From Sedimentisphaerales bacterium (GTDB lineage Bacteria; Planctomycetota; Phycisphaerae; Sedimentisphaerales; Anaerobacaceae), in assembly GCA_963708075.1 (NCBI GenBank), contig OY970194.1, forward strand, positions 5,920,001 through 5,984,000: 64,000 nucleotides of DNA, read 5' to 3'. The notes beneath the pieces are model-generated. The model was not told the origin of the DNA. It did no database searches and saw only the letters and a program-made list of their open reading frames with translations. The position numbers were made by a program, and so were the translations under genes. Below are positions 1 to 64,000 of the stretch, piece by piece (the first letter of the stretch is position 1; each line of letters starts with the position of its first letter).

Positions 1-613
1 TGCGGGCCATGTGATGCAGGAAACCGTTGGCTTCAATGTCGATGGTGACCAGGTCGCAATCGTCATTGGAGCCCCGCGTAACATCGCAGCGAAACACAGT
101 CCGCACGGCGTCCTGGTTCTCGTCTACGCTTGCCGCGAAGGAGCGAAAGTCCCACGATCCAACGAGATGCTGGGCCGCCGCATGCATGGCCTCGACGGCC
201 AGAGACGTCGGGAAATGCCAGCAAAACCGGATCCGGCGGATCGGACGGAGGCGGCCCGTATAGATGGTGTATCGATAGGCCTTTCGCGTCACATCCCCCA
301 TCACGTCGAAGTCGAGCCCGACCTCCTGTGCGTGCAGGACCACGATGTCCCGCGGCAGATGGTCATTGAGAGCCAGGCAAAGATGGTCTGCCGGGATGGG
401 GTCGGTGGTGCAGATCAGGCCCACCTGTCCCTTGGCATGGACCCCTGCGTCCGTGCGGCTGGACCCTTGTACATGAGTCGCGTGCCGCAGCAGCGAGGTG
501 GCCGCTTCGCAGAGTGTTCCCTGGACGGTCTTGAGGCCCGGCTGGATCTGCCAGCCGTGGTAGTCGGTGCCGTCATAGGCGATGGTCAGCTTGATCTTGC
601 GTCGGGCAGACAT
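1..613 (-). CDS. truA: tRNA pseudouridine(38-40) synthase TruA (3' end runs off the window)
   Basis: Manual translation from ATG at 613: MSARRKIKLTIAYDGTDYHGWQIQPGLKTVQGTL...GSSRTDAGVHAKGQ...DIEANGFLHHMAR. These are the hallmark TruA motifs (YDGxxYxGWQ, RTDAGVHA). Missing from the ORF track because no stop lies in the window. Confidence 0.95.
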   Translation of the reverse strand, partial: MSARRKIKLTIAYDGTDYHGWQIQPGLKTVQGTLCEAATSLLRHATHVQGSSRTDAGVHAKGQVGLICTTDPIPADHLCLALNDHLPRDIVVLHAQEVGLDFDVMGDVTRKAYRYTIYTGRLRPIRRIRFCWHFPTSLAVEAMHAAAQHLVGSWDFRSFAASVDENQDAVRTVFRCDVTRGSNDDCDLVTIDIEANGFLHHMAR

Positions 614-704
614 GGTGGGAGACTACCAGAGGCCACACCCGAGTCCAAGCGAAAAAGACCTTATCATCGTGCGGGTGTCTGTGCAGGTTCTTGGGCATTG
701 TGCC

Positions 705-787
705 GGGTGGCAACGGCAAGCGTCGGCTTGCCGTTGGCTCCTCAGATGCGTAGCACCATCGGCAAGCTCCGCTTGCTGCTGCCACCC
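705..787. repeat. Palindromic REP-like element (GGGTGGCA...TGCCACCC family)
   Basis: Terminal inverted GGGTGGCA/TGCCACCC with internal GGCAAGC/GCTTGC hairpins. Related copies at 31639-31730 and 51336-51415. Confidence 0.7.
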
Positions 788-912
788 ATCACTGGCCCTC
801 TGGAGAAGGCCCGATCGAGGCTTCCGGAGGACTGCCCTTTTATTCTCACAGACACTCGTGCGAGACGGGACTTGTTGCCGTGCTTTTGCGCTGTGGTTGT
901 CGCGGCATTGGT

Positions 913-2883
913 TTACGATGAGACGGTCTGGACGGTGCACTGGGGGATGGCGGCGAGGAACTGGCGGCCGTAGGGCTTGGTGGCGATCCGGCTGTCGAGG
1001 ATGACCACGATGCCGGTATCGGTCTTGGTGCGGATGAGCCGGCCGAAGCCCTGCTTGAACTTGAGAATCGCCGACGGGAGCTGGTAGTCGGCGAAGGGAT
1101 TGCCTCCCTGCTCGCGGATTTGTTCGAGCCGGCCGGCCAGCAGGGGCTGGTCGGGCACGGCGAACGGCAGCCGGACAATGATCACGTTGGACAACGCCTC
1201 GCCCGGCACGTCCACACCCTGCCAGAAGCTGTCGGCCCCGAACAGCACGCTGCGATCCTTCGTCTTGAAGTGCTCCAGGAGGACCCGCCGGTCGAATTCC
1301 GCGCCTTGCTGCAGCAACCGCAGGTTGTTCTTGGTGAACCAGTCTCGCAGCGCCTCGGCGACGTCGTCAAGCATCTGGTAGCTGGTGAACAGGACGAACG
1401 CTCTGCCGGCCGTCTTGAGCAGGTACTTCTTGAGCACCTCGCAAGCGCCGTCAATGAACTCGGGTGTATTCGGGTTGGGAAGGTCCTTCTCAATGTACAG
1501 CGTGACCTGCTTGCGGTAATCGAAGGGCGAGTCGAGACGCAAGCCGTCGAAATCAGCCAGACCCGTCCGGCTCGCGAAGAAGCCGAAGCCGTCGCCGGTC
1601 CCGCTGCCCGTGCTCAGGGTAGCGCTGGTCAGGATCACCGGCGCGTACTTCTCGAAGAGATGGTGTCGCACGTCAGGACCGACGTTCACCGGCGCCGCCC
1701 GCAGATGCACGGACGCTCTGCCTTTCTCGCTCGCCTCCACCCAGTACACCCGCTCGTCCTGCTCCTGGACTAGGAACGCGCCCAGGTCCTGCGCCAGTCC
1801 ATCGCACTGGCCGCCGGCTCGGACAAGCTCGAATTTCTCGTCCTCATCCTCCGCACTTGCAGCCAGCCCTTCGAGGTTCTTTCTCAAGTCCCGCAGGTAC
1901 GGCGAAAGTGTATCCTCGATAAATTCCCTGTCACATCGCCCGTTGGTCTCGGACTTCGTCTGGTCGTACCAGGCGCGAATACGCCGGAAGAACGCGGCGG
2001 ACTCCCGGCTGGTTCTGGAGACGAGATCGGTGGCATCGGTGCCGGCGCCGTGGGCGAGAAGGCCCTTGTGCGTTCGCGAGTTGTAGAGGCTGTCGAGGAG
2101 GAACTTGATTCTGCTGTTGCTGACGTTGATGCCGAAGTGCTCCTCGGCGGCCCGCTCGATGTTGTGCGCCTCGTCGATGACGACATACCGGTACGCCGGC
2201 AGGAAATCGACGTCCTTATCCTTCAGCACGAGATCGCTGAACAGCAGGGCGTGATTGGCCACGATCAGATTGGCGTCCTTCCAGCGTTTTCTCGCTTTGC
2301 CATAGAAGCAGTCGCGGAAGTGGGTACAACCTCGCCCGCGGCAGTTGCCGTGCTCGCTTCGGACGGCGTCCCACGTACGGCCGTCCGGCAGGAAGGGCAG
2401 ATCGCTGAGCGAGCCATCCTTCGTTATACCGGCCCAATCGCGAATCCTGTCCAGCTCCTCGCCGGCCGGGCCGAAGAGCCACCGCTGTGTCCTCAGGGCG
2501 AAATCGAGCCGCCGTTTGCAGAGATAATTGCTCCGGCCCTTGGCGAGCACGGGCTTGAACGGCTGCGGCAGGCAGCGCGACAGGAACGGAATATCCTTAT
2601 TGAAGAGCTGCTCCTGCAGCGTGATCGTGAACGTGCTGACGAGGGCCTTTTCGTCGGTCTCCGCAATCTGCTGGATCAGAGGCACGAGATAGGCGAAGCT
2701 CTTGCCGACACCGGTCCCCGCCTCGACTGCGAGGTGCCTGCCCTTGGTGAACGCCTGCCGGATAGCCGCAGCCATCTGCATCTGCTCGCGGCGGACCTCG
2801 TAGCCGGACAGAGAACGGGCGACAGGCCCATTTGGGCCCAACACATTCTCTGCATCCATAGCCTGGTTTTGCTGTGCCATCAT
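913..2883 (-). CDS. dinG: ATP-dependent DNA helicase, DinG/YoaA family
   Basis: Q motif (YEVRREQ), EAGTGVGKS Walker A, KGRSNYLC and further Fe-S cysteines, DEAH box, SATL, QGFGRLIR motif VI. Start placed at MMAQQ (approximate). Confidence 0.9.
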   Translation of the reverse strand: MMAQQNQAMDAENVLGPNGPVARSLSGYEVRREQMQMAAAIRQAFTKGRHLAVEAGTGVGKSFAYLVPLIQQIAETDEKALVSTFTITLQEQLFNKDIPFLSRCLPQPFKPVLAKGRSNYLCKRRLDFALRTQRWLFGPAGEELDRIRDWAGITKDGSLSDLPFLPDGRTWDAVRSEHGNCRGRGCTHFRDCFYGKARKRWKDANLIVANHALLFSDLVLKDKDVDFLPAYRYVVIDEAHNIERAAEEHFGINVSNSRIKFLLDSLYNSRTHKGLLAHGAGTDATDLVSRTSRESAAFFRRIRAWYDQTKSETNGRCDREFIEDTLSPYLRDLRKNLEGLAASAEDEDEKFELVRAGGQCDGLAQDLGAFLVQEQDERVYWVEASEKGRASVHLRAAPVNVGPDVRHHLFEKYAPVILTSATLSTGSGTGDGFGFFASRTGLADFDGLRLDSPFDYRKQVTLYIEKDLPNPNTPEFIDGACEVLKKYLLKTAGRAFVLFTSYQMLDDVAEALRDWFTKNNLRLLQQGAEFDRRVLLEHFKTKDRSVLFGADSFWQGVDVPGEALSNVIIVRLPFAVPDQPLLAGRLEQIREQGGNPFADYQLPSAILKFKQGFGRLIRTKTDTGIVVILDSRIATKPYGRQFLAAIPQCTVQTVSS

Positions 2884-3002
2884 AGCGCGACTCCGCATGT
2901 GAGACGATGGAATGGTAAAGGAGTATGGTGAATAGTTCAAGCGCGAATCATGGAATCGTGTGCCCACGCAATCGCAGGTTTGGTAACTGGGTTCGGGGCA
3001 AC

Positions 3003-5513
3003 CTACGGTACCTTTGGAAGAGTGGATTTCAGCAAGACGAACTCGAACTCGTACACATCCCGGAGTTGGGGGTCGGGGATCACGTCGCCGGTGATGCCCA
3101 TTTGCCTATCGGTGAATCGGGAGGCGAACCCGATCACGGTTACGGCGCCCTGGCCGTGATTGATGGTGGAGGCGACGGAGGCGGCGCCGAGGCGGATCAG
3201 GGGCATGCCGCCCTTGATCTCGCAGGCAGAATCGACGGCAATGCCGGGCCAACCCTGGGGAACTGCCAACTGGCCGGTAAGCGGTGTGGTGTGGTCCACG
3301 CTGAGCTCGAAGGGGTGCAAAAGCTGGTTCGCCGTCGACTGCGTGTTGGCGGGTGAATCGAGAATGAGCACTCTGCCGCCCGCGAAGACGTAATTGCCCA
3401 GGGCCGTGCGAAACTCCGGGCTGACCGGCCCATTCGGGTGCATGAAGACGATCATGTCCCCGGCGAACACGTCGTTTCCCTGCCGACGAGATGTGAAGCA
3501 GCCCAGCCGGAGGATCCACCGCTCGAAAATACCGAAGCCGGTCTGCTCGCCTCCGATGAAGCCGCTCGTCGAGAGCGGCGCGTCACAGACGGTGCGGTCG
3601 ATCACGACGTGCGTAAAGGGTCGAGCGGCCTTGGGCAGAGGATACGCAGCCTGGTGCATGGCTCGAACGCTCACAACGCCCAGGCTCCAGCCGAGCAGGG
3701 CGCCGCCGAGCAGCACCAGTCGGGAGCCGGGCCATCTGTTGCCCGTTGCGAGGGCCGCTCCGCCGAGCAGCACTCCGAGTATGAGCAGCAACGGCCGCAG
3801 GTCGGCAGATGCGTTGCGGTGATTCAGCCATTCGAGCATGCCGAGCATCAACTCGGCCTTGCCCGGCTCGAACGTCGAGAAGTTCGAGAAGATCGTCGAA
3901 TCGCCGAATGCCGCGACCCGGCCGGTCCCGCGGCGCGTGGTCCATAGCTGAATGAACGCCCCATAGCGAGCCTCGGCGCGGTCCTCCACCTGCGGGTAGA
4001 AGTTGCTCGCATGATAGTCCGAGGGCAGATTTCTCAGGCCTGTGGCCCGCATGGCCGCCCGGCCGACGCTGAAGCCCGGATCGATGGAGCAGGAAACGGC
4101 GAAATCCATTGGCGGCATGCTCTGAGTGATCGGGTGCGGCACCAGAGGGGGCGTATAGAGCTGGCGGAATACCCTGTCGATGTCGAACACGCAGTCGTAT
4201 CGGAACCGCAAGCCGAACCGCTCGGCGATGTCGTTGAGATGGACCCCGGTCTGGAAGACGTTCGTGTGCTCGCCAACGAGCAGCAGGCCGCCGCCATTTC
4301 GCACGAATTGCTCGATGATGCCAATTTCATCAGGACCGTAGCGGGAGGTCGGGACTTTGGCGACGAGGACGTCGCAGTCCTTGAGGGCATTGGTGTCGAT
4401 AGGCGTCGTCAGACGGGCCATCGTGTAAAAGCGGGAGCAATAGTCGTAAATGCAGGCATAGTTGTATCCTGACTCCTGGCCGTACCAGTTCGTATCATAA
4501 GGCCGGTCGGTTCGCTCCCAGGTGGAATGATATTCATCGACCACGATTCGGCCCTGTTTGCGCGGGCCGGCCGGGTCGGACAATATGGCCATCGTAATCA
4601 GCAGCAGGGCGGCGTAGCTCAAAGCCGTGGATATGACGCGCCGCGACAATCTTGCACGAGACACGATGATGTAGTCCGGCTGCCTGGCCGGTCGTGGCCG
4701 GACAAATCGCATGGCGAGCAGGGCCGGTCCCGCCAGCAAGACCAGGTGCAGCCATGGGCTCCAGAACTGGGTCATCGGCGTCAGCGGCTCGCTATATTCC
4801 GTCCGCAGCGTCCGATGCACAAGCAGGGCGATCAGCAGCCCGCTGCGAACGGGCAGCCACAGAGCGACCGGAACCACGAGACTGGCGAGAAGCTTCAACA
4901 GGCCCCTCCGGCCTCCCGCCTGACCGCCGGCTGCTGCGATCAGGTACAGCAGGGCCATGCCGCCGAGCAGGAAGCACCAGGTGACAGGATCGAGCAGCAG
5001 CTCCCACGTGGCGCCGAGATTGTGCACCCGCCGCATGGAATGAATCGCAATGGTCGTGCCGTCCAGAGCCGCATCGATCCCGAGAAGCCGTGTCAAGCCG
5101 TAGAGCGGATAGGCGAGAAACGACGGCAACTCGTGCGACTTTGCCGTGACGCTTTCGTAGAGTAGGATTCCGACCGATTGCACGATGAGGATTGCGCCGG
5201 CCGCTACGCCCGCGGTGCCGAGTTGGGCAGGCCATCGGCGGGGGATCGGCGCCATGGAAAGCAGGGCCCCGATGAACACGAGCAGGACTCCCGCACGATA
5301 AGGCCAGGGCGCCAGCCAGAGCGCCGGAACCAGCAGGGCCGCCACAGCGATCCACTCGCCGCGCGAGGCCCGGGGCAGATCCACGCCGGTCAGCAACAAC
5401 GTGCCGACTGCCACGAGCGCAGCCCACGCCGGCCAGTCGGCCTGGTGATAGTAGCTCAGCCCGAACAGCCACGAAGCGCTCAACAAGGCTAAGGCGATCC
5501 ATGCGCGTTTCAT
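3003..5513 (-). CDS. Multi-pass membrane protein with GATase-like/DUF4350-type soluble domains
   Basis: Many hydrophobic helices, then VVDEYHS...FVRNGGGLLLVGEHT...GRVAAFGDS. Its ATG overlaps the upstream stop (ATGA at 5510-5513). Confidence 0.65.
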   Translation of the reverse strand: MKRAWIALALLSASWLFGLSYYHQADWPAWAALVAVGTLLLTGVDLPRASRGEWIAVAALLVPALWLAPWPYRAGVLLVFIGALLSMAPIPRRWPAQLGTAGVAAGAILIVQSVGILLYESVTAKSHELPSFLAYPLYGLTRLLGIDAALDGTTIAIHSMRRVHNLGATWELLLDPVTWCFLLGGMALLYLIAAAGGQAGGRRGLLKLLASLVVPVALWLPVRSGLLIALLVHRTLRTEYSEPLTPMTQFWSPWLHLVLLAGPALLAMRFVRPRPARQPDYIIVSRARLSRRVISTALSYAALLLITMAILSDPAGPRKQGRIVVDEYHSTWERTDRPYDTNWYGQESGYNYACIYDYCSRFYTMARLTTPIDTNALKDCDVLVAKVPTSRYGPDEIGIIEQFVRNGGGLLLVGEHTNVFQTGVHLNDIAERFGLRFRYDCVFDIDRVFRQLYTPPLVPHPITQSMPPMDFAVSCSIDPGFSVGRAAMRATGLRNLPSDYHASNFYPQVEDRAEARYGAFIQLWTTRRGTGRVAAFGDSTIFSNFSTFEPGKAELMLGMLEWLNHRNASADLRPLLLILGVLLGGAALATGNRWPGSRLVLLGGALLGWSLGVVSVRAMHQAAYPLPKAARPFTHVVIDRTVCDAPLSTSGFIGGEQTGFGIFERWILRLGCFTSRRQGNDVFAGDMIVFMHPNGPVSPEFRTALGNYVFAGGRVLILDSPANTQSTANQLLHPFELSVDHTTPLTGQLAVPQGWPGIAVDSACEIKGGMPLIRLGAASVASTINHGQGAVTVIGFASRFTDRQMGITGDVIPDPQLRDVYEFEFVLLKSTLPKVP

Positions 5514-8174
5514 GATCCCGCCTCCTTGTTTGACTCGCCCGGCGTCGGGGTCGCCTCGCTGCTCCGCAGCATGGGCGGGATCCACATCGGCTCGCCACGG
5601 ATCATAGTGAACAGCCAGCGCCAGAAATCGGCGTTCTCCCGCAGACCCTCGAAAGGCGCTCCGCTCTCATATTCGAGGTTCATATTCGTCGCAAAGCACG
5701 TGTCGCCGATGAGCAGGACTCTGCCTGCCCCGAAGCGGCGCATGATGATCACAGGCTGATCGTCCCGCCCGCGTGCTATCACCTTCGCATCCGGATCATT
5801 GGTGGCGACGGGCCATGCGGCGTGAAATCGCACATACACCCGCTTACCTTCGGATTCCAGGTACGGCGACTTGAAATATCCCAGGGGCTCGGGTTCGAGC
5901 GAGCTGTTCTGCGGCGAACCCACCCGCAATCCGAAGGCATTCAGCATCGCTTCGCAGGGCGTTCGCTGCTCGTATCCAGTCGTCAGGAGGAGAGTGCCGC
6001 CATTGCTCACGAAAGCTTTTGCCGTCTCGACCTCTTGCGGCGAGAAGGCGCGGGCCGGTGCGATGGAGATCAGCAGACCCGCACGTTCGAGCCGTTCGGG
6101 TGTGAACTCGGGCAGATCGAGCGTCAGGTAGCCGTTTCGCATGAGCGTCAGGGCAAGTCCTCCGATCCCCTCCGGCCGCCACGATTCGCTGCTGTACGCC
6201 TCGACGTGCGATGTGTCGATGTAGGCCAGATTGTTGGGCTTGCTGCGGCGGCCGTCGGGCAGAAGATTCGCCTTTCCTTGATTTGCGAGGGTGCATGCGA
6301 CGAGTGAGACGGTCAGGCCGATGGCCACGAGAGATGCCTTCCAGGGTCCGGGCCGGCGGCTCACGAGGACCATGAGACTCGCGCCTGCAAGCAAGGCGAG
6401 GACCTGTCGCCAGGCCGCGTGCGTGCTTACGGCGCCGTTGGCGAGATAGGCAAACAGTCGCGAGGTGAACTGATAGGATGAGACACTGATGGCGTTGGTC
6501 AGGCCGGAGGTATCGCCAAATGTCATGACCCGGCCCTTCCCCAACGGCTGCTCGGCGGCCAGCAGGACGTCGCCGAGCTTCTCGCCGGGGTCGTACCGGT
6601 CATTGCCCATCATGCCCCTTTCGCTGGCCTCGTCACCGTCGTCGGTCCAGCCCCATCGTCCGATCAGAAGCGGCCGGGCGGGCCAGTGGGCGATGACCGA
6701 CGCCCCGATGACTACGCCGAACTGGTTCTGGTCATCGGCGATGCCTGCCGTCGCGGGGTGGTTGAGGACCTCGTACGATTGCAGCCAGCCGCCGACGGCG
6801 AACGTGGCGGAATCGAACCGGACTCGCATGGCCGTCGGGGCCAGAATCTCGTTGAACCGATTGCTGCCGTTGGGATCGCAGGTCGTGTGTTCGCCGAGCA
6901 CGAGCAGCGAGCCGCCGCGACGGACGAAATTGTGGATGCGCTCCACCTGGCCCTCCCGCCACGGGTCGTCGGGGAAGATGAGCACGAGGACATCGGCGTC
7001 ATTTACATCCGCGTCGGAAAGGTCGGGCGAGATGAGGCACTTGGCTCCGAGGCTCTCCATCAGAACCGGGAGCATTCCGTACATGCCGCTCGACAGCCTG
7101 CCATACGAGTCATGCGTCGGCTTGAGCCAGTTGAGAAATCCCTTCTCGTAGAAGACGATCTTCTTGCCCTGCAGGTCCAGCCGGCCGGGCGCGAACGTGG
7201 CCACAAAAGGCAGCAGCACCGCCGCAAGGACCGCCGCCAGCGCGAGTGCGAGGCGACGGCGCGACCCGGCATCGGGTGCCATGCTTACGCTTGCGTAAGC
7301 ATGCTCTACGGCTTGTGTGTTTTCGTCACTCTCGCCCGCCCGCGCCGACCAGCGGAACATGGCCGCGATGATCAGCGCGTGAATGCCGCATGCGATCGCG
7401 GGAAGATTCCACGGGACCGCTTTGTGAATGAATTGCAGGAGGGGACTCGACTCGTTGGCGCCGGCAGCGGGCTGGGGGAAGGCCGCCAGGAAATCGGGGA
7501 CATAAGACAGAAGAACAAGGTAGACCAGATGCCCGCCGAAGATGGCAAGAAAGCCGTAGATCGCTCGGGCCACACGCGGCGGTTCTCGTGCAGGGCAAGT
7601 AAATCGCCCAGACGGCGCTCGTGAGAATCAGAAAATCGAGACCTGCAAACGCGGAGCCGGTCCAGAGCGGCCGGCCGGTGATCCAGCCTGTTGCGGCTCC
7701 GAGACTCCTGCCGATGAAGTCCGCCGCAAGCCAGAGCCACGGGATCGACGTGACGGCGAAACGATAGATGCCAAATACGGCGACCGCGGCCGATGATGCC
7801 AGGAGAACATCCTTGCTGCGTCCGGCCGATACGAAGGCGAGGAACGCCAGGACCACAGCCACGGCCATCGTGTTCGCCGCAGGTGGGGATAACGCGATCA
7901 TGCCAACGGCCGCGCCGAGAATCAGCGGCAGAATCGCCGGCACTGCTCTCGGCCTGACGCCTCCAATCGGCCATCGCACGAGGACGGCGACAATCAGGAA
8001 CAGCAGCGTCAACGCCCGGCGTAATGGATGCGCCAGCAGACCCGCCGAGCCGGCCGCCACCCAGGCCGCGATCAGCCCCGCCAGGACAGCCACGACCGCG
8101 GCAGAAAGGTCCGTGGAGCAACGCGGGCGAGCACCGTTTGCGGGCTCAACATGTCTTTCTTCGCAACCAGCCAC
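5510..8174 (-). CDS. Multi-pass membrane protein with two GATase-like/DUF4350-type domains (frameshift at ~7583)
   Basis: ORFs 7326..8174 (TM helices) and 5510..7573 join if one A is removed from GAGAACC (..CTRPPRVARAIYGF..). Contains FVRRGGSLLVLGEHT and FVSNGGTLLL motifs. Confidence 0.65.
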
Positions 8175-8236
8175 GTGCGCATTATGGCGGAAACCGCCGC
8201 AGAAGGCAATCGGAAACGGTGGGGGCCAGCCAAGGA

Positions 8237-8635
8237 GGGTGCGGTCGGCATACGGTGGCGGATTCGGATTCCAGCCGACACAAGAGCGCAGCCCAGTCTT
8301 CTTTCGCCCCTACGGGGCTTTGAGATAGGATTGACTATCGTACCCACCGTTGAAACGGTGGGCTAGTGTCGATCGCCCCCGTGGGGCGGACGGGCCGACG
8401 CAAGAGGACTGGAGCGAAGTCCAAGCCCGCAGGGCGATAGCCAATAGCCGCAACGCCTGCGGGATAATGATCAACCCGTCCGGGCGCAGTTCAAGCCCGG
8501 AGGGCGATAGAGAATAGCCCAGCGATTGATCGCTGGGGAACCGGGGCCGAGGACAAAAGCCAGTCCCGTAAGGGACGAAAGAGGCGCAGTCCGCACACGG
8601 CGGCCACACGCCGCCACCGAATTCCGACCACACCC
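8237..8635. mobile_element. MITE-like non-autonomous element, copy 1 (399 bp)
   Basis: ~25-bp imperfect terminal inverted repeats (GGGTGCGGTCGGCATACGGTGGCGG / CCGCCACCGAATTCCGACCACACCC). Flanked by a perfect 9-bp direct repeat AGCCAAGGA (8228-8236, 8636-8644). Near-identical copy at 48644-48972. Confidence 0.85.
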
Positions 8636-8844
8636 AGCCAAGGATGTCTACAGGATTTCAGGGTATTGAGGATGGGTGGCCGCGGCCACCCGCCGCTTGC
8701 CCCTCGATCGCTGTTTTCTGTTGCACACTCAGGCAGCGGTATCCGGCTGCATTCGCGCGTTGGCTTGTCATCTTGGCGGCGATGCTGTACAATCGCGTCT
8801 CAATAGGATTGTCACACGATCAGACATCTTTAGCCGGAGTAGAC

Positions 8845-10368
8845 ATGACCTCTGTACGCGAGCTTCCCCAGCGATGCATAAGCTATGCAGCCATTCCTCT
8901 ACTTGTGGTGGCGATTGCCTGCGGCGAGGACCGGCCGCAATGGGGCGAGCGGTTCTCCCGCAATATGGTGTCGCCGGAGAAGGGATTGCCCGCGAAGATC
9001 GACCCGGCGAATGCCTCGGGCGTCAAGTGGGTAGCCAAGCTCGGGACCCAGACCTGGTCCACGCCCGTGATCTCTGGCGGTAAGGTGCTGATCGGCACGA
9101 ACAACGACGTGCCCCGCGACCCGCGCAACCAGGGCGATCGGGGCGTGCTCATGTGCTTCAATGAGAAGGACGGCAGCTTCTGCTGGCAGTTGACCGCCCC
9201 CAAGCTCTCCGACGACATCTACAAGGATTGGCCCCAGGTCGGCATGGTGTCGCCGGCGACCGTGGAGGGGGACCGCGTCTATATGGTCACCAACCGGGGC
9301 GAGGTGGTCTGCCTCGACCTCGACGGTATGGCTAACGGCAACGACGGACCCTACCAGGACGAGGGCCGGCACATGGTCCCGCCGGACGCCAAGCCCCTGG
9401 AACCTACAGGCACGGATGCCGATATCCTTTGGCTCTTTGACGTCCCCATCGAGTGCGGCGTCTATCCGCATGACGGTGCTCACGGTTCAATCTTGATTCA
9501 TGGGCAGTTCCTCTACGTCAATACGAGCAGCGGCCTGCACGGCTCGCATAAGGAGATCCGCTCTCCCGACGCCCCGAGCCTGATCGTGCTCGACAAGGCC
9601 ACAGGTCAGCTCGTCGCCCGCGAGAGTGAAGGCATCGGACACAAGATCTTTCATTCCACCTGGTCGTCGCCCGCGCTCGGCGAGGTGAACGGCAGAACGC
9701 TCGTCTTCTTCTGCGGCGGCGATGGCGTCTGCTACGCCTTCGAGCCCGTGACCGCCGTGCCCCCGAAAGGCACCGTGCCAAAGCTCAAACTGGTCTGGCG
9801 ATTCGACTGCGACCCGACCGCGCCCAAGGAGAATATCCACGACTACATCCGCAACCGCCAGGAGAGCCCCAGCAATGTCAAGAGCATGCCGGTGTTCTAT
9901 AAGAACCGCCTGTACGTCACCGTCGGCGGGGATATCTGGTGGGGCAAGGAGAAGGCGTGGCTCCAATGTATCGACGCGACCGGGACCGGCGACATCACCA
10001 AGACCGGCCTGCTCTGGTCGTACCCTGTGAACGAGCACTGCTGCTCTACGCCATCGATCTGGAATGGGCTGGCGTTCGTCGCCGACTGCGGCCGCTACGT
10101 GCACTGCGTGGACGCCGAGACGGGCAAGCCCTACTGGACCCACGATTGCGAGGGCGAAATCTGGGCCTCGACCCTCGTGGCCGACGGCAAGGTCTATATC
10201 GGCACCCGGCGGGGACAACTCTGGGTCTTCGCCGCGAGCAAGGAAAAACAGGTCCTGTGCTCCGTCAGGCTGGACAGTCCCATAGACGCCAGCCCCGTCG
10301 CCGCCAACGGTACGCTCTACATCACCACCATGAGGAGCCTCTACGCCTTCCGAAGCCCGACGCCGTGA
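8845..10368 (+). CDS. PQQ-binding-like beta-propeller repeat protein (secreted)
   Basis: Signal-like N-terminus followed by DRPQWG, then repeated STPxxxxGxV/W propeller blades. GGAG RBS before ATG 8845. Confidence 0.85.
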   Translation: MTSVRELPQRCISYAAIPLLVVAIACGEDRPQWGERFSRNMVSPEKGLPAKIDPANASGVKWVAKLGTQTWSTPVISGGKVLIGTNNDVPRDPRNQGDRGVLMCFNEKDGSFCWQLTAPKLSDDIYKDWPQVGMVSPATVEGDRVYMVTNRGEVVCLDLDGMANGNDGPYQDEGRHMVPPDAKPLEPTGTDADILWLFDVPIECGVYPHDGAHGSILIHGQFLYVNTSSGLHGSHKEIRSPDAPSLIVLDKATGQLVARESEGIGHKIFHSTWSSPALGEVNGRTLVFFCGGDGVCYAFEPVTAVPPKGTVPKLKLVWRFDCDPTAPKENIHDYIRNRQESPSNVKSMPVFYKNRLYVTVGGDIWWGKEKAWLQCIDATGTGDITKTGLLWSYPVNEHCCSTPSIWNGLAFVADCGRYVHCVDAETGKPYWTHDCEGEIWASTLVADGKVYIGTRRGQLWVFAASKEKQVLCSVRLDSPIDASPVAANGTLYITTMRSLYAFRSPTP

Positions 10369-10513
10369 CTGAAGTAGGGCGAGCGTCCCCGCTCGCCCAA
10401 GGTCGTGCGAGGACGCACGACCTACGCAGAGGTCAGCCTTGACGGGCGTGCTCGCAGCGGTAGGATAATGGCTTGTCGAATCACGTGGTTCTCAGGCATA
10501 AAGGAGGTTAACG

Positions 10514-11497
10514 ATGGCAACACATTTGTGCGGACGATTCATTCTTCTCTCGGCACTCGTGGCTTTGATGACATCCGGGGCTCTGGCCGATCCGTTCATG
10601 GGCGAGTACACGGGGACATTCTATGCCGACAGCGTAACGCAAGTGCCCGCCACGGCGGTTGTCGTCGCCGAGAGCGAGCACGACTGGCGGATCGTCATTG
10701 AAGCCGTCAGCACCGAGCGCGACCGACAGGGGGCTCGCATCGAGGTCTATGGCAACCTGCAGGGCCAGGGCGTGGATATCTCCTATCCCAGCGGCGGCTA
10801 TCGATGGCATGGCGGGATCCGGGGTGCACATCTCTCCGTCGAAAGCGAGTACGGGCAGCATTTCGAGCTGGACAAGATCGTGCGCAAGAGCCCCAATGAA
10901 GGCTTGGAGCCGCCGGCCGGCGCGGTCGTGCTGCTGCCGTACAAGAAGGGCGTCAAGCCGGACCTGAGCGCCTGGACCAATCAGAACTGGGAGCCCTTGG
11001 ACAATGGCGCGATGCGGGTCCGGCAGGGCTCCAGCACGACAAAGGAGAAGTTCGGGGACATCAAGCGTCTGCACCTGGAATTCTGGCTGCCCCTGGAGCC
11101 GGGTAATCGCGGGCAGGGCCGGGCCAATAGCGGCGTATTCCTGAACGACACGTACGAGGTCCAGGTCCTCGATTCCTTCGGCCTGGTCCACACCTCCGGC
11201 GATTGCGGCAGCCTCTACAGCATCAAACGCCCCGACGTCAACGCCTCGCTGCCGCCCGAGACCTGGCAGACGTATGACGTCGAGTTCCGCGTTCCCCGGC
11301 TCAATGCCGACGGGACTGTCAAGGAAGGCGCACGCATCACCGTCATTCACAACGGGGTCAAGATTCACGACAACGTCGAGATTCGCCGGGGGACAGCCGA
11401 TCCGAAAGCGGACCAGAAAACGACCGGTCCCATCCAGATCCAGGACCACGGCCACCCCATCCAGTACCGCAACATCTGGCTGGTCAAGGCCGAGTGA
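10514..11497 (+). CDS. DUF1080 (3-keto-disaccharide hydrolase family) secreted protein
   Basis: Signal peptide; LHLEF, NSGVF, YEVQVLDS, WQTYDVEF, QDHGHPIQYRNIW motifs. AAGGAGG RBS. Confidence 0.9.
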   Translation: MATHLCGRFILLSALVALMTSGALADPFMGEYTGTFYADSVTQVPATAVVVAESEHDWRIVIEAVSTERDRQGARIEVYGNLQGQGVDISYPSGGYRWHGGIRGAHLSVESEYGQHFELDKIVRKSPNEGLEPPAGAVVLLPYKKGVKPDLSAWTNQNWEPLDNGAMRVRQGSSTTKEKFGDIKRLHLEFWLPLEPGNRGQGRANSGVFLNDTYEVQVLDSFGLVHTSGDCGSLYSIKRPDVNASLPPETWQTYDVEFRVPRLNADGTVKEGARITVIHNGVKIHDNVEIRRGTADPKADQKTTGPIQIQDHGHPIQYRNIWLVKAE

Positions 11498-11548
11498 GTG
11501 GCACGGCGGGGCATTGCTCCTGAGAACTGGGCGGCAGGCCGCCGCTAT

Positions 11549-11599
11549 GTCATTCCCGCGAAGAGCCTGCCCTCGACCTGATCGGGGGCGGGAATCCAG
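11549..11599. repeat. GTCATTCCCGCG...GCGGGAATCCAG palindromic repeat
   Basis: Same hairpin family recurs at ~45397-45490. Confidence 0.6.
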
Positions 11600-11744
11600 A
11601 TCGGTAACCGTAGGGCTCGCAAAGGCTCGCAGAGAAGATGCAACTCATTCGAGGTGCAATTGACGAGCTACGAGATACGCCCTTTCCGCCGACTTCATCC
11701 GAAACACCGTCCTCGACCGCAGTCCGTTCAGCAGATGAGTTCGC

Positions 11745-13835
11745 TCACGCGGTAAGGCCTGACAGAGGCTGCGCCTCGAAGTTCTGCGTTAGATCGCGGA
11801 TGTCCCAGCCGCGAGATTGGAGCTTCTCTATTATCTCGGTGGCCGAATTGGTGTTCTTGCCCTGCAAACTGCTTTTCTGCATCGCCAAACACAGTAAGTG
11901 CGTTGGGCGGGTCATGGCGACGTAATGAGTTTTGAGGCGGGTCTTTTGCTCTGGTCCCTCGCTTCCTGCCCCGGATTTCGTACCTTCGAACCAGGGAAGG
12001 AGCAATTCCATGTTGTGCCGCCCCTTTCGGTCTCTCCAGTAGGTCTCCAACAGCAGAATCGCTGTGTGGGTTCTCACCCTTGACGGAATGAATCGAACCG
12101 ACCTTGATACCAACCTTCTTGGCATCTCTTGAATAGCTGTAGGTGTTGTCCGTGCCCTCCTGGCCTTGAGACGATGGTGCCGTTGAGAACCGATATCTTG
12201 TTCCATGACAAGAATTCTTGAGCCTCCACAGATGACAATGAAGCCTCGGCAATTGCTTCAGCGACACGTTTTACGACATCACACCAGCGATTCTCCCATT
12301 CCCCTTTGCTCAGAGGCTTTCGTTTCACGAGGAATCTGGAAACCAGAACCTTGTAGTATCCTTGAACGGCGAGGTTCTTCTCCAAGAGGCGCAGGACACG
12401 TCGATGGCATTGTCTGCCATAGGGAATGGCTGACTGGCTTTCTGCCATGCGAGCCAACCGAAGGATTCCCTCTGCAATCTTGTCAACCCCCGAATAGGTT
12501 TCACCAGCCACCCTTGCCCTTTCGACACCAGCAAAGACGTACTGCACAAACGTCGATGGTTGTGGGTCTCGGCTCACCAGTTCCGGATCATATCCAGACC
12601 AGTAGTCACGGATACAATGCGGAAACTTCCTGTCTTCTGAGGTATCGGGCGGTCTGTGCCTTTGACCAACAGCAATGAACGTTCCTTCGCGCAACTCCTG
12701 CCCGGAAAAGGTGTCGATCAATAGATCACCGTATGCATCTAAGACTCTGGTTATACTACCTTCGTCAAACAGAAAAACTGTATGCTGGCCCTCGGTCCCA
12801 CCAGAAGCGAGGGGATTCTTCGGTCCCTGCCCCTTCAGTCCCTCAGGAATAGGACAGGTGCCCAGTGGATCAGCCAGTCTCGCAGTGTTCTTCCCAAAAC
12901 GATGACTGTTGGGGAGGCTCTTGATACTCCCCTCCGGGAATTTGTGGTTGGCTGCCTCCTTGGCCCCCACGAAATCGAAGATCGCTTGGTTTTCATCGCC
13001 AAAACGCTGTCGAATCACAGCAATTCCCCCTTCCATGAAGACATGATGCAGGATTGAGGATTGCTCTTCGCTATTGTCCTGGGCCTCGTCGATGAACAGG
13101 AGAGGGAACCGGTCGCGGATGACACATACGATGCTGGGCAGCTTTTCAATCAGGTCGTTTGCCCACACAAACATCTCATCGTAGCAGAAGTACCCCTCAG
13201 CAGTGGACCGTTGACACACATCCCGAATAGCCATATACGTCGGTGTGCTCGTGCTGATCGTGCTGCGTGTCCTTCCCCAACGAACTTCCCCAACGTTGAA
13301 ATCAGAAGATTTGATAGATAACAGTGAAGGTGCGTATCCATTGGTTCTCAAGGGCACTCCTGGTTACAGATGGCAGAGCACTCCAGCGTTTATTCTGGCA
13401 TATCTCATCGTCGATCATTTTTATGGGATAGCCTATAGACCGTAGCCATGGAATAGCCAAGAACTCGTTCACAAAGCCATGGATCGTCCCAATGAAATGT
13501 GGATAACAGAGCAGACGTTCCCCGACAGCAGTATTGCCCAGACGCCTCTCAATCTCATGCCGAGCGACATTAGTGTGTGAAAGCACGCAGACACCATGGG
13601 TACGGTAGGCCCACTTCTTGGCCAAGATTGCGAGCTTGGCCACCAAAAGCGTTGTCTTTCCGCTGCCTGGGCAAGCCGCGACATCAATTGTCTCCATGCA
13701 TTTGAGGACATCCTGCCGTGGATCTTTCCCATCCTCCCCATAGAATGCGTCTTGCTTCAATCCCAGAAGGCTTGATGCCCAGCGAATATCATCATCCGTT
13801 ATCCCGGGAGGTTGAAATGGAGGGTCATCATTCAT
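11745..13835 (-). CDS. gajB: UvrD-like helicase, Gabija GajB (three apparent +1 frameshifts)
   Basis: ACPGSGKTT Walker A, LSHTN, GTIHGF, FIDEAQD, FGDENQAIF, SHRF, HSVKGETH (restored), YVAMTRP. Four reading-frame segments join after removing one base each at ~13347, ~12188 and ~12071. Start overlaps the gajA stop. Confidence 0.8.
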
Positions 13836-15921
13836 TTGCCGTGCTCTCACCCGACACTCCGCCTTCTCTCTTCGTTACGCTGGTTACATAGTCAATTCCC
13901 TCAACCAGATACTTGGGGAGACGCGTCCGCAGATCAGCAGGTGTCAACTTACCTTCTCCGCATTTGCTTGATAGCCGATCTGCCAAGTATTGAGCCGCGA
14001 CGGCCTTGGAGACGCGCGCATTCACAAATTTGGCACAGACACTCGAAGCGAGCACTTCCTCGGTTGTGCACCCGTCTTTGGCCTCGGTGGCTCCCTTCAA
14101 GGAAGCGAATTTCGCAATTGCTGCCTGTTCGACATTGGCAATCTCTTTCGTTCCGGCATTGATCGCATCATCATCATCAGCAAGGCAGGCAGCAATGAAT
14201 ACGTCCTCAGCCAAGCCACCGGGGAAAACCCCATTTTCGCCCTTTGGACCAAGGGAAAGATCATACTCCAATGTCCACTGATCTGACACGAATGTCTTCA
14301 CATACTGACCAGCAGCTTTAGCCCTCTTTTTCTCACGATGATCCTGCAAAGCCTTCTCATCGCCAATGTCCTTCTTTGCTCTCCACCGACGCTTGTTAAT
14401 TTGCGGCCAATCATCGCCTTCTTTGACGCTGCCAATGATCACCGGCGCACAATTTGGCATGACGTCCATATCTGTCACGCAGGCGACTGGAACATCGAGT
14501 TGTCTGTTCCTATCGTCGTCCGCAACGCCCTTTCGTCGAAAGATCTTGGCGTAACGGTGCAGGCCTGTACCCCCGACGTTGACAATGGATACACCATGCT
14601 CGGTAAAGTCTCGCTCGATAAGACTGGCCAGTGTTGGAATCAGGATGTTCTCTGCGTCACCCTCCACGATCATTACGCCGCGTGCGAAGAACAGGTTGGC
14701 CTTGGTCACATCAAGGAAGCGTTCCAAGAATCGATAATCGGAAGGCTCCAGTTCCGTTTGCCCCTCAGCCATTGAGAACGCGCGACCGTTACGTATCATC
14801 ACTATGTTATTGAGGTCAATAGCAGAGGCGAGGTTGGGGCTATGCGTGGTTATGATGATTTGAATGTTCTTTTCCTTTGCTTGCTGTTCCATGAACTGCA
14901 TCACCTGCAATTGGCGCTGGGCGTGGATATGGGCTTCGGGTTCTTCCACTAGAAGCATTTTGTTGCCCTCGTTCTCCCCAGCAACGAGAAGCAGCTCGCA
15001 GGCAATAAACAGCAGGTTGTTGGAGCCCAAGCCAGCATTCCCCAAAACATCAAGATTGAGATCAAGTTTCTCCAACAACTGCCGCAGACGTACTTCCTCT
15101 TTAGCGTCGGCACCACTGACCTCAATATTGCTCTTAAGGTCATCCGCATGAAATGACAGACTCTTGAGGTATTCGTCAACCTTGCCGCGTGCCGCGATGA
15201 CCCCTTTGTGCTGCTTGAGCAAAGCGTTGGCAAGGTCGCCTATGCCGAGGATATTCAATTCTTTCAGTTTCTCCTGATCATAGGCAATGCCAGGATCATA
15301 TTTGTGCCCCGTGCGTGTGACCTGAAGCGTGTTTTGGAGGATCTGCGACAGACGTGAGCCTCGGCCAGCACTTAGAGCCTGGTCGGCATCTCGCAAAGGC
15401 CGAAGATAGGTGGCACGCAACAACTCTCGTGCCTCTGGGGCAACGCTTGGACCGTTCCCGTCTTTTCCTGAATGAACCTCAACACGACGATACGGACGTC
15501 CCTTGTATTGTTGTCCGGTATCTGTAGCCGTCCAGTTGATATAGAGAACAGGCTTGTCATCGTCCCTTTCGCCATACGTCAGATATTCCACGAAGGTCCT
15601 CTTGTCTCGTGCGTTCAAACCCTCAAATTTACAGACGATTATGACGGTGGCGCCGCCTTCCTTCTGGTTTCGGGTATTGTGGTTATTCTCGGATTCTTCC
15701 TTGGCGGATTTTCTTGTCTCATGAAAGTCACAGTCATCCAGCCGATACCACTCCTGGTCCGTTGTTCCCAGAGCCAAGCGCAGTGCGTCTATCACGGCGG
15801 TCTTACCCGCCTCGTTCTCACCTACCAGTGCAGTCAGTCCCTGTGTCAGGGTGAGTACAAAGCGATCATCGCCCTCGCCAAAGCATCGGAAGTTCTCAAT
15901 GGTCACTTTTGAGAGATACAT
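13828..15921 (-). CDS. gajA: OLD-family ATP-dependent nuclease (ABC ATPase + TOPRIM), Gabija GajA
   Basis: MYLSKVTIENFRCF, GENEAGKT Walker A, LLVEEPEAHIH, ITTHSP, TOPRIM VEGDAE and TDMD. Coupled to a UvrD helicase; visibly lower GC than the flanks. Confidence 0.88.
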   Translation of the reverse strand: MYLSKVTIENFRCFGEGDDRFVLTLTQGLTALVGENEAGKTAVIDALRLALGTTDQEWYRLDDCDFHETRKSAKEESENNHNTRNQKEGGATVIIVCKFEGLNARDKRTFVEYLTYGERDDDKPVLYINWTATDTGQQYKGRPYRRVEVHSGKDGNGPSVAPEARELLRATYLRPLRDADQALSAGRGSRLSQILQNTLQVTRTGHKYDPGIAYDQEKLKELNILGIGDLANALLKQHKGVIAARGKVDEYLKSLSFHADDLKSNIEVSGADAKEEVRLRQLLEKLDLNLDVLGNAGLGSNNLLFIACELLLVAGENEGNKMLLVEEPEAHIHAQRQLQVMQFMEQQAKEKNIQIIITTHSPNLASAIDLNNIVMIRNGRAFSMAEGQTELEPSDYRFLERFLDVTKANLFFARGVMIVEGDAENILIPTLASLIERDFTEHGVSIVNVGGTGLHRYAKIFRRKGVADDDRNRQLDVPVACVTDMDVMPNCAPVIIGSVKEGDDWPQINKRRWRAKKDIGDEKALQDHREKKRAKAAGQYVKTFVSDQWTLEYDLSLGPKGENGVFPGGLAEDVFIAACLADDDDAINAGTKEIANVEQAAIAKFASLKGATEAKDGCTTEEVLASSVCAKFVNARVSKAVAAQYLADRLSSKCGEGKLTPADLRTRLPKYLVEGIDYVTSVTKREGGVSGESTANE

Positions 15922-16220
15922 CGCGTGCGACCCCTGTGGGTACAACTAAAGGTGTCCCGTATTCTTTCTCGCCATCCATAATCTACAACGGGCCTGCGTC
16001 ATCGCCTCACGTTCCTCTTGGGGGCGGTTGGGACCCATCCAATCCACCATTGATTATGGGTCATCGATCCTTGATTGTAAAGAGGAAAATCGAATTCCGT
16101 GGTCGCCATGCTCGATTCGGAGGGCAGCGGCAGGAGTATCGGATTGCGGATTTCGGCCGCGGATCGGGGTCCGGGGTGGCATGATTGTGGATTGCGGATT
16201 GGCGGCCCATTCGACTGGGC

Positions 16221-17264
16221 TCAGAGCTTCTTGGGGTCCAGGACCACGTGCTTGATGCTTTTGCGCTGGTAGGTGTAGGTGATGTGGACGCGGCCGTCTT
16301 TGGCCTGGATCACGGCGGGGTAGGAGTACTCGCCGGGCTGATCTTCGAGCGTCGAGACGACTTTCCACTGCTTGCCGTCGGAGGAGAGGGCGACGTTCAG
16401 GGGCGTGCGGCCTTTCGGCGTGTTGTTGAACACGAGCAGTTGCCGGCCGTCGCGTAATGTCACGGCGTCGATTCCCGAGTTCGGATTCTGCAGCTCCGTG
16501 GCGGTCAGCTCGTCCCAGGTCCTGCCGCCGTCCTTCGACCAGCACTGGCTGATGAAGCCCGTGCCCCGCGTGCGGCAGAGCATCTGGAGCCGGCCGCCGG
16601 GGTACTGCAGGATCGTCGGCTGAATCACGCCGATCTTCGCGGGGTCGTTGAGGGGACCGATGACGGTCCAGTTCTCCAGGTCCTTCGTGACTTCGAGATG
16701 GATTCGCCAGCCGGCGTTCTCGCTGCTCGACGGGCAGAGAATCCGGCCGTCGCGAAGTTGGACGGGTTTATCCTTGATCGGCCCCACGACCTGCGGGTCA
16801 AGGCGCTTGCGATTCTGCCAGGTCTTGCCGTTGTCCCTCGATGTAATCATCTCGCCCCACCATTGCGAGGGGCTCGGCCCGACCTTGAAGAACAGGACGA
16901 GCGGGCCCTTTTTCGGCTGAAAGAGCACCGGGTTCCAGCAGGGGAACCGCTTCTGCGGTGACATGACGCCATTGGCCACCTCTACGGGCTTCGCCCATGC
17001 CCCCTTGTCCAAGTGGGAAACCCAGATTCCCACGTCGCTTTCGCCCTCATCGGTGCCGGCGAACCAGGCCGCCAGCAGTCGGCCGTCGCGCGTCTCGACG
17101 ATTGTGGATGCGTGGCAGCCCGGTGTCGGCGGTGCTTCCAAGGGAAAAATCAACTCTGCACTCACCACCGCCGCTTGCGAGGCCGTACCATCGTTCGCCA
17201 TTGTCGTGATGGTCCCCCAGCCCAGGACCAGGATCAGCATTCCGAACAGTCCGTACGTTTTCAT
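16221..17264 (-). CDS. BNR-repeat sialidase-family protein (secreted)
   Basis: Asp-box repeats SRDNGKTW, SKDGGRTW, SSDGKQW; HASTIVE, WNPVLF, YSYP; signal peptide. Confidence 0.85.
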   Translation of the reverse strand: MKTYGLFGMLILVLGWGTITTMANDGTASQAAVVSAELIFPLEAPPTPGCHASTIVETRDGRLLAAWFAGTDEGESDVGIWVSHLDKGAWAKPVEVANGVMSPQKRFPCWNPVLFQPKKGPLVLFFKVGPSPSQWWGEMITSRDNGKTWQNRKRLDPQVVGPIKDKPVQLRDGRILCPSSSENAGWRIHLEVTKDLENWTVIGPLNDPAKIGVIQPTILQYPGGRLQMLCRTRGTGFISQCWSKDGGRTWDELTATELQNPNSGIDAVTLRDGRQLLVFNNTPKGRTPLNVALSSDGKQWKVVSTLEDQPGEYSYPAVIQAKDGRVHITYTYQRKSIKHVVLDPKKL

Positions 17265-17429
17265 GGCATGCCCCTCGAATCTCTCTTGCAATCACCGGCG
17301 CCTTCATCCGGCCGGCAACTATGGTAATCCCCCAGAGGCCGCGGGTAAAGCTCGCAGCTTGCGTTTTGGCGGTGTTTTCGGTATCCTGAACGTGGGCAAG
17401 GATTTTCGTGTTCCGTTGGACAAATAGAA

Positions 17430-18401
17430 GTGGCAGACACAAGAGAACCACGCATTCGCAATCAGCAGGGGACATCGCAGGCGGGCCGGGAGGAGGCTGT
17501 GTCCGGGTGCGTGTTCGACGTCAAGAAGTACGCGATCCATGATGGGCCGGGGATTCGCACGACCGTCTTCTTCAAGGGCTGTCCGCTGCGCTGCCGGTGG
17601 TGCCACAATCCCGAGAGCTGGAACCCCACGCCGGAAATGAGCCTGCGTCCGAGTCGCTGCGTTCGCTGCGGCCGGTGCGCCGAACTCTGCCCGCGAAACG
17701 CCGTATCCATTCTCGAACGTGGACCGGTGACGGACCCGGAAAGATGCACCTTGTGCGGCGCGTGTATCGACGCGTGCTCCGCGGTGGCACGGGAGATCAT
17801 CGGACAGAGAATGACGGTGGCCGAGGTGATGGCGCAGGTGAAGAAGGACACGATCTTCTACGACCAGTCGGGCGGGGGCGTGACGTTCTCCGGCGGCGAG
17901 CCGCTGATGCAGCCGGTGTTCCTGCTTTCGCTGCTGTCCGCCTGTCGGGCGGAGGGGATTCGTACGGCCGTCGATACGACGTGCCACGCCGACCCGCAGA
18001 TGATCCAACGCGTCGGCGAGATGGCTGACTTGTTCCTCTGCGACATCAAGCATATGGACTGCGAGCTGCACAAGCAGTTTACCGGCGTGGGCAACGAGCG
18101 GATTCTGAGCAATATCCGCATGTTGTCCGCTGTCGCACGAGAGATTCACGTCCGGATCCCGATCATCCCGGGCTTCAACGGCGGCCGGCACAACATCGAA
18201 CAGACCGCCCGGTTCGTGCAGTCGCTGAAGACCGTACGCAGGGTGGATATTCTGCCCTACAACCGCGGCGGCCTGGAAAAGGCCGTGCGCCTGACGGGTG
18301 AGGTCGATTTGATGCAGGGCCAGACTCCCGATGATGGTATAATGTCAGAGATTGCAGAGATCCTCAGGGGGTATGGATTCGAGGTCAAGATAGGCGGGTA
18401 A
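17430..18401 (+). CDS. Glycyl-radical enzyme activating protein (radical SAM), HypD activase
   Basis: [27 protein letters not shown], ferredoxin-like insert, [10 protein letters not shown]. Directly upstream of a glycyl radical enzyme. Confidence 0.93.
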
Positions 18402-18402
18402 G

Positions 18403-20769
18403 ATGATGAACGAGCGAGTGGCGAGACTGCGGCGGCAGAGTATCGAGGCCAGGCCGTGCATTTCTTCCGAGCGGGCGGAACTGATCACCGCCTTCTACCA
18501 GAGCGATGTCCCCTTGCGCGAGTCGGTGCCGGTCTGCCGGGCGCTGGCCTTCAAGTACCTGATGGAGCACAAGACGATCTGCATCAATGAGGGCGAGCTC
18601 ATTATTGGCGAAAAAGGCCCCGCGCCCAAGGCGACCCCGACTTATCCCGAGCTATGCTGTCACAGCCTGCAGGACCTGCAGATCCTCAACGATCGTGAGA
18701 AGATCCCGTTCGCTGTTTCGGAGGACGTCCGCCGGGTGTACCGTGAGAAGATCATTCCCTTCTGGTCCGGCAAGACCATGCGGGAGAAGATATTCCGGGC
18801 GATGGACGAGCCCTGGCATCATGCGTACGAGGCGGGGATGTTCACCGAGTTCATGGAGCAGCGCTCGCCCGGCCACACCGTTCTCGACAACAAGATCTAT
18901 CGTAAAGGCATGCTCGACTTCATGCAGGACATCCAGAACAGCCTCCAGGGCCTGGATTTCTTCAACGATCCGCAGGCCTTCGCGAAGCAGCAGGAGCTGC
19001 AGGCCATGCTCATCTGCGTGAAAGCCATGATCCGCTTTGCGGAGCGCCACGCGGAGAAGGCCAGGGACCTGGCGGCGCGCGAGTCGGACCCGCAGCGCAA
19101 GGCCGAGTTGGAGCGGATCGCCGAGGTCTGCTCGCATGTCCCCGCTCATGCCCCGCGCGACTTCTGGGAGGCTCTGCAGTACTACTGGTTCGTACACTTG
19201 GGCGTGACGACGGAGATGAATCCGTGGGACTCGTTCTGTCCGGGCCGGCTGGACCAGCACCTGTACCCATTCTACAAAAAGGGACTCGAAGACGGGACGC
19301 TGACAGCCGACCAGGCCAGGGAGCTTCTGCAGTGCTTCTGGATCAAGTTCAACAATCAGCCGGCCCCGCCGAAGGTCGGCGTCACCGCCGCCGAGAGCGG
19401 CACGTATACCGACTTCGCCCAGATCAACAGCGGCGGCATGAAGGAGGACGGCTCCGACGGCGTCAACGACGTGACGTATCTCGTCCTCGATGTGATCGAG
19501 GAGATGCGGCTGGTGCAGCCCAGCTCGTCCATCCAGGTCAGCAAGAAGAATCCCGACCAGTTCATCAGGCGTGCGGCCCGGATCATCCGCACCGGCTTCG
19601 GCCAGCCCTCCGTCTTCAACTGCGACCTGATCGTGCAGGAGCTGATCCGCATGGGCAAGTCCATCGCCGATGCCCGCAACGGCGGCTCCAGCGGCTGCGT
19701 CGAAGTCGGCGCGTTCGGCAAGGAAGCCTACATCCTGACCGGCTACTTCAATCTGCCCAAGGTGCTGGAATTGACCCTGAACAACGGCATCGATCCGAGG
19801 ACGGGCAAAAGGATCGGCCTCGAGACGGGCGAGCCCACGCAATTCGGGACATTCGAGCAGCTCTTCGAGGCCTACCGCCGGCAGCTCAATTACCTGATCG
19901 ATGTGAAGATGCGGGGCAACAATATCATCGAGCGCCTGTACGCGACCTGCATGCCCGCCCCGTTCCTCTCGGTCCTGATCGACGATTGCATCGCTCAGGG
20001 CCGGGATTACCACGACGGCGGCGCCCGCTACAATACGAACTACATCCAGGGCGTCGGCCTGGGCACGATCACAGATGCGCTGACTGCCATCAAGTACCAT
20101 GTCTTCGGCAAGAAGACGATTTCCATGGCGGAACTGCTGTCTGCTCTTCGATCGGATTTCGAGGGCTATGAAGGGCTCTACCAGACGCTGCGGCAGAGGA
20201 CTCCCAAGTACGGCAACGACGACGATTACGCCGATGACGTGATGCGGGCGGTCTTCGAGACGTATTTCCAGGCGGTGGACGGCCGGCCCACGATGAGAGG
20301 CGGCCGATACCGCATCAATCTGCTGCCGACCACCGTCCACGTGTACTTCGGCTCCGTCATGGGCGCCACCCCCGACGGCCGCAAGGCGGGCCTGCCCTTG
20401 TCCGAGGGCATCTCTCCGGTCCAGGGCGCGGACCGCCAGGGCCCGACCGCGGTCCTCAAGTCCGCCGCCAAGATGGATCAAGGCCGCACTGGCGGCACGC
20501 TGCTCAACATGAAGTTCAACCCCCAGGTCCTCGAAGGCGACGACGGTCTCGAAAACCTCAAGGACCTGATCCGCGCATACTTCCGCCTCGACGGCCACCA
20601 CATCCAGTTCAACGTCGTGGACGCAGAAACCCTGCGCAAGGCTCAGGCCAAACCCGAGGAGTACCAGAACCTGATCGTTCGCGTCGCCGGCTACAGCGAC
20701 TATTTCGTCGATCTCGGTCAAGACCTCCAAAACGAGATCATCGCCCGCACCGAGCAGAAAGCGTTTTAG
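18403..20769 (+). CDS. hypD: trans-4-hydroxy-L-proline dehydratase (glycyl radical enzyme)
   Basis: RVAGYS glycyl loop, SGCVE Cys loop, and segments matching Clostridioides difficile HypD as recalled (FTEFMEQRxPGH, KFNNQPAPPKVG, ESxTYTDFA, LPTTxHxYFG). Confidence 0.88.
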   Translation: MMNERVARLRRQSIEARPCISSERAELITAFYQSDVPLRESVPVCRALAFKYLMEHKTICINEGELIIGEKGPAPKATPTYPELCCHSLQDLQILNDREKIPFAVSEDVRRVYREKIIPFWSGKTMREKIFRAMDEPWHHAYEAGMFTEFMEQRSPGHTVLDNKIYRKGMLDFMQDIQNSLQGLDFFNDPQAFAKQQELQAMLICVKAMIRFAERHAEKARDLAARESDPQRKAELERIAEVCSHVPAHAPRDFWEALQYYWFVHLGVTTEMNPWDSFCPGRLDQHLYPFYKKGLEDGTLTADQARELLQCFWIKFNNQPAPPKVGVTAAESGTYTDFAQINSGGMKEDGSDGVNDVTYLVLDVIEEMRLVQPSSSIQVSKKNPDQFIRRAARIIRTGFGQPSVFNCDLIVQELIRMGKSIADARNGGSSGCVEVGAFGKEAYILTGYFNLPKVLELTLNNGIDPRTGKRIGLETGEPTQFGTFEQLFEAYRRQLNYLIDVKMRGNNIIERLYATCMPAPFLSVLIDDCIAQGRDYHDGGARYNTNYIQGVGLGTITDALTAIKYHVFGKKTISMAELLSALRSDFEGYEGLYQTLRQRTPKYGNDDDYADDVMRAVFETYFQAVDGRPTMRGGRYRINLLPTTVHVYFGSVMGATPDGRKAGLPLSEGISPVQGADRQGPTAVLKSAAKMDQGRTGGTLLNMKFNPQVLEGDDGLENLKDLIRAYFRLDGHHIQFNVVDAETLRKAQAKPEEYQNLIVRVAGYSDYFVDLGQDLQNEIIARTEQKAF

Positions 20770-20968
20770 GGGGCTGTCCGCCGGGTTGTGTGCGTAAAGC
20801 TTTGTGGGGCAATGACTTGCGCACAAATGCCGCAGATTCCCTTGAAATCCTTCCCTCGGATGAGGTAGCATATCAGAGGTCGGCGGGCTTATCTCCTGCC
20901 GGCATTGCATAGTTTCTGGACTCTGGGGTATTTGCACAGGGTGTATGAGAAGAGCGGGGAAGTAACAG

Positions 20969-21739
20969 ATGGCTGCGGCGGGCGGCAGAAGACAACACGT
21001 ATCGAACCAGCCGTGGACCCAATCCGGGGACTGGGAAACTGTTCGGCGAAGGCTGCTGGCAAGACGCATATGCAACCTCGGGCTTCGGATCGAGGGATCG
21101 CCCGTTGAACCATGTATTCGGCAACTCAGGCAGGAGTTAGCCGCCAAGGGGCTGGATTATGCACCTGCCTTCTACCTGACCGATACCTGGGGCTGCCCGG
21201 ACAGGGTGCCAACCATTGGCATTCCCTTCTACCTGGCCAGCGCTCCGCTCGGACGCATCGAGGAAGAGCAGACGGGCTGCCTGGAAGACGTCCAGACGAT
21301 CATGCAACTGCTGCGGCATGAGACCGGGCACGCGATCAACTATGCGTTCCGGCTGTGGGAGCAGCCGGGCTGGAAGGAGGTCTTCGGTCCATTCTCCAAG
21401 CCCTACCGGGACGTCTTTCACCCGAATCCATGGAGCCGGAGATTCGTTCGGCACATTTGCAGTTGCCCCTATCGGTACACGTATGCGCAGAAGCACCCGG
21501 ACGAGGATTTCGCGGAGACCTTTGCCGTCTGGCTGACCCCGCGTTCCGGCTGGCGCCGCAAGTACCGTGGCTGGCCGGTCATCGAGAAGCTGCGGTACGT
21601 AGATCGCCTGATGCGGAAGATCTGCGGCCAGGAGCCCCGATGCAGGCGAGGAAGACTCGTCAACCCGGTCCGTGAATTGACCATGCCTCTGGCCGAACAT
21701 TACCGTCGTCAGGCCGGAAAGTATGGCAGAACGGGCTAA
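20969..21739 (+). CDS. Putative zinc-binding metallopeptidase
   Basis: LLRHETGHA (HExxH), YAQKHPDEDFAETFAVWL, IGIPFYLA. Confidence 0.75.
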   Translation: MAAAGGRRQHVSNQPWTQSGDWETVRRRLLARRICNLGLRIEGSPVEPCIRQLRQELAAKGLDYAPAFYLTDTWGCPDRVPTIGIPFYLASAPLGRIEEEQTGCLEDVQTIMQLLRHETGHAINYAFRLWEQPGWKEVFGPFSKPYRDVFHPNPWSRRFVRHICSCPYRYTYAQKHPDEDFAETFAVWLTPRSGWRRKYRGWPVIEKLRYVDRLMRKICGQEPRCRRGRLVNPVRELTMPLAEHYRRQAGKYGRTG

Positions 21740-22800
21740 AGCAGCATGGGGATGCTCACGTCGTAGGGGGGGCCTTCCAGGGCGGCGTCGAGAATCATCT
21801 GGATCAATTGCGCGTAGCTGATACCGGCCCTGTCGGCGGATCGCGCCAGGGCCACGCCTTCCTCCAGCGAAGCGTTGCAGTTGACCTCCAGGACCCGTGG
21901 CTGGCCGGTCTCGTCGAGCCGGATATCGACGCGGCCGTAGCCCCAGGCGCCGACCGCTCGCCAGGCACGCAGGGCAATGTCGCTGACCTGGCGAGCCAGC
22001 TCGGGCTCCACGGCCGCCGGACAGATCACCGAGGTCTTCTTGTATTCCACGGACGTCTCGATCCACTTAGCGGCGTACGACATGATCGGCGGGATATCCG
22101 AAGGCAGCTCTTCATAGTTGACCTCGGCCAGAGGCATCACCCGGGCGCGTTTGCCGCCCACGATGCCCACGTTGAATTCACGCCCGGGCAGAAAGAGCTG
22201 GGCCAGCGCCGGCTGGCTGTACGTCTGCACGATCCGACGCACCTGCTCGCGCAGGGCTTTCTTCGATTGCACGATCGAATCCCGATCCAGGCCGATGCCC
22301 GCGTGCTCCTGGCTGGGCTGAACGATGAGAGGGAACCGCCACTCGTACCGGTCCACGTCGCCCACCCTCTCCAACAGCTCCGTGCAGGGCGGAATCGGAA
22401 TCCCCGTCCCGTGGAGGAGACTGGCGGACATGTGTTTGTACCGGCTCAATCCCAGGGCCAGCGCGGACGAGCCGGTGAGCGGAAAGCCCATCATCCGTAC
22501 CATTGCGGCGAATCGCATCTCGTAGAGCGCACCGTGAACGACATCGTCATACTGATTGAACACCGCATCGGGGCTCAGGCGACGCAATTTTCGCTGGAAC
22601 GCAAAGAGGTCATGGGCCAACGGCACGACGGTGACCTGATGCCCCAGCGATCTCAACACGCGAGCCATGTCGCGGATCATGTGCCTCAGATCCGCTGTGC
22701 TGCCTCGATCTTCCGGCGTGTCCGGGATGATTCCCGCGTCGGCGTTGTACACCAAAGCCACGTGGAGAGACTTGCGAGATCGTCTGGATCGCTTCGGCAT
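21736..22800 (-). CDS. D-Ala-D-Ala ligase-like ATP-grasp protein
   Basis: PLTGSS, FLPGREFNVG, GYGRVDIR, LEVNCN. Confidence 0.8.
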   Translation of the reverse strand: MPKRSRRSRKSLHVALVYNADAGIIPDTPEDRGSTADLRHMIRDMARVLRSLGHQVTVVPLAHDLFAFQRKLRRLSPDAVFNQYDDVVHGALYEMRFAAMVRMMGFPLTGSSALALGLSRYKHMSASLLHGTGIPIPPCTELLERVGDVDRYEWRFPLIVQPSQEHAGIGLDRDSIVQSKKALREQVRRIVQTYSQPALAQLFLPGREFNVGIVGGKRARVMPLAEVNYEELPSDIPPIMSYAAKWIETSVEYKKTSVICPAAVEPELARQVSDIALRAWRAVGAWGYGRVDIRLDETGQPRVLEVNCNASLEEGVALARSADRAGISYAQLIQMILDAALEGPPYDVSIPMLL

Positions 22801-23112
22801 CGCTTCGTCCTTACACTTGCTGATCGGTCGCCCGAGGTTACACTCTCTCGGGATCTACGGAACCCACACCCCAAACATGCCGGTGTTGCCGGTGGCTGGC
22901 AAAACTGCATCCGAGACACTCACGGCCTCCGCATTATGGCTGCCCACGTGCGAACTGTCAACCGGATCGCCACGATATCTTCGGCCTCCATACCCTGATC
23001 GACTGCCCACGGTTCGGCAATTCCTCGGCCGAGGCTTCCACGACGCTCGGCTTGACACTATAATCGCGCCCGGTGACATCGTAATAACAAAGATGCCGAT
23101 GAGAGGTACCGC

Positions 23113-24792
23113 ATGAGAAAGCGTCTGTTCCCGTGGTCTGTGACGTTGTGGCTTGTTCTGTGTGCAGGCTGCGCCGTGGATTCCCGGCGGGACGAGGGAG
23201 CCCGGATCGTCCGGGAGCACGTGGCGAAGGTCGAGCCGGTGGCGAGGCGGGCGAATCTGACGTATTGGGAGGCGGCCACCACGGGCAAAGCGGAGAAGTT
23301 CCAGGAGTACGCACAGCTCCAGTTGCAGATTCGACGGATCTACAGCGATCCGAACGAGTTCGCCCGTGTCAAGGCGCTGCGGAAATCCGGCATTCGTGAC
23401 CCCCGGCTGGCTCGGCAGGTAGACAAGCTGTACTACGCATACCTTCAGAACCAGGTCGAGCCCGACCTGCTCAAGGGGATCGTGGAGCTCGATACGCAGG
23501 TGCAGGAGGCGTACAACAACTATCGAGCCACGATCGATGGCCGTAAGGTCACGATGAGCGACATTTACACAACCCTGACGACGGACGCGGATTGCGGCAA
23601 ACGCGAGGCGGCGTGGCGGGCCAGCAGGCAGGTCGGCAACGTGATCGTCGAGGATTTCCTGAGGCTCGTCAGGCTGAGGAACCAGGCGGCCCGGCGGCTT
23701 GGCTTCGACAACTTCCACACGATGACCATCGTCGCCGGCGAGCAGAATGTGAAAGAGCTTGACCGCATATTCGACGAGCTGGACCGACTGACCCGCAAGC
23801 CCTTCCTTGGGATGAAGAAAGAACTCGATGGGATTCTCGCTAAGAGCTACGGGATCACGCCGGAGGAGCTCATGCCGTGGCATTATCACGATCCGTTCTT
23901 TCAGCGGACGCCGCTCGTTTATGAGCTGGACCTCGATCAGTACTACAAGGGACGGGACGTGAAGGAGCTTTCACGACGGTACTACGCGAGTGTCGGCCTG
24001 CCCATTGACGACATCCTGGCACGCAGCGATCTGTATGATCGTGAGGGCAAATATCCGCACGCGTTCAGCCACGACGTGGATCGCAGCGGCGACGTTCGCG
24101 TCCTCGCCAACCTGCAGGACACGGAGCGATGGATGGAGACGCTTCTGCACGAGCTGGGCCATGCGGTCTATGACAGGTACCACGATCCGAACGAGCCGTG
24201 GCTGCTGCGCGAGCCGGCGCATGCGTTCACCACGGAGGCGATTGCGATGTTCTTCGGCCGGCTTAGCCGCAACGCCTCGTGGATGCAGCAGATGCTCAAT
24301 CTATCCGATGAAGAGACGGCGAGAATCAGACAGGTCAGCGAGCGATACCTGCGCTTCCAGCAGGTCCTGTTCGTCCGCTGGGCACTGGTCATGTACCACT
24401 TCGAGAAGGCCCTGTACGCCGACCCGGACCAGGACTTGAACAACCTGTGGTGGGACCTCGTGGAGAAGTATCAGCTAGTCAGGCGTCCGCCGGGTGCGGC
24501 CGATGCGGGCTGGCTCTCCAAGCTGCACTTCACGACCGCCCCGTGCTATTATCACAACTACATGCTCGGCGAATTGCTGGCCTCTCAACTGCACGATCAC
24601 ATCGTGCACAAGGTGTTAAAGCTTGAATCGGACGAGGGTCTCAGCTATGTTGGCGACCAGCGCGTAGGTCGGTACCTGCGCGAAAACGTGTTCGGCCCCG
24701 GCGCCCGCTACTCCTGGAATGAGATGATCGTCCGGGCCACGGGCCGGCCGCTATCGCCAAAGTATTTTGTCGAGCAGTTTGTGAGCCCATGA
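23113..24792 (+). CDS. M2/M3-family metallopeptidase (probable lipoprotein)
   Basis: LLHELGH, TEAIAM, YYHNYMLGE; signal peptide ending CAGC. Confidence 0.82.
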   Translation: MRKRLFPWSVTLWLVLCAGCAVDSRRDEGARIVREHVAKVEPVARRANLTYWEAATTGKAEKFQEYAQLQLQIRRIYSDPNEFARVKALRKSGIRDPRLARQVDKLYYAYLQNQVEPDLLKGIVELDTQVQEAYNNYRATIDGRKVTMSDIYTTLTTDADCGKREAAWRASRQVGNVIVEDFLRLVRLRNQAARRLGFDNFHTMTIVAGEQNVKELDRIFDELDRLTRKPFLGMKKELDGILAKSYGITPEELMPWHYHDPFFQRTPLVYELDLDQYYKGRDVKELSRRYYASVGLPIDDILARSDLYDREGKYPHAFSHDVDRSGDVRVLANLQDTERWMETLLHELGHAVYDRYHDPNEPWLLREPAHAFTTEAIAMFFGRLSRNASWMQQMLNLSDEETARIRQVSERYLRFQQVLFVRWALVMYHFEKALYADPDQDLNNLWWDLVEKYQLVRRPPGAADAGWLSKLHFTTAPCYYHNYMLGELLASQLHDHIVHKVLKLESDEGLSYVGDQRVGRYLRENVFGPGARYSWNEMIVRATGRPLSPKYFVEQFVSP

Positions 24793-26239
24793 TTTACCTG
24801 ATTGCCGTTTTAGCCTATCTTCTCGTCCTGACCGGAATCGGAATCTACAAGTCGCGCCAGGTCAAGACGCAGGCGGATTTCTCGGTGGCGGGCCGGTCGC
24901 TGTCGCCGTGGATCCTGGTTTGTACGATGCTGGCGGCCTGGATCGGCACGGGCTCGATCGTGGGCAACGCCGGCATGACGTACGAGAGCGGTCTGGCCGC
25001 CCTGATTCTGCCCATCGGCAGCGTGATCGGCATGATCCTGCTGACCCGGGTCGCGCCGCGGGCCCGCAGCTACGAGGTCTATTCCGTCCCCGAGATCATC
25101 GGCTCCCGCTACGGCCAGACCGCCCGACTGCTGGCCGTGCTGGCCCTGGTGCTCGCGTACATGGTCATCGTCAGCTACCAGTTCAACGCGCTTGGGGCCG
25201 TCCTCAACGCCATCCTGACCGACAAGGCCGGCAATCCGATTATCTCTGAGAAAATCGGGACGATCATCGCGGCGGTATTCATCATCACCTATACGGTCCT
25301 CGCCGGCCTCTTGAGCCTCGCCTACACCGATATCGTGACGGGGATCATCATCACCGTCTCGCTCATCCTTGCCTTTCCCGTCTTGTGGGGCCAGGCCGGT
25401 GGCTGGAGCGGCATGGAGGCCGGCTTCACGGCCATGGGCAAGTCCGAGCACATGAAATTCTGGGGCGTCTTCAGTCCCGCCCAGATCATCAACTACACGC
25501 TGCCGGTCTTTCTGCTGATCATGGGCGACGCCAATCAGTATCAGCGGTTCTTCGCGAGCAAGAGCGCCAGGGCGCCAAGAACGCCGTCACGTTCATGGTG
25601 TTCGCCGTGCTGGTGATCGAGAGCCTGATCATCCTGGAGGCCTGGATCGCCTCCAGCCTGATGCCGAACGCCGCAGTCGGCAAGTATGTCCTGATCTATG
25701 CCGCGAAGGATTACATGCCGATTGTCCTGGGCATGCTCTTCATGGTCACCATCGTCGGCATCATCATCTCGACCGCGGACTCGTTCCTTCTGATCCCGGC
25801 GACTTGTCTCATCCGCGACGTCTATCTGAACTACATCAACCCGAAGGCGTCGGATAGGAGGACCGTGCTCCTCAGCCGTTTGCTGGTGCTGTTCCTTGGC
25901 GTTGTTGCTTACGCTGTTTCACTGTCCTTCGCCCGTTCGACCACGATATTTCACAGGGCCATGTATGCGTACACGATCTACGGAGCGGCGATCACGCCGT
26001 GCCTGGTAGCCGCGCTGTTCTGGAAGCGAGCGACAACAACCGGCGCCATCGCATCCATCGTCGGCGGGACTGTGACGGCGTTGGTCTGGTCGAGTGTGAA
26101 TTTCGGCGACAGTGCTTCGTTCAAGTGGCTGGCGGAGCTCGATGCGGTGCTGCCGGCGATTACGGTCTCCGTGCTTGGCCTGGTTGTCGGCAGTCTGCTG
26201 ACCGAAAGAAAGCCGTCGCTGCTTGTGGCCTGCGAGTGA
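24789..26239 (+). CDS. Sodium:solute symporter (PutP-like), frameshift at ~25570
   Basis: DFSVAGRSL, WIGTGS, YQRFFAS, ISTADS. ORFs 24789..25616 and 25385..26239 join if one base is added near GCCAGGGC. Confidence 0.85.
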
Positions 26240-26242
26240 CGT

Positions 26243-27622
26243 ATGTTCGCCAGAGAAACCTACATCCAAAGGAGAGAACGGCTCAAGGCCCAGGTTTCAT
26301 CAGGGCTCATTCTGCTGCCGGGCAACGAGGAATCGCCGATGAACTATGCGGCGAACCCGTATCCATTCCGGCAGGACAGCACGTTCCTGTATTTCTTTGG
26401 GCTGGACCAGCCGGGTTTGGCGGCTGTGATCGATGTCGAGGAGGGCACGGAGTGTGTCTTCGGCGACGATCCGACCGTCGAAGAGATCGTGTGGACGGGC
26501 CCTGTGCCGCTGCTGCGCGACAGATGCAGCCGCGTGGGTGTGACGCAGACGGCTCCGAGCGATAAATTGCAGCAAGTCCTGAACGAGGCCGCCCGGCAGG
26601 GAAGGACGATCCACTTTCCCCCTCAATACCGCGCAGAGAACATCCGGAAGATCAATCAGTTGTGGAGCCCGAAGGCTCCTCCTGCACCTTCGCCGGCGCT
26701 CATCAAGGCGGTCGTTCAGCAAAGATCGATCAAGTCGGGGGAGGAGATCGAGCAGATCGAGGCGGCCCTCGATATCTCCCGGCAAATGCACATCACCGCG
26801 ATGCAGATGGCTCGGCCGGGCGTGGTCGAGCGGGAAGTGGCGGGGGCGATGGAGGGGATCGCGATATCCAATGGCGTACGGTTGGCGTATTCCGCCATCT
26901 TCTCCACCCATGGCGAGACGATGCACAATCCCTACTATGACAACGTGTTGAAGGCCGGCGATATCGTCGTCAACGACTCCGGTGCCGAGTCGCCGCTGCA
27001 CTACGCCAGTGACATCACGCGGACCATTCCCATCGGCGGCCGGTTCTCGCCGCGACAGGGAGAGATCTACTCCATCGTGCTCGATGCGCAGCAGAAAGCC
27101 CTCGGTTTGGCAAAGCCTGGAATCGAGTGGCGCGAGGTCCACCGATTGGCCGCCGTCGCTCTGATGGAAGGCCTCAAGGGACTTGGACTGATTCGGGGCG
27201 ACCCGGAGGAGGCGGTGGCGGCGGGGGCGCACACGATGTTTCTGCCCTGCGGCGTCGGTCACATGATGGGACTCGACGTGCACGACATGGAGGCGCTCGG
27301 CGAGGACTACGTCGGCTATACAGACACAATCAAGCGCAATCCGGAATTCGGCTGGCGCTACCTGCGGCTGGCCAAAGCCATTGAGCCGGGTTTCGTCATC
27401 ACGGTCGAGCCGGGCATCTACTTCATCCCGCAGCTTATCGACCAATGGCGAGCGGAAGACAAGTGCGGCCGGTTCATCAACTACGACAAGGTCGAGGAGT
27501 ATCGGGATTTCCACGGCATCCGGATTGAAGACAACATTGTAGTGACCGCCGACGGCTGCCGCGTCCTTGGCCGGCCGATCCCCAAGACCATCGAAGAAGT
27601 CGAAGCCATGACCTCCATGTGA
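26243..27622 (+). CDS. pepP: Xaa-Pro aminopeptidase (M24B)
   Basis: [40 protein letters not shown]. Confidence 0.9.
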
Positions 27623-27630
27623 GGAGCACT

Positions 27631-28698
27631 ATGCCCAGAACGAAGATCATCGCCACGCTGGGGCCCGCCAGCGGCAGCTATACCGTACTGCGCAAGATGG
27701 TGACGGCCGGCCTCGATGTCGTGCGGCTGAATTTCTCGCACGGCAGCCGTGACGAGCATGTCGAGCGGATTAAACTGATCCGCCGGATCAACAAGAAGTA
27801 CCGGCGCGCGATCAAGATCATGCAGGACCTCGAAGGATTTCGCATCCGCATCGGGCGGTTCAAAGGCTCCGAGACGCGCGAGTTGAAGGACCATTCCACC
27901 GTCTGGCTGACGAACGAGGCGGCGGTGGACGGTCCCAAGACGATCCCCTTCGATTACCACGGGGACTTGAGCCGGATCAAGCCCGGGCAAATGGTGTATA
28001 TCGACGATGGGAACCTTGCCCTGCGCGTCAAAGAGGTCAGTGGGGGCAGCCTCAAGGCCGTTGTGGTCGAAGGCGGCATCCTCAAGGAGAGAAAAGGCAT
28101 CAACATGCCCGGGGCGGACCTCGACTTCGACGGCCTGACCAAGAAGGACAAGGCGGACATTGAGTTCGGCATCGAGCACAAGGTGGATTACATCGCGCTG
28201 TCATTCGTACGCGATGCGAAAGATGTACGAGAGGCCGCCGCGCTGATCAAGCCGAGCCTGCCCGACTGCCAGATCGTGGCGAAGGTCGAGAGCCGCCAGG
28301 CGATCCGCAACATCAATGCCATTATCGCTGCCGCCGATGGAATCATGATCGCCCGCGGGGACATGGGCGTCGCGATCCCGATCTACGAAGTCCCCATCGT
28401 GCAGAAGCAGATCATCCGGAAGTGCAACGCCGCGGGCAAGTTCGTCATCACGGCCACGCAGATGCTCGAGCACATGACCGAGCACAGCCGGCCCACCCGG
28501 GCCGAAGCCACCGACGTGGCCAACGCCATCCTCGACGGCACGGACTTCGTCATGCTCTCGGCCGAGAGCGCCGTCGGCCGCTTCCCCTGTGAATCCGTGC
28601 AAATGATGAACGACATCATCAAATTCACGGAGCAGGCCGTGGAGGCCGGCCTGTGTTCTTCCCGACCCCCAGCGCTCACGCACAAGCGGAGAGCTTGA
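27631..28698 (+). CDS. pyk: Pyruvate kinase (short form without the C-terminal domain)
   Basis: [53 protein letters not shown]. Ends soon after the barrel domain. Confidence 0.92.
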
Positions 28699-30664
28699 GG
28701 ACCTTGCTCAGTGCGGAGAGGGTGAAGAGGAGCGGATACAACTCTTCGAAGTACCAGAGCCGGGCGAAGTACAGGCCGATGGGGGAGGCGGGGGTGGAGT
28801 GGCCCAGGTACGTGTGCGCGATCAGCCAGTCGGCGCCGCGCTGTATCGCTTCGAGTGCGGAATGCGGAGTGCGGAGTGCGGAATGAAGCAAAGCCGTTGC
28901 GAGAGCATCGACCGCCAGCGCTGTCTCCTCGATAGATGATGTGACGGAGGCGGCGCCGCCCCACCCTCCGTCGGAATTCTGTGCGTTCAAGAGCCACCCG
29001 GCCGCATGCTCCTGCATGGCATGAAGCTGCTCCAAATCCACTCCGCATTCCGCAATCCGCAATCCGCAATTGACCAGGTGGGTCATCGCCCGGCTTGTCC
29101 CATACACCGGGTTCTCCTGGCTCGGCGCGAGTTGATTGCCAAACCATAACGGCACCCACGAGCCGTCGGTCCGCTGAGCGTCACGCATATACCGCAAGGC
29201 TCTCGATATCGATTTGCCGGTCCGGCCGCGCAGCGGAGCCGGCAGCGCGTCCAGCCAAACGCTCATGGCGGCGATGGCGTGGGCCGTAATGTCGGGCGTG
29301 CTCTTGTCGAAGGGCAGCTTCGTCCAGCCCCGGCAAAACGTGGGAATGCCGCCGTTGCTGTTCTGAAGGCCCAGGAGCCAGTCGACGCCGGAGACGATTG
29401 CGGAATGCGGAATGCGGAATGCGGATTCGCTCACGCCCGACGATAGTGCGTGCAACGCGATTAGCGCCCCGGCGGTATCGTCCCCATCTGGAACAGCACC
29501 AGGCAGATTCGACCAGCCCCACCCTCCCGGCTCGGCGTGCGTGTAGGGATGCACATCCTGATGCCGGCAGGACAGGAGCCATCGAACCAATTGATTTCGG
29601 ATTGGGTCACTCGCCTCTACTCCGCATTCCGCATTCCGCATTCCGCATTCGAACGCGGCGTTTATCGCCAGCGTCGTGACCCACGTGGCAAGGTTCGTGT
29701 CGATGGGCCAGCTTCCGTCTTCGCGAATCGAGGCGGTCAGGAACTCGACGCCTTTTCTCGTTACTTCGTGGTTCGCACGCCCGGAGGCCGCCAGGCTCAT
29801 GACGACGAATGATGTCAGTGGCGCGGCTTCGAGGAATCCGCCGTTCTCGGGCTGGAGCGTTGTAAGGACCTTGAGGCTCTTCTCGCGGGAAAGACCGCGC
29901 ACGAGTCTTGTGAGCGGATTGCCCGGCTTGAGATGCTCGTATCGAGCCTGACCGATGGCGATCAGCGCCGGCAGGGCGTAGCTGACAACGGGCAGCCGGA
30001 GCCACTTGTAAAGGCGATGCGGAAGCACGGCCAGCTCGAATGGCAACGGCCGAACCAGCCGCCACGCGTCACTTCCCGCGCCCAATCGGCCAGACAGTGC
30101 GGCCATTGTCAGGATCGGCACGGAGAACGTCCGGTCCTTGCCGTACTGCTGTTCCACCGCCTTGGCCAGAGCCTGCGGCTCCAGAGTGCCCGCCTTGCCG
30201 CGGAGCCACGATTCTGCCTTGTGAGTTGCCGGTACCAATTTCGGATTGCGGGGGGTGGCAGCGTCAAGCGCAGCTTGGCGATGGCTTCCCACGAATGTGG
30301 CAGAACCATCGCCAAGGCCTTCGGCCTTGACGCTGCCACCCGCTGAAGTCCTCGGTCCACAATCAACGGCCAGGGCCGAGTAACAAAGCAGCGTGGTGCT
30401 CAGATTGCTTGGGCTTTGCACGGTGTCGCCCCAGCCGCCGTCGGCGTTCTGATGGTTGCAGAGCCAGTGCAGGCCGCGCTCGATGAGCGACCGGTGTTTC
30501 TCGCTATCGGCAGTGGCCAGGGCGAAAACCGCGGTCGCTGTCGATAGCGCGCTGCTGGACAGATGCCCCTCCCAGAAGCCCTGCGGATTCCGGGCGGCCA
30601 GCAGCCTCTCTCGCAAGGCCGCGATTGTGGTGTGCAGAGCATCGTTGTCGATTGGCGAAGTCAT
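28676..30664 (-). CDS. Squalene-hopene cyclase-like class II terpene cyclase
   Basis: DGDDTA (DxDDTA) protonation motif; QW repeats [23 protein letters not shown]; WxPLWFG. Confidence 0.85.
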
Positions 30665-31563
30665 TTGGCAAGGCAGCCCAGCGAGAGCAGACCGTAATAT
30701 GTGTATTCGCAGTCCACAACATCATCGGCCCAGTGGCCGCGGAATCCACCCTGTGAGGTCCACAGGGTATCCAAGTAATCCAGGTGCTTTTCCCTTGTGT
30801 CATCCGCCAGGGCCCCGGCCAGAGACAGCGCGTGCAGGGCGGTGGCGGTCGAGAGCAGATCAGGGATCAGGGGCCCCGTGGGCAGACGAATCGCTGTGAA
30901 TCCGCCCTGCGGGTGCGCCTGCTCCCGCAGCCAGTGGACGGCAGAGTCGGGGATGGCGCGATCCATGTAGTGGAGGATGCAAATCGCGGCGGCGGTTGCG
31001 GCCGTGGCACTTGCAGTCATCGTGGCCTCGTTCGCGTAGCCGCCATCGGGCATTTGCAGGGACTGGATGGATGCGGCCATGCCATCCGGATTGGGACAAT
31101 CGATGCCGAGGTCTTGGAAGGCGCCCAGAGCGAGAAAACTGCCATACGCACTGCCTCGCTCCGCGTGGGCGGCCGCGTTGAATCCGCCGTCCTGAGCTTT
31201 GTACAACTGCAAATGCTCCGCCATGTCCCGGCGTGTCCGGGCGTCCATGGCCTCGCCGCAAATGCCGGATATGTTCGCTCGGCAGCGAGCCAGGCAGGCG
31301 AGGTGCACGAAGTCCAGGGACTCGCCCGTACCGAAGCGGCCCAGGTAATCGGCGACGCGGTCACAGGGAACGCCGGCCTCCAATGCCAGCGATGCTTCCA
31401 GCCCAAAGACGGTGTAGTACAGGTCGCTGCGTCCGTCCCGGCCCTGAAAGCCTCCATCCGGGGCAAGCTGCCGGCGAAGAAAGGCCCTCGCCGCATCCGC
31501 GGATTCACCGAGAGCTTCACTCGCTCTATTCACAGCCCGACGCATGTCCAGCCTGATCGTCAT
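30661..31563 (-). CDS. Prenyltransferase/squalene oxidase repeat protein
   Basis: DGGFQGRDGRSDLYYT, QxPDGGY, DLLSTATAL, DCEYTYYGLL. Stop overlaps the cyclase start. Confidence 0.8.
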   Translation of the reverse strand: MTIRLDMRRAVNRASEALGESADAARAFLRRQLAPDGGFQGRDGRSDLYYTVFGLEASLALEAGVPCDRVADYLGRFGTGESLDFVHLACLARCRANISGICGEAMDARTRRDMAEHLQLYKAQDGGFNAAAHAERGSAYGSFLALGAFQDLGIDCPNPDGMAASIQSLQMPDGGYANEATMTASATAATAAAICILHYMDRAIPDSAVHWLREQAHPQGGFTAIRLPTGPLIPDLLSTATALHALSLAGALADDTREKHLDYLDTLWTSQGGFRGHWADDVVDCEYTYYGLLSLGCLAK

Positions 31564-31638
31564 CGCGGCAGTTCCCGCATCAACTCTTGCCTGGTTCGGT
31601 TTCGTCCATTCTGTTGTAGCACTCCTGGAGTATTGAGT

Positions 31639-31730
31639 GGGTGGCACGGGCAAACTCGTTTGCCCGTGGGGCCTCGGATGGACCGACCCAATCGAAACAG
31701 CACCGTCAAACGAGTCTGGCGGTGCCACCC
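31639..31730. repeat. Palindromic REP-like element (GGGTGGCAC...GTGCCACCC)
   Basis: Terminal inverted repeat; same family as 705-787. Confidence 0.7.
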
Positions 31731-31768
31731 GCTAAGGATACTACCGGGTTTTGAACCGTGCCTCAACG

Positions 31769-33133
31769 TTATGCCGGTCCATTGGGCGATGCCGGCGGCA
31801 CTGCGACGCTCGTTTGCCCTGTCATTTCCTCGGGCTCACCGCCGGCGACCTGAAGTGCGACGATGATCTGCCCCGCCTCGCGGTGCAACGCCGGCAGACG
31901 CCACCCGAATATCAGGGCCGCCATGATGCAGGCTGTGCCGCCGATGGCAACCGTCGCCGGGGCGCCGAGATGGTCTGCCAGTGTGCCGGCCAGGAGCGAG
32001 CCAAAGGGAACCATGCCCAGGAACATCATCGAGTACACGGCCATCACCCGCCCGCGCAGGTGGTCTGGAACCAGGGACTGAATGAGCGTGTTCGCCGAGG
32101 CCAGCCCGATCATCATGGAGAATCCGGCGGGCAAAAGCAGGGTGGCAGACAGCCAGAATGAGCGAGAGCATGAGAACAGGATCAAGCTTGCCCCGAAACC
32201 CACCGCCGCAAGTGCCATCCAGTGGCCCAGGCCTTGAATGTTCTTTTTCGCCGCCAGTACAAGGGCTCCCATCAGGGCGCCGAATCCCGATGCCCCCATC
32301 AGTATTCCATACCCCCGCGATCCGCCGTGCAGAATCTGATCGGCGAAGATCGGCATGAGCACGGCGTAAGGCACTCCCAAAAGGCTGACGAGCCCGACCA
32401 GCAACAGCAAGGCGCGAACCGGTCTCGTCCGTTGGATGTAGCGGAACCCTTCGATGATGCTGCCGATGGTTGAGCCGGCACGCGAGGCGTGCGTTTGGGC
32501 AATCCCGGTCATCATCACAAGCCCGACAATCACGGCAATGAAGCTGATACCATTGGCCAGGAAACACCAGCCTTCACCGATGCTCGCGACCAGGACGCCC
32601 GCCACCGCCGGCCCGACCATGCGTGCGCCGTTAATCATCAATGAATTCAGAGCGATGGCGTTGATGAGGTCCTCTCTGCCCACCATGTCCATGACAAATG
32701 CCTGCCGCGTCGGAATGTCGAACGCGTTGACCACGCCAAGGAAACCGGCGAGCCCGAACACGTGCCAGACCTGCACGTAGCCCGTGAGCGTGAGAGCCGC
32801 CAGAGTAAAGGCGAGGACCATGGCCGCGGTCTGCGTGCCAATGACGATGCAGCGGCGACTGTATCGATCGGCGGTGGAACCCCCGATCAGGCTCAGCAGG
32901 AGGACCGGAATCTGACTGGAGAATGCGACAAATCCCAGCAGTCGCGCCGAGCCGGTCAACCTGTACACCAGCCAGGACTGTGCCGCGGCCTGCATCCACG
33001 TGCCGGTGAGCGAGGTGAACTGCCCTGCAAAGAACAGTTGATAGTTGCGGTGTCGAAGGGCACGCAGCAGGAATGGAATTCCCTTCGACCGCGAGGACTG
33101 CGGGTCCACAGATGCCTTCGCTTGCCCGCCCAT
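31769..33133 (-). CDS. MFS transporter (MFS_3/DHA3-like)
   Basis: ALRHRNYQLFFAGQ, ADRYSRR, PTRQAF, LRGRVMAVY; about 12 TM helices. Start uncertain. Confidence 0.88.
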   Translation of the reverse strand: MGGQAKASVDPQSSRSKGIPFLLRALRHRNYQLFFAGQFTSLTGTWMQAAAQSWLVYRLTGSARLLGFVAFSSQIPVLLLSLIGGSTADRYSRRCIVIGTQTAAMVLAFTLAALTLTGYVQVWHVFGLAGFLGVVNAFDIPTRQAFVMDMVGREDLINAIALNSLMINGARMVGPAVAGVLVASIGEGWCFLANGISFIAVIVGLVMMTGIAQTHASRAGSTIGSIIEGFRYIQRTRPVRALLLLVGLVSLLGVPYAVLMPIFADQILHGGSRGYGILMGASGFGALMGALVLAAKKNIQGLGHWMALAAVGFGASLILFSCSRSFWLSATLLLPAGFSMMIGLASANTLIQSLVPDHLRGRVMAVYSMMFLGMVPFGSLLAGTLADHLGAPATVAIGGTACIMAALIFGWRLPALHREAGQIIVALQVAGGEPEEMTGQTSVAVPPASPNGPA

Positions 33134-33164
33134 GTCACGATTCTCGTTGCCCACGTCTGTTGCC

Positions 33165-34931
33165 TTACTCCCGGCCCGGGGCATGTCGAGCCGGACGTTG
33201 GCCCGGTGCAGCCGGGTCATCGCAGCAGCCCATGATCTCGACATCGTTGAACATCTTGCCGATCACGCGGCGCAGCAGCCCCTTGAGGCCGGCGTTCTTC
33301 AACGCGATACAGCTTGCGATGGCCTGCGATTTGTACGCCTCCAGCAGCCGCCACGCGGAAGCCTCGATCTGGGCAGAGGCGATCATTTGACGCGCACGCT
33401 CGCGGTCCGCGTGCGTCGCTGAGCAGTCCCACAGATGCTCGATCTGCCTCTTGTCTGCCTCGCCTGCATTCTCATGGGCCAGAGCCAGAAGGATCGAGGG
33501 ACGCCTGCCGGTGAAGATCTCCTCGCTGTGCGGCGAGCGGAGGTCGTCGAGGTCATCGTGAATCTGGTAGGCGATGCCGAGCGACTCGCTGTACTGCTTG
33601 AGCACGCCGGCAATCTGCTCGTCGCAGCCGGCGAGTATCGCGCCGAGATTCAGCGCCACTTCAAACGCCGGGGCCGTCTTCATCCGGAAGATGTCGAGGA
33701 CCTCTTTGACCGTCAGCGGCCCGGGCGTGCGCATCCAAGCCAGCTCGCTGCCCTGGCCCAGGCACAGACTACGATGCCCCCGGGCGGCGGCATCGAGGAG
33801 CTTGACTTTCTTTGCATCAGGCGCCTTCACTTCGGCCAGGAGCCTGTACCCTTCGCCAAGCAGCAGATCACCCACGTTGAGCGCGATCGGCACGCCGTAC
33901 TCCGCGTGAAGCGTCCTCTGGCCGTACCGCTCCGCGTCCCCATCCTCGATATCGTCGTGGATCAGGGATGCCTTGTGGAAGCACTCGACGGCGATGGCCA
34001 CTTTGCGGAGGTCTGCCTCGTCCACGTGGGACTCATCCGTGCAGAAGGCGCGATAGGTGCAGACGGCCAGGAACGGCCGCCATCGTTTTCCCGCCCTGGC
34101 CAGCCATTCGAGCGCCACCTGCTCTGTCTGGTTCATGTAGTTTGTAGGGTGTGCATCGCACACCTTCTCCTCGCCGATGGGCTGTTGGTGTGCGGTGCAC
34201 ACCCTACCGAGCAACAAGGCGAGTGCTTCGCGTGAAAACCAGCCGTCCACCTGCCGGTGCAGCGCATCGAGGTCGAGGCGGCGCGTCTGATCGTCGGTGG
34301 TCTGATAGATGGCCTCCCAGACCCAGTCGAGGTCCACGCTCGTGTTGGCGCAGCCGTCCTGGAGCAGGGGGATCGCAATGCCGGGAACCGCCCCGGCTTC
34401 CATGTACGGGAACACTCGTTCGAGAACGGACAGGCAACTGACGCCGACAACGCCCTGAATCTTGCCGGTCTCGATGAGGGACATCACCACCGGCGAGCCC
34501 TCTGCGACGAGCACGGCGTATCCGAGCCGCTCCGCCTGCTCCTTGAAATCGTTGATCACGCACCGGCCGCAATGCTCGCACAGCAGGCCGATCTCGTCAA
34601 AGCTCGCGGGACAGCCATCGACGCTGCGCAGACATTTGGATAGCAGGAGCAAACGCTTCTCAAAGGGAATGGCCGCCACGGTTTCGCGCCAGGCCTCGTT
34701 ATTTATCAGCACGGCGGCGAAGTCCGTGTACTTGGGGTCCGTACTGGTTTTTTCGAGTACAACTCGCGTGTGGGCCCGCAGCTCGTCCAGGGTCAAAGGA
34801 GGGACCGGCCGCTCCTGCTCGACGTAGGCACGGATGGCCGCAAGCAGCTTGTCGCGTGCGTGCTTGCTCTGCGGAATGTTATCCTGAGGCGGCCTCAACG
34901 GCTTGGCCGTCATCACACGGTCATCAGGCAT
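33165..34931 (-). CDS. Polyprenyl synthetase fused to an N-terminal Cys-rich DUF116-like domain
   Basis: GKRWRP, HDDIED (FARM), [11 protein letters not shown] (SARM). N-terminal CLR..C..CEHCGRC and GVSC. Confidence 0.87.
34144..34207. repeat. REP doublet inside the polyprenyl synthetase CDS
   Basis: GTAGGGTGTGCATCGCACACC ... GGTGTGCGGTGCACACCCTAC inverted pair. Confidence 0.8.
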
Positions 34932-36495
34932 ACGCTTGCTTCTCCTCAACCACAGTGCCGGCCGATTGTGCCAATTGCCTGCCCAACCTCTTGAAGGCCC
35001 GTCGCCAGGTGACGATCTCACCCTTGCCCAGGGTTTGCATGATCGCCCGCTTGATCCAGGGCACGCCGCCGGCCCGCTCGTTATCCCAGAACAGCCGCGG
35101 CACCATTTCGAAATTCAATTCGTAGCACGTTCGGTACAACTCTAAATGCTCGGGTGTCATGCTGTCGAGAGAGAACCTGTGGCCGGATGCGATCTCCTCT
35201 TGTGACACGGGCTCATAGAATATAGGGAACACGACCGCGCGTTTGCGGCGCAGGTCTTTCACAAGCTCCAGCGTGGCCGTGACGTCTGCCGGCGTCTCGC
35301 CAGGCAGGCCCAGGATGATGCTGAAGACCGGGAAGAACCCGCAGCGGTTCATTCGGTCGGCCGCCTTGCGAATCATCTGGCCCCAGTTCTCAGGGTCGAA
35401 TGGCGCGATCTTGCCGGGGCTGTTGGCTGCCACCAGGCGCCCGTTGGCGCTCTCTGCACCCATGTTTACCCACAGATAGTCGCTCTTTTGCTCCCATGTC
35501 AGCAGGCGCCGGATCTCCTTGAGTTGCTCGTCGCTCAACTGGAGGACGGAAGAGATGTTCGCGTGGTCGATCTGCATGAAGGAGAGGCCCTTGATCTCCC
35601 GCATGCGTGATAGCAGGCCGTGGAGCCTGTCGAAGTCCGGCCTCACCCCTTGAGCGCCATAGCGGAAGAAATCCTCGCTGCCGCTGACGACCGCCCGCAG
35701 TCCGCCCGCCACGTTCGTCTGTAAGTCCGCGAGAATCGTCTCCTCATCCAGATGCGCCATCTTCTGGCGTGCCATGGCGCAGAACTTGCACCCGCGACCG
35801 CAGCCCCGCGACAATTCGATGATTCCCAGCAGCGACGGCCCCCGGATTGGCTGTATACGCTCAGCGCCGATGTCGGAATCGATGACGTTGGTACCGCAAG
35901 AGCGGCCGCTCAGCAGATCCGAGAAAAGCTGCGGGCCGGACGACTCGAAGTAGCCTTGAAAGACCACATCGGTATCGACGTCGGGTGTTTTGTCGCGGTG
36001 CGAGAGCCATTGCCAGGCGCCGGCTCCGCCCACGACGATCTTGAAGCCGTACTTGCGTTTGAACGCCGTGAGCTGCTCAAGAGTCTTCCGCGTCCAGTAC
36101 TTCGTGTATAGCTCGCCCGACCAGAAACTGGCCGTGGTGGTATTGGACATTCCCATGCCCAACGGGTCGCTGGAGCTGAACGCGACGAGCTTGACCCACG
36201 GTCCCATCAGGTCGGCCAGCCGCTCGGGCGTCGTGCAAACGATGTCCTCGCTGTGCAGGGCGGTGTACTTCAGCAACGCCGACTCGACCCGCCGCAGCCC
36301 AAGCGGGGCGACGTGGGCCCGCCCACCCGCATCCGTCGGTACGCGCGGCGCCAGGAAGCGACGCATGAACACCTCCGGCAAATGCGTGGTTTGCATGGTC
36401 GCGAACATCCCCTCGAACAGGATCCGGTAGCTCGCGCTGAGCGTCCGGTCTGCGACGAGAATGACAGCAGGCCGCAGGGAGTTGTCACCCGTCAT
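34924..36495 (-). CDS. B12-binding-like radical SAM protein resembling the GrsA/GrsB family
   Basis: CGRGCKFC (CxxxCxxC), [42 protein letters not shown]. Confidence 0.85.
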
Positions 36496-37438
36496 GGTCT
36501 GCGTCCTTCCTGTCGGCATCGGCGGTCCGGCCCGACGATTGTCCTGAATTCCCCTGTGATTTGGCGGTGATCCGCTGGACTTCGCTGGGCGAGAGAGAAG
36601 TCAGCACATCCTCCGGGATGCCCAACTCGCGCCGCAGGCTCTCCAGCGTGGGACAGGATCGAGCGGCCGACTGCCCATCCGCTTGCTTTGCGAACCGCTT
36701 GTGCCCCGCCCCGCGTCGGCGGATCGTCTCAAGAATATCGCCCGTAGGGGCAACCCCCTGTGGTTGCCCAACCTGTGCTTGGTCCGGGACCTCTTCGCCA
36801 TTGATATGCGCGTCCGCGTATTTCGGGAAGATGATCGCCTGGTGCGGGCACATTCGGGCACAGGCGGGGCAGTTGGTCTTGCAGCCGGCCGGCTTTCGCA
36901 CCTCGACCCGGCCCTCGTCCGACAACGCGTACACGCCAAACAGACAGAAGTCCAGACATCGTCTGCAATTGTGGCACCGGTCATAGTCAATCACGGGGAA
37001 CCACGGAACCCAATCTGATTGATGATCGATTATTGATGATTGATGATTTGCTGCGCCGGCCGAAGGGGCGGATTTCTCTTCAATCATCAATAATCCATTA
37101 TCCTTCATCAATCCTCGGATGATTTCCTCCGGGGCTTGCGTTCTCATGTTGAAGAGCCGGGCCTGCCCGTTCAGGGGGACCCCGGCCGCGTGGAACAGCC
37201 AGCGAACGGCCCGGGCAAAGCACGCCACAATAGTCAGGGGGGCTCCGTCGGCCCAGGTCTTCAGTCGCAGGTCGCGATTGGCGGCCAGCCCGCACAGGTC
37301 CGGGACCACTTCCAGCGTCACGCCGCTCTGCCGCAGGCCGGCGAGAATCTGCTCTCTTGAGGCCCGGGGGATGATGTCATAATGATCGCACCCACAGAGT
37401 ACCACCCGCGGCCGTTTTGCCGTTTCAGCTACCGTCAT
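36485..37438 (-). CDS. 4Fe-4S dicluster (ferredoxin-like) protein
   Basis: [25 protein letters not shown] and [13 protein letters not shown]; extra N-terminal Cys (CGC, DLC, ACF). Confidence 0.85.
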
Positions 37439-37608
37439 GACGCACTGCCCTATGTACCAGGAAGCCTGTGTGGGACCGGGATCGTGCGACGCCCACAGGA
37501 CTCATCCACAACGAGGCCACTCGTAGGGGCGGGTTTCAAACCCGCCCGCATCCGGCCCCTACCTTCGTCGCAGCCCCGATTATACCCGATCTTCGCCCCC
37601 ATAGTTCA

Positions 37609-38841
37609 CTATTTGATGTCGTATGCGATCAGGGCGTCGCCATGGCGGATGTACAGCCGGCCGCCGGCAATCGTCGGATGGGCCCAATGCTCGTTCGTCC
37701 CCTCGGAAATGGCGAACTGGCTCACCGGCTCGAACGCCGCCGCACTTGGCTTGACCAGACACATCGTCCCATCCTGCCCATAGACGTACAACATCCCATC
37801 GGCAGCGACCACTACTGCCATCTTCGTCGTCGGAGCGTTCCACATCACCTTGCCCGTCTTCCACTCCATGCAGACAAGGCCCTTATTGCCGCTCTGAGCT
37901 GTGCCATAGATATAGCCGTCGATCAGAATCGTACCCTGCATCTGACAATCGAGCGTCTTCTCCGCCCATTTCGGCGCCGCACTGGGGCTGCTCTCCGCCA
38001 GCGACAGCATCGCACTGCCCGTTCCCATGCCCGACGACACAAAGACCATCCCATCCTGATACAGCGGCGGATTGGGCTGCACCCCCGCCCGGTGCGGATA
38101 TTCATGCCGCCAGACGACCTCGCCCGTCCCCGGATCGACCGCCACGACACCCTGCGCCAGCATGGTAAGGATAAGCTGCTTCCCATTGTGATTGACAAGC
38201 CGGGCCGAGCAGCAACCCGGAGCCTGACTGAGCCCCTTCGTCTGCCAGAGGACCTCGCCCGTGTTCTTATCGAAGGCCACAAGCGACGCATCCGTCCCGC
38301 CCACCGTGCAGACCGCCTTCTGACCATCCACAAGCACCGACTCGGCGAACCCAAATTTCGCCTGCCCGGCCCCAAATCGCTCCAGCAGATCCACCGTTTT
38401 GAGCACCTGCCCCTTGGCCGCATCGAAGGTGATGAACTTGCCAAGCCCGGTCACGAGATACGCCCGGTCGCCGTCAATGGTTGGCGTTGCACGCGTGCCC
38501 GCCACCGCCGGACCCTGTTTGTCCAGCTCCGCCCCGTACGCCACCTTCCACTTCGGCGACCCATCGAGCCCAAACGCGAACAGGTAACCCTGCTTCTGCT
38601 CATCCATCCCGGTCACATAAATGACGCCGTTCGCCACCGCGGCCGACGAATACCCCTGCCCCAGCCTCTTAGCCGTCCAGGCCACCTTCGGCCCGCCCTC
38701 CGGCCACCGCTTCAACAGCCCCGTCTCCGGGAACACTCCATCCCCCGCCGCCCCACGAAACCGCGGACAATCCGCCCCCTGAATCCCCGCCGCCAAAGCG
38801 ACTACCACAACGAGCGCTGAAACAATTGTTGTCGCGTTCAT
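37609..38841 (-). CDS. PQQ-binding-like beta-propeller repeat protein
   Basis: Signal peptide then ADCPRFRG, WPEGGP, WAHPTIAGGRLYIRH. Confidence 0.85.
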   Translation of the reverse strand: MNATTIVSALVVVVALAAGIQGADCPRFRGAAGDGVFPETGLLKRWPEGGPKVAWTAKRLGQGYSSAAVANGVIYVTGMDEQKQGYLFAFGLDGSPKWKVAYGAELDKQGPAVAGTRATPTIDGDRAYLVTGLGKFITFDAAKGQVLKTVDLLERFGAGQAKFGFAESVLVDGQKAVCTVGGTDASLVAFDKNTGEVLWQTKGLSQAPGCCSARLVNHNGKQLILTMLAQGVVAVDPGTGEVVWRHEYPHRAGVQPNPPLYQDGMVFVSSGMGTGSAMLSLAESSPSAAPKWAEKTLDCQMQGTILIDGYIYGTAQSGNKGLVCMEWKTGKVMWNAPTTKMAVVVAADGMLYVYGQDGTMCLVKPSAAAFEPVSQFAISEGTNEHWAHPTIAGGRLYIRHGDALIAYDIK

Positions 38842-38877
38842 AATTTGCCTCCTTTTTCTGCGATTATACCATTCTTG

Positions 38878-40077
38878 TCACTTTGCGAACAGACCCGCAC
38901 CTATTCGGGCGGCCTCGGACCCTTCGATAGGATGGAGATAGTTCCGTTTGGTCTGATCCATCTCCAGTGCAATCGGTTGGTCCGCCATCTTCGTCCCGAT
39001 GAGTTCGAGAAAGGACGGATCGATGTCTCTGAAATTGAGTGCCGGCCCTCCGCCGGACCCGGTGAACTTCTTATTGGCCGCAAACAGACTGTCATGCACC
39101 TTGTAGTGCACGGGTTCACGCGGCGCTCCGCCCGGTCCTCTCGGTGGCCCACCGCCGGGACCGCCGCCGGCCTGCCCTGCTTCCCCACGCGCCGATGCGG
39201 CTCCCTGTGCGATCCAGACATAGTTGGAGTTCGTGACGATGTTGTTGCGATACTCGAAATCGTTGGCAATGCCAGAGGTCCAGATCCCACAACCGTACGC
39301 GCCGTAGACGAGGCAGTTTCGCATGGCGTGGCCTGTACTGCCGCCGGTCCAATACACGACGGGCTGCTTGAGGTTGTAGAAGATGCAGTGGTCGAGAACG
39401 ATGCCGGTGCCGTTCGCGAGAATACCGAGATGGTTGGGATTCGTTACCTCATCGCCGGCAAAAAGGCACTGCTTGATCTCCAGATCATCCAGGTCGCGGC
39501 CGTTCCTCCCGATGGGATAGACGCGGTGGATGATTCCCGGCTTCGGATGCTCGACCACGGGTATGCCCAGAATCTTGAGCCCCTGGATCGTGACATGGCT
39601 GGTCTCGATCTGCATCCCATAGGCCACACCGCCGAAAGGATCGGGCCGTCTATTCCATGTTGGCGACAGCGGCATGGTGTGGATGAGCGTCGGCATACGG
39701 CCTGGATGCCAGTCGGTGTCATCCGGCAGCACCTCGGCTCGAATCGTCAACCGGCTGTCCTTGGTGAAAGACCGGTTTGCCGGCTTGAACTCGGCGGTCT
39801 CGCCGACCGCATACACGCCTTCCGAGAGGATGATCGTCATCGCTGTCGTGCCGTTACTCTCATTGATGCGCCGTGCGGCGGGCGCCAGCGTCCTTAAGGG
39901 GCTGTCTCTGGCCCCGGAGTTACCGTCGGACCCTGTCGCAGGATGCAGATAAATCGTGATGGCATCCGTTGGAGACGCTTTTGCGCCGCCCTCTTGTGCG
40001 AGAATACGCCCGGGGCAAGAGAACGAGGCCCCAACACCAGCCGCAAGAACCACCGAGAAGACTTGTCGTCTGTTCAT
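38878..40077 (-). CDS. Secreted right-handed beta-helix (pectin-lyase-fold-like) protein
   Basis: Tat-like MNRRQVF signal, GSDGNSGARDSPLRTL (DUF1565-like), repeated DHCIFY/NCLVY/NNIV rungs. Confidence 0.6.
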   Translation of the reverse strand: MNRRQVFSVVLAAGVGASFSCPGRILAQEGGAKASPTDAITIYLHPATGSDGNSGARDSPLRTLAPAARRINESNGTTAMTIILSEGVYAVGETAEFKPANRSFTKDSRLTIRAEVLPDDTDWHPGRMPTLIHTMPLSPTWNRRPDPFGGVAYGMQIETSHVTIQGLKILGIPVVEHPKPGIIHRVYPIGRNGRDLDDLEIKQCLFAGDEVTNPNHLGILANGTGIVLDHCIFYNLKQPVVYWTGGSTGHAMRNCLVYGAYGCGIWTSGIANDFEYRNNIVTNSNYVWIAQGAASARGEAGQAGGGPGGGPPRGPGGAPREPVHYKVHDSLFAANKKFTGSGGGPALNFRDIDPSFLELIGTKMADQPIALEMDQTKRNYLHPIEGSEAARIGAGLFAK

Positions 40078-40206
40078 AAAGCCGTCTCCTTGAATCAGAG
40101 TTTGAGATCCCGGTCGTAGCCAACCAGGGTAGCAGCCCCAAGGCAGTTGAAGGACCTCGAAGACGGTCAATATGCAACCATCCCCAAGCTGCACTTGAGG
40201 CTGCCC

Positions 40207-41687
40207 CTACTTGGTAATACAGTAAAGGTGGTCGACACCGCGCAGCAATAGACTCTCATCCATGACCGCCACAGAAGACCAGAACATCTCATCGAGCTTA
40301 TTGGTCGCAAGCACCTCCAGCTTCGGACCCGCTTTCAAAACCACCGTGACTCCGGTCTCGTCGAGGCAAAAGACCTTGCCGTCATTTCCCCAGGGCGAGG
40401 ACGTGAAGCCTTTGGCCCCTTCTATCCGCTCGCTGTAGTTCTCCTTGCCCGTCTTGGCATCGTAACATCTGACTTGGCCTCTCTGTTGGTCGAGCATATA
40501 AAGGCATCCCTCATAGAGTAGAGGCGAGGCAACGCGAAACGTCCGTAGCTGGTTGCTCCACGCGACGAACGTGTTGGACGTCTCGCCTTCCTTGAGGGAG
40601 ATATCGCCCGACGCCCCGGCACGGATGGCAACGATAGGGCCACGCCCTCCCATCATGCGATCAACAGAGTCCGCGTAGAGAAGCTCCTGATCCCCTACGG
40701 GTGTGAGGGAGTTGCGGCCGGCCCCGCTCATCTCCCAGAGTATCTGCCCATTCTCCGGATTATACGACTGCAGCTTGCTGCCACCGGCTGTAATCAGCTC
40801 GGTTTGCTGTTTGTTCTTCCAGATATAGGGAGTGGACCAGTTCGACTTCTCGTTGCGATCGACGCGCCAAAGTTCATTTCCGGTCTTCTTGTCGAGAGCA
40901 ACAAGGAACGATTTCTGGTCGTTGTCGCATTGGATGAAGACGCGGCCGCCGTAGAGCAGGGGTGAACTGCCCGTGCCCCAGCCCAGTTGCATCGGGTACA
41001 CACCCAGGTCCTTGCTCCATACGAGATTGCCGGAGACATCATAGCAGTACAGGCCTGTGTTGCCGAAGTAGGCAATCACATGTTCACCATCGGTGGCGGG
41101 CGTTTCCGAGGCGTAGGTGTTGTTTTGGTTGACTGTGGCCCTTGGCTTGCCTTCACAAGCTGTCTTCTCCCAGAGAATGTTTCCCGTGACGCCGTCGAGG
41201 CAAATCAGCTTCCAAGAATAGAGCTTATCCGGCGGTGGCGGCGGCGGGCCGAAGCCACGGAAACCACCTGAGCCACCAGGGCCACGAGAATCATCTGGAG
41301 CTCCTGGCCCGCCGGGGCCACGCAAACCATCTGGACCTCCTGGCCCAGGGGGGCCGCGGAAACCAGAACTGCTGGAAGTGGGTCCATCGGCTATGGCCAC
41401 AGGATTGAAGTTTCCGGCCTCAGGTTTCACCTGATTCTCCGTTACGGCGGTGGTCACGAAGATCTTGTTGCCCCAGACAATGGGCTGTGACCATCCCTTC
41501 CCGGGGAGTGCAACCTTCCACGCGATGTTCTTGTCTTGTCCCCACTCTGCGGGGAGTCTCTTCTCTGGTGCCAGGCCGCTGGCTTCAGGCCCACGCCACT
41601 GCGGCCAGCTCTGTGCGCGGCGCAACTCGCGCCAATCAGTAACACGCAAACCGCAGCTTCTATGGACCATCGATGCATCCTTCTCAT
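40207..41687 (-). CDS. PQQ-binding-like beta-propeller protein (frameshift in the signal region, ~41617)
   Basis: WPQWRGP, SQPIVWG, ASETPATDG. The signal peptide MRRMHRWSIEAAVCVLLIG lies in another frame. Contains a Gly/Pro-rich repeat insert. Confidence 0.85.
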
Positions 41688-41745
41688 GGTAGTTCTCCGG
41701 TGAGTAGTTTGTCCTGGTTCACACACCAGGATTTCACGGTTCATG

Positions 41746-42498
41746 TTATCGTGGCTCCCGCTGCTGTGCCTGCTCGTCCGCTGCAATCTTGACGACTCGG
41801 AACAGATGACGGTCCCCTGGCGTTCGCACGTATCCGCTCGCAACCAAGGGTTTTGACGTTCCATGTGCTTGAATGCCGGCTGCGACTGGATTGTGCTCCA
41901 GGTAATAAATACTCGTGCCGTCGGCTGTCACCACCCGGAGTGCAGGCCAATGCTCATGTCCTTCGTGCAATACGCAAGCCGTGCACACAACTTCCCCCTT
42001 GATCGTCGTCATAGCCTGTGCTGAATGGGGAGACGCCAACCACACCACACCAATGATCGCGAGAGCAGCCAACGAAGCGGCCCAGACGATCGCACCAGGC
42101 CGATAAGCCATTGCCCAGAGGCTTCTTAACTCGGTGCGGATGGTGTCGGTTAATTGCCGGGAAGGCCCCAACAGGATAGCTTGGGATTCTTCGAGTTCCT
42201 GGTCTTGCCTGAAACCGTCAGACTCAAGTTCCGTTCGCACAGCGTTAGCAAATGCGTCCGCTCCTTCCCCCTCAGCTTGCAGTCTTGTCTTCAAACCTCG
42301 TACAAATGCCTCGGCTGAACGCTCTGGCGACTGCGCATGTGACCACATTTCCCACAAGACCAGGTGCTGCTGCAAGTTCCGCCCCAATGCAGGTGATTCG
42401 GCCAGGGCGCGGGCCAACTCCTCCGCTTCCGGCGCCGTCATCTCCCCTTCAAGCAAGCGGCTCAGTAAGTCCTCGTATCGCTCGGGATTCACAGCCAC
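41746..42498 (-). CDS. Putative anti-sigma factor (single TM)
   Basis: N-terminal LLSRLLEGEMT..E..EL helix, one TM helix, CxxC. Overlaps the ECF sigma stop. Confidence 0.6.
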   Translation of the reverse strand: MAVNPERYEDLLSRLLEGEMTAPEAEELARALAESPALGRNLQQHLVLWEMWSHAQSPERSAEAFVRGLKTRLQAEGEGADAFANAVRTELESDGFRQDQELEESQAILLGPSRQLTDTIRTELRSLWAMAYRPGAIVWAASLAALAIIGVVWLASPHSAQAMTTIKGEVVCTACVLHEGHEHWPALRVVTADGTSIYYLEHNPVAAGIQAHGTSKPLVASGYVRTPGDRHLFRVVKIAADEQAQQREPR

Positions 42499-43028
42499 GC
42501 GCCTCCAATCTTTCTTTCAATGCATTCCTTCACCGCGACCCGGAGTCGCAGCAGATTCTGTCTTACAGCATCGGCCTTCATTCCAAATTCACGGGCGAGG
42601 GATGTTGCGTTTTCACCGCCTGAGTACCGACGACGTAGAAGCTCTTGGCTGCGGGGGGGCAATCGTCCGACACACTCCTGCATAGGAGATAGCAAGTGAT
42701 TAAACTCCCTGTCAAAAGCCATGTCTTCGCCGGTTTGGCGCAATAACACTTCCGCAATCGCAGAGGGGAACAAACGTGATCGGCGGGCTTCCTTCCGAAG
42801 CTCGTTGGCGACCAGATTGCGCGCGATGCCGCGGAGCCACTTGGCCAGGTCTGTTGCTGCCTGGGAGACTTCCCGCCGGCGATAGGCGATGATAAAGGTT
42901 TCCTGAGCCAAGTCATCGACCCACGCTTCGTCCGCTCCCAGCGCCCGAATGAATGCGCGTAAGCCCGCCTGGTGCTCGCGCACGGAGCCTTCGAATTCCT
43001 GGATGGATCGTGATTCAATTGAGTTCAT
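42489..43028 (-). CDS. ECF sigma-70 factor
   Basis: DDLAQETF, WLRGIARN, CVGRLP..LL.RRY, LLRLRVAVKECI. Confidence 0.9.
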   Translation of the reverse strand: MNSIESRSIQEFEGSVREHQAGLRAFIRALGADEAWVDDLAQETFIIAYRRREVSQAATDLAKWLRGIARNLVANELRKEARRSRLFPSAIAEVLLRQTGEDMAFDREFNHLLSPMQECVGRLPPRSQELLRRRYSGGENATSLAREFGMKADAVRQNLLRLRVAVKECIERKIGGAWL

Positions 43029-43032
43029 ATTA

Positions 43033-44137
43033 TTGATCTTTGAATAGTTAAAGTAAAAGTGACACGATGTCACAGTCTAAGCCCAGCATGCTTGAAGAAC
43101 GAACGCAAGAGAGACTGGTGAGTTTTTGTCTGCTCCAGCGAATGTCGCACCGCCTGCGTGAGGTCAGTGAGATTCTCCGGGCAGAAGTTGGCCAAGTCCA
43201 TGTACTTCGTCCGCGTCCAGACCTGTTCATCAGGATTGAGTTGCGGGGCGTAGGACGGCAGCCATTCGATTTGTACTCGACGAGGGAACCGACGCCGGAG
43301 TTGCTCCACGGCGGACAGATGAACGGGCCAACGATCCAGGACCAGGATGATCCCGTGGGGAAAATGTTCAAGAAGTTCCGCCACGAGGGTCTCAATGTCG
43401 GGAGTACGGATGTTGTGCTCTTGGAGCGCGAAGTACAGGTCCAGATGCCGACGCTGCGGCGAGACCGTGACCACCGACATTCCGGAGAGGCGGTCGTGAC
43501 GCTCCCAACGGTACAGGAGCGGCGTATCCCCATGGGGACCCCAGGTCCGGCGGACCACCGGCTGGAGCATAAAGCCGGTTTCATCGAGAAAAACGATGTT
43601 TCGACCGCTATGCCGAGCTTTTTTTTATACGCGGCCAGTCTTGTTGACGCCAACGGGCAATGGCCTCTTCGTCGCGTTCGCGCGCCCGGCCTTCGGGTTT
43701 CTGGCAACTCCAGCCGATGCCACGCAGCACGTGCCAGACCCCGGAAGGGTCGTAGCGGACGCCGAAACGCCTCTCGATCACTTCGGCGATCCGCTTCAGC
43801 GTCCACAGGTCGGTCATATATCCGTGGGCGAGAGGACCTTTTAACAGCAACCGTTCCAGCTTCTGGCGTTGCCGGACCGTCAACTTGGGCCGGCGGCCGG
43901 GATGCGGCTTGGCCTTCAAGCCGTCCCGTCCCGCCTGCTGAGAAATCTTCTTCCACCGGGATACAGCCGCCGGCGAGACGCCGAGTCTCCGGGCCACTTC
44001 GCTGGGACCGTGACCGGCTTCGAGCAACGCGAAGGCCTGAAGCCGGTGACATTCGAGCTCTTCGGGTTTTCCTGGGGTTCTCATGCATGAAGATATCGAT
44101 CCGTCACGGCGATTTACTTTAACTATTCAAAGATCAA
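43033..44137 (-). mobile_element. IS630-family insertion sequence
   Basis: Perfect terminal inverted repeats TTGATCTTTGAATAGTTAAAGTAAA, flanking TA duplication (43031-32, 44138-39), and a two-frame transposase. Confidence 0.95.
43070..44084 (-). CDS. IS630 transposase (orfA HTH 43608..44084 + orfB DDE; -1 frameshift at A-run ~43620)
   Basis: HTH with WTLKRIA; FLDETGF, LDRWPVH, LPSYAPQLNPDE; slippery ATAAAAAAAAGC. Confidence 0.9.
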
Positions 44138-44362
44138 TAGGTGCCATCACAATACAATGTCGCAAGTCTAAAAGGTGTGACCCAGAAATCTCGGTGTAGC
44201 GATCCTTTGTGCAATCGCGTGTCATCTATGCAACGGCATGAGACCAAGCAGAACAATGGATAAGCACCCCCAGAGCATCTTGGCCACACTAAGAGACTCC
44301 GGCGGCCAGCGTAGGGATGGTCTGGAGAACGTGTCGTCCGTCCATAGCCTTGTCTCCTTGAA

Positions 44363-44770
44363 TCAGAGTCGGAACGTTTGCGGTGGATTACCGCTGAGGT
44401 CGGCGATTGTCGCCGTAGCTTCGTCGAGATAGAAAAGCGCCCATAGCGGGTTGTCGGGCGTCTTGTAGACCGCTTTGATGAGAGGGATTGCCTCCTCGAT
44501 AATCCTGCTTTTGATCGAGCGATGCTGGGAGAACACGACCTTGCCGCTCAATCTGAGCCAGGACCAATTCTCACCGCAGGCACACAGTTCAACATAGGGT
44601 TGCCGTGTAATCTCTTTGTAGACCTGCTTGTCGTTTGTAGTGCTGAAGTAGAGCTTCCCGCCATCTTCCAGCTTGAACTGGAATGGACGGACTTTAGGTC
44701 TTCCGTCAGTCCCAATCGTGGCCAAGTACTGGGTCTGGCTCTTCTTGAGAAAGTCGACTATGAGTTTCAT
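44363..44770 (-). CDS. Pyridoxamine 5'-phosphate oxidase-family (FMN-binding split barrel) protein, copy 2
   Basis: YLATIGTDGRPKVRPF, LYFSTTNDK, WLRLSGKV. Confidence 0.85.
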   Translation of the reverse strand: MKLIVDFLKKSQTQYLATIGTDGRPKVRPFQFKLEDGGKLYFSTTNDKQVYKEITRQPYVELCACGENWSWLRLSGKVVFSQHRSIKSRIIEEAIPLIKAVYKTPDNPLWALFYLDEATATIADLSGNPPQTFRL

Positions 44771-44914
44771 GGTTGATCCCCTGAGACAGAAGGTTATTGA
44801 GACAGATGCACAGAGCTCCACCCATCGCCGGAACCGCCAGGAAGACTTGCCGTCCGTTCTTGAAATCGATTCCTTGAATCAGAGACTCTTGCCATCTGTC
44901 CACAGACTCTCGAA

Positions 44915-45340
44915 TCAGAGTCTGAACGTCTGCGGCGGATTGCCGCTGAAATCGGCAATGGTCGCGACGGCGGCGTCCAGGTAGAAGACCTCGAACGTCG
45001 GGTTATCCGGCGTCTTGTAGATCGACTTGACGATGGGACTGGCGTCCTGGATTCTGGCCTTGAGCCCGAGATCCTTCGAGAATACGACCTTGCCGTTCAG
45101 ACGCAGCCAGGAGAAGTTCTCGCCCGACGCACAGAACTCGACGTACGGATGCTTCTGCATTTCCTTGAATACGGGCTTCTGGTTCGACGTGCAGAAGTAA
45201 AGCTTCCCCCCGTCTTCCAGCATGAATTGGAAGGGCCGCACCTTCGGTTTCCCGTCCACGCCGATCGTGGCCAGATACTGAACTTGGCTCTTGATCAGGA
45301 AGTCGGTTACAGCGTTTCCTTTCTTCGATGCACTTTGCAT
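44915..45340 (-). CDS. Pyridoxamine 5'-phosphate oxidase-family protein, copy 1
   Basis: YLATIGVDGKPKVRPF, LYFCTSNQK. Clear paralogue of the neighbouring gene. Confidence 0.88.
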   Translation of the reverse strand: MQSASKKGNAVTDFLIKSQVQYLATIGVDGKPKVRPFQFMLEDGGKLYFCTSNQKPVFKEMQKHPYVEFCASGENFSWLRLNGKVVFSKDLGLKARIQDASPIVKSIYKTPDNPTFEVFYLDAAVATIADFSGNPPQTFRL

Positions 45341-45530
45341 GGTCTTGCTCCTTTCCAGCAGTCTTTGAATAGTTAAAGAAAATGGCCGTTCTTCATGTCA
45401 TTCCCGCGCAGGCGGGAATCCAGCCACCCATCGAACCGTCCCCCGCCTGCACGAGGGCAAGCTCTGAACCCCGCCTGAGCGGGGGTAACATAGCAAGGCT
45501 CATTCTCTTACGGCCTCTGAGGGGGGGCAC

Positions 45531-45550
45531 ATGGTTCGCCCACGAACTAT
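45531..45550. promoter_or_regulatory. Putative MarR operator 2
   Basis: ATGGTTCG-CCCA-CGAACTAT palindrome; 17/20 identical to the reverse complement of 46041-46060. Confidence 0.65.
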
Positions 45551-45565
45551 CTGCACAAAAAAGAA

Positions 45566-46000
45566 CTATTGACTCAGGTTGGCCTCGATCTTGTCCAGTT
45601 GCCGGACCAGGCGCTCGCGGTCCTTTTCGCTCATGTCGCCGTAGAACTTGCCCAACAGCGCCCGGGAAATCTCGTCAAAGTCCTTCCGGAGCCTGCGGCC
45701 CTTGGGAGTCAGTTCCACGTACGTGATTCGTCCATCCTTCCCGCAAGGCAGCCGGCGGATGTAGCCATGCTTCTCCAGTGTGTCGATCATCACCGTCACC
45801 GTTGACTTGACCCGTCGGACGTTCTCCACTACGGCCTTGATCGCAACAGGCTGACTCTGTTGCAAGAGAAAGGACAGCACGGCCCCGTGCGCCGGCACAA
45901 TCCCCTTGATCCTCCGACCCTTCAACTCCTTCTCAACGAGCGCATTGGCCTTCTCTCGAATCCTGCCGATCTGCCCCGCAATCCCATGAACATCAGCCAT
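45566..46000 (-). CDS. MarR-family transcriptional regulator
   Basis: KSTVTVMIDTLEKHGYIRR..DGR...VELTPKG. Confidence 0.92.
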   Translation of the reverse strand: MADVHGIAGQIGRIREKANALVEKELKGRRIKGIVPAHGAVLSFLLQQSQPVAIKAVVENVRRVKSTVTVMIDTLEKHGYIRRLPCGKDGRITYVELTPKGRRLRKDFDEISRALLGKFYGDMSEKDRERLVRQLDKIEANLSQ

Positions 46001-46037
46001 AAACCACCCAGAACGCGATTTCAGTCAAACTCGGCCC

Positions 46038-46066
46038 AATATAGTTCGTGCCCGAACCAATGTCAA
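46038..46066 (-). promoter_or_regulatory. marR promoter (TTGACA-17 bp-TATATT) overlapped by operator 1
   Basis: Minus-strand -35 at 46061-46066 and -10 at 46038-46043. Palindrome ATAGTTCG-TGCC-CGAACCAA covers the spacer. Confidence 0.7.
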
Positions 46067-46183
46067 GCAGAAATCTTCAATGGTCGTGAAAGATATGGCA
46101 TAGAGTTCAGTAGGATGGATAACTCGCCCATGAGGATTATCGAAAGCAGTGGAACTTCATGGAGCTTCCTCGGCGGCGGCTCT

Positions 46184-46822
46184 TCAAAAGACTCTGTTGT
46201 AGGGAAGCTCGAAATAGGGTTTGGCCGTTGACCGCCATTCCTTCTTGAACTCGGTCTTGGTGATCTCACTATGCCACAAACCGCTTGCAAGCACCGTGCT
46301 CTTGATTCCCTGCTCCTTCACAATGACTTGGAGGGTACGGCGGCCAAAGAGTTCTCCTACTGCAAGGTCGAAGGAACAACCATTCGAGAAGGGTTGGAAG
46401 TTCGTGATCTCTCCGGTCTCAATTGACCACATCTCGATTTCCAGGCAGATACTTCTATCCTCGTCAAATGGAGTGATGCAGATGTGTCGCCAATAGCCAT
46501 GCCACACTCCCTGTTTGTCCTGTGCGAACAGGTAATTGGCTATCAGTTTGACGGGGATGAGTTTCCCATCTTCATACGTCTCAATCAGAATACCGTCGGC
46601 TCGCATGAACCCCCGTCCCGGCTCAGTGGGACTGCCCAGCTTTGCTGTATCCCGTCGCGCCTTAATAAGAAGACGGTCCAAATCGCTATCGTTCGCGTCC
46701 ACGAACCTCGCCCTTGACGCGGTGGGGCCACCCCCTTTGCTCGGTGACACATCTGCTGCCCTCGGCAGCAACAAAGCAAAGAGTATTGTGGCCGCACAGC
46801 CTGTATGGATAAGCCCTCTCAT
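46184..46822 (-). CDS. Hypothetical secreted protein
   Basis: Open frame with signal-like N-terminus (MRGLIHTGCAATILFALLL), GGAGG upstream, lower GC. Confidence 0.55.
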   Translation of the reverse strand: MRGLIHTGCAATILFALLLPRAADVSPSKGGGPTASRARFVDANDSDLDRLLIKARRDTAKLGSPTEPGRGFMRADGILIETYEDGKLIPVKLIANYLFAQDKQGVWHGYWRHICITPFDEDRSICLEIEMWSIETGEITNFQPFSNGCSFDLAVGELFGRRTLQVIVKEQGIKSTVLASGLWHSEITKTEFKKEWRSTAKPYFELPYNRVF

Positions 46823-47116
46823 TTTCCTACCCTCCGATGAATATAACGGTGTCTCTTTGCGTCTATACTTTCTACATATCTGCGGACACGACACTCAATT
46901 CCAGGCCGGAAATATAAAATAGAAATCGATGGCTGTCCCTGGTATTCCTTCAGCCGCCATCTACATATCTCAGCATGGTAGCCATCTGGGCCTGCAGAAC
47001 GGGTCTCTTGTCTATCGCACACGCACACTAGTCCGAAGGCCTCACAATTGTACTCCTATTGTAGGAGTGGGCCGGAGGAATGCAAGTGGAATTAGGAAAC
47101 TCCCCCGAGGGCCGAG

Positions 47117-48636
47117 GGGTGTCTGTGCAGATTTTAGGGCGTCGGGGCCTTGGGCCAATAGGCCGGCCATTGTCCGGTGTTGCTGTAGAGACAACTGATG
47201 GCCAGATGGGCATCGATGGCTTTCGTGTGCCAGCGACGCCCTCGTCCCTTGAGCCGAGCCGTCAGGCCTTTGCATTGGGATTCGGTCGGGCCTGAGCCTA
47301 TGGCAAAATCCTCGGCGATGTACCGCGGATACTCCAGCATCTCGGTGCGGCAGGCAATGTATCCCTGAAAGGCCTGGATCGCTTGACGTTTGCCTCCGCG
47401 ATGCGTCTTGGCAAGCTCCCCCAACTGCGTGAGGGCCTCCAGCGGGCCCGACCGGATCATCGTGGCGCAGAACGCCTTTCGCCACTCGCCGGCCATGTCC
47501 GTTCCCTCCCCGTACAAGGTCTTGGCGCAGCCAATCGCATGATCCCGGAAGTGGTAATAGTCCAGGATCATCGCGTCGAGCATCGGCAATTGCCGCTGAT
47601 ACTGGCGGCGAATCCATTCGGCACCATCGCTGACCGAGTACTTGCGATCGGCCTGGTCCAGATGCAACTGAGCCGCCTGACGACGCATCAGACGACCGGC
47701 GGCCTGACAATCACCGGTCGTGGCCGCCGTCTGTTGATGACGACCGCCGGGATCGTAAAACGTGACCAGCTTCGCCTCCTTCCAGCGTTGATCGGCGCCT
47801 CGCGGCCGCGGCGGCAAGGGCCGAAGGCTGTGACCCTCCTGACGCAACCGGGCCCGACGCTGCTTGGCCTTGTCTCGACGCTTGCGTTGCTCGCTGTCGG
47901 TGATCAGGGGGACTTGAAAGCCGTCGGCCCCGCTGATCAAACACGTGGGCTCCTGGGCTCGGACATGACAGTCCTTGGCCGTGAACGTCGGTTTCAGTTG
48001 CGAGCTGTGTGCCGCCGCACGAACTCTGTGGCCTTCCTGCTGGAAGACGCCACGAAGCGTCTGATAGGACAGGCGGATCTGACTGAGCCGATGCAGGTCT
48101 TCGCCGGCCTTGCGATAGCTGCCGTCCAGTCCCACCCGACAGACCATCTCTCGCACCCCTTGAGAGTACCTCTGGCTCAATCCCAGCCAATCATCCAACG
48201 GCGCACAGCACCCCTGCGAATGGGCCCACCAGACCCGCCGGCGAATCGCAATCGAGCCATTGACCGTGACGGCGTGAATCGTTTGTGTCCCTTTGTTCCG
48301 CCACTTAAGGCTTCGGCCGTTTGCGGCGTCCACAGGGGGAAAAAGCTTCGCTTTGACTGCGAAGCTCCAGGGCCTTCTCGAACAGCATGCGGCGGAATTG
48401 CCCCGCCGCATCCCGCACAGGTTCCTCGCTATCATCGATGATGTGCCCGGGATTGGCCTTGTTCACCGCCTCGACCACCTCATCGAGCAGCCTCTCGAAG
48501 TCCCCGGACAACACTTGCCTCAGTTGCTCCTTGCTGATCTCCTGGCTCATCAACAATCTCCTTATTCTGTAATCCCTTTACAGATAAAGAGTAATGCACC
48601 TCCCCTTCTCGCGCCAGTTTATTTTCACAGACACAC
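47117..48636 (-). mobile_element. ISKra4/ISLre2-like (IS256 superfamily) insertion sequence
   Basis: Imperfect inverted ends GGGTGTCTGTGCAGAT / ATTTTCACAGACACAC enclosing a transposase. Confidence 0.75.
47134..48550 (-). CDS. ISKra4-like transposase (two frames joined at TTTTTCCCCC, ~48340)
   Basis: GADG, KEAK, SDGAEWI, LDYYH, IGSGPTESQCK, RLKGRGRRW. Short orfA 48305..48550 overlaps orfB at a slippery run. Confidence 0.85.
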
Positions 48637-48643
48637 AGCGCGC

Positions 48644-48972
48644 GGGTGCGGTCGGCCTTCGGTGGCGGATTCGGATTCCAGCCGACACAAGAGCGCAGCC
48701 CAGTCTTCTTTCGCCCCTACGGGGCTTTGAGATAGGATTGACTATCGTACCCACCGTTGAAACGGTGGGCTAGTGTCGATCGCCCCCGTGGGGCGGACGG
48801 GCCGACGCAAGAGGACTGGAGCGCAGTCCAAGCCCGCAGGGCGATAGAGAATAGCCCAGCGATTGATCGCTGGGGAACCGGGGCCGAGGACAAAAGCCAG
48901 TCCCGTAAGGGACGAAAGAGGGGCGATCCGCACACGGCGGCTACACGCCGCCACCGAATTCCGACCACACCC
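48644..48972. mobile_element. MITE-like element, copy 2 (329 bp)
   Basis: Near-identical to 8237-8635 except for a 70-bp internal deletion. Sits 7 bp from the IS end. Confidence 0.85.
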
Positions 48973-49013
48973 CCCGAGGGTCGGGGAGAAAATGAGGACT
49001 GTCGCTCGGCCGT

Positions 49014-49940
49014 CTAAGTAGTCTTGCGTCTCAGTCGCCACGTGGAGTAGGTCAGACCGATGATGCCCAACAGGGCCGCACCAGGGGCCGGGACGACATG
49101 CGAGACATAGATATCGTAAGAACTGCCGGCGCCTGCTCTGGTGAAGTAGAGACTCTGGCCATCGGCACTGATGGCCGGATACTCAAGCCACGTCCCAAGA
49201 GAATCGAAGAAGTCCAAGTGCTCCGGTGTCCCGAACAAGCCATCCGCACTTGACCGGATCGCTCGGAACAATTGGGGGCTCCCGTTTCGCTCGGATGCGA
49301 AGAAGAGCGTCAAAGCATCGGCAGAAAGACGGGGGTGGAAATCCCAGGCCGTACTGTTTATCTCCGAGAGATTTCTGAAGTCGCCAAATGGGGAACTTGT
49401 GTCCGAGCGGAAGCCCATCCAAATATCATAACCGCCCAATCCGCCGGCGACGTCCGTGCCTGTGAATACTATGGTCAGTTCATCAGGTGTGAGCGAGGGA
49501 TTCGCGACCCCGCCCAATGCATTCAACTCCGCCACGCCGACTCCCGCCAGCCAGGGGTCATCAGAAGACATTCGCTCACTCCTTTTGATGACCCAGGTTG
49601 ATTGGGCCTCGTAGTAATACAATCGTCGATTATCAGGTGAGACCCAAGAGTAGTTTACGATCTTGCCGGCGGCGTTAAGCCCAGTCAACTCCTGCTCTCC
49701 GCTGAACGGAGCCTGCGTAGAGGTTCGCGTCGCACTGTACAGTCTGCCAGGGTATGGTCCAGGAACGCCTTGCCTGGAAAAGTAGAGGGTTGATCCGTCA
49801 TACGTCAGAAACGGCGATCCTTCGTCATATTGGGTATTTAGCTCGCTGACGGGGACAGGGGCCGTCCACAAATCGGCGATGCCGCTCTGAGCCACGATAA
49901 GGACACCTAAGATGGCGGAAAAGACCTGTGTGCCTCTCAT
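49014..49940 (-). CDS. PD40/TolB-like propeller repeat protein with PEP-CTERM-like sorting tail
   Basis: Repeats PxLSxDGxTLYFxS; signal peptide; C-terminal VPAPGAALLGIIGL..RLRRK. Confidence 0.8.
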   Translation of the reverse strand: MRGTQVFSAILGVLIVAQSGIADLWTAPVPVSELNTQYDEGSPFLTYDGSTLYFSRQGVPGPYPGRLYSATRTSTQAPFSGEQELTGLNAAGKIVNYSWVSPDNRRLYYYEAQSTWVIKRSERMSSDDPWLAGVGVAELNALGGVANPSLTPDELTIVFTGTDVAGGLGGYDIWMGFRSDTSSPFGDFRNLSEINSTAWDFHPRLSADALTLFFASERNGSPQLFRAIRSSADGLFGTPEHLDFFDSLGTWLEYPAISADGQSLYFTRAGAGSSYDIYVSHVVPAPGAALLGIIGLTYSTWRLRRKTT

Positions 49941-50443
49941 CCTTTCATCCTCCACTCGAATTGTGATCACGCACAAGCCTGCGCACGGTATCTGTGCAAC
50001 ACTGGCATTCCTTGCGGTTGTCTCATGCCCCTCTCTGGGCCTCACTCTGCTTTGATTGTCGCACGTTGGCTGATGTATGTCAACTCCCCAGCACGCGTTT
50101 CTCAAGGCAGACAGGGGCTATGTGCATCTTCGGGCTGTTCGTCGGGTGGGGATACCCGTGTCATTTGCAATGGACTGAGATTTTCCGAAGAATGTCTTTA
50201 CCCCTTGTGACGTAAGGGCTTACGACGGGCGGCGGGGGACATTTCCTGGTTGACAAAGGCGGTGGAGTAGTTTAGTATAGACCCAACAGTGTGATGTGTG
50301 AAGTTTGAAGTGTGAAGCGAAGAAGAGAATACGAAGGCGAGTTGTGCCCCGCGGTTGGTAACGACGGACCTCAACGCGTGGGTTAAGAACCCACCCTACA
50401 ACCGACAACTGACAACCGAGAACTGGATTTGTGGAGGTGCGAG

Positions 50444-51316
50444 ATGGCTTCGCGGTCGTGTTTGAATTGCATGTACGTGAACTGCGATCCCCAGGTGTGG
50501 CTGCGGTGTTTGGCGGTGGGGGAGCCGCTGGTGCCGCGGTGCGCGAATCACCCGCAGTGGCCGGGCCAGATGCATGATGTCCCTGGTGTGCCTTGCCGGA
50601 ATTACCGTGCCAAACCCGCCGAGCCGCCGGGGGATGTCCGGCGCATCCCGCTGGGTCGCGGCCAATACGCCCTGGTGGATGCCGCGGATTATGAGTGGCT
50701 GAACCAGTGGAGGTGGCATTGGCATGGTGGATACGCCATGCGATATGAAAGGCGCAAGAGAATCTTCATGCATCGTCAGATTATGCAAGCGCCGGAGGGA
50801 GTGCCCGTGGATCATATGGACGGGAACCGGGCCCACAACTACCGGAGCAATCTGCGACTCTGCACCGGGGCAGAGAATATGCGCAATACCACCAAACAAG
50901 CCGGCACTAGCTCCCGGTTCAAAGGCGTCTACCTGGACAGACGACTCGGCAAGTGGCGTGCCGCCATTTACCTCAAGGGCCGGTGCATCTATCTCGGTCG
51001 GTTTGCCGACGAGGTCGAGGCGGCGCGGGCGTATGACCGTGCGGCGGTCGAGCGGTTCGGGGTGTTTGCCCGGCCGAACTTTCCCGAGGCTTGGCCGCTC
51101 GAACGGCGACAGGAGGTCCACGCCCAATGGCTCAAGGCCAACGGCGGGCGAAAGGACGGGCGGCCCAAGGCGAAGAGAACGCGGAAGGTGGGGCGCGAGG
51201 GACGCCGGGCAGCGTCCGCGCGTGCCACGCGACAGAAGGCACGGGTCGCGCGGCCGGCTCGCAAAAAGGACCGCCGCGGATCAGTGCGAGCCGGTCAAAA
51301 GCGGGCACGTGTCTAG
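50444..51316 (+). CDS. HNH endonuclease-AP2 domain protein
   Basis: VDHMDGNRAHNYRSNLR (HNH), SSRFKGVY..W.A.I..YLGRF..E.EAARAYD.AA (AP2); GGAGG RBS. Confidence 0.88.
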   Translation: MASRSCLNCMYVNCDPQVWLRCLAVGEPLVPRCANHPQWPGQMHDVPGVPCRNYRAKPAEPPGDVRRIPLGRGQYALVDAADYEWLNQWRWHWHGGYAMRYERRKRIFMHRQIMQAPEGVPVDHMDGNRAHNYRSNLRLCTGAENMRNTTKQAGTSSRFKGVYLDRRLGKWRAAIYLKGRCIYLGRFADEVEAARAYDRAAVERFGVFARPNFPEAWPLERRQEVHAQWLKANGGRKDGRPKAKRTRKVGREGRRAASARATRQKARVARPARKKDRRGSVRAGQKRARV

Positions 51317-51543
51317 CGGGGGCGTTCCAGTCGCCGGATGGCACCGCCCGGACCGAAGGCATTACCAATGGCGAATCGGCAAACCATCGGCAAGCTGCGC
51401 TTGCCGCTGCCACCCGGAACCTGAGAATGTGGAGCGCATGCAACTCGTTTGATTATGCTACTCCATAAAACCGGCGTCCCCGCACGGTCGAGGAGATCGT
51501 GCAGGGACGCATGGCCTATGGGAAAGTCGATTGTGGCGCGGGG

Positions 51544-54500
51544 TCAGGGATTGGGGCCGGTCGTGTCGGCCGTGCCGGGGGAGCCGCCCAGGCGTGCGCT
51601 GGAGCGCCAGGCGCTTTTGAGTGACCATGCCTCCGTGTCGGAGTTGGTCGGATCGGCGATTGTCAGGGAGTATCCCTTGCCGTCGGTGCCGTCGTACCAG
51701 GCGTCTTCGTACTTGAAGCTGTGAATCGTCGTGCCGATGGCGTCCACCAGCTCGATCTTCTCGCCTTCATTGGCAAGGCTGCCCGCGTACTGGCCAGCGA
51801 TGGGCAGGGTCGAGCCGTATTTGGCCTTGAAGGCGGCAAGGTCCTTGACCACGAGGCAGTAGCCGCCGGGGGCCAGTTCTGTGCCGGCGAAGGTGAAGTC
51901 GATCCCGTTGGTGAATCGGACGAGGTTGAGATTGATCGTCTCGGTCCCGATGTTGGTCAGCTCGATATACTCCGTGTTGGGGTCGTCGGGATTGCCTGTC
52001 TTGAACGGGTGGTACATGATCTCGCTGATTCGGAGATTCTCCGCCACGGGACCTACGGCAAAGACTGCATCGTGCACCGCGCTCCAGATGCCGAAGAAGG
52101 TGCGTGCTTTGACACGAGTGGACTGTGTCAGGGTGACCGGTCCGGCGTACTTCGTCGCGTGCGCCGTGTTGATCGGACCGCGCGGCAGGCGGGGGTCCTG
52201 GCCGTCAACCGCATAATAGATGTCGCCCCAGGGCGTGGTCATGGTCAGGCTGAATCCGCGGGGGACCATCCCTCCATGCTGGTTGAACGTCGGCGCATCG
52301 AGGGGCGAATACCAGCCTTTAGTCCTGAGTTGCTCGACCACGACCGCTGCCCGCGTGGGGAAGTACTCGTCGAGCAGGTACCGGACCTGGGGGAGCCAGT
52401 CGTCGTCCCTGGTCCGCGGCTTGGCGACTTTGGTGTCGCCCCAGCGGGCGGATTCCGCGATGATCGCCAGATCGATGGTGTCCTTGCGGGCCAGGAGCAG
52501 TTGCGTGACGGCTTCCGGCGTCATCGTGCCGTCGTTGAAGAAGCACTCGTACACGCGGTCGGCGAAACGCATCTTGTACTCGGCGTTGGCCGCGAGTTGC
52601 TGGTGCAACCATTGCGGGTTGAAGTGCTGGACCTGCTGCCCGGCGGGATAGGGGCCGGTGCGGTCCTCGGTGAGGCCGAACATTGTGTGCTCGCAATCGT
52701 GCCGGAAGAACTTGAAACCGTCCGGCGTTGTGTGATTGTAGAGGGCGTAGAAGTTGTTGGGGACGCTGTTCTGGATAAAGCTCGATATTGGGGCATCGAG
52801 ATCGCCCTGGTAGAACGCGCAGAGCATGTAGTCGATGAGGTTGTCGACGTCGAGCAGCCGCTCGTAGGCCGGATCGCGGGTGCCGTCCATTTTGAGTCCC
52901 TGCACGCGGAAGTAGAGCACGTCGGAAGTGAGGCCTTTCCGGGCCGCGTCCCAGAGCCGGTTGTATGCGCTCAGGTTTCCATCCGTAGTCTGGACAGTGT
53001 AGGGCCTGCCGGGGCCCGCATCGACCTTGACCACGTCGTAATCCTCACCGCTGCCGCCGAAGTACGACGCCGCATAAGATGCCTCGGACCGCTCCTGGGT
53101 TTGGTAGATCCCGTGATATTGGCCGTTGAGGTAGAGGTGGTAGTATCGGCTTCGCGTATAGGGTTTGCCCAGGGTGGCCTGGAGGTCGCGGGAGAAGATG
53201 TCACGAAGCATCGTATTCTTATTGCCGGTGTCGTTGCCCTGATCGCCGCGAAAGGCCCAGGAATAGTTCTGTTCGGTCCGCAGGTCGATGCACTCGAAGG
53301 TGTCCACGCCCTCGTCGCCAAACAGCGGGTACTTCAACTCGGGCATGCCGTATTCCGCCCGGAAGAAGAGGCGCAATCCATGCTTGGCATTGTCGCCCAC
53401 GCGGCCGTAGCCCCCGCGAATCCGTAGGCCTGCGTTGACGTCGAACCCCCGGCTCCCGTCCGGATGGATCAGCTCCACGGAAACCGGCCGTTCCCAGTCG
53501 CGTCCATCCTGCATCGCGTTCACGTAGATCCCCGTGCGAGAGTCGAACAGGTTGGCCAGGCTCGTCACGAGCGAAATCGACGGAATCGCCAGCAGGGCGT
53601 CATCCACCAAATCCTTGTATCGCGGGTCATTGACCACGTCAGGGTCCATTCCGTAATCAATCATCTGGGGACCGCTTGGGTTTACAAAGGCGCCGGAGTT
53701 GACTACCCTTGGCTCCGGCCAACCCGGGCCGGGTTTGGCACCCGTGGGTGATTGCACTATCACGTCGTTGACGAAGATGTAGGTCTGCGTGCGAACTGTC
53801 GAGGATTTCCAGCCCGGCTTGGCCGCCATCGCCCGCAGACACGCGGTCTTCTCGATGCGGATGGGGCCGGTGTAGACTGTGCCCGATGTCTGACCGGGGG
53901 TCTCACCATCGACAGTAAGATAAATTGTTGCGTCGGGCGTGTCCGTGGCGAGGGTGACGGACAATGGCTCGCTGTAGAAGCCGTGCGGATGGCTGAACAC
54001 GATCTCGCCGACCACGCCTTCGTAGGCCCCCTGGTTCTCTGCCTCCAGGGTGGCCGCGGGGAAGAACCGCCACTCGCCGGTATCGGAGCAGCGGCCATAG
54101 GAGACGTCACAGCCCAGGGTGGGGAAGGTAACGCTATCGATAAGCGTCGTTCCATCACTGTCGAACAGGCCCACCTGCTCGCCGCCGGCACTGAGCTTGA
54201 ATGCGGCGTGGAGTCCGCGATCCGCCGTGTCCTCGTCGGCCCAGATCAAAAGATACCCGTGCGGTGCGATGGTGGTGAGGGCCGGATCGTTCGCCGGGAT
54301 TTGCCACTTGGTTGGCTTCTCCAGGTTATCCGTCACATACATGCCCCCGGCATCGACGGGCGTGTCCCCGTGGTTGTAAATCTCTATCCAGTCGTCGAAC
54401 TGGCCCTGCGGGTCCGCCTTCGTCTTGCCGTTGGACGACATCACCTCGTTGATCACCAGGGAGACGCCGGCCCCCGGCTCCATTGCCGCCGCAAGCTGCA

Positions 54501-54564
54501 TGGTCAGCAGCATCACGATCGCGCCGCTCATAAGTCCGGCCATTCTTCCATTCACTCTTCTCAT
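51544..54564 (-). CDS. Secreted CotH-kinase / lamin-tail / Fn3-like multidomain protein
   Basis: INEVMSSN..DWIEIYN and ISEIMYHP (lamin tail), IYLTVDGETP (Fn3-like), GLRIRGG, LYLNGQYHGIY, DCEH (CotH). Confidence 0.85.
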   Translation of the reverse strand: MRRVNGRMAGLMSGAIVMLLTMQLAAAMEPGAGVSLVINEVMSSNGKTKADPQGQFDDWIEIYNHGDTPVDAGGMYVTDNLEKPTKWQIPANDPALTTIAPHGYLLIWADEDTADRGLHAAFKLSAGGEQVGLFDSDGTTLIDSVTFPTLGCDVSYGRCSDTGEWRFFPAATLEAENQGAYEGVVGEIVFSHPHGFYSEPLSVTLATDTPDATIYLTVDGETPGQTSGTVYTGPIRIEKTACLRAMAAKPGWKSSTVRTQTYIFVNDVIVQSPTGAKPGPGWPEPRVVNSGAFVNPSGPQMIDYGMDPDVVNDPRYKDLVDDALLAIPSISLVTSLANLFDSRTGIYVNAMQDGRDWERPVSVELIHPDGSRGFDVNAGLRIRGGYGRVGDNAKHGLRLFFRAEYGMPELKYPLFGDEGVDTFECIDLRTEQNYSWAFRGDQGNDTGNKNTMLRDIFSRDLQATLGKPYTRSRYYHLYLNGQYHGIYQTQERSEASYAASYFGGSGEDYDVVKVDAGPGRPYTVQTTDGNLSAYNRLWDAARKGLTSDVLYFRVQGLKMDGTRDPAYERLLDVDNLIDYMLCAFYQGDLDAPISSFIQNSVPNNFYALYNHTTPDGFKFFRHDCEHTMFGLTEDRTGPYPAGQQVQHFNPQWLHQQLAANAEYKMRFADRVYECFFNDGTMTPEAVTQLLLARKDTIDLAIIAESARWGDTKVAKPRTRDDDWLPQVRYLLDEYFPTRAAVVVEQLRTKGWYSPLDAPTFNQHGGMVPRGFSLTMTTPWGDIYYAVDGQDPRLPRGPINTAHATKYAGPVTLTQSTRVKARTFFGIWSAVHDAVFAVGPVAENLRISEIMYHPFKTGNPDDPNTEYIELTNIGTETINLNLVRFTNGIDFTFAGTELAPGGYCLVVKDLAAFKAKYGSTLPIAGQYAGSLANEGEKIELVDAIGTTIHSFKYEDAWYDGTDGKGYSLTIADPTNSDTEAWSLKSAWRSSARLGGSPGTADTTGPNP

Positions 54565-54823
54565 GATGAATACCTCCGGTCCAATCTGGTATTTGCACGG
54601 TAATCCATGGGTTTCTCCCGACTTTCTGCCTTATAGTGCGTCATCCAGGGGCGGCGTACCCCAAAAGAAAGTCCGGCCAACCTGAAAAATATTCAGTGGA
54701 AAAAGCACGTCAAGCCCGGGGTTTGGGCCCTGCTCACGTCCCGCGGCGTTGTGCCGGGCGGGGTTTTCCTGTATTCTATAAGAAAGTGCTTTCCTTTGAG
54801 GAGGCTTTGACATGACGGGAAGG

Positions 54824-55286
54824 ATGCATCCCACCCTGGATGCGGTGATACGGCTGGGCTACCGGTGGGCGTACCTGATGCTCCGCCTCTGGTGGCTGGT
54901 GCCGCCGCCCGCGCACGCGTGGGGCGGCGGTCGCCCTCTGGCACGAGGGCAAGGTCCTGATGGTCCGCACGAGCTACCGGGACTGCTACTCGCTGCCGGG
55001 CGGCTTCGTCCGTCCGGGCGAGCCGCCGGAGCAGGCCGCACGCCGGGAGCTGGTCGAAGAAGTCGGCCTCGATCTCCCGGCACAGGCCCTGTGTCACGCC
55101 TGGAACGGCACCGTGCAATTCGAGTCCCGCGAGGACACCATCGACATCTGGGAGGTCTCGCTGGACGAGCCGCCCGCCCTGCACATCACCGGCCGCGAGA
55201 TCGTCTGGGCAGGCTGGATGGACCCCTCCGCTGCATTGGGCCGCCGCCTCCTGCCCCACCTCGCCGCCTACCTCGCTCAACGCTGA
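54824..55286 (+). CDS. NUDIX hydrolase (frameshift at ~54902)
   Basis: Nudix box LPGGFVRPGEPPEQAARRELVEEVGL. The N-terminus (..LWWLV/RRPRTRGAAV..) joins if one C is removed. Confidence 0.82.
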
Positions 55287-56048
55287 GAAATGACCGGCCG
55301 GTGGTGGGTGACATCATTTCACTGTCAACCGGGAACTGACAACCGCCGACTTAGGACCATCTTTCTTCCCTTGGTTCTCCAGCCCTTACGCATCATAATG
55401 ATCCCCGCGAAACACCCCGAGGCAGGAGAACAGGGTCACAGGAGAGGAGAACAGAGAGGAGAACAGGGTCAGGTCTGCAATTTAGGAATTATTCGTGCGG
55501 ACGTTATCTGGAGACGCCACACTGATTTTGCCGGATGCATGGGGCAGGCTACCCATTCTGTGCTCGCGGTTTTCATGGGCTGGGCGAGGCGGGATCGGGC
55601 GTAAAGGGGCGCTTCTGTTACCCGGTGGCGCGGGCTTTGCGGAGGGGTTGGGTGGTCTGAGGCCGTGCGTGTCGGGCGGCTTTGCGGCTGCGGGCGGTGA
55701 TGGCGGCGCAGGCCTCGGCGAGGGCCACGCCGATGGGGACCGGGTCGGATTGCCGTTTCGCGGGGCGGCGCTGGAAACTTGATCGTGCGGACTGGATTCA
55801 TGGAATTCCTCTCTGTATCGACCGCCGACATGTCGGATGGATTCTGCGTTTGAAGTTGTCTGTGTTCATCATGCATATGGTCATTATACCATAGTTCCGG
55901 GCCAAGGCAAGGTGATTCCGAAAAAAACTGCGTTTTCACTGTTCCGGGGTGCTATACGCAGAAAGGGTGGACGAAGGTTTGTGCGTGGCCGATATTCATA
56001 GGGTGGCTGTAGCATTGCGGCCGGGTTCGATCTTGCAGGAAATGGGCC

Positions 56049-57758
56049 ATGGTGAGAATCAACATTGGTGGGTCCGGTGATAACGCGGGCAAACCTGCCT
56101 CCATTCTCGGCAGGTGCGGGCTATCGCTGTTCTTCTTGGTCTTTTTTGCGATGGGCTCGCTTTTCGAGGTATTTACTCTTCGCGAATTCGGCCGGGCGTC
56201 GGGGCAGCGGTTCTGGAAACGGGTGCCCTGCGCGATTGTGGCCAGCGAAGTCCGGGAGGTCGGCGGCGAGTCGCCCTATGCGATCACTATCGGCTATCAA
56301 TACGATTTTGGCGGGCGTCGGTATAGCGGCTCGGCCTACAAGCGTGGCTATTCGGCTTCTGATACGTACTCCGGCGTGCAGAAGATCGTGCAGAAATACC
56401 CCGTCGGCCGCGCCACTGTCTGCTATGTGAACCCCGGCAACCCGGCTGAGGCTGTTCTGAAGCGCAACAGTCTGCTCATTGGCTTTGCGGCTCTGTTTCC
56501 ACTGATCTTCGTCGCCATCGGGGCCGGGGGAATTTACTTCATCTGGCGCAAATCCCCGCCTGCCGAGGCGAGGCCGATTGCTCCCATCGCCCCTCGCACG
56601 AAGGGCAGGAGCAAGTACGCCGTGGCGGCGTTCTTTGCCCTGTTCGCCGTCATCGGCGGCGCGATGCTCTATCCGCTCGGGATTCGGCCGATTGCCAGGA
56701 CGATCGATGCCGGAAGCTGGCTCCCGACACCCTGTAAAGTGCTCCACGCGGAAGTCCGCGATCACGATAGCGATGACGGCACAACCTATAGCGCATACAT
56801 CCTCTACCAATACGACTTCAACGGTCAGACGTATAAGTGCGACCGGTACGAGTTCCTCGGCGGCTCGTCCAGCGGCTATGAGCGCAAGGCCCGCGTCGTC
56901 GAGCAGTATCGGACGGCCGCGAATCCAATCTGCTATGTCAATCCCAAGGACCCCTCCGAGGCCGTGCTCAAGCGGGGGTTCCATGCGAAGCTGCTGCTGG
57001 CGCTATTCCCGCTGCCATTCCTGCTGGTCGGGGTTGGCGGCATAGTCCGCGCGCTGCGGGGCAAGAAAGACAGCACTTCGTTTGCGGGGACACTGAGCAC
57101 GCAGGCGTCGGCTCCCGCGTCTGATCCTCTGTCGCTGTTGCGGCCGGTCGAGACCGGGCCGGCGATGCTCCAGCCCAAGTTCTCGGCACGGGCCAAGCTC
57201 ATCGGGGCGATCCTCGCGGCCATATTCTGGAACGGGATCGTTTCCGTCTTCGTAGCCGGCGCCGGACTGTTCATGATGATCTTCCTGCTGCCCTTCATCG
57301 CGATCGGCGTCGGGCTGATCGGGCTCGTCGTTTACCAGTTCCTGGCCCTGTTCAATCCTCGCCCGGCGCTGCAACTGAATCCGCAGACGATCGCGCTGGG
57401 CGGAGCGGCCGAGTTGCGATGGAGCTTCTCCGGGCAGATCAGCCGCATCCGCGAGCTCACGGTGACGCTTCGCGGCATCGAGCGGGCCACGTATCGCAAG
57501 GGCACCAGCACGTACACCGATGAGAGCACGTTCTACGAGCAGGAGCTCCACAGGACCGACAGCCTCGCCGAGATCGCTTCCGGGCAGGTCGGCTTCCTCC
57601 TGCCGCAGGATACGATGCACTCGTTCAAGGCCGACAACAACAGTATTGTCTGGAAGCTCGACGTGCGCGGCGATATCAAGAGCTGGCCGAACGTGCACGA
57701 ATCGTTTGAAATCGAGGTGACGCCGGGGACGTCCGGGAGGCAAGAGCGGCATGGGTAG
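56049..57758 (+). CDS. Membrane protein with two DUF3592-like domains
   Basis: Two repeats of TM-W..C.I..S/AEV...YQY...Y...CYVNP.P.EAVL-TM. Confidence 0.8.
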   Translation: MVRINIGGSGDNAGKPASILGRCGLSLFFLVFFAMGSLFEVFTLREFGRASGQRFWKRVPCAIVASEVREVGGESPYAITIGYQYDFGGRRYSGSAYKRGYSASDTYSGVQKIVQKYPVGRATVCYVNPGNPAEAVLKRNSLLIGFAALFPLIFVAIGAGGIYFIWRKSPPAEARPIAPIAPRTKGRSKYAVAAFFALFAVIGGAMLYPLGIRPIARTIDAGSWLPTPCKVLHAEVRDHDSDDGTTYSAYILYQYDFNGQTYKCDRYEFLGGSSSGYERKARVVEQYRTAANPICYVNPKDPSEAVLKRGFHAKLLLALFPLPFLLVGVGGIVRALRGKKDSTSFAGTLSTQASAPASDPLSLLRPVETGPAMLQPKFSARAKLIGAILAAIFWNGIVSVFVAGAGLFMMIFLLPFIAIGVGLIGLVVYQFLALFNPRPALQLNPQTIALGGAAELRWSFSGQISRIRELTVTLRGIERATYRKGTSTYTDESTFYEQELHRTDSLAEIASGQVGFLLPQDTMHSFKADNNSIVWKLDVRGDIKSWPNVHESFEIEVTPGTSGRQERHG

Positions 57759-58182
57759 GCTCGGTATCGAATTGAGTGGCAGCAAGGATGCATTCGCGCC
57801 GGGAGAACAGGTCGAAGGGCGAATCGAATGGGGCCTCGATGCGAATCCCAAGGCCCTAACGCTCTCGCTCCTGTGGTACACCAGCGGCAAAGGAACGCGC
57901 GACGCCCGCGTACTGCACACACATAAGATCGACAACCCCGGCGCTCTCGGCTCTGACAAATTCAGCTTCACTCTGCCCGCCGGACCCTACAGCTTTTCCG
58001 GCAAGCTGATCTCGCTGATCTGGGCCCTCGAACTGACCTGCACGCCCGGCAATGAGACAGTCCGCAAGGAAATCGTCGTCTCCCCCACAGGCCGCGAGAT
58101 CATCTTGGGTGGTCACATAGGTCCAATTGGTCCTATAGGTCCCATTTCGTCCATGCAAGGTGTGCCTTATGCGGGCGCGTGA
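57751..58182 (+). CDS. Hypothetical protein (beta-sandwich-like)
   Basis: Translationally coupled to the upstream gene; WYTSGKGT, PYSFSGKLISLIWALEL resembles the upstream gene's C-terminal domain. Confidence 0.7.
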   Translation: MGRLGIELSGSKDAFAPGEQVEGRIEWGLDANPKALTLSLLWYTSGKGTRDARVLHTHKIDNPGALGSDKFSFTLPAGPYSFSGKLISLIWALELTCTPGNETVRKEIVVSPTGREIILGGHIGPIGPIGPISSMQGVPYAGA

Positions 58183-58741
58183 CAATCCCTTCGCCGCCGA
58201 CCGTATCGAGCGCATTCATTACCGCTTCGCCGGGACCTCGCTCGACGAGATGCTCACGCGCCTTGATGAGATGAACTATCGCGCCGCCATCACCGGTCCC
58301 GAAGGCTCCGGCAAAACCACGCTCCTGGAAGACCTGCGTCAAGCCCTCGAACGCAAGGGCCGGCGAACGAAGCTTCTCTTTATCAACGATACGTCCCCTC
58401 TGTCTGATCCCGAGTGTCGCCGCTTCCTCACAGAGCTTGCCCCACAAGACCTGGTTCTCCTCGACGGCGCTGACGCGATCCGCCGATCTTCCTGGTCCCT
58501 GTTCCGCCGTCACACGATCACCCACGCCGCCGGCCTGATCATCACCTCCCACCGCCCCGGCCTGCTCCCAACCCTGATCCAATGCTCCACCACCCCCGAC
58601 CTGCTCCGACAGATCGCGTCTGAATTGGCTCCAACGGACCGTCCGATTCCTTCGACTTTGCTCGACGACCTCTACACCCGCCACCAGGGCAACCTTCGCC
58701 TCTGCCTCCGCGACCTCTATGACCTGCACGCTCAGACTTGA
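58169..58741 (+). CDS. Small P-loop ATPase
   Basis: GPEGSGKTT Walker A, VLLDG Walker B, IITSH, GNLR. Confidence 0.75.
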   Translation: MRARDNPFAADRIERIHYRFAGTSLDEMLTRLDEMNYRAAITGPEGSGKTTLLEDLRQALERKGRRTKLLFINDTSPLSDPECRRFLTELAPQDLVLLDGADAIRRSSWSLFRRHTITHAAGLIITSHRPGLLPTLIQCSTTPDLLRQIASELAPTDRPIPSTLLDDLYTRHQGNLRLCLRDLYDLHAQT

Positions 58742-58798
58742 TCAGGCCACAGCAGGCACGAAGATCATAGAGGGAAGAACTCTATGGCTTCGATTTGG

Positions 58799-58893
58799 GT
58801 TACCATACATAACGACGAAGTGCTATTAGTGTATGGTAACTCTTGACATGAGTTACCATGCTAGGTAGGATAGAATGAAGGGTGTATGGTAAC
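58799..58893 (+). promoter_or_regulatory. Sigma70-type promoter embedded in four GTTACCAT/ATGGTAAC half-sites
   Basis: TTGACA 58843-58848, 17-bp spacer, TAGGAT 58866-58871. ATGGTAACTC/GAGTTACCAT inverted repeat brackets the -35. Confidence 0.75.
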
Positions 58894-58917
58894 TTGTGTT
58901 CTGCGTGAGAAAGCCAT

Positions 58918-59235
58918 ATGAGGGTCATAAAGAGTGTTCTGAAGGAGGAACTTGCTAACTCCCTGGCCATGAAGAAGAGCTACGAAAGGGAACTGGCCAG
59001 ACTCCCTAAAGGTAGCCTTGTCAAGAAGACCATCAAGGGACACGAGTACTATTACCTGCAGGTCCGCGAAAAGGGCAAGGTGCGGTTCCTATATAAGGGA
59101 AAGCTCGCGGACGAGGAAGTCGAGAAATACGAGCAGGCCAAACAGTACAGAGCCAAGTACCGAAGACTCCTATCGGAGGTCAAGAAACAAATCAGGTTTC
59201 TAAGGACCACATTGCGTGGAAAAGAGCCAGTATGA
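58918..59235 (+). CDS. Small basic protein, putative DNA-binding antitoxin-like regulator
   Basis: LPKGSL..K.IKG..YYYL..R..GKV...Y.G pattern with coiled-coil flanks. Confidence 0.7.
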   Translation: MRVIKSVLKEELANSLAMKKSYERELARLPKGSLVKKTIKGHEYYYLQVREKGKVRFLYKGKLADEEVEKYEQAKQYRAKYRRLLSEVKKQIRFLRTTLRGKEPV

Positions 59236-59439
59236 ACTCTGTATCGAAGTCCTGCGCCTGAGAAGCGGGCGAAGGACAGAGAAGCAGCGATCAGAATCCT
59301 CCAGGCTCTCATTGACAAAGGCGAGGAAGACCTCCTGAGAAGCACGTTCCATGCCATGCCCCAAAGGTGGCAGACAAGAGTGAAGAAGCAACTCACGGAT
59401 CCTCTGGACAAGAATATCCTGAATACTCTCCAGCAGTGA
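59216..59439 (+). pseudogene. Internally deleted nucleotidyltransferase-fold (GSU2403-like) gene remnant
   Basis: GTG-EKSQYELCIEVLR fused out of frame at ~59257 to PEKRAKDREAAIRIL...MPQRWQ...stop. These resemble the N- and C-termini of this family as recalled, with the core missing. Confidence 0.45.
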
Positions 59440-59669
59440 GCCGGAACCCAAGTCGAGTCTGTGCCCAGCTTCTTCAGACCCACGGGTCGAGGGAAGTCAG
59501 ACAGTATTGGGATAGCAACCTGCTCTGCTGTCTGACGCCTCCCCTTCTTCCAAACTGCCCCTCTATGTGACTTAGCCTCTCCTCTGTGGTTAGAAGGAAC
59601 GTGCTTGACACGGACGACATGGCGACCTATCATGGTGAGGAAAGAGGGTCATGATAGGATTCATAAGAT

Positions 59670-62600
59670 ATGCCGGATAAAGGATTTACACACCTCCATT
59701 TGCACAGCCAGTATTCGTTGCTCGATGGGGCGATCTCGTTTGAGAGGTTGTTCGATCGGTGCAAGAAGCTGGGGATGCACGCCGTGGCGGTCACGGACCA
59801 CGGCAATATGTTCGGCGCGGTGGAGTTTTACACGAAAGCCAAGGCGGCGGAGATCAAGCCGATCATCGGGATCGAGGCGTATATTGCCCCCGGGAGCCGG
59901 TTTGATCGGACTAAGACGGCGATCTCCGATGCGGCCTTTCACCTGATCCTGCTGGCGGAGAATAACGCCGGCTATCGCAATCTGCTCAAGCTTGCGAGCA
60001 CCGGTTACGTTGACGGGTTTTACTACCGGCCGCGAATCGATAAGGAAGTCCTTGCCGAGTGCCATGAGGGATTGATCTGCGCGACGGCCTGTCTCAAGGG
60101 CGAGGTCACGGCGGCGGTGGCGGCGGGGGATATGAAGGCCGCGAAGCAGGCGGCCGAGAGCTATCTGAAGATCTTCGGGCCCGAGCGATTCTTCATCGAG
60201 CTGCAAAGTCACCAGGGCGACCAGCCACACGTCCGCCAGGGGCTCATCGACCTGGCGAACGAGCTGGGTATCGGGCTCATCGCCACCAACGACGTGCACT
60301 TTCTCGAACGGGAGGACTACGAGGCGCACAACTGCCTCTGTGCGATCAGCACGGGCAAGCTGGCCAACGACCCGGACCGGATGATCTACCCGCCGGACGT
60401 GTATCTCAAGAGCAGCGACGAGATGCGCGAGATGTTCCCGGAGGCGCCGCAGGCCAGCGACAACACGCTGGCCATCGCCGAGCGGTGCAACGTGGAACTG
60501 GACCTCAAGACGCAGCACGCGCCGCGCTATCGGACGCCGGACGGCTCGACGCCGGAGAAGTATCTCGCTGGCCTGTGCGAGGAGGGGGCGAAGAAACGCT
60601 ACGGCGAGATCACCACCCAGGTGAGGGAGCGGCTCGACCGCGAGCTGGGAGTCATCCAGTCGAAGGGCTTCTCCAGCTACTTCCTGATCGTGTGGGATTT
60701 CTGCAATTACGCCCGCGGGCAGCACATCCCGCTGGGCGCCAGGGGCAGCGGCGTCGGCACGCTGGTCGGCTACTGCCTCGGCCTGTGCGACGTGGACCCG
60801 ATCAAGTATGACCTGCTCTTCGAGCGGTTCATGGACCCGGCGCGAAACGAGATGCCCGATATTGACATCGACATCTGCCAGGCGCACCGCCAGGAGGTCA
60901 TCGACTACGTGCGCAAGAAGTACGGCCACGTTGCGCAGATCATCACGTTCGGGACGATGAAGGCCAAGGCCGTCATCCGCGACGTTTGCCGGGTCCTCGG
61001 CGTCCCGCTGGTGGAGGCGGACCGGCTGGCCAAGCTTGTGCCGTTCTCGCTCGATATGACGCTCGATAAGGCCCTGGAGACGGAGCCGGAGCTCAAGCAG
61101 GCGTACGAGAGCAGCGATCTGACTCGAAAAGTGATCGACATCGGGCAAAAGCTCGAAGGACTCGCGCGGCACGCCTCGGTCCATGCCGCCGGCGTGGTCG
61201 TCGCGGATGAGCCGTTGACGAATTTCGTCCCGCTCTACAAGGCCTCGGGCTCCGACGACGTCATCACGCAGTATGAAGGCCCGATGGTCGAGAAGGTCGG
61301 CCTGCTGAAAATGGACTTTCTGGGCCTCAAAACGCTCAGCGTTCTCGAACGGGCCCGCCAGTTGGTCCAGAACAAGCACGGCGGCGAGATCGACCTGGAG
61401 AAACTCGACCTGACCGACCAGAAGGTCTTCGGAGTCTTTGCGGCGGGCCGGACCAAGGGCATCTTTCAGTTCGAATCGGGCGGGATGCAGGATCTGCTGA
61501 TGAAGATGAAGCCGGACCGCGTCGAAGACCTGATCGCGGCCAACGCCCTGTACCGTCCCGGCCCGATGATCCTGATCCCCGACTACATCGACCGCAAGCA
61601 CGGCGCCAAATGGTCCCTGCCCCACCCCATCATGACCGAGGTCCTCGAAGAAACCTATGGGATCATGTGCATCCATGAAGACGCTCGAATTGCCATGGCT
61701 GATGGCAGTGAGAAACCGATTCGGGATGTGCGGACAGGCGATTATGTCCACTCGCTGAACAGGGCGGCATCACAGTTTGAGGTCAAAGAGTGTCACGGAT
61801 GTGGCCCTACCCGCCACGGCGACGGGGTGAAGATAACGCTGGAAAACGGCTTCTCGGTCACGCTTACCGATGATCACGAGGTCTATACTTTTGCCGGCAT
61901 GAAAGAAGCCGGTAAGCTCGACCCGGCCGTCGATCTGGTCGCCGTCGGACGGCACCTGCCACAGGCTCAGGCGACAGCCAGGCACTTAGCGCCTTGGCTT
62001 GGCGCTGATGAGGACGTGGCGTACTTGCTTGGCTCGCTCATTGGTGACGGTGCGATGACTGGCAAAGGTATCTCGTTGGCTACGGGCCGCGAAGAGGACC
62101 ATCGAAAACTTCTCACCTGGATGCACGAGCAGCTGCCGTCATTGCACGCGCACGAGTATTTCCACGGGCGATCCTGGTACCTGAGTCTGTCCCATCCCCA
62201 GTTGCTCAACGATCCGGCGCACGGTAACCGCAAGACGCGACTGCATCAACTGCTGGAGACCCTGGGGATGAAGGTGTCGGCCCGGCATAAGCATGTTCCG
62301 GAGGTTATCTTCCGCTGCAACAGGAAGGTTCGAGCAGCATTTCTTGCCGGGTTACTGGATGCGGATGGATGCACCGCTATAGGTACGAAGGGCGTGGCGG
62401 TCTGTTTCCTCTCGTCATGCTCACGGATGCTGCTTGAGGATGTTCGTCGTCTCTGCCAGATGGAAGGCATCCCCACCACGATTCGACCGAACCGTATCCA
62501 GTTCTGGGACTTGCAGACGTTGTCACGTCTCGTTGAGCCGTATCTTCTCGTGCGGCGGTTCACGGGAAGACTGACCCAGGGCCGGTCTGTCGGCTGGATT

Positions 62601-64000
62601 CCACGATCGCGTCTGCTTGAAGCCGTCCCCGCTGGCGAATCGCTCCGTGGCTTCTCCGAGCGTACCGGCATCATGCGTGCCGGCATGAAGCATGACTTTC
62701 CGTTTGTGAAATCGATCACTGCTTTCAAAGCAGGAATCGATCTCGGCGGTGTTCGTTATTATCGCATCACGAAGGTCGAGCGCGTCCACGACCAACAGTT
62801 CTACGGGATGTCTGTGGCCGACCATCACAATCTCGTGGCCAACGGCATGGTTGTAAAGAACTGCTATCAAGAGCAAGTCATGCAGGTGTGCAATCGCCTG
62901 GGGGACATCCCGCTGCGCAAGGCTTATACGCTGATCAAGGCGATCAGCAAGAAGAAGGCGAGCATCATTGCCAAGGAGAAGGAGCGGTTCCTTGGGGGGT
63001 GCGTCAGCAAGGGGCTGAAGAAGAATGACGCGGAGCAGATCTTCGAGTTGATCGAGCGATTCGCAGGCTATGGCTTCAACAAGAGCCATTCCACGCGGTA
63101 CGCGTTCATCGCCTACCAGACGGCGTACATGAAGGCCCATTGGCCCGTCGAGTTCATGGCGGCCCTGCTGACCTACGAAATGGGCGACACGGACAAGGTC
63201 GTCGAGTACATCGGCGAGTGCCGGGAAATGGACATCACGGTGATGGCGCCGGACGTCAATGAAAGCGATGTCGATTTCACGCCCTCGTACAAGGAGACCG
63301 GGCAGGGCAGCAAGGGCGTGATTCGTTTCGGCCTGGCGGCGGTCAAAGGCGTCGGCGAAAAGGCGGTCGAGCATATCATCGAAGCCCGTAAGAAGCTTGA
63401 GCGATTTAAGAGCCTGTTCCACTTCTGCGAGAACGTGGACCTGCGAGCGGTGAACAAGCAGGTGATCGAGGCGCTGATCAAGGCAGGCGCGTTCGACCGG
63501 TTGGGCGGCAACCGCCACCAGATGATGGCCGGGCTGGAGAAGGCGATGGAAATCGGGGCCGGCCTCCAGAGCGACAAGGTCAGCGGCCAAATGAGTCTGT
63601 TCGGACAGGCCACCACGGAGGTGGATTATGCCGAGGATCACAAGCGGCTGCCTGAAGTGGCCCCCTGGCCGGAATTGCAGATGCTCGCGCACGAGAAGGA
63701 GGTCCTCGGGTTCTACGTCACAAGCAACCCGCTGAGCCAGCATGCGGAAGCGATCAACGACTACTCGACCACGAACACCGCCCATCTTGCCCAGAGCAAC
63801 GGGCAGGGCAACGGCGAGAAACAGGTCATCGTTGGCGGGATGATCACGAAGATCCGGTATAATCTGACCAAAACCGGCCGCAATGCCGGCTCCAAGATGG
63901 CCGTCTTCGTCCTCGAAGACCTGCAGGGCCAGGTCGAGGTCGTCCTGTTCCCCGATACGCTCAACGACTATGCCTCGCTGCTCGCGGAGGATGCCGTCGT
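59670..64000 (+). CDS. dnaE: DNA polymerase III alpha subunit with intein (3' end runs off the window)
   Basis: MPDKGFTHLHLHSQYSLLDG (PHP), TDHG, RGSGVG, LLFERF, MPDIDID, KMDFLGL, FAGYGFNKSH, start of the OB-fold. Confidence 0.97.
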   Translation, partial: MPDKGFTHLHLHSQYSLLDGAISFERLFDRCKKLGMHAVAVTDHGNMFGAVEFYTKAKAAEIKPIIGIEAYIAPGSRFDRTKTAISDAAFHLILLAENNAGYRNLLKLASTGYVDGFYYRPRIDKEVLAECHEGLICATACLKGEVTAAVAAGDMKAAKQAAESYLKIFGPERFFIELQSHQGDQPHVRQGLIDLANELGIGLIATNDVHFLEREDYEAHNCLCAISTGKLANDPDRMIYPPDVYLKSSDEMREMFPEAPQASDNTLAIAERCNVELDLKTQHAPRYRTPDGSTPEKYLAGLCEEGAKKRYGEITTQVRERLDRELGVIQSKGFSSYFLIVWDFCNYARGQHIPLGARGSGVGTLVGYCLGLCDVDPIKYDLLFERFMDPARNEMPDIDIDICQAHRQEVIDYVRKKYGHVAQIITFGTMKAKAVIRDVCRVLGVPLVEADRLAKLVPFSLDMTLDKALETEPELKQAYESSDLTRKVIDIGQKLEGLARHASVHAAGVVVADEPLTNFVPLYKASGSDDVITQYEGPMVEKVGLLKMDFLGLKTLSVLERARQLVQNKHGGEIDLEKLDLTDQKVFGVFAAGRTKGIFQFESGGMQDLLMKMKPDRVEDLIAANALYRPGPMILIPDYIDRKHGAKWSLPHPIMTEVLEETYGIMCIHEDARIAMADGSEKPIRDVRTGDYVHSLNRAASQFEVKECHGCGPTRHGDGVKITLENGFSVTLTDDHEVYTFAGMKEAGKLDPAVDLVAVGRHLPQAQATARHLAPWLGADEDVAYLLGSLIGDGAMTGKGISLATGREEDHRKLLTWMHEQLPSLHAHEYFHGRSWYLSLSHPQLLNDPAHGNRKTRLHQLLETLGMKVSARHKHVPEVIFRCNRKVRAAFLAGLLDADGCTAIGTKGVAVCFLSSCSRMLLEDVRRLCQMEGIPTTIRPNRIQFWDLQTLSRLVEPYLLVRRFTGRLTQGRSVGWIPRSRLLEAVPAGESLRGFSERTGIMRAGMKHDFPFVKSITAFKAGIDLGGVRYYRITKVERVHDQQFYGMSVADHHNLVANGMVVKNCYQEQVMQVCNRLGDIPLRKAYTLIKAISKKKASIIAKEKERFLGGCVSKGLKKNDAEQIFELIERFAGYGFNKSHSTRYAFIAYQTAYMKAHWPVEFMAALLTYEMGDTDKVVEYIGECREMDITVMAPDVNESDVDFTPSYKETGQGSKGVIRFGLAAVKGVGEKAVEHIIEARKKLERFKSLFHFCENVDLRAVNKQVIEALIKAGAFDRLGGNRHQMMAGLEKAMEIGAGLQSDKVSGQMSLFGQATTEVDYAEDHKRLPEVAPWPELQMLAHEKEVLGFYVTSNPLSQHAEAINDYSTTNTAHLAQSNGQGNGEKQVIVGGMITKIRYNLTKTGRNAGSKMAVFVLEDLQGQVEVVLFPDTLNDYASLLAEDAV
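61668..62861 (+). mobile_element. Intein with LAGLIDADG homing endonuclease (398 aa) in DnaE
   Basis: ETYGIM|CIHEDARIAMADGSEKPI ... TDDHEV ... YLLGSLIGDG ... FLAGLLDADG ... HNLVANGMVVKN|CYQEQ. In frame, 1194 bp. Confidence 0.95.

What the first reader, a model, noticed from the sequence alone, without database searches (positions are those of the whole stretch)
28676..38841. Terpenoid cluster pairing a GDGT-ring-synthase-like radical SAM with a DUF116-polyprenyl synthase and two cyclase-fold proteins: candidate undescribed isoprenoid lipid pathway
Seen: seven co-oriented minus-strand genes. They encode a PQQ propeller, a 4Fe-4S protein, a radical SAM protein, a DUF116-polyprenyl synthase, an MFS transporter, a prenyltransferase-repeat protein and an SHC-like cyclase with intact DxDDTA. 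Three junctions overlap (ferredoxin/rSAM, rSAM/synthase, prenyltransferase/cyclase). No squalene/phytoene synthase (hpnCDE/sqs) is present in the window. Knowledge: canonical hopanoid synthesis needs squalene, and archaeal GrsA/GrsB are radical SAM enzymes that form rings in isoprenoid chains. Inference: the rSAM motifs (ILxADRTL, [17 protein letters not shown], KxKYxFKIVVGGxGAWQ, PIFYEP) match my recollection of the Grs family rather than HpnP/HpnH/HpnJ. The cluster may therefore make a non-hopanoid cyclic polyprenoid by combining radical and class II cyclisation, with the ferredoxin as electron donor and the MFS as exporter.
Basis: partly seen in the sequence, partly recalled or inferred. 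Interest (0 to 1): 0.85.

Follow-up and report, generated by a model that had tools for sequence, protein, structure and literature searches.

The report
Squalene-free cyclase operon, swappable radical enzyme
This conserved planctomycete gene cluster joins an uncharacterised terpene ring-forming enzyme to a relative of the archaeal lipid ring synthases, which an unrelated radical enzyme replaces in other lineages, so it likely makes an undescribed ring-bearing membrane lipid without squalene, and such bacterial ring-synthase relatives are likely misread when taken as markers of tetraether lipids.

Summary
Observation confirmed. The radical SAM protein is a true GDGT-ring-synthase (Grs) family member: 29%/28% identical to S. 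acidocaldarius GrsA/GrsB over 85-88%, with no detectable match to the methylase Cgm. It forms its own clade, which has no characterised member. The cyclase keeps DxDD, fails all SHC/OSC cut-offs and fits the published 'SHC-like' clade of unknown product. The genome lacks squalene synthase, Tes and GGGP synthase. New result: among 401 Planctomycetota genomes, 100 carry this cyclase; 28 pair it with the Grs-like enzyme and 72 with an unrelated, B12-free radical SAM protein resembling Mss by motifs. None has both and none has neither, with at least three swaps on the cyclase tree. A radical step is therefore probably obligatory. The core is Fe-S protein, radical SAM, DUF116-polyprenyl synthase, prenyltransferase-beta-fold protein and cyclase. 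The MFS is not conserved (0 of 44 loci), and the 'second cyclase' models closer to protein prenyltransferases. The product is unknown; C-C bond formation on a cyclised polyprenoid is my best guess (0.5). Published surveys read planctomycete Grs hits as brGDGT cyclases; this context argues otherwise.

The parts
28676..30664 (-). SHC-like class II terpene cyclase (662 aa, DGDDTA intact); core gene
   Evidence: Pfam SQHop_cyclase N/C; below the cut-offs of TIGR01507 (99.9 vs 431), TIGR03463 (118 vs 851) and TIGR01787 (131 vs 323); D393/D395/D396 invariant in 15 of 15; only PF13243 gene in the genome; orthologues in 100 of 401 genomes
30661..31563 (-). Single-barrel protein with a protein-prenyltransferase-beta-like fold (about 300 aa; likely start 31563, longest ORF runs to 31728); core gene, no DxDD
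   Evidence: Model pLDDT 96.8; top structural matches GGTase-I beta Z 25.6 and FTase beta Z 24.3, against SHC/OSC Z 19.8-20.4 and MstE 17.6; invariant Y49, Y50, F53, D235, T239, D284, E286, Y287, Y290 in 32 of 32; in 18 of 24 Grs-type loci
31769..33244 (-). MFS transporter; local insertion, probably not part of the pathway
   Evidence: PF05977/PF07690; no match in 24 of 24 loci or 20 of 20 loci
33165..34931 (-). DUF116 (Cys-rich)-trans-polyprenyl diphosphate synthase fusion; core gene
   Evidence: PF01976 + PF00348; seven Cys and the first DDxxD motif conserved in 33 aligned homologues; three other polyprenyl synthases elsewhere in the genome; in 20 of 24 loci, the 4 misses at contig ends
34924..36495 (-). 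Grs-family B12-type radical SAM protein (CxxxCxxC at 240-247); occupies the interchangeable radical SAM slot
   Evidence: GrsA 29%/88% coverage, GrsB 28%/85%, Cgm undetected; own clade within the Grs family; model pLDDT 91.9, best fold match the cobalamin rSAM MgmA, Z 24.5
36485..37438 (-). Fe-S protein: Cys-containing N-terminal domain plus 2x[4Fe-4S] ferredoxin domain; core gene, likely electron partner
   Evidence: Fer4 families; best PDB match the HdrA ferredoxin region; in 22 of 24 Grs-type loci and 16 of 20 other cyclase loci
37609..38841 (-). PQQ-type beta-propeller with signal-peptide-like N-terminus; loosely associated, role unclear
   Evidence: PF13360; a propeller of only 24-32% identity lies within about 1.1 kb upstream of the Fe-S gene in about 11 of 24 loci; such propellers are abundant paralogues

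Best explanation
This is a conserved five-gene core (Fe-S protein, radical SAM enzyme, DUF116-polyprenyl synthase, prenyltransferase-beta-fold protein, SHC-like cyclase) that likely makes a non-hopanoid polycyclic polyprenoid membrane lipid without squalene, with the Grs-family radical SAM enzyme likely adding one extra carbon-carbon bond. Shown: gene content, conservation, family placement, absence of squalene/tetraether genes, and the strict either-or filling of the radical slot. Inferred steps: (1) the synthase makes a dedicated head-to-tail polyprenyl diphosphate of at least C20, perhaps C25-C30 (from recalled chain-length rules; weak); (2) the prenyltransferase-fold protein ionises it and transfers it to an acceptor or head group; (3) the DxDD cyclase protonates the terminal alkene and cyclises it; (4) the radical SAM enzyme abstracts two hydrogens from unactivated carbons and joins them, as a ring closure or a tail-to-tail link, with the Fe-S protein moving electrons. 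The order of steps 3 and 4 is not determined.
For: Either-or slot: of 401 genomes, 100 have the cyclase, 28 with the Grs-like and 72 with the other rSAM, 0 with both, 0 with neither. The other rSAM lies in the fetched cyclase locus in 13 of 20 cases, between the Fe-S gene and the synthase or cyclase in 11 of them. At least 3 changes of type are forced by well-supported branches of a 51-cyclase tree. Both families are known or inferred lipid C-C formers. Grs forms cyclopentane rings (PMC13459092). The other rSAM aligns end to end with a family showing the published Mss blocks, keeping CxxxCxGC, GGEP, EPC and three C-terminal Cys. G000 has no Tes (62.6 vs 450 bits), no PcrB/GGGP synthase, no Mss-like hit and no squalene synthase. 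Tes is over the cut-off in 1 of 28 and SQS_PSY present in 3 of 28 Grs-type genomes. Published work predicts a non-squalene substrate for this cyclase clade (PMC7306690) and places it sister to epoxy-polyprenyl cyclases (PMC12324236).
Against: No product or activity is known for any of the five genes. Close relatives among archaeal lipid rSAMs switch chemistry readily: Gmm homologues methylate or desaturate (10.1101/2025.10.20.683597). The Mss link rests on motifs and on a 30%-identical intermediate family; no authentic Mss sequence was compared. In some genomes the rSAM gene lies away from the cyclase (5 of 24 Grs-type loci, 7 of 20 others). 15 of 28 Grs-type genomes have Tes-like matches at E<=1e-30, all but one under the cut-off. 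The genomes are related, so 100 of 100 is not 100 independent tests.
Confidence: 0.5

Rival explanations
1. Same operon and same non-hopanoid lipid, but the radical step is not C-C ring closure or coupling. It works like HpnH (adding the 5'-deoxyadenosyl radical to an alkene of the cyclised terpene to start a polar head) or like Ted (desaturation that prepares the cyclase substrate).
For: Simple chemistry would be easy for two unrelated lipid-binding rSAMs to share, which fits the repeated swapping. HpnH is a near-constant SHC partner (recalled). A B12-rSAM desaturase, Ted, exists among archaeal lipid enzymes.
Against: Neither rSAM approaches the HpnH cut-off: no hit for P0001, 34-40 vs 225 bits for the other type. 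No conserved nucleoside phosphorylase was seen among the neighbours scanned. The second rSAM keeps three C-terminal Cys like its Mss-type relatives.
Confidence: 0.27
2. The Grs-like enzyme is a ring synthase for bacterial membrane-spanning lipids (cyclic brGDGTs), as published surveys assume, and only shares an operon with the terpenoid genes.
For: It passes published Grs thresholds. Planctomycetota Grs hits have been read this way (PMC11868695; PMC13023045). 15 of 28 Grs-type genomes have Tes-like matches.
Against: G000 has no Tes, Mss-like or GGGP synthase gene. Tes is over the cut-off in 1 of 28. The gene is found only in genomes with the SHC-like cyclase (29 of 29, one cut by a contig end) and excludes the other rSAM.
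Confidence: 0.1
3. The rSAM is a cobalamin-dependent methylase tailoring the cyclic terpene, like HpnP/HpnR or Cgm.
For: B12-rSAM fold; the best structural matches include the methylases MgmA, TsrM, CysS and TokK.
Against: No match to Cgm (E 5; 0 of 25 at 1e-20), TIGR04367 HpnR or DUF4070. The replacement rSAM has no B12 domain. An optional methylase would not be present in 100 of 100 cyclase genomes.
Confidence: 0.06
4. The cyclase is an ordinary squalene-hopene cyclase fed with squalene from genes elsewhere or from the environment.
For: DxDDTA is intact; 43 of 52 genomes of the other rSAM type do have SQS_PSY genes.
Against: Scores 99.9 vs 431 bits on TIGR01507. No PF00494 in G000 or in 25 of 28 Grs-type genomes. 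A dedicated polyprenyl synthase is adjacent in 20 of 24 loci.
Confidence: 0.04

Closest known systems
'SHC-like' / 'unknown function' class II cyclase clade (Santana-Molina 2020, PMC7306690; McShea 2025, PMC12324236)
   Same: Planctomycete two-domain cyclase with catalytic residues kept and a polyprenyl synthase next to it; a non-squalene substrate was predicted; function not demonstrated
   Different: The main texts (term search) and the 2020 supplement text do not mention a radical SAM, Fe-S or CobW partner. Assignment to the clade here is by taxon, context and HMM scores, not by their alignment
Archaeal GDGT ring synthases GrsA/GrsB (Saci_1585, Saci_0240)
   Same: Full-length colinear homology (28-29% identity), same B12-rSAM architecture, same sub-cut-off NCBIfam pattern (TIGR04013), grouped together against Cgm and other B12-rSAMs
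   Different: Separate clade with no characterised member; host lacks Tes and GGGP synthase; embedded in a class II cyclase operon; replaceable by an unrelated rSAM
Bacterial membrane-spanning lipid synthase Mss (Sahonero-Canavesi 2022, PMC13159169)
   Same: The alternative slot-filler (P0126, 396 aa) keeps CxxxCxGC, GGEP, EPC and three C-terminal Cys, and is 27-31% identical to a family that shows the published Mss blocks
   Different: About 60-100 residues shorter at the N-terminus; tied to the terpenoid operon; not compared with an authentic Mss sequence
Bacillus sporulenol pathway (HepS/T, YtpB, SqhC)
   Same: Squalene-independent route: head-to-tail polyprenyl diphosphate, a processing enzyme, then an SHC-type cyclase (described in PMC7306690)
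   Different: Different cyclase clade; a prenyltransferase-beta-fold protein instead of YtpB; an obligatory radical SAM/Fe-S module
Hopanoid pathway (HpnCDE/Sqs, SHC, HpnH)
   Same: DxDD cyclase with a near-constant radical SAM partner
   Different: No squalene genes; cyclase below the SHC cut-off; rSAMs are not HpnH/J/P/R

Membership tests
Grs (GDGT ring synthase) sequence family | >=70% coverage, >=20% identity, E<=1e-40 to both GrsA and GrsB (Blum et al.) | tested here: met
   P0001: GrsA 29%/88%/1e-46, GrsB 28%/85%/5e-51 at a 1e9-residue database size; 16 of 25 cluster enzymes pass both at that size, 18 of 25 at 1e6
Grs (GDGT ring synthase) sequence family | E<=1e-20, >=400 aa, groups with Grs apart from methylases (Garcia et al.) | tested here: met
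   25 of 25 pass for GrsA and GrsB, 0 of 25 for Cgm; Grs family separated from Cgm with support 99-100
Grs (GDGT ring synthase) sequence family | Falls inside the GrsA or GrsB clade | tested here: not met
   Own clade (100* FastTree, 99* IQ-TREE mixture model); nested versus sister to archaeal Grs is unresolved
Grs (GDGT ring synthase) function | Host makes GDGT substrate (Tes, GGGP synthase) | tested here: not met
   No Tes over cut-off and no PF01884 in G000, 92.8% complete; Tes over cut-off in 1 of 28 relatives
Grs (GDGT ring synthase) function | Forms cyclopentane rings in vivo | not testable with these tools
   Needs expression and lipid analysis
B12-type radical SAM | CxxxCxxC plus N-terminal Rossmann-like cobalamin domain | tested here: met
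   C240/C244/C247 invariant; model matches MgmA over residues 18-515, Z 24.5. Pfam B12-binding does not hit P0001, nor the GrsB entry P0370; cobalamin binding itself untested
HpnP/HpnR/HpnJ/HpnH | NCBIfam or Pfam signature (TIGR04367, TIGR03471, TIGR03470, DUF4070) | tested here: not met
   None hit P0001 at E<=0.001; no HpnP sequence was compared directly
Squalene-hopene cyclase (TIGR01507) | DxDD catalytic motif | tested here: met
   D393-G-D395-D396, invariant in 15 of 15
Squalene-hopene cyclase (TIGR01507) | Score above the curated cut-off, and squalene supply | tested here: not met
   99.9 vs 431.1 bits; no PF00494
'SHC-like' clade of PVC/FCB bacteria | Divergent two-domain cyclase, catalytic residues kept, polyprenyl synthase nearby, Planctomycetes | tested here: met
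   against the descriptions
'SHC-like' clade of PVC/FCB bacteria | Placement in the published phylogeny | not tested
   The published alignments were not available as sequences
Monodomain class II cyclase (MstE type), for the 300-aa protein | Best structural match to cyclases; DxD(D) acid motif | tested here: inconclusive
   Prenyltransferase beta subunits rank above cyclases (Z 22.4-25.6 vs 17.6-20.4); no DxDD, but invariant D284-x-E286
Protein prenyltransferase beta subunit, for the 300-aa protein | Zn ligands Asp/Cys/His in the last two repeats (positions recalled) | tested here: not met
   By repeat correspondence the Asp is kept (D235) but the Cys and His positions are Leu and Tyr; read by eye, not by superposition
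Mss, for the alternative rSAM in relatives | Published motif blocks I-VI | tested here: inconclusive
   Blocks read by eye in P0448 and partly in P0126
Mss, for the alternative rSAM in relatives | E<=1e-50 and >=30% identity to T. ethanolicus or T. maritima Mss | not tested
   No authentic Mss sequence could be obtained from the tools

The most novel reading that the evidence does not exclude
About a quarter of Planctomycetota make an undescribed class of polycyclic isoprenoid lipid, by combining cationic class II cyclisation with radical C(sp3)-C(sp3) bond formation. The radical step has been filled repeatedly and interchangeably from two unrelated membrane-lipid enzyme families, archaeal-type Grs and bacterial Mss-like. 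The product could be an extra-ring or even membrane-spanning terpenoid and a source of unexplained sedimentary biomarkers, and planctomycete 'GrsA' hits would not indicate cyclic brGDGT synthesis.
Probability: 0.35. Interest if true: 0.9.

Novelty: new variant of a known kind. Interest (0 to 1): 0.8.

Why it matters
It turns a named open question, the substrate and product of the 'SHC-like' cyclase clade (PMC7306690, PMC12324236), into a defined five-gene experiment and shows a missing ingredient: a radical SAM/Fe-S module, so expressing the cyclase alone could fail. It offers a different reading of the Grs hits reported in Planctomycetota (94 of 684 Black Sea MAGs, PMC11868695; PMC13023045) that were taken as capacity for cyclic brGDGTs, which bears on palaeoclimate proxy source assignment. 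It would also give a candidate non-tetraether function for a Grs-family enzyme, and a clean case of two unrelated radical enzymes swapping in one pathway slot. The alternative version occurs in cultured planctomycetes (a Lacunimicrobium album protein).

Tried and rejected
Complex prediction of synthase with the prenyltransferase-fold protein: no answer, score 0.00; not used as evidence. Sequencing runs: no RNA holder listed. The PDB holds no close relative of the rSAM (best RimO E 0.002), of the prenyltransferase-fold protein by sequence or of the alternative rSAM. NCBIfam showed no Grs or Mss model for authentic GrsA/GrsB or the Mss-like proteins. A published S. acidocaldarius primer found nothing in the genome collection; GrsB and GrsA were reached through protein search instead. 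An authentic Mss sequence was not obtained. Atlas: only a homologue could be searched; its nearest clusters were a Planctomycetota cluster and two Bathyarchaeota-rich B12-rSAM clusters. Rejected: MFS as exporter (0 of 44 loci); the ~800 kb region of G000 with rSAMs and a polyprenyl synthase as a second terpenoid cluster (it reads as heme biosynthesis, by eye); CobW-like GTPase as part of this window's cluster (present in 2 of 24 Grs-type and 13 of 20 other loci; the G000 homologue lies elsewhere). Literature searches that found no description of the cyclase-rSAM link. A search for tricyclic-terpane precursors returned nothing relevant, so a link to those biomarkers is recalled speculation only. 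The library lacks most subscription papers; bioRxiv supplements and all figure images (including fig. S10 of PMC7306690) were not seen.
Full report
OBSERVATION. The seven co-oriented minus-strand ORFs are present as described, with the stated Pfam families. Likely starts are 36495 for the radical SAM (rSAM) gene, 34931 for the synthase and 31563 for the prenyltransferase-fold gene; the three overlaps hold (11, 8 and 4 nt). The genome (G000: one 7.5-Mb contig, 92.8% complete) has no squalene/phytoene synthase and only this one triterpene-cyclase gene. Close homologues of the rSAM are named Sedimentisphaerales, Phycisphaerae and Anaerobaca lacustris.

THE CYCLASE. It keeps DxDDTA (D393, D395, D396 invariant in 15 of 15) but scores far below the SHC, OSC and joint cut-offs. 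It fits the 'SHC-like' clade. PMC7306690 (passages of main text and supplement) reports planctomycete SHC-like enzymes with catalytic residues kept and a polyprenyl synthase nearby, and predicts a non-squalene precursor. PMC12324236 (abstract, passages, section 7) calls the clade's function undemonstrated and places it sister to epoxy-polyprenyl cyclases. 'Radical SAM' occurs 0 times in both main texts. So the cyclase-plus-synthase idea is in print; the radical module is not, as far as searches reach.

THE RADICAL SAM PROTEIN IS GRS-FAMILY. A profile of 20 cluster enzymes gave a first tier of cluster-type proteins and then a tier containing proteins named Methanopyrus, Archaeoglobaceae and Bathyarchaeia. 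I obtained S. acidocaldarius GrsB (P0370 = Q4JC22; Q4JC22 named as GrsB in PMC13023045, passages). In the same genome I took the paralogues at 1.354 Mb and 1.55 Mb as GrsA (Saci_1585) and Cgm (Saci_1785), inferred from position and from there being only two full-length Grs-type genes. P0001 is 29% identical to GrsA over 88% and 28% to GrsB over 85% (E 1e-46 and 5e-51 at a 1e9-residue database), and has no significant match to Cgm. All 25 cluster enzymes tested pass the 1e-20 rule; 16-18 of 25 pass the stricter 1e-40 rule for both (rules from passages of 10.1101/2023.10.20.563219 and 10.1101/2022.08.15.504015). The alignment is colinear end to end. Trees of 132 rows (FastTree) and 39 selected rows (IQ-TREE mixture model) put the cluster enzymes in one well-supported clade inside the Grs family, apart from Cgm; one long outgroup row fell inside the ingroup in each tree, and whether the clade is nested in or sister to archaeal Grs is unresolved. 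Fragments under 470 aa and two partial rows were left out of the trees. The model (pLDDT 91.9) matches cobalamin-dependent rSAMs best (MgmA Z 24.5). HpnH, HpnJ, HpnR and DUF4070 do not hit.

CONSERVATION. In 401 Planctomycetota genomes (at least 80% complete, G000 included) the Grs-like gene occurs in 29. I fetched 24 of the 28 other loci: the Fe-S gene is beside it in 22, the synthase in 20, the prenyltransferase-fold gene in 18, the cyclase in 18 and the MFS in 0. All synthase and prenyltransferase misses are at contig ends; in 5 genomes the cyclase lies elsewhere. Two gene orders occur, at about 60% and about 39% rSAM identity.

THE SLOT IS INTERCHANGEABLE (new). The cyclase occurs in 100 of the 401 genomes. 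In cyclase loci lacking the Grs-like gene, a different rSAM of about 396 aa with no B12 domain sits in the same position, usually with the Fe-S gene and a CobW-like GTPase; it is within the fetched 20 kb in 13 of 20 loci. Searching with it gave 95 genomes at E<=1e-40, with a gap between 1.5e-85 and 6.7e-51; I took the 73 above the gap as orthologues and set 22 aside, a threshold chosen after seeing the scores. Of the 100 cyclase genomes 28 have the Grs-like gene, 72 the other, 0 both and 0 neither. One Grs-like genome has its cyclase cut by a contig end, and one genome has the other rSAM with no cyclase match. Only 3-4 candidates per genome were scored, and kin are not independent, but a tree of 51 cyclases (20 Grs-type, 31 other) needs at least 3 changes of rSAM type across well-supported branches, and both gene orders occur with both types. 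The weaker tier shows, by eye, the six motif blocks published for Mss (PMC13159169, section 9 part 1 and supplement part 6), and the alternative rSAM aligns with it at 27-31% identity keeping all six Cys. No authentic Mss sequence was compared, so 'Mss-like' is a lead.

NO TETRAETHER OR SQUALENE SUPPLY. G000 has no Tes (62.6 vs 450 bits), no PcrB/GGGP synthase and no Mss-like hit. Among the 28 other Grs-type genomes Tes passes the cut-off in 1, though 15 have Tes-like matches at E<=1e-30. SQS_PSY is present in 3 of 28 Grs-type genomes against 43 of 52 of the other type (52 of the 72 were searched).

OTHER GENES. The synthase has seven invariant Cys in DUF116 and an intact first DDxxD motif; the genome has three other polyprenyl synthases, so this one is probably dedicated. 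Ala five residues before the first motif and an invariant His six before GQG suggest C20 or longer, perhaps C25-C30, by recalled rules only. The 300-aa protein models with high confidence and matches protein prenyltransferase beta subunits (Z 22.4-25.6) above cyclases (Z 17.6-20.4); it lacks DxDD and, by eye against recalled positions, the Zn Cys/His, but keeps invariant acidic and aromatic residues, which suits prenyl-cation chemistry. The Fe-S protein goes with both rSAM types.

MECHANISM. Shown: content, conservation, family placement and the either-or slot. Inferred: polyprenyl diphosphate is made, transferred or processed, cyclised by the DxDD enzyme, and modified by an obligatory radical step. 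Grs and Mss share one known chemistry, joining two unactivated lipid carbons (PMC13459092, passages), so I commit to C-C bond formation (0.5). The main rival is HpnH-like adenosylation or Ted-like desaturation (0.27; 10.1101/2025.10.20.683597, abstract, section 5 and section 9 part 1, shows related enzymes switch chemistry). Less likely are brGDGT cyclisation (0.10), methylation (0.06) and ordinary hopene synthesis (0.04). That the operon makes a non-hopanoid terpenoid needing a radical step I put at about 0.8.

SIGNIFICANCE. PMC11868695 (passages) found GrsA hits in 94 of 684 Planctomycetota MAGs and PMC13023045 (passages) a GrsB hit in Planctomycetaceae; both infer potential for ringed brGDGTs. 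In my sample every Grs-family hit was 36% or more identical to this cluster enzyme, and every fetched locus had cluster genes beside it. I did not examine their sequences, so the reinterpretation is likely, not shown. 10.1101/2025.07.29.667474 (passages) and PMC12107092 (supplement part 1) did not bear on the mechanism. Verdict: a real, conserved, uncharacterised pathway; known cyclase clade, with a radical module and swap not found in the searched literature. New variant of a known kind; interest 0.8.

Noticed in passing
window 30235-30365, 29623-29647, 29399-29423, 29044-29068, about 28857-28885 (inside the cyclase gene): Five in-frame insertions of repeated DNA in loops of the cyclase, absent from 14 aligned homologues: one palindromic element with 332 blastn matches in the genome, and four arrays of a 7-base unit (32 such arrays genome-wide). 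The frame and catalytic motif stay intact.
   Followed up: partly
window about 34143-34171 (synthase), about 37000-37100 (Fe-S gene), 31600-31760 (between MFS and prenyltransferase-fold gene): Further repeat-derived stretches: in-frame in the synthase (9 genomic matches) and the Fe-S gene (22), and an intergenic element (62) that inflates the longest ORF.
   Followed up: partly
window 28676-28698: The cyclase gene's end overlaps the convergent pyruvate kinase gene (27619-28698, +) by 23 nt.
   Followed up: no
window 24789-25616 and 25385-26239 (+): A sodium:solute-symporter-like membrane protein appears split over two overlapping frames, suggesting a frameshift or sequencing error (family read by eye).
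   Followed up: no
window 43070-44084 (-): Two adjacent ORFs that look like a frameshifted IS630-type transposase (helix-turn-helix plus DDE; read by eye), upstream of an ECF sigma factor (42489-43073) and a likely anti-sigma factor.
   Followed up: no
L040:5795-6880, L041:5863-6948 and 13 of L087-L106: A CobW-like GTPase precedes the Fe-S gene; a class V aminotransferase (cysteine-desulfurase-like) follows the cyclase in L087, L089 and L093. Possibly metal or Fe-S loading for the pathway. In many loci the Fe-S gene is split in two.
   Followed up: partly
L144:819-2018 (-): A 399-aa Grs-related protein in S. acidocaldarius, with similar partial matches in about two dozen of 47 Sulfolobaceae genomes; no function seen in the papers read.
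   Followed up: no
proteins P0142 and P0150: AT-rich-type proteins branching next to the cluster rSAM clade; host and gene context unknown.
   Followed up: no
G152, G230, G275, G354, G097: Six to nine sub-cut-off Tes-like radical SAM paralogues per genome, some in tandem.
   Followed up: no
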